A DNA stretch of 64,000 nt from Yuukianura sp. NJ FZ-2021 (GCA_046563655.1 CM102287.1:930001-994000), one strand, 5' to 3'. Numbered from the stretch's first letter, positions 1 to 64,000 are shown. The notes: a model not told the origin generated them from the sequence alone. Made by a program: numbers and translations.

Positions 1-1
1 A

Positions 2-1171
2 GATGTCGAGTCTTATTTTCAAAGTCAGAACTACACGAAGGACAAATATTTGTATTTGATCAGGACTATTATGACTAAAGAGACGAAAGCTTGGTATGAC
101 AATGTCCGAGATGACATTAAGTCGTGGTCACAATTCAAAAAGAGTTTTATTGCAAAGTATGACACAATCGAAGAAAAGGAATTCAGAGCTAGGTTGTTAA
201 TGACCAGACAGCAGAAAGTTACAGAATCTGTTGAAAGTTTTGTCTGGGAAATGGTGACTCTTAGCCGTCAGGTTAATCCAAAAGAGGAAATGTTTCGTAT
301 TGTCAAACGTTGTCGTGATGCTCTGTATCCACAAATCAGATGTTTGGTAGGTTATAGCCAGAGTTGGACTCCAGCTGACCTAATTAATGAAGCCAAAAGA
401 GTCATCTATGACATTAAGGCAGAGGATAGACGCAAGAATGAGGTTACAGAGCTTCCTCCAGTTTTCACAATTCCGGTAGAAAACGAATTCAACCAAGTTC
501 AGTCAAACTTTCCGAATGAAAACAAGCAGAAAAGTAATAATAGAGGTCAGAATTCAATTCATAGAGGAAATAATGGAAACAGAGGTCCAAACAATTATGG
601 TAGAGGTCAAGGTCATTCCGGCCCAAATTCTTACAATAACCAAGGATTCAGACAACAGAATCAGCAAGGTCAGAGTCAGAATCAGCAAGTTAGTAGCGCT
701 GAGGCTCAATTTGGTAGTTACCAAGATTTTCCGCAAAGTAACAGAGGTCAGAACTCGAGAGACAGAGGTACACCGCGAGGTAGAGGTTACCCAGAGGTTC
801 CCCAGTTTAGAAATCCAACTGCTAACAATTATCGTACAAGTAGAGGGAACTTACAATGCTATATATGTCAGGATTTTGGTCATTTTGCGAGGGAGTGCCC
901 GCAAAACAATACAGTTGGAATGGTGATGCAGCGAGATCAGAATTTTCAGAATTTCGAAAATGTTAGACAGGAAAGTCAGAATCATTACATTGAACCAGAT
1001 ATGTCCGCGGGACAACAGAACAGCCAAGGGCCGCAGCAGAGAGAAACTCAAAATTTTAGGGACGACGCGTACACAAGCGACGTCCCACAGTACAGGGAAC
1101 CGAGAAATACAAGTTTTGCTAATGAACAGGTTCAAATGAGGTCTAATGGTCGTGACTATTTAAACTATTAA
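2..1171 (+). CDS. gag: Ty3/Gypsy Gag (5'-partial)
   Basis: Frame open from base 2; retrotransposon-gag-like core (AWYD...W..FK..F, RQQK..ESVESF), CCHC knuckle CYICQDFGHFAREC; ends with in-phase slippery T TTA AAC (1159-1165). Confidence 0.9.
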   Translation, partial: DVESYFQSQNYTKDKYLYLIRTIMTKETKAWYDNVRDDIKSWSQFKKSFIAKYDTIEEKEFRARLLMTRQQKVTESVESFVWEMVTLSRQVNPKEEMFRIVKRCRDALYPQIRCLVGYSQSWTPADLINEAKRVIYDIKAEDRRKNEVTELPPVFTIPVENEFNQVQSNFPNENKQKSNNRGQNSIHRGNNGNRGPNNYGRGQGHSGPNSYNNQGFRQQNQQGQSQNQQVSSAEAQFGSYQDFPQSNRGQNSRDRGTPRGRGYPEVPQFRNPTANNYRTSRGNLQCYICQDFGHFARECPQNNTVGMVMQRDQNFQNFENVRQESQNHYIEPDMSAGQQNSQGPQQRETQNFRDDAYTSDVPQYREPRNTSFANEQVQMRSNGRDYLNY

Positions 1172-3115
1172 AATCAAAAAATCAAAAATCAGAATAGGCT
1201 TTAGTTTGTATTATTTAGGGCATAAGTAGGGTTGGTGTATAATTTAGAAGTAATTAGCTAGGTATTACATAGGGAATAGATTTATTTCCATGATTTAGAT
1301 TTAGGTATAGTTTAATGTTAGTTAAAAATTTTGCAGAATAGTACTTCTGGTTAATAGATTTAAAAGAAAAGGTAATTGTTACGGCGCGTAAAGCCTTCAA
1401 TGAAACTGAAAAGAAGTTGTTCATGTCAGAAACAGAAAGTTCAGGAAGTATGAGTTGAATTCATTTAGAAAAGTATAGCTTTGACAGAAAGTTTACATTA
1501 GAATAGACGTATAAGCATAACTATGGATGAAACTAGAATTAAAATTCAAAATAGGAATCAAATGAGAATTACAAAAGTTAAAATAGTGGCAGTTGCACTA
1601 TCCAGAGCTCCAGTTAAAGCTTTCAAAAATGATTAAAGTTACTTAATAGATGAAATCGAAATTATGGAAATGCTTAGGATGGGACGACGCGAGTGGCGAC
1701 GACCCAAGAAATTTTGTAAAGTTTTAGAGTGTAAGTTAATTTAGAAAGCAGAGAAGATGCTCAAAGAAAAGATTTAGAGAATTTGAAAGCTAGAATTAGA
1801 GCTTAACAAACCGCAGATGGGTTTAAAAGAAATCATGCAATGTAGAAATTATTTGATGAAAGATTTAAAATCCTGTTTAGGATAGTGCACTTAAAAAGAA
1901 TATGAAAGAATTGCGGAAGCGCAAAGTGGGAAGATGACCCCACAAATGGGCAGAATTAGGTCCAAAAAAGCGGTATTACAAACTAAAGGTGTTTTGTATT
2001 GACCTCCGATTGAAAGTTTAAGACTCCCAGAGGAATTTGCCTGGTAGAGCACAAAGGGTGATTGCCCTAAGGACCAAGAGAGTCCAAAGAACAATGTGGG
2101 ATGCCAAGGTGCTCTCCGTTCTAAAAGAACAATGTGGGATGCGAAGATGCTCCTCGTTCTAAAAAATAGAAGGTACGTACGTGTTTTGAAGATGAGCTAG
2201 CGTTAGCTTTAAGTTTAGGAATAGTTTAGGTTAAAAGGCCTGTTAAATTACGCTAGAGTAAGGAATTTAGGTTAGAGCGCTCATAGGTTAAGTTAGAGTA
2301 ATGAGTGAATGAATTTAGTGTATACCGGTTTAGGTTATGTTAGTAGGTTAGTTAAAATAAGGTTTAGAATTAATTATGGTTTAGAATTACAAGTTATTAA
2401 TTATTTCAAAGACAGACGCAGCGAGTTATGCAGCGACTGTACAAAGAATAAGCAGAGGCAGAAATTAAAATAGCACAGAAAGTGGCTAAATTGAGAAGGT
2501 CAAAAAAGAGTTTTTGAAGATGTGACAAGATGTAAACTTAAGAATTGAAAGAAATACTATATGAAGTAGTTATGCTGAGATAGCAAATAAGAATTAGAAC
2601 CCAGTGAGGTCAATATATGAATAATTGAAGAGTTCATGTTGATATTTCGTTAAGAAAAAGTTAAGTTTTGCAGACGGACGAATTGAGTCGTCTACGATCT
2701 GATTTATTTACCTATAGTACGATTATTTAATTCTGTTAATAATTTGGACTCATTGTGTTAAGCTAAGAAAATGAAGGACGCAGCGAGTGGCAGCGACCTT
2801 AAAATTGCAGTTTGTAAATAAGAAAGAGTTTAAATTGCAATACTTTTGAATTCAATTGAGAAATGTCTAGAAATGTACCGTGCGTGTGACAAAACAACGG
2901 TAGAAATAGTTTTAGTTAAGCAAGCACAAGCACTCAATCAAATTCAGAAATGTATTTTTAGTAAATTGTACCAATGGGCACTTAATCAGGCTAAAATTAT
3001 TGTCAAAATGGTTCAAACATTATGTTCAAAAATTCGATCAAATCAGAATTCTAGAAATTTATATTCCGACATCAGACGACGCTTCGCCGGTAGAGGGGGC
3101 TTTCGTCGTGGTGAA

Positions 3116-3392
3116 TGTGACGGCGTAGTATTTCCCCCGCCGTCTGAGGATTAGGAAGGGGTCCGCACAGCCGCAGCAGAGCAGGAGGAGAGCAGCAGAG
3201 CCACGAGGCAGGAGCACCACACCGCACCACGCCACACTTTAGCTTTTAGTTCATTTTAGTATTTAGATCTTTATTCTAAGAATAAAGATCAGTTCTCTTT
3301 CTGTCCTACACGCGAGCAGTCATGATTCCAGATCCTTCTTAGAGTTGACACGGGGGTCAACTCTACATTACGTGACCCAACTGGCTGTGACA
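3116..3392 (+). repeat. Putative 3' LTR of Gypsy element A
   Basis: TGTGACGG...CTGTGACA imperfect inverted ends, AATAAA at 3281, imperfect purine tract upstream (AGAGGGGG), internal hairpin AGAGTTGAC/GTCAACTCT. Confidence 0.55.
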
Positions 3393-3630
3393 GAGGCGGA
3401 GGTGACAAGGCGGCGTGGCAGGAGAGGAGTTGCTGCTGCTGCATCCAGAGCCAGAATTGAAGTGAGTGGCTGATGCAACTTCTGCTGCTGCTCCTCCAAT
3501 TTGAATTGTGGGAAGCGGGAAGCGGGGAAACACTTATGGGCATTGCCCTAACTTAATATTTTTAACTCTTTTAACTTTTTAACTATTTTATACTTTTAAT
3601 TAACTACCAATTGAGGATCATATCCTCACA
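3393..3630 (-). repeat. Partial LTR, family B (same family as 63315-63921)
   Basis: Shares GGAAGCGGGAAGCGGGGAAACACTTATGGGCATTGCCCTAACTTA and the TGAGGATCATATCCTCACA terminus with the copy at ~63680-63921. Confidence 0.8.
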
Positions 3631-4035
3631 ATACCCTCAAAGAAGCAAAATTAAAGAGAAAATTAATAAATTGTTGGAAAGTGACATCATTGAAGAGTCA
3701 ATCTCCCCATGGTCATCACCTGTCATACTGGTACCAAAAAAGGATGGTTAGGTTAGGTTAGGTTAGGTTAGGTAGGTCACAGACTGGTCATTGACTACAG
3801 AAAACTAAATGCAATCACTAAGAAAAATTCGTATCCATTACCAAGGATGGATGATGCATTGGATAGACTGTCTGGAGCCAAGTACTTTACAGTCTTGGAC
3901 TTTCTGTCTGGATTTTATCAAATTGAGGTAGATCCAAAGGACAAAGAAGAGAGAGCGTTCATTACTCCTGATGCATTATTTCAGTTCAAAAGACTTCCAA
4001 TGGGATTGTGCAATGCTCCATCTAGTTTTCAGTAC
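3631..4035 (+). pseudogene. pol: Gypsy reverse transcriptase fragment
   Basis: SPWSSPVILVPKKDG..RLVIDYRKLNAIT..YPLPRMDDALDRL..YFTVLDFLSGFYQI..AFITP..FKRLPMGLCNAPSSFQ; interrupted by (GGTTA)5 and truncated before YxDD. Confidence 0.9.
3746..3770 (+). repeat. (TTAGG)n-type microsatellite, 5 units
   Basis: GGTTA x5 read directly, inside the RT fragment. Confidence 0.9.
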
Positions 4036-4340
4036 TTAATAGTTAGTGGTAACTGTTTACCAGAAGAAAATAGGTCAAGCCCCCCTCCCCACACCCCCAG
4101 CCCCTGTCCGTTCACCCCGCTCAAATCTATTAGCCTATGGCATGTTGGTGGAGTGAAAGAAAGAAAGAAGAAGAACTTTTAAAATTATTCAAACGAATTA
4201 TTAATTTATTAATAAAGTAAATTTAAATTATTAATTAAATTATTGTTACATATAATTATTAAACTTAAAAAAAACAAATAAAAAAAATTTTAAAAAAAAA
4301 ATTAAAAATATTAGTCTTAACTAAAAATAGAAATGCCAAC

Positions 4341-5204
4341 TTATCCTACAAATTTCCACTTTAAAAGTTCATAAGAAGTGAACGTCTTCACATTCAAATT
4401 TAAAAACTCATTTAGTAGTTGTTTAATTTGGGCGATGAGGTAGTCATCACTTAATATGTAATTTGGAAATTTCCAGATTCGAAAAGAATTGTGGTGTAGA
4501 AAATTAAATTTGGTACAAATCATTTTATGATTGGAAAATGACGGTAAAATGTCTACAAATTTAACGTTGCTAATAAGCTGGGCACTTACATAAATACGAT
4601 CAAGCCTGGCCATAGGTTGGTGATACTGGTTGCCAGTATGCGTGAACGAAATTTTTGTAGGAAAAAATATTCTGAAGGAATCGTGTAAATTGAAGTCTGA
4701 ATACAACTTTAACATGGAATTTCGAAATTTAGCGTTATTTGTGCTTCGGTTAATTGAATCGAGATAAACATCGTCAACATAATTCCAGTCACCACAAAGT
4801 ATAATATTCGCATGTGGAATATTAGTTAATTTTGTTTGTAGTGCGGAATAAACGAAGTTGAAATCGCGTAAATTGTGGGGAATATGGATATTGAAAATAT
4901 CAAATTCATTATTTAAGTGTTTTAGTCTTATATATTGTAATCTACCTTCCGCTAATATTTCACTTAAAACAAAATTAAGCTTACTGTTGAAAAAAATTGC
5001 TGTGCCACTGAATGGGGCAATTGGGGGGTTATAAGAGACAGAATATCCCTGTAGAATTACTTTTTGATCGAACTTTGGATCAAGGTTCGTTTCTTGTAAA
5101 CATAAAATATCGGGTTTAAATAAATTTACTAATTTTACTAACTTAATTTTAGATTGTAGATTTTTTAAGCCTTGGGTGTTAAAGCTATATACAGACAATA
5201 CCAT
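4341..5204 (-). pseudogene. LINE ORF2, APE endonuclease domain only (truncated)
   Basis: SFNTQGL, LCLQET, GDWN, RLDRIYVS, FSNH (SDH motif altered), WKFPN; stops shortly after the EN domain. Confidence 0.88.
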
Positions 5205-5219
5205 TGTATTGATTTGTAT

Positions 5220-6443
5220 TTAGATGGACTGAGATTCTTCAGACCAATTTCTAAGTAACTTTTCAAGGATCTTACGCAAAGTAGGATGTGATGTTGGTGC
5301 AACTTCATTTTTGAGTAATAGAAGTGTCGTTTTCATTTTTTCACGGGTAACAGCAACAGTGATGAGAGTAGATTCAATTTTTTTCTTTGTTACTCTTCCT
5401 GACTTGAAGGACGAAAGAAACGAAACTAAGTCTTCGATCTGTACACCCGATGGAAGATTAATTTCTGGAAGTGGCTCGAGTTGTACGTTTTCAATCAATG
5501 AGTCATCGCGTTCCGAATCAACGTCGGAATTATTTGAAGATGCTGGAAGTACAGGAGCAAGTTGAGGAGTTGAAGTTGAAGGGCCACTGAAGATCGGTGG
5601 TCGAATTTGACTGGGAACGACAACTCTGCCTGGTTGTTTAACTTTTCGTGGTGATCGTTTTGTTCGTTTCCGTACCCTCTCAAAACCGTCTTCGTCTTTT
5701 TCAGTTTCGTCAGTGTCAAATTCAGAGGTTACTTCACCTTCAGATCGAGTTGTATTTTGCACGTTGAAAACTCCTTTCGATTTTGCAAGGTCAGCCCATG
5801 TTGGAATGGAGACTGGAGTGTTGGTGTTGGCAACCGGTTTTTTCGGAACATTCTTTGGATCATTTGTAGAGTGTGCAGCAAGTCTCTTTTTGCACTTACT
5901 AGCGAAGTGGTTAGTTCCGTTGCAGAAATGACATCGCTGTGCTTCTGTGTCAAGTTGAATAGTATACTGACGGCCCTCGTAGTTCAGAATAGTTGACCTT
6001 GGAATTTCTGACTTGTCAACAGTAAGTTCCATAGTGGCCTCACGCATGAAAGTGTTGATGTGTTTGAGTTTTTCCGGAAGTGACCGGAACTTGATCTTAG
6101 AGGTGGTAAGAACCTTACCAAATCCACTGAGTGAAGTGACAATTAGCTCATCTGGAATGAATGGAGGAACATTTCGCATGAAGATCTTCGAATAAGATCT
6201 GGTGAAGGGTGACACTGGCAAACAAGAGTCACCACTTGTGATTGTTGCAGAACCGATTGATTTGATCGCTTCTTCATTATCAAGAAAGACTGCAACTGTA
6301 CGTGGGCCGAACATTCCAGCATCAGTTATTGATTTTGGATCGACCAAATCTGACACAGCACTGAGGTAGTCGAATAAAAGATACTTCGGAAGAAATGGTA
6401 AAATAATACCATTGTCCTTGGCTGGATTGATATCCAGCTCCAT
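5220..6443 (-). CDS. LINE ORF1 (RRM-like + CCHC zinc knuckle)
   Basis: KIFMRNVPPFIPDELIVTSLSGFGKV motif and CHFCNGTNHFASKC knuckle typical of Tx1/L1-clade ORF1; ATG at 6443. Confidence 0.85.
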   Translation of the reverse strand: MELDINPAKDNGIILPFLPKYLLFDYLSAVSDLVDPKSITDAGMFGPRTVAVFLDNEEAIKSIGSATITSGDSCLPVSPFTRSYSKIFMRNVPPFIPDELIVTSLSGFGKVLTTSKIKFRSLPEKLKHINTFMREATMELTVDKSEIPRSTILNYEGRQYTIQLDTEAQRCHFCNGTNHFASKCKKRLAAHSTNDPKNVPKKPVANTNTPVSIPTWADLAKSKGVFNVQNTTRSEGEVTSEFDTDETEKDEDGFERVRKRTKRSPRKVKQPGRVVVPSQIRPPIFSGPSTSTPQLAPVLPASSNNSDVDSERDDSLIENVQLEPLPEINLPSGVQIEDLVSFLSSFKSGRVTKKKIESTLITVAVTREKMKTTLLLLKNEVAPTSHPTLRKILEKLLRNWSEESQSI

Positions 6444-6687
6444 CTCGCCCTTCAAATGGGAACGTAAGACTTACAGGTGTTTTGTAAGAACAGTTTTTGC
6501 TTGTTTGATTAATCACTAATCACTGGCACTGATTCACACTAAAAACTGATCCTCGGGTAGGAGTGACCATTATCTGTCAGTGGATGTGTGAAAAACTTCA
6601 ATTTGTGGTGTATAGAACAGTGATTAATTACTAATTAAGGAGAAACTGTAGTCACAAAACCAGCTGGCTCTCTCCTTCCTAAAATCA

Positions 6688-8392
6688 TATACACCTCTAA
6701 GTGTCGCTGTTCAAGAAGCGTATTTACCTTATTTTGCTTATTTTGTAGCTTTATGGCCAACGGTGCACACATACATCAAATATCCACTTGCTGTTGCCTG
6801 CGACTGTCCAATTATGATCCCTAAATCGCGCAGAGCTGCGAAGCCAACTGGCTTCTTAGCGCTAGTTATAATTGCAACTAAAACAAGGTAGGGCGATGCT
6901 CAAGGGTTGAGCATAGGTCTTCTGGAGGGAATTGACAATTGATGCGACTTAAACCGGCCTGTGTCAACACTGTAGAAGAACTGAGAAACCGTTTTCATAT
7001 AGCGAATGTACCAAAACGTCGCTCGTTTTCAGCGCGGATGTGAGGGTTTACTTTGTGCATGCGTTGCACCAAAACTGGTTTGGCAATGCTACCATTTAAA
7101 TGCACTAAAATCATGTTCCAGTTTTGAGCCCCAAAATATTTGCACTAAATTGATGTTCTTAATTTGTTGAGCAAGATGCACATAATGTATTGTCGGTGTT
7201 GCCATGGCAATGTACTATTAGCGAAAAGAGCGTGAACCTAACAGCGTTAAAATAATCAAATCGAAATTTAGCCTTGTGCATCATGCACAAAATTGAACGC
7301 TGAGGAGGATGTCGGATATCCTTTCTTTTAAATCAAAATTGGTTCATGTAAATGCACAATTCAACGTTTTGTATCCCTGTTGGTCATAAGTATGCATCAT
7401 GCACAAAAATGAACGCTGGATCGAGGGGTCGGATATCGCTTGTGAAATTCGAAATTATAAAAATTTCTAGTAAATGCAACTTTGACCCCTGTTATGCACT
7501 ATTCACATGCTAAACATTTAAGCCGGATTTTCTACCCTCTGATCAGTGTTAATTTAACAACGTAATTAAACATACTGCCAGAAAATGACCAGATCAAAAC
7601 TCCGTTGTTTATAAATATTTTGAGTGCAATCGAAACCAAAACAGTTTTGCGGAACAGATACTGCGGGTACGTAAAGTAGCCGCTACTTCTACGTTGTTAA
7701 TGTACGGTTTGAGTTTGAGTGCAATGTAGAGGTAATGAAAAAACTTGAGCTATAGATAACCCCCGACTTCGATGGGGCTAATGCTTCAGTGGAAAGGATT
7801 CCAAAAAACGTTACAGACAGACAAAGTCGTATCAATAGTCTTCTTCAGCACGTCGTAGACGTGCGTCTCCAGAAGACTAAAACTAGCTTTTAGGCAACAC
7901 ATGGTTTCGTATTTGCAATCGTTGTTGTACAGGGCTCATGCTTGTAGTGTATACACATACAGCGAAAGAATTCCATTACAGTAAATAGTTGCACACTGTC
8001 TGGAGCGTGCTGATCACATTCCATTTTGCAGCCCACATTTTGAGGACCAAGTGTTGGTAAGGGTGTTCCAGAAACTTCAATGTAACATATGCACCTCGAA
8101 GTGTCGCTGTTCAAGCAGCGTATTTACCTTTGACCAACTTGCTTATTTTGTGGCTTTATGGCCAACAGTGCACACATACATCAAATATCCACTTGCTGTT
8201 GCCTACAACTATCGACTTATTATCCCTCTATCGCGCAGAGCTGCGAAGCCAACTGGCTTCTAAGAACTAGTTATGATTGCAACTAAAAAATAGTTTTTAG
8301 GCAACACAGGGTTTCGTATTTGCAACCGTTGTTGTACAGGGCTCACGCTTCCAGTGTATACACATACAGCGAAAGAATTCCATTACAGTAAA
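6688..8392. repeat. ~400-bp tandem duplication (blocks 6688-6883/8088-8290 and 7884-7985/8290-8392)
   Basis: Direct repeats visible by eye; first copy split by the 6885-7875 insertion. Confidence 0.85.
6885..7875. mobile_element. Non-autonomous DNA element (Helentron/HINE-like or MITE)
   Basis: Absent from the second copy of the tandem repeat; flanked by ACTAAAAC twice; subterminal inverted GTCTTCTGGAG/CTCCAGAAGAC, hairpin GCACGTC-GTA-GACGTGC and ACAG microsatellite near the right end. Confidence 0.55.
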
Positions 8393-11300
8393 CTCTTGTG
8401 ACAGATGCCAATTGCAAAATTTATCTGCACAACTGTTCTTACATCACGTCCAAACTACCCATCTGGACATTGATATACCTGGTAATCTTAAAACAACGGA
8501 GACAGTCATGCGCATTGTTATTTAAATTCTTGTTACATTAGGTGAATTGTTAGAAGACATTCAATCTGAGCATTCAGATACCTCGGGAGCATTCGCTGGA
8601 AGACAGTACGGGTGCGAAACATGTGGGGGCTTTGTGAACGAGATTTTATTAGTCACATTCAACAAGTCCATCCAAGTATTCAATTACCAGGTAATCGCAA
8701 ATTAGTAATTCGAAAGCAGAGCATGTTTTGATTGTTGTTGGTTTTTTAGGTCTCATTGCTGGTACAAGTAGTTCACGGTCGGCATCTGTACCCCTTCAAC
8801 ACCAGCCGACGGAAGGTTCGGATGTCATGATGATGATGACATTTTTTTTGTAAAAATAATCTTGTGTTTCAATTTAGAACGAGATGCTTTTGCGTTGGAA
8901 TTGAGGAATTACAAAAGACGATTTTGTGCTCAGTGTGGAATATATTTTGAGTATCCTGGGCAGTTGGATGACCAGCACAACATTCACCCAGAACTGTATC
9001 CTGCTGTTCAAAACCAACAGGGTGGAAGTGCTCCAGTGAATGAAGTACAATTCAATGAATTGACTACTTTCGGAGGTTCCACTCGCGAGTATACCGCAAC
9101 GTTTGATGAAGATGTGTTTGTGGATGTGGTTGGTGTGTTTTCTCACTGTTCAGCAACTTTGCGGGATTTGATGATAAGGATTCATGGAGAAATCGGGTCG
9201 TACTTGGTGAGCTGTGTTGCACTAGTTGGAATGAAATGTCAAGTTCATGGAAGTAACACTGAACAACAAGTTGAGGATTTTCAATTCCGTTCATTTACGC
9301 ACGTCACCTTAGAACCCAGAATGATTCAAAATACCCTTCGGCTGATGTCGAACAAAATTGGAGATACAATAGCCGCATTCTTGAGGAAGGGCTCTGGATG
9401 GCGTGTTAGTCGATTCAAGTGGATTACATTCAAATTTTCAGTGTACCGAATGCAGCGTGGAGATGGCTGGATTGCGACGCCTGCTCATATGACGAGGACG
9501 GGATGTGTTGTGAACATTAGAAATTCTGACGACCAGTGCTTCAAATATGCAATTTTGTCGGAGTTGTACCCGCTGTATAAGAACGAGTCTGCCCACTGGT
9601 ATCAAATTACGGACCCGAGAAGCTACGACAATTTTTCCCACACAGTAGACTTTGACTGCATCCAGTTTCCTATGGATGTGGAGCAAATGGATAAGTTCTT
9701 ACACTTCAACTCAACACTATCAGTCAATGTGTACGGTTATGAAGCAGACCGTAGCAACCCATCTGCGCCTAACCAAAGTGCGCCTCTCCAATATGCGCCT
9801 CTCAATATGCGCCTAAAAAATGTGCGCCTCCGTCCAAAGTGCGCCGCCATCCAAAAAGCGCCTCCAGCTCAAATTAAATACCAGGTATATTTGGTTTCAT
9901 TCAATTACAAGTTTAAGCTTTCCAACATGGGTAGTTATCCACAACCCGGGCGTCTATAGTTTCCCGCGCCGAAGGCGCGGTGTTAGGTTTTTAAATTCGC
10001 AATACTGATTACGTCTCGCAGGTTTAGATTAGGTAGGTTAGGTTTTTTTAAAGTTCACAATACTGATTACTTTTCTAGGGTTTCTGCTTAGGTTTATTTG
10101 GTGTTAATGGTGGTTTTTAATTGAATCTGGAGGCGCTGTTTGATTGGAGGCTCATTTTGGGTGGAGGCGCACTTTGGATGGAGGCTCACATTTTTTAAGC
10201 GCATATTGATGTAGGCGCATTTTAGCTGTAGGCGCACTTTGGATGGAGGCGCACATTTTTTAGGCGCATATTGAGAGGCGCACATTGGAGAGGCGCACTT
10301 TGGTTAGGCGCAGATGACCTGGAAGCAAACTCGACAAACTAGATCCAAATTACGCAAAACAGAAAATCAAAGTGTTATATGTTTGTCGTGAAAAAAGACA
10401 AAAGCACATTGATCCTTCAATTAGGATGCAACTCGCATTTTGTTCTGCTGAAACAAACGGAGGAAAATCGTTCCTTTGGTTTATCTCGTCTGTTGGGAAG
10501 AAATGAGCGTTGCAATGAAAAGTACATTTGCAACTTTTGTCTTCATTTTTGGAGGTCCAAGGCAACACTAGAAAGACACCAAGTTCTTTGTTCAGCGGTG
10601 GAACCCCAGGGTGTATGCTTTCCACCAGAATTTAAGTACACATTCAAGCACATTCGTCACACACTACCTGTGTCGTTTGTCATTGTCTGTGATTTTGAGT
10701 GCATTTTACGTCAAGAAAGTGGAACAATGCGAATTGGAAATGTGCTGAATGAACACGTTGACTGTGGCTACGGTTTTATTCTTGTAGGACCAACCGGGAG
10801 GATGTGTGAAGAACCATTGACCTTTTGCGGTCGAAACGCTGCACAGCATTTACTCGAAGATTTGGTGAACATTACTGAACCATATTTTATAAAATTGAAG
10901 CAAGATGTTGGACGTGACCCATCATACACTGAAATCGATTTTTATAATATGAGAACCGCAGCCACAAACTGCATCCACTGTGGTGTTCAGTTTCAAAATG
11001 TGAGAGACACAGTGATTGACTACAGCCACCTCACGGGACGTATCCGAGGAGTGAGTTGTAACAACTGCAACTTACAACTTCAAGTCACCAAAAAAATCCC
11101 CATCATTTTTCACAATTTTCGAAACTATGACTCTCACTTTATAGTTCAAGCGTTGAAAAGCAACTTGTTCAAACATGTTTCACCCCTACCTATGTCAGAA
11201 GAAAAGTTTACATCTATGGAGAGTACAACTCATGCCGGAAATGCGCTGAAGTTTGTAGACTCTTATCAGTTTATCAGTTCCAGCTTGGCAGACTTGGTGG

Positions 11301-22627: not shown

Positions 22628-23472
22628 GAAAACGGTAAGGGATCCCCCTTTTTTAGTAAAAGTTGCACGATCTGTCCCCCAGGGGGGGGGGCCTCCCCTT
22701 CTTTCTCACTCTTTTTTTTCTTCTTCTTAGTATGTTTCCCAATTTAAAAAGGGAGGAGGAGAAGGACGATGCTTGAAACCTTTTCCAACTTGTTTCCCTT
22801 TTACTACTTTTCCTTCAACTTTTTTTGGAGTTGAAGGTGGAGTTTTTCTTTTTCTCAAACGTGCTAGCATAGGAGTAGTACGTTTCTTTGAAGGAAATTC
22901 CACACCCTCTTCGTCTTGTCTATCTACTACACCACTTCTTTCCACTCCTCCACTTCCAACTTCTTGGTCTTCATCCAATAAAAGCTGAGACTCATTTGGT
23001 AATGTTTCTATTGCTGTACTACTATTTAAATCAGCTGTAGAATAATTTGAACCCGGTTCAAATGAAATGATACTAGACGAAGCTGGAGATGTTTTTTCTA
23101 AATTAAGCGCTGGAGTAGATTTAGTTGGTGACATGTTTAGGGAACCATAATGTATGGATTTAAATTGCTTTAGTAGTTTTCTTATGGCGTGTGGGGGGGG
23201 GGGGGAAACTAATGCGGATTGAAGGTGCTGATGTACTTCATACCAACCTGGAGGTGGTTGAAACTGTTCTCTTCGTTTTGAATTTTCCAAGTAATATGAA
23301 ATGACATTTATAATATTTGAAAATGGAATTCGGTTTTCGTCAATAACAATTTCAAACTTATCATTCCAAGAAATGTTACATTGTTTCATATGTTTAAACA
23401 ATTTTTTTCCTTCTTTCACTTTTGGAATTTGTTTTAAAGTGTAGGGTTCAGTAACCAAAATCATAGAAGAGT

Positions 23473-24646
23473 AGCTAATGGCAGTGGTAAGGGAAAAGGA
23501 CTTTTTTCAAAATGGCCGCCGTCCTTATCAGCAATTGCATCTGCATATGACGTTTTTTGCTCATGCGCAAAAACGTTTTGTGCGCATTGATGATGACGTC
23601 ATCCCCCCCCACTTCCGCACCCCCATACCCCCCACTATATATCCCTCCCCCTATATCCCGCCCCCCTCCCACGTGACCCCCTAGTCACGTGGCCCCCTCC
23701 CCCAAACCACAAAGTTGAAATTTTAAAAAAAAATTAATTTTTGAAAAAAAAAAATATTTTTTGAAAAAAAAATTTTTTGTAAAAAGTCATTTTTGAAAAA
23801 AATATAATTTCCTGAAATTTGGAAATTGAAAAATGTTTTGAAACTTGGAAATTGAAATTAAAACTAAAGATAAATTTCCCCAGATTACCTTAACTTTAAA
23901 TGTCAAGGTCACGCACATTTTTTCAAGGCCACGCCAATTTTTTTTCAAGGTCATGCGTGCCCTTTGCATTGGCCTATGCATTTGTGTCAAGGTCATGCGC
24001 GCCCATTTGCAATTTCATGTAAATTCTTCAAGGTCATTTCAATTTTTTTCAACGTCAGGAGAGCATTTTGAAATTACAAAGTCCCGGGAACCCTTTGCTG
24101 GGATCCCGGGACAAAGATCAAGTATGGTGCCTGGGCAGTATATTCGGCTGGTCAGAGGATTAGTGGGGCGCCACTCGGCCACTGCTAAAAGAAACCGCAA
24201 ACCACTTGCGGTTAGCCTGTTGGAACAAACCGCAAACCACTTCCGGTCAACTTGCCCGTGCACATGCACGTACAATTCCATTTGAATTTTCACTTTGCAA
24301 AACAACATCAAGGTCAAAGGTCAAACCAAGTGACCCGTCAGTGCTAGACGCGTCACAATAGACTTGTCACTACGCTCGGGGGCGTGGCTAGCCGCCCGAC
24401 TCTTTGCCCAATCAACGTTGAGCATTTCAAAAGTGGGCGTGGCTCGAGGAAATGGAGACATTTGATTGGTCGAGACTTGCAGCTACACTCGGGGGTGTGG
24501 CTAGCTCCAGCCAATCGGCATAGAGCATTTCGAAGGGGGGCGTGGCTTTAGGAAATGGTGACATTTGATTGGTCGACAAGACGCGAGCCCACAACAAAGT
24601 ATTGCCATTTTCTGTTTAAACACAGACAAGTCGCACTGGTGGACTG
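23473..24646 (+). repeat. Left TIR of mini-Polinton
   Basis: Begins AGCTAATGGCAGTGGTAAGGGAAAAGG; imperfect reverse complement of 28593-29754. Confidence 0.9.
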
Positions 24647-25217
24647 GTCAGACCCTCCGCTTGGATTACATCTGGTGGTAGGGGCCGTGAGTTCGATTCA
24701 ATTTGCCCCCAAACAATTTTTATGTAGTTCAGGCGTTTTCGGAATAATAAAAACGCAGGTTTGGTGTTTGTCGCTTGCATGCCAGAGTTGCTTGCGCTTA
24801 CATCACTACATTTAATTGCACGACAGAATCCTCTTGACCGAGAAGCTTTCATGATTTGAAACTGAAACCAACGAAAGTAATTCCGGGGCAGATGCTCGAT
24901 TATGAAGCATAACCCTGACTTTGAATCCAGCCAGATTTTTAAACGTAACAGGCAATTTATATGCCAATACCAACAACTACAGACATCCAAAAACACGACT
25001 TCACTTTTTTTGTTTTGATTTTTTGTTTTTTTTTAGTGTTTGTTTTTGTTTTTTTTAATTTTCTTTTCGTTTTTTGTGTTTTTTTTGTTTTTGTTTTACA
25101 TTTATTTATAAAAGGCATAATTTTTAAATTTTTATATGGGAGATGGATTGCTTTATTTTCCAAATTTTAAAAAGTGTAACAACGAAAAAGACTTAAGAAA
25201 GGGCTAAGAAGATTAAC

Positions 25218-26531
25218 TTAAAAGAATATTTTTTTGTTGGAAGCAAGTCCAGTAATTCTATTTCCGTCAATTTGTAAAGTTTCGTCTTCGATTCCGACGA
25301 CGAGAACCACCAAATCCTTGGTCGTCGGGGTTTCAAAATCAATTTCCAACCCGTATTGCCCAGATCTGCTCGCATTGTATCCGTCAGTCCACAAATCCTG
25401 GACGTCAAATGCAAAAATTGCATTTCCGTTTACAAACTTGTCGTAGGAAATGTCATTTCCTCCAGACTGGCGAGAAACCAACTTGCACAAATTGTGATAG
25501 GCAAGCATGTAATTTTTGTCTTTGAAAATCATTTCTTGGTAGACTAATGGTTTTTGCTCAAATTTTAGCAACAGACGGGTAACACTGTGGGGTTTAAAGT
25601 TGAATGGTGACTTTTCAACTTTTCTTCCTTCGTAAACTTCTCGTTCCAAAATGCCAACTAAAAGAAGTTTTGGGTGGTTGACACTTTGGTAGGCATTTGT
25701 CAAATCAACCGAACTGAGATTTGCCGACACATATTGTAAACACATGTGGGCCTGATCGTACGAATAGTTGGCCACTTTATTTTTGGCAAACCCTTGGCGG
25801 ATCTGAGTCACTACTTTTTCACTGGGATTTACTTGGCGAATATAATACTCGGCCGATTCGACTGTAATTTTGTACTTGGTGGTTGTTGCCGGACCTCGCA
25901 AGCAAAAGGATGCATCGCTCTTTTTAATTTCCAAATTGAATTGAGTGTTGTGCGGGAATAACTTTTTGGTCGTAAATATGCCGAGCAACGGACGCCCAAT
26001 CATTTCAAACGTTTGACTATTTTTTGCCAAGTTTAATCGTGCCTTGTAACTCGGGTTTGTGTCGTCGTAGTTGTCCATGACATCCCCGGCGTAGTAGCCC
26101 ACTTTTGACAGTGTGCTGCATTTGGTTCCAATGCCGTTAAAAAGTTGAGTGAGCATCCAGGCTTCATACGAGTATGCTCGGTATCCTTGAGCAATTATTT
26201 GGCAATTGTTGACCAAAACTTTGAAATCCTCAATGAACGCATGAAAAAATAAATTTTCTGGAGCAATTTTGTCTGCATCGGTGAGCAGAGTTCCATCACT
26301 TTTTTTAATTGAAAACACTAGTTTTAAAAAAGAATCGCTCAGGTCCAAGTAACCATGTGCTGGTTGTTCCACTCGAAAGTAGATTGGATTGCCGTCTGTC
26401 GATGGTGAAAATGGTTTCACTACTAGATAATTGCCCAAAATGGACGACACATCCGTAGTTGGTTTTGAAAATAGGTCAAATTTCGCACTTGTATTGACCA
26501 ATTTCGAATTCACTGGCACATTAACCTCCAT
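25218..26531 (-). CDS. Second, divergent major capsid protein (intact)
   Basis: AKFDLFSKPTTDVS, NPIYF, YLDLSDSFL, ENLFFHAF, YSYEAW, PKLLLVGI, SPFNF, IFAFDV align by eye with the MCP at 19421-20987; ATG at 26531. Confidence 0.85.
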   Translation of the reverse strand: MEVNVPVNSKLVNTSAKFDLFSKPTTDVSSILGNYLVVKPFSPSTDGNPIYFRVEQPAHGYLDLSDSFLKLVFSIKKSDGTLLTDADKIAPENLFFHAFIEDFKVLVNNCQIIAQGYRAYSYEAWMLTQLFNGIGTKCSTLSKVGYYAGDVMDNYDDTNPSYKARLNLAKNSQTFEMIGRPLLGIFTTKKLFPHNTQFNLEIKKSDASFCLRGPATTTKYKITVESAEYYIRQVNPSEKVVTQIRQGFAKNKVANYSYDQAHMCLQYVSANLSSVDLTNAYQSVNHPKLLLVGILEREVYEGRKVEKSPFNFKPHSVTRLLLKFEQKPLVYQEMIFKDKNYMLAYHNLCKLVSRQSGGNDISYDKFVNGNAIFAFDVQDLWTDGYNASRSGQYGLEIDFETPTTKDLVVLVVGIEDETLQIDGNRITGLASNKKIFF

Positions 26532-26676
26532 TTTAGCACAAAAACACGCACGAGATGTTGCTCCGATGGTGGCCAAATGACAACTGAGCACTATTTCCAA
26601 GGTTTAACGTGTAAATTTTGGGGTAGCACTGCGCACTAGACACGTGTTTACTCGTCGAAATGCAAACGCAGACTGA

Positions 26677-27084
26677 CTAATTGTTGTGAAATAGGCTCCC
26701 TTTTATAGCTTTTTGTGCCAAATTTTGCAATTTTGCAACAATTTTTCTCCTTTTTCGCCCACTTTTGGCAGATTTTTCTGGTTTTCTGCTATTGTCTTTA
26801 GAAATTTTCATTTTTCTGCAATTGTTGCAAAGATTTTCGTCTGAATCTGTACTGCTCGACCCATTTTTGTGTAAATTTTGCTTCAAATTTGACACTTTTT
26901 TGGGCCGCGATCGCTTTCTGACCTTCTTTTTGGGCAATTCCGCGGACATTTTTTGAACAATAGCGGGCGATGATATCGTTTTTGTGGCTAAACTTGCATT
27001 GTCGCACTTGTTTTCGCCATTTTCTGGCGTCAAACTGTCACTATTGTTGCTAAAATCAGAGTTTCCTGGTTCGTCAACTTCCAT
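26677..27084 (-). CDS. Hypothetical small protein (acidic N-terminus, Lys/Arg-rich, CxxC)
   Basis: 135-aa ATG ORF between penton and MCP, with a start context and upstream motif like those of the MCP. Confidence 0.6.
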   Translation of the reverse strand: MEVDEPGNSDFSNNSDSLTPENGENKCDNASLATKTISSPAIVQKMSAELPKKKVRKRSRPKKVSNLKQNLHKNGSSSTDSDENLCNNCRKMKISKDNSRKPEKSAKSGRKRRKIVAKLQNLAQKAIKGSLFHNN

Positions 27085-27270
27085 TTTTACACAAAAAATT
27101 CACTAGCTGTTGCTTCGGCGAGCACAAAGTTGATACTGACGACGTTTTTAAGGGTTTTGGTGTAAATTTTACACTGTTTTGCACTGTTTTCGTGTTGCTT
27201 GGTCGCAAGTCAGACGTCAACTGAACAGATTTTGTCTTTTGTGGCCGTTAATAACTGGTTTTTGGACAAT

Positions 27271-28341
27271 TTAGGTGGATTTTCTGACGTGAAGAACAAG
27301 TTGGGTTGCGCTGTGTGCTTCAGGAATTGGTGCCAGATTTTCGTCCAAAAGTTGAACGTAAATGGAATTGATCATCGACTGTCCTTTTACCGCAAAATAA
27401 CGCGGCACATTGACTTCCAAGTCGACTGGTTTGCCATCCTGATCGCCTTGTGGGAATATTCCAATCAACGGCAGCACCTTGTCTCCAAACTGGGTATATT
27501 CCGCAAGATCGCACACGACAAGGAGATGTTTTGACGTCACTTCGAGATCAATTTCGGCCTTGGCTGGATTCGTTTGGCTAAATCCCTTGAATGCGGCTCC
27601 CATTGGCAGTCCAAATATTTTGTCCAAAAGTGGCGAGAGGGTCGTAATGTAATTGGGTGTAGATTCTCGGGTGTATTTGAGTACAGCCTCGTCCTCAGAG
27701 TACTTGAATGTAATTTGAAATGGAGCCAAGGCGGCGTTCATGGCCTGAATCAGGCCTTCCACCGTCTTTTCTTTTGGTTCTACCACGGTTGCCAAGTTGA
27801 CCTTGTCTTGGAAAATGTGGAGCGTCATGTTAATTGTTGGATCAATTGCGTCAAAAACAGCTTCGGAATATTCATGGCCATGCGTCACTCCATTTGGGAA
27901 CGTGTTGGTATCAAAGCCAAAGGCTCGAGCATACTCGGCCGTCATGGTAACCACGTGGTCCTTTTCGTCGTTGGTAAGTGAAAAGACCTTGTTTGTGTAT
28001 GATATGACAATTTTTCGGTCAAATTTTTTCAATTCCTTGTTGACATGACCGAAAAACTTTATTATTCCATCTATTTTGGAGATTGTAACCGTCACCTCCA
28101 AGTGCTCGGTTACGTTTATGACATTGTCACCCTCACTGTGGCCAAAAATGTTACGTTGGGTTTTGGGTGCTGGAGTGTAGTGCATTCCAGAAATGGCAAC
28201 CTCCAGTGGTTGCTTCCAGCCATCAAGCACAGGATCCAAATTGGCACGAAACTCGTTTGGTTTATTTTCTGGGTAAAACCTGCTGTTTAAAGCACTATCC
28301 ACGATAATGTAACGCGAACTGGGTTTAACAACGACGGCCAT
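27271..28341 (-). CDS. Second, divergent penton (intact)
   Basis: YIIVDS..NSRFYPENKPNEFRANLDP.L....EVAI and LLVVCDLAEYTQFGDKVLPLI..I.VQLLDE..LVLHVR; ATG at 28341. Confidence 0.82.
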   Translation of the reverse strand: MAVVVKPSSRYIIVDSALNSRFYPENKPNEFRANLDPVLDGWKQPLEVAISGMHYTPAPKTQRNIFGHSEGDNVINVTEHLEVTVTISKIDGIIKFFGHVNKELKKFDRKIVISYTNKVFSLTNDEKDHVVTMTAEYARAFGFDTNTFPNGVTHGHEYSEAVFDAIDPTINMTLHIFQDKVNLATVVEPKEKTVEGLIQAMNAALAPFQITFKYSEDEAVLKYTRESTPNYITTLSPLLDKIFGLPMGAAFKGFSQTNPAKAEIDLEVTSKHLLVVCDLAEYTQFGDKVLPLIGIFPQGDQDGKPVDLEVNVPRYFAVKGQSMINSIYVQLLDENLAPIPEAHSATQLVLHVRKST

Positions 28342-28433
28342 TGCTGACGGCGATTTGAACAATAACAAATTAACACTTTCACTTAAACTTTTGTAGGAGA
28401 AGGTAATGTTACCGACGCAGAAGCTAGTGAAAC

Positions 28434-28488
28434 ACTGAGCCGCTTGTGGCAACGTCGCGGCCTTATATAGGCACAGCCGATGACGTCA
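28434..28488 (-). promoter_or_regulatory. Pol II core promoter of penton 2 (CRE, TATA, Inr)
   Basis: TGACGTCA 28481-28488, TATATAA 28469-28463, TCAGT 28438-28434 about 31 nt downstream of the TATA. Confidence 0.6.
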
Positions 28489-28592
28489 CCGTAAAAAACT
28501 GCAAAAAATGCAGGGGTCGCGTGGCAAGGGGTGAAGACGGGACAGTCGCAATGTAACCACCGACAAGTAAGCATGACCATTTTGTGTATAAA

Positions 28593-29754
28593 CAGTCCGC
28601 CCGGGCGACTTGTCTGTGTTTAAGCAGGAAATGGCAATACTATATTGTGGGCTCGCGTCTTGTTGACCAATCAAATGTCTCCATTTTCTGAGGCCACGCC
28701 CCTTTTTGAAATGGTAAACGCACATTGGCCAGAGTTGGCCACACCCTCGAGTGTAGCGGCAAGTCTCGACCAATCAAATGTCTCCATTTCCTCGAGCCAC
28801 GCCCACTTTTGAAATGCTCTACGTTGATTGGCTCAAGAGTCGGGCGGCTAGCCACACCCTTGAGCGTAGTGACAAGTCTATTGTGACGCGTCTAGCAGTG
28901 ACGCGTCACTCGGGTTGACCGTTGACCTTGATGTTGTTTTGCAAACCAAGTGAAAATTTAAATGGAGTTGTACGTGCATATGCACGGGCAAGTTGACCGG
29001 GAGTGGTCTGCGGTTTCTTTTGGCAGACTAACCGGAAGTGGTTTGCGGTTTGTTTTGGCAGTGGCCGAGTGGCGCCCCACTAATCCTCTGACCAGCCGAA
29101 TATACTGCCCATGCACCATACTTGATCTTCTTGGTCCCGGGATCCCAGAAAAGGGCTCCCGGGACTTGACAATTTCAAAATGCTCGCTTGACCTTGAAAA
29201 AAAAATTGAAATGACCTTGAACAATTTACATGAAATTGCAAATGGGCGCGCATGACCTTGACACAAATGCATATGCCAATGCAAAGGGCACGCGTGACCT
29301 TGAGAAAAAATTGGCGTGACCTTGAAAAAATGTGCGTGACCTTGACATTTCAAGTTGGGGTAATCTGGGGAAATTTACTTTTTAGAAATTTGAATTTTTA
29401 ATTTTTTTTCAATTTTAAAATTTCAAAAAAATTATTTTTCTGTAAAAAATATTTTTTACTTGAAAATTTCAAAAAAAATTCCATTGTTGTCAAATTTACA
29501 TTGTTGCCAAATTTCAATTGTTGTTGTAATGGGGGCGGGGTCACGTGGGGGGGGCGGATATAGGGGGTGGGATATAAAGTGGGGGGGGGGGGTATAGGGG
29601 GCGGGGGTGTGGGGGGTGCGGAAGTGGGGGGGGGTGACGTCATGCGCAAAAATGTTTTTGCGCATGAGCAAAAACGTCTTATGCAGATGCAACTGCTGAT
29701 AAGGATGGCGGCCATTTTGAAAAAAGTCCTTTTCCCTTACCACTGCCATTAGCT
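28593..29754 (-). repeat. Right TIR of mini-Polinton
   Basis: Ends CCTTTTCCCTTACCACTGCCATTAGCT, followed by the TSD. Confidence 0.9.
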
Positions 29755-30167
29755 AAGAGTTTCCAGAATTATTACTGCTTAAATTTGCACTCGTCGCTCG
29801 TTCTTTTTTTCTGTCCACATTTTTAACAAGAATAGGTTGGTTGGCTAAAATTTTACGTCTCTCGTGTAACCGTTTCGCAAAGTCATGATAAAGTAAAGCC
29901 TTGATGTCATCAGGAATATCCTTTGCACTCAAAATTTGTTGTTTACCAAATTGCAACTGTTCCCCTTTACTAGTAGTAGTAGTAGGAGTCAACTTTGAAT
30001 CTAAACTTTTTGTCAAATCAACTCCACTGTTGCCGCTGCTGCTGCTGCTGCTGCTGCTTACTTCAAATGTAGGGTCAAACTTTTTTTTATATTCAGCTTC
30101 CGAAACTAATCTCAACCTCTTCATTCTGTCAATTCCTCCTCCTCCTACCTATTCCCTTCTCACTGCT

Positions 30168-30501
30168 TTATTTTAAAATTCTGGAAAGTACTGGTGGAAT
30201 TATTGATGCAAGGAGAATTGGAAGGATAGCTCCACCGCGTTGTGTTAAAAGCTTCTTTTTTCTTGATAATGAAGTTTTTCTTCGTTTTACAATTGAAAGA
30301 ATTGTCTTCTTATGCGGTTTCAATTTTGAAATTGTTTTACTACTCACTCCAAAGTTTTTTTTTATAAATATTAAAAATGCATTCACAAATAGACTCAATT
30401 TCAGGCTTTGTTGCGTTTTTTATTAACCCTATTCGTTGTTCTTTTGCACAAGTTGACAAATATTTCAAAAAGTCACAATTTTTTCGTAATCTTAGAGACA
30501 T
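30168..30501 (-). pseudogene. Small Polinton virion protein (QxGG + hydrophobic tail), frameshift in an A-run
   Basis: MSLRLRKN..SICECIFNI / ..KLKPHKK..RKKKLLTQRGGAILPILL; the shift near 30360 may be a homopolymer error. Confidence 0.7.
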
Positions 30502-31613
30502 GATGTTCCCAGCGGCATGTCAACTTTTCAAATGAACAAACTTTTCCAAATTACTAAATCCTTTATAAGAATTTACATAGTCAAAACATTTGTTCAGTCA
30601 CCTTTCAACGCCCCCTTTTGACATTTGAACTTAAGTTCCCCCACTCCCCCTCAACTACTTGTCATCATGCCGCAACGTCACCTCAAACTTGAAAAAAAAA
30701 TTAGGCAGCAGTATGTCAACCCTAAAAATAGTTTTGCTTTTACTGGACAACACCAAATTCTCAAAACTCTACTTAAATCTAAAGAAAATAAACTCTCAGC
30801 ATCCACACTTTCTAAGGTTGTGGGAAACGCTCTGTCATCTCTACCGGCATATAATTTACACGTTCAAGCTAGAAAACGTTATCCCCGGCGAAAAGTGTTT
30901 GTTCCGTCAATGAAGTATCAGTATTGTATTGATTTGGTTGACCTTTCCAAGTACAAAGACACAAATGGAGGATATAGATATTTGGCTACCTGCATTGATG
31001 CTTTTTCAAAAGTTGCAGACGCTATTCCACTCAAAAATAAAACTGGAAAACTTTTAGCTATGTTTGGGAGATTTGAGTCGACTCACAGGTTTAAGGTTTT
31101 ATTTTAGGATTTTTAAGCTTTCAACAAAATGTCTTTAGTTTCTTACAATTCAATTTTACATTTCCTATCTTGTTAGCATACACGCGTCGCAATTCTTATT
31201 TTTAGACTACCTCTTTGTAGTGTCGTGTGCAAAACCGGACTGTGTCCAGCACACTTTTCAATTTCAAAATTCAGTCTTGTACTAGAGTCCTTTTGTAGAA
31301 GTCTCTCTGAAAACTTCAATTGTAACTTGGTCCGTCGATCTCTCAAATAGAGTCGACTCTTTCTTTCAATCAGTAAATAAAGTTAATTAAGTAGAAGAAT
31401 TGGAGGTCAACTTGGAATCATTGGTCATTGTCAGTTCGGGATAGCACACAGGGTCGTCCCTTCGTTTCTGCAGTGTCAACCGGGTTCTTTCAATCCACTT
31501 TTTACTTAGATTAGACTTTAATTGCTCATTTTCATTCAAAATAAGATACAGTCGGATTCATCCATCATTTTTTGGTCCTAATCGAACCAGATTTCATTAG
31601 TTAAGTTCCAATC

Positions 31614-32996
31614 ATGGGCGATTTACTAAAATTGATTAATTCCAGATCTGCAATTAAAACGAAGCTTAAGAGGATTGAGGGCGACCTCACCTCCAGACAA
31701 CAGGCTCCTGACAGTGTCACCATCGCTCAAGTCAAGGTCACGTCGGAAGAGATCACGCGCATTGAAACCAAATATGAAGGTATTCAAGAACAGATTGTCA
31801 ACGCAATTACAACGGACGAGGATTTGGTCGTCCAAATTGAGGCTGGGGAACAAATCGACAGTCTTCTACTGTCATGCAAGATCATTCTGGCCGATTTTAC
31901 TGCCATGCTTAACCCACCCAGCTCAAATGCAAGTACATTGTCGTCGTCATCTGTACAAGGCGCTGTGTCGACACAAGTCATTGACCAGTCACAAGGTAAT
32001 GTGTCGACACAATCCAGAGTCCGTCTTCCAAAATTGGATCTGCCTAGTTTCGAGGGAAACTATGATGACTGGATGACCTTCCGTGACCGCTTCTCTTCAT
32101 GCATCGTCAACAACAGCACACTGTCAGGCAGCGAAAAGCTCCAGTACCTCGTCTCGTGTGTCAAGGGAGAAGCAGCCATAGGGATTTCCAATTTCCCTAT
32201 AACAAACGACAGTTTCGATGCTGCTTGGAAAACACTACAGGACAGATACGAGAACACACGAGAGATTGTCTTCGCTCTAATCAGGAAACTCATGCAGCAG
32301 AGCAAAGTAACTTCAGAAAATGCATCTCATTTACGCAAATTAGTGGATACAACGATGCAATGCTTGAGATCATTGGAGAACTTGGGTCGACCCACTGACC
32401 AGTGGGATGATCTCATCGTCTACACATTAGTCGAGAAAATGGACAATGACTCACGCCGTGAATGGGCAAGGCAGCTTCATGGAACTGAAATGCCTACTAC
32501 AAAAGATGTCATTGACTTTCTGGAAGACCAGATACGCGGACTCTTGGCCAGTTCCTTATCTACTGCAAAGGTTAAGTCGGATAAGACCACACACAACAAG
32601 AAAGGCTCTCATGCAGCAAATGAAATGAAGTCGACTTCATGTCGAAAGTGTGATGGGTCACATCCCATATTCAAATGTCAACAATTCATTGACCTGGTCG
32701 TCCAGGATAGGCTCAATTTTGCCAAAGGAAATAATCTTTGTTTCAATTGTCTATTTCGAGGTCATGGCTCAAACAAATGCCTATCCAAGGGTACTTGCCG
32801 TCACTGTGGACGCAAGCACCATACCTTGCTCCACTTGGACAAGGTCAGCGGAGGACAACAACCTCCCACCCAACAACCACCTGCCACCACGCAGCAACCT
32901 ACGGTCTCCAGCAACCATGCTAGAGGAAAGGGAGTCATCTTGGCAACAGCTCTTATTCAGATGGAAGACAGCACGCTTTTTGGGTCGTCCCAATGA
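31614..32996 (+). CDS. gag: BEL/Pao Gag
   Basis: RLPKLDLPSFEG..W..F.D.F, KLQYL, three Cys/His clusters (CRKCDGSH, CFNCL..GH, CRHCGRKHHTLLH). Confidence 0.9.
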   Translation: MGDLLKLINSRSAIKTKLKRIEGDLTSRQQAPDSVTIAQVKVTSEEITRIETKYEGIQEQIVNAITTDEDLVVQIEAGEQIDSLLLSCKIILADFTAMLNPPSSNASTLSSSSVQGAVSTQVIDQSQGNVSTQSRVRLPKLDLPSFEGNYDDWMTFRDRFSSCIVNNSTLSGSEKLQYLVSCVKGEAAIGISNFPITNDSFDAAWKTLQDRYENTREIVFALIRKLMQQSKVTSENASHLRKLVDTTMQCLRSLENLGRPTDQWDDLIVYTLVEKMDNDSRREWARQLHGTEMPTTKDVIDFLEDQIRGLLASSLSTAKVKSDKTTHNKKGSHAANEMKSTSCRKCDGSHPIFKCQQFIDLVVQDRLNFAKGNNLCFNCLFRGHGSNKCLSKGTCRHCGRKHHTLLHLDKVSGGQQPPTQQPPATTQQPTVSSNHARGKGVILATALIQMEDSTLFGSSQ

Positions 32997-35900
32997 ACCT
33001 ATTGCCAGATCATCTGAATTTGGATGGGTGATTTTGGGACCAGTGAATATTCAAACGAACGCCAACCATGTCCAATCATCGGTTTCGTCAATCTGTGTTC
33101 ATTCAGCTCACGTGGGACTGGATGAAACTCTTCAAAGATTCTGGGAGCTGGAAGCTGTGTCGACACACCCAGTCCTAACTGAAGAAGAGGCTCAAGCGGA
33201 AGAACACTTCCGGAACAATCACTCTCGTCTTGAAGATGGAAGGTATGTCATTCCCTTGCCATTCAACAATCGCATTTCAGAACTGGGTCACTCTCGACAC
33301 GCTGCTGAGAGTCGACTCTACCAAGTGGAAAGAAGGCTGAACAAGGATGCCTTAAGGAGGAAACAGTACAATGAGTTCATGCATGAGTACGTAGCATTGG
33401 GACACATGGAAGAGGCTCCAATTCATACTGAAACTGAGTCGTCGCCAGTCACCACTTACTACTTGCCTCATCACTTTGTGCTGAAGGATGATAGCGCGAC
33501 GACCAAACTCCGTGTAGTCTTTGATGGGTCGTCCCAGTCTACTTCAGGCGTAAGTCTAAACAAGTGTCTGCTGGTTGGACCCACTGTTCAACCAGACCTT
33601 TTTACTCATCTTTTGAGGTTTCGCCAATTTTCGGTTGCCATTAAGGCCGACATCGCAAAGATGTATCGGAAGTTTTTAGTCTCTCCACAGGACATGGACT
33701 TCCAGCGGATCCTGTGGCGACACAGCCCTGACACTCCAATCAAAGAGTACAGGCTGAGAACAGTGACCTACGGCACTTCTGCTCCTTTCTCTGCCACCAG
33801 GGCTCTGAGTCAACTCAGCGAAGATGGGAAGGAGACATTTCCAATCGGTTCTGAAATTCTGAGGAACAATTTCTATGTGGACGATCTCATGAACAGTGTG
33901 GACTCAGCCGAGTCAGCCATCACAATTTACAAAGAGTTGGATGAGCTACTTGGGTCGTCCCAATTAGAGCTCCGTCAGTGGGATTCTAATTGCAAAGAGC
34001 TTCTAAACGTCATTGGTGAGTCTAAGGTCAAAGGTAAAAAGACTCATGATCTAACTAAATGTGAAGTGTCTAAGGCTTTGGGAGTCCAATGGGACTCTGA
34101 CCTTGACATTCTTTCTTTCCCGAGTCACAAGTTTCAGGTACCCTACGTCACGAGGAAGTCAGTCTTGAGTGAAGCGGCACGAATCTTTGACCCGCTCGGG
34201 CTACTGGCTCCTTTCACGGTTCGGCTTAAGATATTCTTCCAACAACTCTGGTCTCCATGCGAAGGAACCGGAAGGAGGTTATCTTGGGACGACCCAATTC
34301 CAGAGACTCTGTTCCACCATTGGGAGGAGTACCGTAAGGGTATAGCTAAATTGAATTCAGTTTCACTTCCTAGGTGCCTGTCTCCAGCAGGATTTACACA
34401 TCAAGAGCTTCATACGTTCTCAGACGCCTCAGAGAAAGCATACGCGGCAGTAGTCTACCTACGAAGCTTTCTTCCCTCTGGAGTCGTCTCCATCCGACTG
34501 GTCGCTGCCAAGACCAAAGTAGCTCCGTTGAAGGCAACGAGTCTTCCACGTCTTGAGCTTTGCGGAGCGCATCTCGCCTCCAAACTCTTCACTTCTGTCG
34601 TCGAGGCACTTAACTTGAAGTGTCCAGTCCATTTCTGGACTGACAGCGAGATCACGCTCACGTGGATCTCCTCCACCTCACGACGCTGGACAACATTTGT
34701 GGCCAACAGAGTGGCTCAGATTCAGGAATTGACGCCCGTTGGCTCATGGCATTTCATTCCAGGGCATCTCAACCCAGCCGACTGTGCCTCCAGAGGCATC
34801 CAAATCGAGGATTTGGTCGACCAAGAGCTGTGGTGGGACGTCCCAATTCTACAGAGTTCTGAATTTCCTAAGTTTGAAGGATCTAAGCCTATTTTCGATT
34901 CAGAACAATTGGAAGAGAGAAAAGTCAAAATTACCATGTCTAATTTTCTTTTTGATTCTGTGTTTCAGCGTTTTTCAATTTTGGATCCTTCTCAAGTCGA
35001 GTCGACTCAGTTCAACCCATTTGCGGATTCCTTCGGTCTCATTCGCGTCGGAGGAAGAATCATGCGTGCAGAAGTTCCACACGAACAAAAGCACCAAATC
35101 ATTTTGACTGCCTCATCTCACTTAACGCTGCTGATTGTGAGACACTTCCACCGAAAGCATCATCATGCTGGGAGTCGACTCCTTCAGGCACTCATCAATC
35201 GCGAGTTTTGGATTCTACGAGGAAAGAATCTCATCAAATCGGTCGTCCGGTCATGCCTCGTCTGTCGTCGATGGAGAGGCAAAGTAGCGGAGCAGATGAT
35301 GGGCAACTTGCCCGCTCCGAGGGTCAACCCTTCCCCTCCATTCACAAACACGGGGGTGGACTACGCAGGGCCATTCAGCCTAAAAACAATTAAAGGGCGA
35401 GGAGGTAAAATATTTAAAGGATACTTATGTGTTTTTGTCTGTTTTGCAGTTAAAGCTGTCCACTTGGAAGTTGTGTCGTCACAAGACACCGACTCATTCA
35501 TCGCCACATTTAAGAGATTCATATCTCGACGTGGAGTACCATTGAACATGTACTCAGATTGCGGAAGCAATTTTGTGGGAGCATCTAAAGAGCTCAAAGA
35601 GTATGTGGCTGGGTCGACCCAAAGCCCTTCGTTTTTGTCTTTTATTTCAGGAGAAGGGATAACTTGGCACTTTAACTCGCCAGCAGCACCTCACCATGGA
35701 GGACTCTGGGAATCTGCAGTAAGACAGGCAAAATTCCATTTGCATCGGGTCGTGGGAAGTACAACCCTGACCATTGAGGAATTCTACACTATCTCCAGTC
35801 AAGTCGAAGCAGCCCTAAACTCGAGACCATTGACCCCAATGAGCGACAATCCAGAGGACTTTGACATTCTCACTCCTGGTCACTTCCTACTGGGTCGTCC

Positions 35901-36294
35901 CATTCTGGCTTTACCTCAACCGGACTACACACCAATACAAGAGAACCGTTTGTCACGCTGGCAACGCACAGAGAAGATGTTCCAGGATTTTTGGAATCGG
36001 TGGAGCACGGAGTACCTCACCACATTGCAAGGACGTGGGAAGTGGAGATCTCTACACAAGGACATTGCCGTTGGAGATCTTGTGGCCATCAAGGACCCCA
36101 ATTTGCCACCAATGAAGTGGAAACTTGGACGTGTTTCATCAGTCTCCCCAGGAGCAGACGGCAAAGTCAGAGTCGTCTCTGTGAAAACGGCCACAGGGGA
36201 ATTTACTAGACCAATTGTCAAGTTAGTCCCGCTACTGGAAAATGATCAACTGGATCCCCCCATTACAACGTCAACTTTTTCGTCCAAGTCGTAA
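32975..36294 (+). pseudogene. pol: BEL/Pao Pol (RT-RNase H-integrase), protease core deleted
   Basis: YLPHH, KLRVVFDGS, DIAKMY, FYVDD, FSDAS, PRLELCGA, NPADCASRG, GVDYAGP, SDCGSNF, GGLWESAV; no DSG motif remains. Confidence 0.9.
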
Positions 36295-37674
36295 TTTACA
36301 ACAATTTTAACTTTACCATTAGGTTTACAATTAGTTTTACAACTAGTTTTGCAGATAAGTTTTATTCATTGATTCATTACTCTTCTAGGTTATTCAAGTA
36401 CAAGCCCTATGCTTCGTACTTGAGTCGACTCAGATCATTCAACGCCTCACTCATTTTCTTTTTATTTCAGATTCCTATACTGGATGAAGCGATTGTTTTG
36501 AGCACTCAGTAGCATCAACAGGAGGTCTAGCAAATTGGGATAACCCTTAGTTTTGACGGGGAGTAGGTCACGGTTCGCCCTGCCTCATAGTCCATCCGAC
36601 CTGTTGACTGCTGCTGGTGTGTTTCAAAATTCAGTCTTGTACTAGAGTTCTTTTGTAGAAGTCTCTCTGAAAACTTCAATTGTAACTTGGTCCGTCGATC
36701 TCTCAAATAGAGTCGACTCTTTCTTTCAATCAGTAAATAAAGTTAATTAAGTAGAAGCATTGGAGGTCAACTTGGAATATTGGTCATTGGTCAGTTCGGG
36801 GTAGCACACAGGGTCGTCCCTTCGTTTCTGCAGTGTCAACCGGGTTCTTTCAATCCATTTTACTTAGATTAGACTTTAATTGCTCATTTTCATTCAAAAT
36901 AAGATACAGTCGGATTCATCCACCAAGCTACAACTTTACAAAAAATATTTAAAAAAAGAGGCGTGCCTAAGCAGTTGCAGTGCGATCAGGGATCTGAGTT
37001 TATTAATAAGAATGTCAAAACTATGCTTAAAAAAGTAGGAGTAAACTTGTTTAATACCCGTTCTGAACTTAAAGCTGTAATAGTTGAACGGTTTAACAGA
37101 ACTCTCATGAATAGGATTGCAAAGTACATGACTCATTCAAATAGTACAAAATACACTCATGTTTTGCAAAATCTTGTTGAGGCTTATAACAATTCCTACC
37201 ATTCCTCAATAAAAATGACTCCAAATCAAGTCAACAACGAAACAAAAACTCAAGTTTTCTTAAATTTGTACTCAAAATATACATCTAGACTCAAATTTCC
37301 AAAGTCAAAACTGCTTCACGTTGGTGATAAAGTACTTATCAGTAAAGTTAAATCCACTTTTGCTAAAGGCTACGCCCAGTCTTGGAAAAATGAAATTTTT
37401 ACAATTTCAAATATTTATAATACAAATCCAATCACCTTTCAAATCCAAGACCAAAAGGGGGTTTCAATTTTTGGAATATTTTACAGGGAAAAACTTTTAA
37501 AAGTTTCACCATTTCTAGCTTGAACTTGATCGAGGAATGAGCTCTTGTAGTTTTTGTTCTATTTGGCAAACATTATCCAATTTTTTCTTCAAAAGAAATA
37601 ATACAACTACGATAACCGTGTGTAAAACTTTTTCCTGCAATTGTAACTTAAATAAACTTGGAAGGCAACGTACT

Positions 37675-38092
37675 ATGGACAAACCAGCTACTTCTCCAAC
37701 TACTTCTACATTTGCTACCGAAATGGATACATATATTAACACTGTCATCCACCCAACTCCTCAACCTACAACTGAGCCTGAATCTGAGCAAACTTGTCGC
37801 AGAACTGGAGGTGGAAAAAATTAGACGGCAATCTACACCTAATCAACGTGCAAAGAAGGTTACATCCCTTTCTATGGTCGTTGAAGTCCGGAAAGAATTT
37901 CCTAAACCATTTCCTCCACCTCAAATTAACTTGGAAGACGGTTGGCAACTTTTTTTTGGAAATGAAAACGGATTTTCTGGAACAACACACTTGCACATTA
38001 AGAATCAATTTGATCAAAGTGTCGGAGTCGCTTTGCCCGTTGAGTTATACGACTGTTTGATGGAAGGACTTTTGAAACTCAAAAGATTGTAA
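37675..38092 (+). CDS. Polinton small hypothetical protein(s), possibly PC4-like, probably frameshifted
   Basis: Overlapping ORFs 37537-37824 and 37658-38092 between integrase and ATPase; the C-terminal pattern resembles the PC4 fold only loosely. Confidence 0.35.
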
Positions 38093-38108
38093 CTGTAAGC
38101 TTTTATTA

Positions 38109-38753
38109 TTATCTCTTCATATATACTATACAAGAGGATGAGTCTGGAAACACATTTGATCTAAAACGAAAATTGTCATCCTGATTTTGAGATAAATCAA
38201 TAAACAAATAACTATTGGGCTTGTTTTTTGTTGCGTCTTCATATGCTTCTTCCAACAACCCGTTTGACTTTCCGCCATTCATTTGCCTTGCCAAGTATTT
38301 TATAATTGTTGTATCCCTGGGATTTCGAAACAAAACTACATATTTACTATTTAAAGTTAGGTTTCTACATCCCTTATAAAAAAAATTTTGCACTGTTATA
38401 ATTAAACTAAGAGAGCGATGATGAGAGCCTCTGGTGGCCATGGCACAGACTTCTTTCGAGTTGGCAATAACCTCCATGAAGTCATCTAAAATCACCATTG
38501 TTTCCACTTGATTTCCTTCTGCCACATCCAAATTCTCCATCCCTTGCTTAAATTCAACTTTATGATGTAATCTCAATGTCTCCGCAAAACTAGGCTCATC
38601 CTCACTGTAGCAATAAATAATACGCCTAATTTTTGGTTCAATTACTTCATCTCTCCTTTCAATCAATTGTCTAATCAGTGTACTCTTTCCACTTTGTGTA
38701 GGTCCACTCAACACCATCACAAACGGATGAATCAATTCAGGCCTGAACTCCAT
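38109..38753 (-). CDS. A32/FtsK-like DNA packaging ATPase
   Basis: HPF..LSGPTQSGKS (Walker A), VILDDFM (Walker B), GSHH, TVQN, LNSKY..LFRNPRD. Confidence 0.92.
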   Translation of the reverse strand: MEFRPELIHPFVMVLSGPTQSGKSTLIRQLIERRDEVIEPKIRRIIYCYSEDEPSFAETLRLHHKVEFKQGMENLDVAEGNQVETMVILDDFMEVIANSKEVCAMATRGSHHRSLSLIITVQNFFYKGCRNLTLNSKYVVLFRNPRDTTIIKYLARQMNGGKSNGLLEEAYEDATKNKPNSYLFIDLSQNQDDNFRFRSNVFPDSSSCIVYMKR

Positions 38754-38839
38754 CCTATCCGAACTTCTGTACGCAAATGAAGTGAAACATATTCAAAACA
38801 TGATTTATTAAATTTTTATTAAACTGGTTTTTTTTCCTT

Positions 38840-40686
38840 CTACACAACACTATCTTGAAACTCTTTAATCTTATAATGTCCAAATCTAAGGGATTCAATT
38901 GGTGTCAAATAAAAGGCCTTGTCATCTACCGCAGACAAGCTCTGCTTTTTCATTGTTGTTGTGTACAGTTTGTGATTTAAACTACGAATAGTATTCATTG
39001 ATACAAATCTACAGCTACCTTCCTCTAATACATCTTTATAATCTTTGAAGCTTAACTGAGACTCCAGCACTGCAGTCACAGTACCTTTTGCTTTTTTAAT
39101 TTCTCTCTCCTCTCCGTCACGTGTCACCAGCTTCAAAGAATATAGTTTTGGTTTTAGAGCCACAACTTCAGAAATTATGCACTCTGGACTCTCATCTTTG
39201 TAGTATCCCCCTTCTCCAGCATGCTTGTCACTGTACAAGTGTCCTAGTAGCTTATCACTTTTCTTAAAATTTGACGTATCAAATAGCCCTTCGTCTTGCC
39301 TTACACTAGCATAAATATCTGCATAAACATCTTCTGTCTTAATATATAACATAAAACTATCAGTATCTGTAAATATTAGACGCATATTACTACCATAACG
39401 TGGTTTCAGTTTCTTATAGTATACTTCATACATTTGTTTTTTACTATCGTCTAACACAGTAAGCCCTACAAATATTGGCTTATTTAAACACACAGACAAC
39501 TTTTTCATTTGAAATAGAACACAGTCATCATGTATTATTCTAATATCTTCTACTGTAGGCTTTTTACCATACTCCAAAATCTTCTCTTTTGATAGGGCAA
39601 CATTAATTCGCTTATATTTTCTAACATTTTGAAAGGTTTTTCCAACTAAAATGTTTCCCAAAGCTTTGTAGGCTTTCTTGTCTACTTCATTTGTTGACCC
39701 TTGGCGCCTTTTTATACACAACTCACAGTATACACGGAACAATGGTGCTTGTCTGAACCTCAAAGCACAGTGTACTTTTGTCAACTTCAAACCAAGTTCT
39801 AAAAAAAGTTTTAGTAATCTGTAGTGTACAACATAATTCTTTTTATCTTCTAAACTTCCCACCAACTTTGTCTTTTTTTGAGTTGAAGACTTCGCTCCTG
39901 CGTTATACATAACATGATGTGTGTAGGATGACAAATCTGAAAACTGAATAGATCGCCGCTCAACTGCAAGTGGGTAATCGTTGTGCAAATCATGCAGCTC
40001 CTTTGGATACGTCAAATCTACTTCCAAAATTAAACCTTCTTCCGCTTCGTCGTCCATACCCCGAATCATCTTTATGACATCGTCCAGCTTCACTGTCCTT
40101 TGCCACAAGCATAAATCCCACCGGAAGTCTTTCCATGGTACAAAATTTCGAAGTTGGTGGGCGTACAGCACGTTTGCATCCCACAAACATAAATAACTTG
40201 TTGGTAGCGTAGGGTCATAGGATGAACCTAAGAATTTGTTGTTTGCTTTTGCATAGCGCAAGCCAACGCTACAAATACCACCCCTAATTCCTCTCTCAAT
40301 AAACGTATATTGATCCAAATCTTGCAAATATTCAAAACCAACACTGCCACATAGTATAGCAGCATCATATGCTATACCAGGCAAAGTGTAATAGTGAGCA
40401 GGGTCTAAACGGAAATCTGCTAAAAATCTTTGCCTAAAGTTTTGAAAACAGTCAGCAAGAAGTGTGACATCTAGAGATACGTATAGGTTGTGGTAATCCC
40501 TCAAAGTTTTACAACCAAATTCTTTCCAAACACGTTGTGCATGTTCAAAGTCTTCATCACTAATTCCTTTCCCTGTTAAGTCACTCACCCAAAGACATTT
40601 CGGCGGTAAACTTGTCTCATCAAACTTTTCAAAATTGTCAAAATATGTATAAGGATACACTCCTTTTCGAAACAACATATTAATAT
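38840..40686 (-). pseudogene. polB: Polinton pPolB copy 2, 5'-truncated, catalytic motifs intact
   Basis: KGVYPY, RGIRGG, WDANVLY, KALGNILVGK, FTDTDS, KPKLYS, KKAKG; the apparent start MSNKC derives from the adjoining LTR fragment. Confidence 0.92.
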
Positions 40687-40760
40687 TTTTACACTTGTTG
40701 GACATGTAAAGTCATGCCATAAGCGAGTGACTTTAATTCAAATTGACGAGATGTCAATTT
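40687..40760 (+). repeat. 74-bp fragment of the MMP-Gypsy LTR
   Basis: Matches 13532-13605 with one mismatch. Confidence 0.9.
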
Positions 40761-41819
40761 ATAATAAATAATAGCTTCGCTATTATTTTAATATAATAAA
40801 TGATTGGCTTCACATGTTGACGTAATATCACGTTGAACTTAATGGACGTGGTCGCTGAAGTTTGGAGCGTCTGAGATTGGACAGCGAAGAAGCATAATTG
40901 TCTAATAGGATCCCTCCCGAGTAATTGTCGCCTTATAACCGAGTAAAGATCCATTGGCCACTCTCATCCTTGCGGTACCACCGTGGACCATTGTCTCGAA
41001 AAACAGTTATTTCTGGAAATGGGTGCTCCAGGATGTGCCTCAGAGTGCTCTTTATCTAAAGTAAACAGAGAAGTCACACATCAGCGTATGGAAGTATTTA
41101 TGGAATTGGATGAATGTCAGTGGAATCAGCGTAAAACACTTACACAATCTACGACATGCGGTGGTTCCACTTGAGGCGAGGAAGAGAGGTGCTGAAGGAT
41201 AAATTCGTCTGACTGCTGGAGCAGAATTGGTGCGCATCGCATAGGCTCGTAGTGGAATGGACCAATACGAAGCAAACCGAGTCCGTAGTCGTAAACTTCA
41301 AGCAACTGAAACAAAAAGTCATGCCAGATAGGTAAAGGCAAAGTCCAATGAAGAGATGAGTATTTGTTTGTCTGTTTTTGAGTGCAAAATTTACAGCGTG
41401 TGATCCAGTAAACAGTCGAGCACCACGCAACGGAATGTCGGGACCCCTATCTGGAAATGTCGCTGGGAAAATGTCTCCAGTCCTAAGATTGACACCTGAA
41501 ATCAAAAAATTAACAAAGCAAACTCATTTCTTTAAACTGAATAGTATGAAATGTCGCTAGTTAGGCTTTTCGTTCTTACCGAGGCCGTGCACAACAGGCC
41601 AAGGAATGGAAGCTCGAATTGTTGTATTTACATCACCGATACACGCAGAAACGAGATTGATTTTTGTGCTGAGTTTCTGGATGCAATCTGTGTAGAAGCA
41701 CAATTGATCAATCATTATTCTAAACCTTAACGGAACCTTATAAACAGGCACTTTTGTTAGTTGGCCACGTTAGAGGTTAGTTTATTATTAGGTCATACAC
41801 TAGTACTCACGGAGAAAGG

Positions 41820-43166
41820 CACAGTATAAAATTTTCGAAAATTTTGAGTCAAAAATTTTTTGATTCGTTTTTTTGCGGAAACCTAGTGATTATACCTAGT
41901 ACTAATAGGAAATCCCGAAAAAAATTCACCTCGGGTCGTTTTAACCCGAAAAATCCGAAAAAACCGAAATTCGGGTATTTTGCACTTCCGGTTACTTTTC
42001 CTTGGATTTATCAATTTGTATCATTAGATCGCTATAAAAAAGCGTTAAGTTTTAAATTTCAGGTCAATATGTCAAAAGATGGCGGAGTTACACCGCTTCA
42101 ACTGAATTTCGGGGCCAACTTTGACACCTTCTCCCGGGTAAACCGAAAGCCAAAGCGATGAACCCAAGGTGTCGTTGGAAACCTATAACCCTTGCCTACA
42201 AATTATCTCTTATGACTTTTTCGATCCGGATGGTGCGATTTGAGATATTTCGATTTGAAGTGACCTCTCCGGAAATGGCGAGCGATGAGGGGAGAACATG
42301 GTCAAAACACGTATAGACCAAATTAGAAAGAAAATCGTTTATTAATCATAACAAAACAACAAGCAAGCATGCCAGTGGATTTTTGCGACAATAACAAGTC
42401 GTTAAAACAATAATCCATTTTTCACTATAAATGCGTTAATATGTGGGCACACGGTTGTGAAACCTTTTCATTACTCGATGTTTACCGAGCATAGTCAGGA
42501 ATGTTTGTTATTACTATGTGTTAATGCTTTAGTTAGGAAGTTCAGCAGGCTTTGGCTGCATTCCTATTGAAAAAAAATGGTTATTGTTTTAACGATTTGT
42601 TATTGTCGCAAAAATCCACTAGCATGCTTGCTTGTTGTTTTGTTATGATTAATATACCCATTTCTATCTCATTTGGTCTATGCGTGTTTTGACCATGTTC
42701 TCCCCTCATAGCTCGCCATTTCCGGAGAGGTCACTTCAAATCGAAATATCTCAAATCGCACCATCCGGATCGAAAAAGTCATAAGAGATAATTTGTAGGC
42801 AAGGGTAATAGGTTTCCAACGACACCTTGGGTTCATCGCTTAGGCTTTCGGTTTACCCGGGAGAAGGTGTCAAAGTTGGCCCCGAAATTCGGTTGAAGCG
42901 GTGTAACTCCGCCATCTTTTGACATATTGACCTGAAATTTAAAACTTAACGCTTTTTTATAGCGATCTAATGATACAAATTAATAAATCCAAGGAAAAGT
43001 AACCGGAAGTGCAAAATACCCAAATTTCGGTTTTTTCGGGTTAAAACCGCCCGAGGTGAATTTTTTTCGGTATTTCCTATTAGTACTAGGTATAATCAAT
43101 AGGTTTCCGCAAAAAAAACGAATCAAAAAAATTTTGACTCAAAATTTTCGAAAATTTTATACTGTG
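41820..43166. mobile_element. Transib-like foldback MITE
   Basis: CACAGT...ACTGTG termini, ~600-bp TIRs, 5-bp TSD AAAGG. Confidence 0.88.
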
Positions 43167-44386
43167 AAAGGCAAAGACAAGTTCATGGCTGTAGCCTTGA
43201 AAGTCATTGAACGAACCCACCAAATGCATTTGGAGGACGACGTCCTCGTAGTACGTTGAACTGGTATCCTGTAATCTGGAAAAATGGACAAGTCGAAACA
43301 AATTAATTGGTCCTTCATGCGGAAGAATAGCAAAATGTTATATTATTATATAACATTTGATAGTTAATTTTTGCCAACCTCTGAATCATGGAACAAACCC
43401 CTTCGACGGAGACGGAGTCCAAATGGCCTAGGGCGAACACACCAGTACCTGCATAAAATAAGGATGAGCGTTTTACATTTTCACACAAACAGTGGCAAGT
43501 CAAAAGCGTTATGTCTGTCTCTGTTGGGCTGATGGTGCCAGCTAAGTGTCTCACCCGGATGCCGGAGAACCACTGCTAGACAAGTTGTACAGCTGTCAGT
43601 TCCAAGTATGCTAACATGCTCTAGAAATTAAAAATAATAAGAACCAGTAGTGACATAGCCGAATCGGGTAAAATTATAGTTTTCAAGCAACAGGAAGATG
43701 GAAGAGCGTACTGTCTTGTGGTGAGACGATAGCAAACTCTCTTTGGGCGACGTAAAGCAGTCCCATGGGTCCGACCATTTTGGGTGACCTGGATGCAAAC
43801 TCCACTCCTTTTTCCTTGAGGGTTGGACAAAGGTCAAAGAGAGAGCGACAGTCGACGGGAGGGTCATCCACCTCCAAACCATCCAGCAACAGCACCATCT
43901 TCTAGCCTCGTCTCGCGCAAACCTTAGTCACGGACAACTTTTGTCGGTACTGTTTTGCCGCGTTGCTAAATGAAACCGAGATGACGGTTGAAGGCACGAT
44001 GGGAACAGGATTCCACGAGTTCCAAATTAATTCTGCCACTCGTAATTCACGATTCTCTAACACAAGGTCCCCTCCGACTTCCTGGAATTCCAAAACGTAC
44101 AACCGAATTACAAAGGTACTATATTTTAGTATTCGGATATCTTTTGTTGTAGCAATGAATACATTTATGAATAGAGAAACTGAATCGTCAAGTCAGAAGT
44201 TGGTTAGAAATAGGGCAGGGGAAAATGATTGTGGAGATGGTAGTTAGGGCTTAGGGGTGTCACGATGCAGCACTTTTTCCGAATCGGCGATTCAGCGATT
44301 CAGTCTACCTCTTGAATCGCTGTGGCGATGCATCGCTGCTGGTCTTTTTCAAGTTCTGCCAAACGCTCCTTCCCTTTATCTCTTAA

Positions 44387-44745
44387 CCGTATGGGTGCCA
44401 CTGGTGTCACAATTTGTGACACACGTCGGAGTAGTGCCAAATTTTTGAAAGAAATTGTGACGTAGAAGGTGGGGGATTTTATATGTCACGGGAAATATTT
44501 TTGGCTGCACAAACGGACCCCAAACAACACCCTACACGCCTCCATATGCAGAGGCGGATTTTTTAAAATAAAAGCGTCAAAATTTTGCCATACATTCCCC
44601 CGTGTCACAATTTGTGACACCCATGGTCAACACGCGTTGTCAGCTGTGTCACAATTTGTGACAACTTTTTCTATGAAGACTAGCCTATGGTACTTTTTGT
44701 GCCTCGACTAGTAGCACCGACCGTGACAAAACCGTACCCGTACGG
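44387..44745. mobile_element. piggyBac-like MITE
   Basis: TTAA on both sides; CCGTATGGGT / ACCCGTACGG ends; internal TGTCACAATTTGTGACA palindromes. Confidence 0.75.
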
Positions 44746-45051
44746 TTAAATCAGTGGAAAGCTTTTACGCTAAAATCATCTCAACAGTTTTGGTTCATCT
44801 AACCCACACTTATTCTGCGTTAAACCTAACCAGTTTGAATACAGTTTGAGAATTAGTTATATTTTGATTTTTAGGTTCAAAACGCCAAAACAAATTCCCA
44901 AGTAAACAATTTCGCGGCCTGATTTTAATTTTTCTGCATCGCTCCTGAATCGCGCGATTCAAGCGATTCATACGTTTTAAAACGGGCGATTAGGATGCAT
45001 CGCGCGATAAGGAATAATGACTGAATCGCTAGCGATTAATCGCTAGAACGA

Positions 45052-45753
45052 TAGTGATGGGACGAGTACGAAGTACTACTTCACTACTTCGTACGAGTAA
45101 TGACGAGTACAAGTGCTCGTCATTACTTGTACTTCGCAACTCCGGTACTTCGTACTCGTGAAGGATTCAACGAGTACGTAGTAAAGTACTTGTAAGGCGA
45201 AATTGAATTTATTTTTTCAATTTTTCTTCAAATATCTTGAATTTTTATACAAAAAAAAAAATTAAGGTTTCTCCACGAATAGGCAGAAATTGATTTTTCT
45301 TAGTAAATTGTCGCTTTCTCTGTGAACAACCTCGCGCTGGTGCGAAATCAACACGGATTTTTCAGCAGCGACGCTGAGTGTAAATCGTCCATCTACATTT
45401 AACTGATATGATTAACTGCACCGAAACGTTAGATAACGTACTTAGGTCTAATGGTTCCGACACCGACGTAGACCTTACCGAGATACCCGGGTAATTACCT
45501 GAAAAACCAAATTTCCGGTTGTCAGCTTCTTTTTTTTTTCAAAAAATTAACAAAAGATTGTCACATTTATATGTGAAATAGGCTAGGCTGTCGCTTATGT
45601 TTTCAATTCTACACTATAGTGGCAAGTGAATGGTGAGTAGGCTGGGATTTGTACTCGCGAGTACTCGGACGAGTACTACGTACTCGGGAGTAGAGAGTAC
45701 GACAATACTCGTCAGTATTTGTACTTCGTAACTCTGTACTCGTCCCATCACTA
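45052..45753. mobile_element. hAT-like MITE
   Basis: TAGTGATGGGACGAGTAC TIRs; 8-bp TSD TAGAACGA; GTAC-rich subterminal repeats. Confidence 0.88.
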
Positions 45754-46644
45754 TAGAACGATGCACCGTGACAGCCCTAATGGTAGTGTGTCTGGGTTTG
45801 AAATAAAGAGGAATACCTCTTGCTACATAATACGATAACCTTTGACCCCGTTCTTCCACCCACACAGCAACACGAGCATTCAAATTCCTAAATCTGTCAA
45901 CTGTTCAGAATAAAATTTCAATTTCTTAAATTATTCACCGCAAATACTTTGCCGAAGAGGTACTTACTGTTGTGCTTGTGAGTTATGACTTCAGTTGAGC
46001 TTCACTATGGAAACAACCCCACAGGTCAACAGGTTGTCGGGTTTCGGGAATGGACAAGGCAGGAGAGTGGCTGGCAGGACAGGCTAAGCGAATCCCGTTC
46101 CAATCCGAGTCTCTTCATCACTCAGCGACTCAGCTCTCAGCTGATTTGGTGATTGTGAGAGACCCGTGATTTGTGAGAGACTTGTACACAGCTGAAGCTG
46201 ACGGGTTGAGGCGTTGAGGGGAGGGCAAGGTGGCAGGAAGATGTCATATTTTTAATGGCTCAGTTTGATTTGTGTTGCAGTTGACGGAGCATGATGATCT
46301 GACCTCTGCCTCTCATCCCAAGTCATCAACCACAATCTCTGTATCTTTCCTGGCAAATGACTCTGTGCCCTTCAAGTGTCTTCTTATCCCGTTCCATCCT
46401 CACTGCATGGGAATGGGAACTCATCTCAAGATGAGATCTCGGAGACCCACATGCTCGCGGAGGCTCGAATAATGATTCACAATTGCTTCCCATTATTATT
46501 CTTTTGATTCCCAATCCCAACCAGATCAAGATCCCCACAGATTTAATGTTAGTTCCTTCAAGTGACTTTGGAAGATCAGATCCGTCGCTCTCGTCAGTCC
46601 ATCATCAAACCTCCCACCGGTAACAACGTCGACCACCTTACGAC

Positions 46645-48260
46645 AGGAAGCGGTTGGAGATCACTTTCGCAGTCTGTTTTTCTTAGTCGTTTTTTTCACA
46701 TGGACATGCTCCATGATAACCGTCAAAATGACCTATACAAAAGTTGTTCCTCTTGAAAAGATAAGCAACTTTTATTGGGACCATTTTTTCTGTGACCTTT
46801 CCTTGAGGTCAAGGTCAAAGGGGGCGTTCTCTGACAACCGACAAAATGGTTCCTACAAAAGTTGTTCCTCTGGTCAAAAGCTGCAACTTTCATTTAGACC
46901 ATTTTTTTCTGTGACCTTTTCTTCGGGTCAAAGGTCAAGGTCAACTAAGAATGTCCTGACAATCAAAAAAATGACCTCTACAAAAGTTGTTCAGCTCAAT
47001 GAGTAGATAATTTTTTATCTTATGATCTATGACCCTGTGACGACTCCTTGAGGCTATAAGTTAGGTTTTTTAAAACCCCGAATCCGGGAGACGCACCTTC
47101 AACATGAGATAACACCTCAGGGAGAGATGACAGGGTCATAGATCATAGGACAAAAAATTATCTACTCATTGAGCTGAACAACTTTTGTAGAGGTCATTTT
47201 TTTGATTGTCAGGACATTCTTAGTTGACCTTGACCTTTGACCCGAAGAAAAGGTCACAGAAAAAAATGGTCTAAATGAAAGTTGCAGCTTTTGACCAGAG
47301 GAACAACTTTTGTAGGAACCATTTTGTCGGTTGTCAGAGAACGCCCCTTTTGACCTTGACCTGAGACCTTAACGAAAGGTCACACGAAAAAATGGTACCA
47401 GAAAAAGTTGCTTATTTTTTCAAGAGGAACAACTTTTGTATAGGTCATTTTGGCGGTTATCATGGAGCATGTCCATGTGAAAAAAACGACTAAGAAAAAC
47501 AGACTGCGAAAGTGATCTCCAAGTCCAACCCAGGAAGATAACGTAAAAGTTAGCGGCACCACAGCATTCATCGTTTCTGGGGTAGTTCAAATTTTTTCTA
47601 AGTTTTTTGGTGAAAATTTTCGAGAAATTTTTTTTCGTTTTTTTCACTTTTTATCACTTTTCAAACGTTTTTGGAACGTTTGGAGCAAAAAAAATTTTTT
47701 GACCCCAAGGGTCCCCCCTTCCCATTTTTTTGAGAATCGGGACTCGAAAATTTTCCAAGTCCAGAAACTGAAGTGGGCACCCCTGACAACCTCAAAAATG
47801 ACCCCTATGAAACTTGTTCAGAATCATCAGGAGAGTATTTTTTGTCCTATGGACTATGACCCTACGACCACTCCTTCAGGTCAGAGGTCAACGCAAACTT
47901 TTCCCCAATTTTTTTTTCCGTTGACCTCTGACCTGAAGGAGTGGTCGTAGGGTCATAGTCCATAGGACAAAAAATACTCTCCTGATGATTCTGAACAAGT
48001 TTCATAGGGGTCATTTTTGAGGTTGTCAGGGGTGCCCACTTCAGTTTCTGGACTTTGAAAATTTTCGAGTCCCGATTCTCAAAAAAATGGGAAGGGGGGA
48101 CCCTTGGGGTCAAAAAATTTTTTTTGCTCCAAACGTTCCAAAAACGTTTGAAAAGTGATAAAAAGTGAAAAAAACGAAAAAAAAATTTTTCGAAAATTTT
48201 CACCAAAAAACTTAGAAAAAATTTGAACTACCCCAGAAACGATAATCTAACCGCATTCCT
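46645..48260. mobile_element. Double-hairpin foldback element
   Basis: Two long palindromes (46653-47522 and 47570-48243) that share motifs; short outer inverted ends AGGAA(T)GCGGTT; no TSD found. Confidence 0.7.
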
Positions 48261-48872
48261 TAGGATTCTGGAGACTATATAGTGAAGTACTGCGTCGGCT
48301 GGTTGCGACATCAGTCATTGGAATTTCGTAGCATTTGGTTCCCTGATTCCGGGAATCGGATAGATTCGTGGGGTGTCGGATTGAGATAAGGGAGTTCAAG
48401 GAACAAGGAAAGAACAAAAGTCCCAAGATCTGCCGTGGAAGGCGGATATTGATTTCCGTGGTTCTGGGAAACAACGTCGTAAAGAGTCGGTGGAAGTGGT
48501 GGAACTTGGAGAGCATTGACAGAAAGCGACTCATCCTCATAAGCAACAGGAAATAAAGCACTCAAGTGCAACTGCAAGTGCAACAAAAAGCACGGAAGGG
48601 TGAGAAGTGGACTCATCTTACCCCGGTTGACGTAAGTGGATAATGGTGGCACTGTACCCACCAAAATCCGACTTATTAATTATTTGTAATGTGTATTATT
48701 GCTAAAAAATTTGATAGTACATCGAAATCTGAACTTCGTGAACACTGGTTGAATTTATTGACCCGGTTCCAAACTTTTCTTTTTCTAATAACAGAGATTG
48801 CCCGAACTCCATAAAGTAGTTTCTTGAGGGTTTCGTTCACTGAGTCAGTTAACGTTCAATAGGAGTTGAGGA

Positions 48873-49735
48873 AAAATTTTCCTTTAGTGGAGAAATTCAG
48901 ATAATTTTGAAAATTTTTGTGTAAACTCTCTATCGACCCCTGATACCAAAAAGCAAAAAAAATTTTCCCGGAAATCAAAATTTCCCAAAAAAAAATTTTT
49001 TTTGAAATTTTTTTTTCGAATTTTTTTTTGTCTCAGAATTTGATGAAAATCAGTTTTTAGACTAATTCATGTATGGAGAACACGAATCTGCAATCAGATT
49101 TGCGCTATCTCATCAAACAACAAAGTTATGATTTTTTGAAATTTTTTAAAATGTCCTAACGCGGACTTTGCGGACTTAAGACAATAGACCGAGACCCTAC
49201 AGACTAATCAAATCACTATTGCGTGCTTTACCAAACCTCATGCTAGGCTACTCGAACTTAATCAGGATTGCCTAACCTAACCTAACCTAACCTATGTTCG
49301 TATAGCCAGACTTAAACAATGAAACCTACAGTCGTAATTAGTATTGCTAACTGTGTCACTATAGCCAAAGTGACACCCTACACCAAAAAAAAGAAGAAGC
49401 AAACAAAAGAAAGCTGAGTTCCGGGAAGGTCGCCCGGTCTAGCGCCACAACGCCCAAGTTTTTAAAGTTTTAAAAATCATAACTTTTTTGTTTGACGAGA
49501 CAGCGCAAATCTGATTGCAGATTCGTGTTCTCCATACATGAATTAGTCTAGAAACTGATTTTCATCAAATTCTGAGACAAAAAAAATTTCGAAAAAAAAA
49601 ATTTCAAAAAAATTTTTTTTGGGGAAATTTTGATTTCCGGGAAAATTTTTTTTGCTTTTTGGTATCAGGGGTCGATAGAGAGTTTACACAAAAATTTTCA
49701 AAATTATCCGAATTTTTCCACTAAAGGAAAATTTT
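48873..49735. mobile_element. Foldback MITE with ~275-bp arms
   Basis: 48873-49150 is the reverse complement of ~49465-49735; (CCTAA)4 in the spacer; exact ends uncertain. Confidence 0.78.
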
Positions 49736-50124
49736 ACCGGAATGGATTATAAGCTTATAAACATAAACCTCATAATCATGTATTAAAAGTAAGTTTACTA
49801 ATCCGTTTACTTGTTTCTAACGGCGTTCTCTCGGGAACTTGTGTTTTCCTGAACATAACACGTTTTGACTCCCGTTGCGTTGATAAGAACAGCATTACAT
49901 AGAAGATTGAGACGTTTCGAGGGTATGAGAGTAACCTGATGGCATGATCGTTAAAAATTATCCTCCGATGAGTACATTTGTTATGGTTGACATTACGGCA
50001 ACTTGAAATTGGAACAAGAAGAGGACTTTGATTTAGTTTCTGTCATTTCAGTTCCTGCTGATCGTGTTTCGCAGGAGGAGGGGAGTGAACCTTGGATCAA
50101 GTGAGATCGAATAACAACCAAGTT

Positions 50125-52183
50125 ATGACTGAGCTACTAAATGGGAAGAGCAAGGGGAAGGTCAACGGTTCGTGTTGCGCAGAGAACGGGAACAATGGTG
50201 CGTCGTCAGTCGGTGGGATGGGGTGGGAAAGCGGCGTTTGGGCCGTGGGGCTTCTCAACTCCGCTTCCAACTACATGACCGCTGAAACTTTCGGGTTCAA
50301 GGCCAATGCCAACGGAGTGTCCCTACGGAAGAAGCAGACATGGCTGTTGGAGGGGGCAGAGCACGGTGAGGCCGTAACGCTCAAGTCACACTTGGGTAGG
50401 TACTTGGCAGTGGACTCTTTTGGCAACGTCACTTGCGAAGGAGAGGAGAGAGACGCAGGCTCTTTCTTCGAAATTCAACTCATCCAAAGTGAGTTGACCT
50501 CTTCTCAATCCCGTAAAACTACTCTAAATCTTATTTTTAATTGGACTTGTTTTGACAGGTGGATGGGCACTCAAGAACGTTTCCCGTGGCTACTACTTGG
50601 GCTCATGCTCTGACAAGTTGACTTGCACTGCCAAGACTCCTACTTCAACCGAAATCTGGTCCGTTCATCTCTGCGCTCGACCACAAGTGAACTTGAGAAG
50701 CGTCGGACGCAAACGATTCGCTCGTCTATCGGAGGATGGGGATGAAGTGATTGTGGATTCCAACGTGGCGTGGGGCTCTGACACCCTGTTTACTCTTCAG
50801 TTCAGACAAGGACGATATGCACTCCAAACTCCAAACAACAAATTTCTCACCAAGGATGGGACCCTTGTGGTAAAAGTTCCAACAGTTATGCATGCAGTTG
50901 ATAAATTCCACGGATATCAAAATCCAATTCGAATTTCCTACATTAAACTAGTTTTGTTCTAACTGTTTAGGACGCAGTTGACACCGCATGCTTCTTCTGG
51001 GTTGAGTTCCATCGTGGACAATTGGCTTTACGCGACAGTGCTGGACTTTACTTGGCACCCATTGGATCCAAAGCTGTGCTAAAAACGCGGTCCAGTACAA
51101 TCACAAAGGATGAACTATTCTATCTGCAGGATTCGTTTCCACAAGCGGGATTCGTCGCTGCACTCAATTCCAGATTCCTCTCAGTCAAGCAAGGTAAGTT
51201 CACTACCGGCTTTCTTTGGTTTATCTACTGCGTATTAAGCTAAATTCAGTGATTTTTGAATTGTAAGGTGTTGACCTCACTGCAAACCAAGAGGAGATAT
51301 CTGACGACGAAGTGTTTCAATTGGAATTTGAGCCCTCTGTTCGGCAATGGTACTTGCGTACAATGAAGGACAAGTACTGGACACTCGAGACGCAGGGTGG
51401 CATTCAAGCTTCGTCGCAAACCAAGTAAAAGCATGAATGTTTTCACTTGCCTCTTTCCACCGTTATTTATTTGTTTCCGAAATCTAAAGTTTGCGTTTTT
51501 GCAGGAATTCCTCTGGTCTTTTCGATTTGAAATGGAGTGAAGATGGATCACTGGGATTCCGAGCCCAGAATGGAAAGTTTCTGGGAGTGAAGAGGTCAGG
51601 TCATCTGTACGCCAATTGTGACCAAGGAGACGAGCATGCTAAATTCTTCTTCCATCTTGTTAACAGGTCCCATCTCAGCCGAATACCAAATTCATGTTTC
51701 GTCATGCTATAAAAATTTTATGCACCAATGCTTGTCAGCCAATTTTTATTGTATGTTGTTCTTATTAGGCCTCGTCTCGTCCTACGGTGTGAACAGGGAT
51801 ATCTTGGCTTCAAATCTCCGTCGTATCCGCGTCTGGAGTGTAACAAAGCTTCTTACGAAACTATCTTGGTGGTGAGAGGCGAGAAAGGCAGAGTCACTTT
51901 TAAAAGTGAGTCAACTTAGATATAATTCTGCATGTACAAGTGGGATGGGAATTAATGTATTTTATTTGCAGTGGGCGGAATGTACTGCGTGCTTCGTGGG
52001 GAAGGAGAAGAGGTGGTTGCCGAAGGCGATGCTGCAGCGGCTAACAAGTTTCTGTTTGAGCTCCGAGAGCCCAATCGACTCGCAATTCGAACGGAGGGTG
52101 GGCGCTATCTCAACGCACTGAAGAACGGACAAGTAGGCCTGGGTGGCTCGGATCCCGCGGAAGCGACGCAGTGGGAGTTTTAA
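50125..52183 (+). CDS. sn: Fascin (singed), 7 coding exons: 50125-50488, 50559-50869, 50971-51193, 51268-51424, 51505-51666, 51769-51905, 51972-52183
   Basis: [43 protein letters not shown]-terminal TQWEF; GT-AG introns at the listed boundaries. Confidence 0.93.
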
Positions 52184-52781
52184 GTAGAACGTTAAACTCA
52201 ACTAAACAAGGTTCCCGTTGGGAAGTGACTAAGATCTGCGGTGCTCCCTGAGTGGAAACCAAAGGAATTACGAATCTCCTCTCACGCAATCCACTTATAC
52301 TGGCTCCTCCTCCATCACTCTCTCCATGTAAAATTTTCCAGAATTAGTCGAACAGTACTTCGACTTGGACAACATACACTTTACTTAAATTATTCACCAA
52401 ATTGTTGTAGCTTTATGTCAATTCACACCTTTTGCAACAATTGTAAAATTCGTCTTAGAAATTAGCAGTTTAGTACTTGGTGTGTAGTGTCAAAATTTGA
52501 GCAAGTACTTATTAGACGGTTAGGCTTTTTCACTTTTGCAATTTTCTACTGATTTCATAAATACTGCAATGCAAGGACTTGTAATCATGTCAAGTAAAAC
52601 CATGTCCTGTGACCTTTTCTGTGTATTTTGGTGGCGGGAAAGTTAAAAAAAAGTGTTTCAGGTTTACAAATGGAGCTTTACAAATATCCACTGACTGTTA
52701 CTTTATTATTGGTGGCAACAAATGATGGCGGAAACTTTTGAAAAGTTTCAAAAATCGCAGGGGTGAGAAAAAGTCAAGATT

Positions 52782-54042
52782 TTATGCGGCCTCTCCATCT
52801 TCTTCTCCCTCCTCCGCTGAAGCGGTGAGCATCGCAATCAGTTTCCCGGTGTCAATTCGTCCTGCGTTGTCAATGCTCATTTGCTCATAGGCGTCATCAA
52901 TCTCACTTTGGGAAAACTTTTCACCGAATGTCATCAACGCATGCTTCAGTCTAAAAATGAGCCAATCACAGTTATTCCCACACAAATCCAGCGATTGGCC
53001 AAGATTCGGTTCTTGGATTTTATGATTTTTGAGCTTTAAAATGATCCTGCTTACTTGTCTCCGTCGATTTTGCCGCCTTGGTCGAATGATTTGAAGGCAG
53101 CTACGACCACTTCGTCATCGTCAGCACTTCCGGACATGCGGTTGGCGAAAAGCGTAAGGAGCATGGTGAAGTTGAGTGGTCCATTGGCCTCTCCCAGCAT
53201 CTCGTCCAGCTCCTTCTCATTGGCCACTTTGCCCATGGCGTCGAAGGTTGCTCGCAGGTCACTCTTACCGATGATTCCATCCTTGTCTGCGTCCATCATC
53301 TGGAAAGCCTGTAAATTACAAAACAAGAGCAACAACCTCATCTTTGCTCCAATTGGCTGTTCAGAAGTTAGGTTGACATTTACCTCCTTGAACTCTGAGA
53401 GTTGGCGCTGGGAAAAGAGGGAGAAGACGTTGCTGCCCGTGCGCTTGGCCTTCTTGGACTCTCGTGTGCTGGAGCGTTTGGGAGCCTCTTCTGCGGCAGG
53501 CGCAGGCGCAGCGGCAGGAGCCTCAGCCTCATCTTCCTTCTTCTTCTTCGTCTTCTTCACCTTCTTGTCATCGGCCTGCAAGTGATCACAAGTTACACAA
53601 CATTAGTCGGGCCACAAACTAAAAATAGAAACTTTGTGAACAAGGATTCCACGAAGAATAAGGATGGAAATTCACCAAAGAAAAACTTTTTGGGACACAA
53701 TTTTGGCACTTTCCCAAAAAAGCCAACTGAACTACTAATACGAAATCACAAGAATTTCTGGATTTCCTCAAATTCAATTCGGAAGTTACGATGAGTTGGC
53801 CAGATAAAGAAAGTGAAACGCCGATGAAGAAATTAAAAGTTTTAGAAACGTTTGGAACTGTAACGTTTTTGAAACGTCTGGAACTGGAACGTTTTTGAAA
53901 CGTTTTGAGTGGGTGGCTTGGGATTCTTTGCTTGCGTAACAAAACCAATAAAGCTACTCTGACTCAAAACAATTCGTTAATTTAATTGCACACTCTGTTA
54001 ATTAATTATAACTAAATTGAAGTTATAAGATGGACTCACCAT
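52782..54042 (-). CDS. Mlc2: Myosin regulatory light chain 2, exons 54042-54040, 53575-53384, 53308-53055, 52950-52782
   Basis: Ala/Pro/Lys-rich N-terminal extension, KRTGSNVFS, EFKEAF..MDADKDGIIGKSDL EF-hand, GPLNFT.LLTLF. Confidence 0.93.
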
Positions 54043-54839
54043 GTCTGCCTGTGTCCTGGAGTGAGGGATACGAAGGAAGCAGAAGTTGAATGCTGAGACG
54101 TCGCTGTACAAGTGATCTCGGAGGACTGGTCAGATCTTGTGGAAGCGACTTGTGAAGCGATCTGTGTCTCCTTCGTTTTTGGCTTGGGTGAAGCGCAGAC
54201 TTCGTCCCAGTCCAAAATTAAACTCGAGCTCCTTCTCTCCTTTCACAAGCGGCAGTCAAACACTCCTAATTTGGACTAGAACAGAGAAATGGCTTCGAGA
54301 ACAGCATCATGTCATGCATATAACTTCCTTCCGCTCACATGAAAAAGAAAATACAAACCATTTTCAAAAGTAACATAACTAAACTAGTTAAGTAGATTGG
54401 TCAGATCTCAGACAAAAGTCAAGCTAACGGACTGCAATTGACCTCCAGTCGTTACTTTCCGTTTCCAATTCCTTAATTCCCAAAGTTTTTGCGAACTATC
54501 CCAAATTATATACAAAATTATATGAATTATACTACAAAAAAAAAGAAATTCTAGCGTCCTTGCCATGATAAATATGATTTGAAAAAAAATTTGGATAAAA
54601 AGATCACGAATTGCTGCTTCTATTTCCTATAAGTATCTGACTGACATCCCGAATCGTCGCACGCTTAGTGGATCCTGAATATATGGTAGTTATGTTTTAT
54701 TGTTATTAATTATAATATATTATACATATGTATTGAAATTAATTGGAAAATATTGAGAACTACAAATAAGTCAAATAAATAGTCCATTAGAGGTCTAACA
54801 TCTACTAGCGTCAGAGTCAAAATCCATTACGTTCTAACG

Positions 54840-57800
54840 TTACTCAAATGCAAAGTTCTTCGTCTTCCTAGTTCTGGTTCCCCTTCTGAGTGAGGTTGGT
54901 TTCCTTGGTACCCTTCTGATTCTGGACGGGACGAAGGGAGGTGATGGGGAAAAGCCTGTCACAAATCTGGATCGTGGTCGAAGTGGGACAAGTAATTTGC
55001 TCCTCGCTTCCAGCATCCCTTCTATGCTCATTCCACTTAAGTCACCAACCATGTTCGTGTCCTGCGTTGACCCTGCGTCCTTCAGTGCTGTGTGCGATGG
55101 TGCTGGCTCCTTCACTTTCTTTGCTGGCGGCGAACTTCCATTTCCACTTTCCGTCTCCTTCTGTGGTCGTACAAGAGTCTGCTCCGGTTCGTCCTGTGCT
55201 GTGCTCAGTCCATGCAAGTCACCAACGATGTTCGTGTCTTGCGTTGACCCTGCATCCTTCAGTACTATGTGCGATAGGGATCTGGCCTTTGTCTTCTTAG
55301 CAGTCGGTGAACTTCCTTTTGCACTTTCAGTCTTCCTCTTCTTGGCAGGCGGAGAACTTCCATTTCCACTTTCCGTCTCCTTCTGTGGTCGCACTATAGT
55401 CTGCTCCGGTTCGTCCTGCGCTGTGCTTAGTTCATGTAAGTCACCAACGATGTTCTCGTCCTGCGTTGACCCTGCGTCCTTCAGTGCTTGGTGCGATGAC
55501 GCTGGCTCTTTCGTCTTCTTAGCAGTCGAACTTCTCTTTGTACTTTGCGTCTTCTTAGCAGGTCGCGATCTTCCCTCTGCACTTTCCGTCTTCTTAGCAG
55601 GCGGTAAACATTCTTTTGCAATTTCCGTCTTCTTAGCAAGTGGCGAACTTCCTTTAGCACTTTCCGTCTTCTTCTGTGGTCGTACAAGAGTCTGCTCCGG
55701 TTCGTCATGCGCTGTGCTCAGTGCACCTAAGTCACCGCTGACACTCGTGTCACGCCTTGATCCTGCATCCTTCAGTGCTGGGTGCGATGACGCTGGCTTC
55801 TTCGTCTTCTTAGCAGTCGAACTTCTCTCTGCACTTTGCGTCTTCTTAGCAGGTCGCGATCTTCCCGTTGCACTTTCCGTCTTCTTAGCAAGCGGTGAAC
55901 ATCCTTTTGCAATTTCCGTCTTCTTAGCAAGCAGCGAACTTCCCTTTGCACTTTCCTTCTTCTTCTGTGGTCGCACCAGAGTGTGCTCAGGTTCGTCATG
56001 TGCTGCCATCAGAGGATCATCAGGGATGTCAATGTCATCATCATCAGTCTCCATTGATACGTCCACCAGTTCCCGAATCATTCCACAAATCTCGTTCAAT
56101 TTAGAATCCAGACGCCGTTTCCTTTCGCGAGACGCAACCGGTATGACGACTTTCACTGTTATATAAGGAGGAATTTTCTTACGTGGAGGCTCATCCGTCA
56201 CTCCACTCTTGTTAGCTGGTGTTCGTTTTCCTTTCGTCGGTGGTTTACTTTGTGGCCGACTTGTATGCAAAGCGGGAGGAGTAGAAGCCATTTTTCGTTT
56301 TCCTTTGCCAATCTTAGGTGGAACGCGAATTGAGCTCAACTCATTGGAAGTTACTGAAGCGATTTCAACTTGCACTTCATAGTCACTCGAATTGGACTTT
56401 GAAAGAGGTAGTTCCCATGTCTCCGATTCAGAAACAAGATCCACCAGCTCAATGTCCGACTCTACTTCGTCTTCATCCTCCTTTTCAGGGTCTTGCTTCT
56501 CCGTATTCACGGTGACCTGTGAAGGCGTCTTGTCTTTCCCGCCGTCGTCTTCATCCAATTGCAAAAGATCCTGGAAGTCACTTGCTTTTAAAACCTCCTT
56601 GACGTTACATGCTTTCGAAACTTCATTGAAGTCATTAGATTCCAAAACCTCTTTTGGTGGCTCATCCTGAGAAGTCGCATCTGAATCTGCTAATGGTGAA
56701 ACTTCTAATTGAGATGGCGGACTTATTGGTGGTTCTGGACAGTTTAAATTTTCTGCAGTGACTATGACTTTGACATCTGATGCTTTCTTTGTACTTGGGA
56801 GACCCGTTTCTCTTGGTAGCGGTGGAACAATTTGAATCAGTGGAGGCATTGTGGCTGGTGGAGCAGTCGATTCAGAATGTGACGGCGCAATTTGAATCAG
56901 AGGAGGCATTGTTGCAGTAGGAGCTGGTTCATGTGGTGGATTAATTTGAATGAGTGAAGGCATTGTGATTAATGAAGCGTCCAGTTCAGATGGTGGAAGC
57001 ACAGTTTCAATCAGCGGAGGCATTGCCGTTGCAGGAGGAGCCACTTCAGAAGCTAGTGTAATCGGAATGATGAGATCTTCTTGCGTCAACTTCAACTCTT
57101 GCTTTATTATCATTTGATCCGCCTCTCCCTCCTCCATGGCCTCAACTGACTCTCCGTCATCCCAAACTAATTGCTGTTCTTCGTATTGAGCTTCTTCCCA
57201 AGCCAAGGTTTCTGAATCGTGAAACTGAATTTGAAAAACATCCACTCCCGTCTCCATGTTGAATTGTCCCACATTTTCGGCTCCATCAGTCTCTTGCATG
57301 TGAACAGCCTCTCCATTCTGGAATTTTAACTGAATAGCTTCAGCGACTCTGAAGGGGTCGCTCAGATCATCTACTTCCACAAGTTGCGCCTGCTGGATGA
57401 GTCCATCCTCTGAGTAGCTGACTTCTGTCCCGGCTTCTGTTTTCTTTGCGTTTAGAATGATGATGAACTTGTTACTGCCGAGATGTTGCACTACGGCTTC
57501 CTGCTGTTGTTCATCCTCCGCAGTAGTAGGATGCTGTGTGTGTACTTCTGGTTTAATCGGCCTTTCTGGAGCTGAAGCCGACTCTTCCTCAACGTTCACT
57601 TCGTCTGTGCTCAAGTGAGTCTGCTGCCGCTGAGTCCACATGTCAGATGCTATTGGTATTGGCGTAGTAGCCTTCGTACAGCCTTGGAAGTTGTGCTCAC
57701 TTGGTCGGGAAGCATGATCAACTTCATGAAGCTATAAGCAAATAAATCAAAAATAAATCGATGGATAGAACCGTTGTAAATACAAAATGATTATGATGGT

Positions 57801-58456
57801 GACTTACGACTCGCGCTTGTTCACTAGGAAATGAACGTTTGCACCACTTGCAGTGGAATTGAGGAACTAATTGATGGACCGTTTTCATGTGATCGTATAA
57901 TGCCATGTCGAAATTGGAATTTTCAAAGGAAGCAGTACAGATCTTGCATGTTGTCGGACCAAATCTGCAAAGGCCATTAAAAAGAATTAGACAAACATTC
58001 GCTTAATTTCACTATTTGCTTCAGTTTGTCTCTACTGATTCGGTTCCACTTGACTTACCGTAGGTTTGGCTTTGACGGTTCGTGGAAATACTTGATGTGG
58101 CGATACAAAGCGGCTGCATTCGACTTGGGACTGAACATTACCCCGCACACAGAGCAAAGTCCAGTTCGGACCTCTTCTGGCGTCAGTTTGAACCGTTTAG
58201 CTTCGCTGACTGCAGTGTCCTTCTGCATAGGCTGAGCAGTGTCAGTTCCAAGGTTAAAAGTGCACACATTGTTCGATTCGGGTTGAGAAGGAGCTTGAGT
58301 GGCACTACGCCTTGCTTTCGTAGAAAAGTTGGGGCCCTTCTTCATGTGCCGTGTTTGCCCGGTTTCATGTGACCGACGATGGGTCCCCCGTTGATCGATC
58401 TCACCAGGGTCGGCATAAAATCCCCCCGCAACACCCATGTCAACGTCCATTTCCAC
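54840..58456 (-). CDS. C2H2 zinc-finger protein with a long low-complexity, repetitive C-terminus (start codon uncertain)
   Basis: CSVC..HIKYFH, CKIC..HMKTVH, CKWC..HEVDH across spliced exons (58456-58059, 57964-57808, 57731-54840). Confidence 0.75.
55040..56000 (-). repeat. Coding tandem repeats (DEPEQTLVRPQKxTES x4 with AKKTES subunits)
   Basis: Repeats visible at both DNA and protein level. Confidence 0.85.
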
Positions 58457-59436
58457 TGTGTTTATGTTTACACCGATACCTCAGTCCTTTGTCCGCCCTA
58501 GACACGTTCGTTAGCTTCCTCGCCAATCTCTGTTGTAGCAACCAATTATTCTTCACTAATCAACATAATTCATTTTCTTAGCTCCCAAAGTCGTGATATT
58601 AAAATCGTTGAATCGAAAGTCAAACTAAGCAACCCAATTTTCTCTCACAAACACACTACATAAAAGAACAACTTATTTGGATGCACTTTGCACTGATCTA
58701 ATCAACTTGATGCAACAAAAGAAAAGACGGATTATTAGAGAGGTTTTACTTTTGCATTTTGGAATTGCCTAATTGCACTATACATGTAATTATGACTGCA
58801 AATTCCGATTCCCGGAAAACAGCTGATCTTCGCCTAACGAGTATAATCATCACATATATTAATTTATATTGTATTATATTAGACTTACTACCGTACTTTT
58901 TATAATTATTTTTTATAATGGTTTCTCGACGTCGATTTTATTGGAAACGATTTCCACTTCATCGGCTACAACTTTACATTTGTAATTCAGATTAGCATAA
59001 GCTAAAGTTTAATTTAACCATAACGAAACTGCCTAAAAGGTTAATTTAACAAATACACTGTCGAACCCACATTATTTGCATTACTGAATTCGTGAGTAGA
59101 GTTTCGGCTTCGAGTGTTATTTTAGTTAGAGTTGCTTATGATATGGCATTTCCTCCTCCATTTGTCATGCAGCAACATAAGTAATTTGCAATTTGCAATT
59201 GGACATTCATTGGAGATCTCAAAAGTGAGAATTCAAACTTGAAAGTGAAACGCAGCTTTTGGCGGGATGCGTGAAGCTCTTCTGTGAGCCTGATTGATTA
59301 ACAACAGGAAATATGGGAGTCCCACCCCACTCTCCCATTATCATATCATCTTATTTTCATCAAATGACTGAATGATAACAAACTGCTGAATGCTGACGCT
59401 GATTGAATGCTGGTAGTTTTGGCTTTCTTGGCATGA

Positions 59437-60016
59437 TTACTTGTTGGAATGCGATACTCCTGCAGCCCCTGCACCGCCGTGTGACATCTGTCTCTCTAGA
59501 TCCTGGAGCTCCAAGATATCCGACTTAAACTTCAGTTTTAATATTTCCCGAAAAATTTCCTCATGGTGTTCGGGTACAGTGATGCCCATTCGCTCCAGGG
59601 CTGATACGTTCATCCGGAGCAAGATTCTTCCATTCACATTGTTCTGGATCAAAATCAAATGAAATCATGATTGCGCAGTTTTAGTTAATCAATCATGTCA
59701 CAAACATCAATATCCTCTACTTCAAAATACTTGCCTCGTGAAAGACATGAGAGTATCTTTCCCCCAAGTCTCCGCAGTGGCGCTCGAACCATAGAACTAC
59801 TTCCTGGATTGTCCAAAGCGCCGGAGGACGAGGACGAGCACGCGTCGTTGCGCTCTTAAAAAAGAATGAAAAAAGCACTGGATAAGAATAATTTTTAATC
59901 AGTTTTTAGTTAGGTTGTTCAGTATTTTTGATTACCCTGTTGGGCTTGGGACTGCGGCCCAGTCCTTCTTCCCCTCGCACACCAACACCGCCGCTACTAC
60001 CGTTCAAAATAACCAT
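59437..60016 (-). CDS. ave: Aveugle-like small SAM-domain protein, exons 60016-59936, 59854-59735, 59643-59437
   Basis: RPRP.ALWT..EV..W..RHC..Y...F...V.GR.LLRM...LERMGI..EI.REILKLK.KSDILE; second intron is GC-AG. Confidence 0.82.
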
Positions 60017-60703
60017 GGGAATATTCCAACAGTGAGAAATGAGCAATTAGTAGTTAAGAACGTGAAGGTCAAGGTTCAAGGATTCAGAACTTCAGAAACC
60101 AAAAACAAAAACTGTAAAATAAAAACCTCCAGAATGAAACCAAATGAAAAGGCTGTATATTCAAAATTAAGGATTACTGTTAATTAGCTGTTTAATTACT
60201 TACACTTCCAACGTAATCCAGAAGTTTCGACAAACACGATAAAGACTCATAAACAGTATGAAGCAACTATCCAGGCAGGAGGAGACATTCACGTTCATTA
60301 ATATTAAACTAATTCATAGTCTAAACTAACACTAATCAAGATGAGTTAAATAATTTTACTAGTATTTAGTTTCAGTTCAGTTAGCCAAGTGTGTTCCGAA
60401 AATTCAAATTCTGTAAAACTAAAATGACAATAATATTCAAAAGTGTCAAATTTTTGTTTTTGATGATCAGGTGAAAAGTGCATGCTATACTACTGCTACG
60501 AGTACGCATTGACGTGTGTCCTCAGCTGGGCACTTATTTGAGCGCCTCTACTGGTATGGTCGGAAGGCGTCTTGTCTCCTTATCAGGATCAAAAACACTT
60601 TCAAGGAGAAAGTCATTTGGCCACTTGAAAGTTGTGCAAATTACGACGACGGCTTTAACGATTAATTTGGCACTCAAAATAGCGGTTGATCAGAGTAAAA
60701 CAC

Positions 60704-63297
60704 CTTTCACTAGTATAGTCTAATGTTTGTGTACAACAAGAAACACTTTTTTCAACATAACTTCCATTTTCCACCTTTAGATTTCAATTAAAATTAATTT
60801 TCAAAAGGAAAATTAAGGAGATAAGGAGATACAGAAAAAAATAAGGAAAAATGAAATAAGAAGAAACTTGGTGAAAAATAATGCAAAAAAAAGTGAAATT
60901 GGAAAGCTTTTAACAACCTTTGATTTTGTTGGGGCAAGAGAAAATGTGTGGAGAATTTGTGTTTTGAGAGTGGACGAAACACAATCTGAAAATAAAGTGG
61001 AGTCAACTCCTACAGACTCTCCCTGTTCTCAGCAACTTTCTGTGCTTTTCACACTCAAAAAATTCAAGTTATTCTGACGAAATGATGATGGAAAATCATC
61101 ACAAATGACTTTTTACACAAGAAAATTGTTACAACTGTCGTTTCTGTTTCTTTCCAAGGAAAAACCAGCAATTTCCGCATTAATTGGCCTTTTTAGCTCT
61201 GTTTTCGGATAAATAACATGAAAAATTCATTTTTAACTTTCATAAGAAAAGTACAAAGAAAGTTTGAGAAACAGAAGCAAAAAAAGTGAAATTGAAAAGT
61301 TTATAGAACTTTTACTTATAGATTTAAGAATCGAAACCGCATGCAGAAGATGTGAGTTTGGTGTTCAAAAACCAAAATAAAATTGAAGTGGAGTGAACTC
61401 CAACAGTTTCAGCCTGATCTGTGGAACTTTCTCCGTTTTTTCACTCAAATTGCTTGTTTCTTGGGGGTTTGGAGTTGGGATGGTCCCTCCATGTATTTTT
61501 TCCATTGCCACCCACTCCCTCCCCCACCATCCAACTCCAAAAGAGTAAAATCTTCCTTCGTCTTACTCCTTTCGTCTCTCATATAAAAGGGAAGCTCTAC
61601 AAATTCTTCTCATTCACTCTTGTGGTCTCGTTCGAGAAACGAGGGAACAGTTACACACATATTTCTTATGTAAACAAACAGCATATGTTTCTTCTTCAGT
61701 TATTTTTAATTGCCATCTCCAATTAACTCTTATTTTAGTTAATTAATCGATTGAATTATGAATCAAATGATTGAGGGAATGGATTCATCACATCATTAGA
61801 TTCATCACATCACGTTTAATTTTGAATTGGTGAAAAGATATTGGGGGGTTTGGAGTTGGGATGGTCCCTTCATGCATTTGTTCCATTCCCACCTCATTCT
61901 CTTCACCACCCCCCAACTCCAAAAGAGTAAAATACAAAGCAATCCTACTCCTTCCCTCTCTATATAAAAGCAAAACTCAACAAATTCTTCCTTTTCACTC
62001 AATCCGGTGGAACTTCCACTGTTCTCGTCCGCTTTGACCTTTGACCCTTCACTCAAGTTTTTCTTATGATAAGTCTTTGACCCAGAAGGTCATACAACTA
62101 GTATTAGTACATGTAATTTACTAGCTGGAATGCAGTGAAGCTTGCCTCAGTAAATTGTTTACAATGACATGAAACATCAATTCAAAATGAAGGGTGGCTG
62201 CAGGGATACGTTGATGAAACAAATAAATGTAAAACGTTTATTCCCTCTATCCATTCTGTAAACTTTAATTTAATTGAAAACAACTTTCACTATTGTAGTC
62301 CATATTTGCTCACAACAAGAAACAGTTTTTTCAACATAACTTTCATTTTCCACGCTTAGATTTCAATTAAAGTGAATTTTCGAATGGAAACTAAAATTAG
62401 AAAGAAAGTTGGTGAAAATAATGCAAAGAAAGTGAAATTGGAAAGCTTTTAACCTTTGATTTTGTTTCGATTTTGTTTGGAGAAGAGAAAATGTGCGGAG
62501 AATTTGTGTTTTGAGAGTGGACGAAACACAATCTGAAAATAAAGCGAGTTAACTCATACGGGCTCTCCCTGTTCTCAGCAACTTTCTGTGATTTTCACAC
62601 TCAAAAAATTCAAGTTATTCTGACGAAATGATGATGGAAAATCATCACAAATGACATTTTGCACAAGAAAATTGGTACGACTGTCTTTTCTGTTTCTTCA
62701 CAAGAAAAAAACAGCAATTTTGGCATTAATTGGCCTTTTTAGCTCTGTTTTCGGATAAATAACATGAAAAATTCATTTTTAACTTTCATAAGAAAAGTAC
62801 AAAGAAAGTTTGAGAAACAGAAGCAAAAAAAGTGAAATTGAAAAGGTTATAGAACTTTTACTTTAGATTTAAGAATCGAAACCGCATGCAGAAAATGTAA
62901 GTTTGGTGTTCAAAAACCAAAATAAAATTGGAGTGAACTCCAATAGATTCAGCCTGATCTGTGGAACTTTCTCCGTTTTTTCACTCAAATTGCTTGTTTC
63001 TTGGGGGTTTGGAGTTGGGATGGTCCCCACATGCATTTTTTCCATTGCCACCCACTCTCTCCCCCACCATCCAACTCCAAAAGAGTAAAATCTCCCTTCG
63101 TCTTACTCCTTTCGTCTCTCATATAAAAGGGAAGCTCAGCAAATTCTTCGCATTCACTCTTGTGGTCTCATACGAGAAATGAAAGCAGAGGAGACACAGT
63201 TTCCTTATGTAAACAAACAGCATCTGTCTCTTCTTCAGTTGTTTTTAATTGTCATATCCAATTAACTTTGCTTTTAGTTAATTAATCGATTGAATTA
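60704..63297. repeat. Duplicated ~1-kb non-coding block (60704-61758, 62284-63297) with a partial third subunit (~61840-62000)
   Basis: Long direct repeats visible by eye. Confidence 0.85.
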
Positions 63298-63314
63298 GAT
63301 TTGAATTCAGAGTC

Positions 63315-63921
63315 TATGAGGGCTACGGGTAAGGATGCTTCGGACCTTGCCCGTGCTCTCAAATAAACAAAAGAAAAACCAGAAACGGAAGCAACGATAT
63401 GTGGGCTACGAATTTATTCGTAGCTCATGACCTTAACACTACAATGGCCCACTAGGGCAAAAACAATGGGCCTGAAGGGCCTATAACCGAACCAATGAGG
63501 GAAGGGAGGGAAGGAAGCGGGTAACAGGCCAATACCTGGCCTATGACCACTAACTGGTCAGTGACCACTAACTGGTCATGACCACTAACTGGTCAGGGCC
63601 ACTAACTGGCCTCAAGTGGACGTAGAGCGTCCATTTGACCTTACGGTGACCCTTTGGCTGGCGGAAGAAGATGAAGAGGACAGGCACGGCGTGGCAGGAG
63701 GATCTGCTGCTGCTGCTGACTGCATGAGAGCTGGAATCCGAGTGAGTCGCTCGTGCAGCTCCTGCTTCTCCTTCTTCTTTTTTGAATTCGGGGAAGCGGG
63801 AAGCGGGGAAACACTTATGGGCATTGCCCTAACTTATCTTTTTAATTCTTTTTAACTATTTTATATTTTTAGCTTAGCTTATATTTTTAATTAGTTGTTA
63901 ATTGAGGATCATATCCTCACA
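63315..63921 (-). repeat. 3' LTR of Gypsy-like family B, preceded by a PPT (63922-63936)
   Basis: On the minus strand GGGGAGGGGGTGA then TGTGAGGATATG; AATAAA; far end CCTCATA; internal ~18-bp tandem repeat at 63543-63610. Confidence 0.78.
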
Positions 63922-64000
63922 TCACCCCCTCCCCGCATTGTAGCTTTGCTACAAAGAGAGGAAGACAAGAAAAACAAAGAAATTTTGAAATGAAAACAAA

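Follow-up and report, generated by a model that had tools for sequence, protein, structure and literature searches.

A nested element with Polinton-type ends

Within a 64,000-nt window of Yuukianura sp. NJ FZ-2021 (GCA_046563655.1 CM102287.1:930001-994000; the window is the whole stretch of DNA analyzed, and all coordinates count from its start), we found a 6282-bp mini-element (23473-29754) with three intact minus-strand open reading frames (ORFs) of 356, 135 and 437 aa between long terminal inverted repeats (TIRs) (Table 1). Read directly from the plus strand, the left junction consists of AAGAGT followed by AGCTAATGG from 23473, and the right junction of CCATTAGCT ending at 29754 followed by AAGAGT, giving the AG...CT ends and the perfect 6-bp target-site duplication (TSD) that an earlier note on this DNA had claimed.

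Table 1 Features of the mini-element and of the ORF that it interrupts
Feature	Coordinates	Strand	Basis
Interrupted host-Polinton ORF, C-terminal half, 245 aa (P0005)	22727..23464	-	frame equal to N-terminal half
TSD, left copy, AAGAGT	23467..23472	.	read directly; same as 29755-29760
Left TIR, ~1174 bp, begins AG	23473..24646	+	inverted-repeat search, BLASTN, global alignment
Putative poly(A) signal AATAAA, ~61 nt 3' of capsid stop codon	25152..25157	-	sequence reading
Major capsid protein gene (P0001), 437 aa, intact	25218..26531	-	phmmer, neighborhood, Pfam, conserved columns
Motif AAAATTTACAC, 78 nt upstream of capsid ATG	26609..26619	-	exact copy
Small basic protein gene (P0003), 135 aa, pI 10.1, K+R 22%	26677..27084	-	position, composition
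Motif AAAATTTACAC, 76 nt upstream of ATG of small basic ORF	27160..27170	-	exact copy
Penton-like protein gene (P0002; minor capsid, Polinton 'PX'-type), 356 aa, intact	27271..28341	-	sequence links, position
Putative penton core promoter: TGACGTCA (28488-28481), TATATAAG (28469-28462), initiator-like TCAGT (28438-28434)	28434..28488	-	sequence reading
Right TIR, ~1162 bp, last bases CT	28593..29754	-	inverted-repeat search, BLASTN, global alignment
TSD, right copy, AAGAGT	29755..29760	.	read directly; 6/6 match
Interrupted host-Polinton ORF, N-terminal half, 123 aa (P0223)	29756..30124	-	no Pfam or PHROGs match

The insertion splits an ORF of the surrounding (host) Polinton, whose upstream half (30124..29756, minus strand) stops at a TAG formed by the last two bases of the element and the first base of the duplication. 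With the element and one copy of the duplication removed, the next codons are TCT and then the ATG (23464-23462) that opens the 245-aa half; this codon arithmetic on the two junction sequences places both halves in one frame, in agreement with the earlier statement that the split gene rejoins in frame. The ends, the TSD, the TIRs and a split host ORF in a single frame therefore identify a discrete insertion.

Polintons, or Mavericks, are polintoviruses, and those associated with animals have also been named adintoviruses. AG...CT ends are said to have been recognized as a Polinton hallmark by Kapitonov and Jurka in 2006, and the element carries the 5'-AG...CT-3' termini of this superfamily. 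Long TIRs and a 6-bp duplication, which PMC3014272 cites as Polinton hallmarks, are likewise both present, supporting its description as a Polinton-type insertion.

The two TIR arms pair in BLASTN (23473-24646 with 29754-28593) at 84.6% over 1198 columns including gaps, an inverted-repeat search of the element yields 9 blocks of 72-97% identity, and a global alignment contains 1020 matches, 109 mismatches and 104 gap columns in 25 gap events, corresponding to a substitution divergence of 9.7% between the arms. The TIR length of ~1.17 kb given earlier is thus real, with the correction that the arms are clearly imperfect, only about 85-90% alike. Their outermost 48 bp are identical, and mismatches are rarer in the termini (3/99) than in the TIR interior (74/787; Fisher p=0.035). 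ORFs lying within the repeat are non-coding: the differences between the arms are spread over the codon positions (8/10/7) and are accompanied by frameshifting gaps. The inner part of the left TIR holds two ~103-bp units (repeat family D20) with CCAAT and GC-box-like motifs. Neither BLASTN nor a search with the terminal 15-mer (≤3 mismatches), which occurs in the window solely at the element's two ends, revealed a second copy of the element within the window; the terminal 20-mer had no exact match in viral_contigs, and the two that it had in bacterial genomes are no more than chance would give.

The element carries a Polinton structural gene block

The product of the capsid gene has 2803 relatives at E≤1e-3 (phmmer) and keeps 42/54 conserved family columns. 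Its relatives adjoin both pPolB and a protease-like ORF in related loci L007 and L008 and in the host Polinton, the protease-like ORF in L007 being adenovirus-protease-like. Based on sequence and gene neighborhood, we firmly assign this protein to the Polinton capsid protein family. A double jelly-roll fold is tentatively predicted, since 6 of 78 family members match the Pfam domain DJR-like_dom (PF21738) at E≤1, 3 of these at E≤0.01; against PDB, the best hexon match of the capsid (E=0.27-0.68) is not significant.

A C-terminal match to the ORF immediately upstream of the capsid gene connects P0002 with L002 (E 3.4e-9), L010 (5.8e-8) and L009 (1.1e-4). The host penton (P0006) matches the same L002 ORF (E 7.5e-6) and can be aligned with P0002 at the N-terminus, and a P0002 family profile found 62 proteins. 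P0002 had no match in Pfam or PDB; from its position and its links to ORFs upstream of capsid genes we describe it as penton-like, with a putative single jelly-roll fold. Between these two genes, P0003 corresponds in position, as judged from sequence and placement, to the basic core-like protein found between the penton and capsid genes of related Polintons: a basic ORF of 89-162 aa also lies there in the host Polinton and in L006, L007, L008, L009, L010 and L014, and the C-terminal ...KGSLF of P0003 resembles the ...KGSAF of L010, the locus whose capsid fragment has the highest identity to P0001 among the loci compared (48%).

The resulting order of penton, small basic ORF and capsid gene is the usual Polinton order, which PMC4028283 gives as penton, one gene, capsid gene, and the three-gene set is a conserved structural block of Polintons. 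Upstream of the penton gene, a consensus-like core promoter, with a TATA-to-initiator spacing of ~33 nt and a 95-nt leader before the ATG at 28341, may drive its expression, and the AATAAA downstream of the capsid gene would be suited to act as its poly(A) signal. We also noted a motif, AAAATTTACAC, that occurs three times without mismatch, in each case inside the element and on the minus strand; at ≤1 mismatch the whole window has 11 matches vs. 4.3 expected. A regulatory role is conceivable. Penton, small basic and capsid genes thus form one contiguous and apparently expressible cassette.

Enzyme genes are absent from the element

By definition, a Polinton has genes for a protein-primed polymerase and for a retrovirus-like integrase (PMC5499653). 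Pfam searches of the element's ORFs found no DNA_pol_B_2, no rve integrase and nothing beyond the capsid module, tblastn with the protease and other Polinton ORFs gave no match inside the element at E≤0.1, and tblastx of its spacers returned low-complexity matches only, with no gene remnants. An FtsK-like packaging ATPase and an adenovirus-like cysteine protease were likewise absent from the element (Pfam, tblastn). In a self-BLASTP of all 207 window ORFs, the two window polymerases paired only with each other, and the only Polinton-type rve pieces in the window (30667-31107 and 36903-37520) both lie outside the mini-element. There is also no room for enzyme genes, because ~2.3 kb of repeats and 2.8 kb of ORFs leave only ~1.1 kb. 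These results uphold the earlier account of an element that carries capsid-module genes without pPolB, integrase, ATPase or protease. It therefore lacks the polymerase and rve integrase of an autonomous Polinton/Maverick, and lacks the last three components of the core of virophages and polinton-like viruses (capsid, penton, ATPase, protease, replication gene); having its own capsid protein and no replication genes, it shows, as far as sequence can tell, the gene content expected of a satellite virus.

The element and the surrounding Polinton have capsid genes of different lineages

The surrounding element, previously taken for a full Polinton, proved to be decayed and truncated, with a capsid gene in 3 pieces, a truncated polymerase and an inserted BEL/Pao retrotransposon. 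It has an FtsK-like ATPase (38109-38753) and a protease (~19086-19424), and the window's two Polinton polymerases are both parts of decayed elements.

Comparison of the two elements confirmed that their capsid proteins are divergent: the pentons share 23% identity over 56 aa and the capsid proteins 26% over 117 aa (the only BLASTP match, given by one of the three host pieces), and in the capsid tree the element and its host fall on opposite sides of a split with 100/100 support. These data support placing the element's capsid genes in a different clade from those of the host Polinton; because they are of a different lineage, the element is not a deletion derivative of the surrounding Polinton. 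Its genes also differ from host genes in GC content (0.38-0.45 vs. 0.32-0.37), and its ORFs in CpG observed/expected ratio (0.94-1.02 vs. 0.51-0.75). The element looks young and functional, judging by its CpG content, its putative promoter and AATAAA, and its conserved capsid columns. Its capsid has a terminal branch of 0.78 in the tree vs. 0.29-0.49 for its sisters. Directly after the capsid gene, a protease-like ORF is found in 5/17 related loci and also in the host.

Intact genes between diverged repeats

We modeled neutral decay of the 2784 coding bases, assuming arms that were identical at insertion and using their 9.7% divergence. Under this model ~4.9 nonsense changes and 5.3 frameshifts are expected, with P(none) ~4e-5, so that on this premise the genes must have stayed intact as the arms diverged. 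On the same premise, the intact genes do not match the neutral decay of the capsid genes that the earlier note had listed as counting against its proposal. The test indicates only that the arms differed from each other already when the element inserted, or that selection has acted on the genes somewhere. If a full-length, active element whose repeats were imperfect had recently undergone a deletion, the outcome of this test would look alike.

Origin of the element

From the observed structure, gene content, lineage difference and intactness, we infer mobilization in trans, an origin by deletion and use of the promoter, and we favor, at somewhat better than even confidence, a non-autonomous Polinton/Maverick of a second lineage that was integrated in trans after losing its enzyme genes. 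Most probably, an autonomous Polinton of the element's own lineage, located outside the window, would have lost these genes, with the cis-acting ends (long TIRs, conserved termini) and the structural cassette (penton, small basic core-like protein, major capsid protein) being kept. A retroviral-type integrase supplied in trans would have integrated the element, producing the 6-bp duplication, and its copying would rely on the protein-primed polymerase of a helper acting at its termini. A priori, it is more likely that the element derives by deletion from an autonomous Polinton of its lineage, as yet unseen, than that it is a satellite lineage. The window itself contains no autonomous partner with matching termini. 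If the starting gene order had a protease-like ORF directly after the capsid gene, two deletions would be needed, a less simple course than a single one.

That only whole genes are left, with all else cleanly gone, is as compatible with a selected design as with an accident. The element could be a capsid-encoding satellite virus of Polintons, an established lineage that is capsid-only by design and makes its own shell; we regard this as rather unlikely, and hold similar doubts about the associated proposal that a helper Polinton supplies protein-primed replication, packaging ATPase, maturation protease and integrase. The three structural genes, intact and equipped with promoter and poly(A) signals, the lack of leftover pieces of other genes, and capsid genes foreign to the surrounding Polinton all agree with such a virus, as do termini better conserved than the TIR interior, which is expected of divergence in an active lineage. 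The intactness of the genes despite the arm divergence also points this way, but is equally given by the recent deletion described above. Against a satellite stand the single copy in one 64-kb window, the somewhat longer capsid end branch, and a 6.3-kb genome that would underfill a shell sized for Polintons of 15-25 kb (PMC6431247). Moreover, the same termini, and probably near-identical capsid genes, would be expected in its natural helper, so that the element's own capsid would be redundant.

With a single copy seen in the window there is no sign that the 6.3-kb form itself moved, and a full-length element may have inserted first and lost its enzymes in place. In that case a full-length autonomous Polinton of the second lineage would have inserted itself and then undergone one or two in-place deletions, a course of events to which we attach only a low probability. 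Such deletions are common within nested transposon clusters, this neighborhood is heavily rearranged, and a self-encoded integrase would account for the duplication without a helper; yet both 1.17-kb repeats, the promoter and the three genes are untouched and no gene stump is left, two separate clean deletions would be required if a protease followed the capsid gene, and there would have been little time, because the CpG content suggests a young element. A mis-assembly is highly improbable, as is recruitment by the host of capsid genes that lie between repeats by chance: nothing specific speaks for either, the window contains no N bases, the perfect TSD, matching termini and in-frame split ORF form a precise transposition signature, and the genes have viral-type compact spacing and their own putative promoter.

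Relation to known systems

The element resembles Polintons in TIRs, TSD, AG...CT ends, capsid family, penton-like protein and gene order, and differs from them in lacking polymerase, integrase, ATPase and protease and in its size of 6.3 kb, compared with a typical 15-25 kb (PMC6431247). Non-autonomous transposons are defined as keeping cis-acting ends and lacking mobility enzymes (PMC6431247), and the element fits this definition. Usual internally deleted derivatives contain gene stumps or no genes, whereas this one contains a complete three-gene virion cassette alone; we found no description of a capsid-only non-autonomous Polinton in the papers searched.

Classical satellite viruses, such as satellite tobacco necrosis virus, have a coat protein gene of their own but need a helper to replicate. 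The same division of labor, own capsid and borrowed replication, would hold here, but classical satellites are small RNA (or ssDNA) viruses that do not integrate, whereas the element is dsDNA with inverted-repeat ends, integrated in an animal genome and known purely as genes, and would also borrow integrase, packaging ATPase and protease. Transpovirons are linear, ~7 kb long, bounded by TIRs and dependent on another virus; they are not known to encode capsid proteins and travel inside giant-virus particles. They are thus small and TIR-bounded like the element but, unlike it, without known capsid genes. Among bacterial satellites, cf-PICIs have retained genes for integrase, replication and packaging and take only their tails from the helper, a dependency opposite to that proposed here, and have no homology to the element. 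That capsid-forming phage satellites make their own capsids is stated in 10.1101/2025.02.11.637232. Virophages and polinton-like viruses, likewise small and dsDNA, share the element's capsid-module supergroup, but carry ATPase, protease and their own replication genes, none of which the element has, and their helpers are giant viruses or poxviruses rather than Polintons; some are hyperparasites in animal-associated systems, including with entomopoxviruses of insects, as PMC11296320 describes.

Implications

Two views of the element are thus open: a hitch-hiker stripped of most genes, or a DNA satellite virus of a kind not described before. To carry nothing but an intact shell kit with its promoter would be sensible only if shells are made now or were made very recently. 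To our knowledge, virion formation by animal Polintons has so far been argued from sequence alone. We think it possible, if doubtful, that the element represents a linear-type dsDNA satellite virus of Polintons in an animal genome, with its own, possibly smaller, capsid and hijacking helper enzymes through the conserved termini; if so, animal Polintons would produce virions and have parasites of their own. Should the 6.3-kb form exist in many copies as a lineage on which selection acts, no capsid-encoding satellite of a Polinton would have preceded it; it would parallel, as dsDNA, the classical satellite viruses that encode only a coat protein, and would be indirect evidence for Polinton particles in animals. 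Were it a one-off deletion, it would be a natural minimal construct, showing which cis sequences (termini, promoter) travel together with the three genes.

Junctions and insertion of the unit

We read both junctions of the unit directly on the plus strand, where AAGAGT (23467-23472) is followed by AGCTAATGG from 23473 on the left, and CCATTAGCT, ending at 29754, is followed by AAGAGT (29755-29760) on the right. These sequences therefore define an insertion of 6282 bp that starts with AG, ends with CT and carries a perfect 6-bp duplication on both sides. Nine inverted-repeat blocks (72-97% identity) were found at its ends, and the two terminal arms (23473-24646 vs. 29754-28593) are 84.6% identical over 1198 columns by BLASTN; in a global alignment, 1020 columns match, 109 mismatch and 104 are gaps (25 gap events), the substitution divergence is 9.7% and the outermost 48 bp are identical. 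ORFs lying inside the arms were ruled out as real genes, since the differences between the arms are distributed 8/10/7 among the three codon positions and some of the gaps shift the frame.

The frame of the interrupted host ORF was checked by codon arithmetic, without any joined sequence. Its upstream half (30124..29756, minus strand, 123 aa) runs into a TAG made up of the unit's last two bases and one base of the duplication; with the unit and one duplication copy taken out, it continues through TCT to the ATG at 23464-23462, which starts the 245-aa downstream half. The junction sequences and alignments thus bear out the AG and CT ends, perfect AAGAGT duplication and long inverted repeats described in the earlier note, and the arithmetic across both junctions agrees with its claim that the host ORF rejoins in frame. 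So exact a signature of transposition lies well outside what chance would produce. Neither BLASTN nor a terminal-sequence search revealed a second copy inside the 64-kb window, and the terminal 20-mer had no exact match in viral_contigs; two matches of this 20-mer in Bacteroidota genomes were dismissed, since this number equals the chance expectation for 596 Gb.

Coordinates of the genes and candidate promoter elements of the unit and of the host Polinton's capsid region (window positions)
Feature	Position	Strand	Remarks
P0001, major capsid protein	26531..25218	minus	intact ORF, 437 aa
P0002, penton-like protein	28341..27271	minus	intact ORF, 356 aa
P0003, small basic protein	27084..26677	minus	intact ORF, 135 aa, pI 10.1, Lys+Arg 22%
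TGACGTCA	28488-28481		promoter of penton gene; consensus
TATATAAG	28469-28462		promoter of penton gene, consensus
Host capsid gene, three pieces	21077..20550, 20365..19760, 19756..19424		
Host protease-like ORF	19424..19086		after capsid gene

A three-gene structural block

Searching 1.84 billion representatives with phmmer, we found 2803 relatives of the unit's major capsid protein P0001 at E<=1e-3, of which 1155 reach <=1e-10 and 29 reach <=1e-30; identity to P0001 does not exceed 46% for the best of them. A word-based search recovered 5 proteins out of 4884 candidates. Relatives were confirmed in 17 of 87 pattern matches from metagenome contigs and in none of 27 from viral_contigs, and the family profile also detects the fragmented capsid gene of the Polinton in which the unit lies. 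DJR-like_dom was the only Pfam family matched by more than one member (3/78 at E<=0.01, 6/78 at E<=1). Among the related metagenome loci, L007 carries its family member on the same strand as two DNA_pol_B_2 ORFs (E 9.2e-6 and 1.1e-8), and in both L007 and L008 the ORF directly after the capsid gene has a weak, sub-threshold match to adenovirus protease (E 0.008 and 0.0015). On account of this family membership and these neighbouring genes, we predict P0001 to be a Polinton major capsid protein. A PDB sequence search with P0001 and its profile returned nothing significant (adenovirus hexon, at E=0.27-0.68, was not counted), and a cluster look-up of the relatives gave no informative names. Of the 54 columns conserved in the family P0001 retains 42, which places it 16th from the bottom among 78 members, and its end branch in a 30-row maximum-likelihood tree is 0.78, compared with 0.29-0.49 for its sisters and a median of 0.71, to which it lies near.

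In three related loci, L002 (E 3.4e-9), L010 (5.8e-8) and L009 (1.1e-4), the ORF immediately upstream of the capsid gene is matched by the last 80 residues of the penton-like protein P0002. P0006, the protein in the host Polinton's penton position, matches the same L002 ORF (7.5e-6) as well as one in L014 (4e-20), and P0002 and P0006 can be aligned at their N-termini. Searching with a profile of P0002-type proteins added 62 proteins, among them gene models without annotation from a sea cucumber and a spider; P0002 had no match in Pfam, PHROGs or PDB (the last also negative with its profile), and a single-sequence word search returned nothing. The placing of its gene, one gene away from the capsid gene, is the arrangement described by Krupovic et al. 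(PMC4028283).

The slot of the small basic protein P0003 is occupied by a basic ORF of 89-162 aa and pI 10.3-11.8 in the host Polinton and in six related loci (L006, L007, L008, L009, L010 and L014). The C-terminus of P0003 resembles that of the ORF in L010, the locus whose capsid fragment has the highest identity to P0001 (48%) among those in metagenome contigs. Taken together, these assignments of P0001, P0002 and P0003 indicate that the unit holds a complete, contiguous structural block of a Polinton.

Absent functions and candidate expression signals

Pfam searches detected no polymerase, integrase, ATPase or protease domain in the unit's ORFs, and its proteins had no significant match in Pfam or PHROGs. 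The protease and other Polinton ORFs of the related loci matched the host Polinton and nothing in the unit at E<=0.1, and scans for tRNAs and Rfam families were negative across the unit. Gene remnants hidden in its four non-coding spacers were ruled out, as only low-complexity matches turned up there.

By consensus, the sequence ahead of the penton gene and just inward of the right repeat reads as a textbook core promoter, in which TCAGT follows the TATA element at a distance of ~33 nt. An 11-mer, AAAATTTACAC, occurs only inside the unit, in three exact minus-strand copies (26609-26619, 26869-26879 and 27160-27170), and is found 76 nt upstream of the small-ORF ATG and 78 nt upstream of the capsid ATG; it could serve both genes as a late-promoter or processing signal. 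Both ORFs that it precedes start with Met-Glu-Val. AATAAA follows the stop codon of the capsid gene. The use of the promoter, the 11-mer and AATAAA as signals is inferred from consensus only.

Lineage, age and origin of the unit

The unit and host pentons share 23% identity over 56 aa, and their capsid proteins 26% over 117 aa, with a BLASTP match for only one of the three host pieces. In the 30-row tree the two capsid proteins lie on opposite sides of a split with 100/100 support. Judged by these comparisons, the capsid genes that the unit carries are foreign to its host Polinton. Two claims of the earlier note hold up: that the capsid proteins diverge from those of the host Polinton, which the identities and the phylogeny confirm, and that the unit contains a capsid module only, lacking pPolB, integrase, ATPase and protease, which agrees with the domain and ORF searches and the spacer scan. 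Base composition also separates the two elements, with a GC of 0.38-0.45 and a CpG observed/expected ratio of 0.94-1.02 in the unit's ORFs vs. 0.32-0.37 and 0.51-0.75 in the AT-rich, CpG-poor host genes; with both values above the host's, the unit looks younger than the host Polinton.

We additionally calculated the decay expected of 2784 coding bases at half the arm divergence, assuming arms identical at insertion and entirely neutral decay. Neutrality predicts ~4.9 nonsense changes and ~5.3 frameshifting indels, and the probability of observing none is ~4e-5. Either the arms thus differed before the unit inserted, or selection has acted on the genes. Within the arms, the outer 100 bp are better conserved than the interior (3/99 vs. 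74/787 mismatches, p=0.035), a pattern that fits divergence in an active lineage whose termini are constrained.

The reading we lean towards, at somewhat better than even chances, is that the unit belongs to a second Polinton lineage, is non-autonomous and was integrated in trans. A Polinton integrase supplied in trans would have integrated it, which would account for the 6-bp duplication; a helper's protein-primed polymerase, working on the conserved termini, would copy it; and the unit itself would most likely have arisen when an autonomous relative, not seen here, lost its enzyme genes. That the unit represents a true satellite lineage encoding its own capsid seems unlikely to us: its clean three-gene design, its intact signals and the decay test would all suit such a lineage, but would also suit an active element with imperfect repeats that recently underwent deletion.

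We give no better chance to the alternative that a full-length element inserted here and was then trimmed in place, which asks for one or two clean deletions leaving both repeats, the promoter and each of the three genes intact. The host, like 5 of 17 related loci, has a protease-like ORF directly after its capsid gene, and this gene order argues for two deletions. That the unit is an artefact or a host recruitment we regard as highly improbable, set beside a transposition signature of this precision.

In a separate observation on gene order (L003, positions 1759-3254), the capsid gene of L003 is identical to P0014, in the clade adjoining that of the unit, and the 1.5 kb after it holds no stop-to-stop ORF of at least 100 aa in place of a protease gene. 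This hints that the capsid gene may be the last gene in some relatives.

Comparison with known systems

In its workings the unit would resemble a non-autonomous transposon. Strictly defined, Polintons do not include it, as the two defining enzymes, both searched for, are absent; nor is it a virophage or polinton-like virus, since an ATPase, a protease and any replication gene are all missing from it. In its division of labour, the closest analogy is with the RNA satellite viruses that encode only a coat protein, and the unit may likewise work as a satellite virus does. cf-PICIs are a functional analogy with a dependency opposite to that of the unit; that they make their own capsids is described in 10.1101/2025.02.11.637232. 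Hyperparasites of the supergroup do exist in animal systems, in the form of polinton-like viruses found with entomopoxviruses (PMC11296320). Our literature search, which did not extend to the founding paper, the main review or Repbase, found no capsid-only non-autonomous Polinton and no Polinton satellite. The structure of the unit is real and tidy, and we found no description of it in the literature searched.

The host Polinton and its surroundings

The earlier note took the surrounding element for a full Polinton, a description that does not stand: its capsid gene is broken, its integrase split and its polymerase truncated, and no terminal repeats were found. Its pieces occupy 19086-23464, 29756-31107 and 36903-40711. 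The rve integrase core is divided between ~30919-31053 (profile positions 7-50) and ~36930-37061 (positions 53-98), and within the integrase sits a BEL/Pao LTR retrotransposon (31262-36925). Its LTRs, ~306 bp long, are 95-99% alike, and its gag-like ORF (460 aa) and pol ORF (1213 aa) are both intact; the point where the detected LTR starts leaves ~200 bp next to the integrase break unassigned. The host polymerase lacks its N-terminal third (approximately the first 335 residues) relative to another Polinton-type polymerase at 10343-13233 (plus strand), which is 50-60% identical to it and carries one frameshift. The N-terminal region of this second polymerase matches Pfam Endonuclease_7 (E 1.1e-6); a zinc-finger model also matches there, though below threshold. 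A 74-bp direct repeat with sharp boundaries occurs in two copies that are 99% identical, one lying 300 bp after the second polymerase gene (13532-13605) and the other exactly at the truncation point of the host polymerase (40687-40760); it could be a rearrangement junction or the end of a small element.

Amid transposon debris between the second polymerase and the host capsid block lies an intron-less 406-aa matrix metalloproteinase ORF (15944-17164, plus strand; Matrixin E 2.7e-43, with a weak hemopexin match), which could be a retrogene or Polinton cargo. Exon-like ORFs adjoining the truncated end of the host Polinton (41129-41523, minus strand) match N-terminal asparagine amidohydrolase (E 2e-16) and probably belong to a flanking host gene. 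The window also contains BEL/Pao elements and a fascin domain, and this content of BEL/Pao, matrixin, fascin and asparagine amidohydrolase fits an animal genome. Further downstream, a 933-aa ORF (54840-57641, minus strand) with no significant Pfam match is packed with 39-nt and 291-nt tandem repeats (55.0-56.0 kb), and inverted repeats of foldback or MITE-like type are clustered at 41828-43157, 46654-48243 and 48870-49738, with arms of 130-480 nt that are 94-97% complementary.
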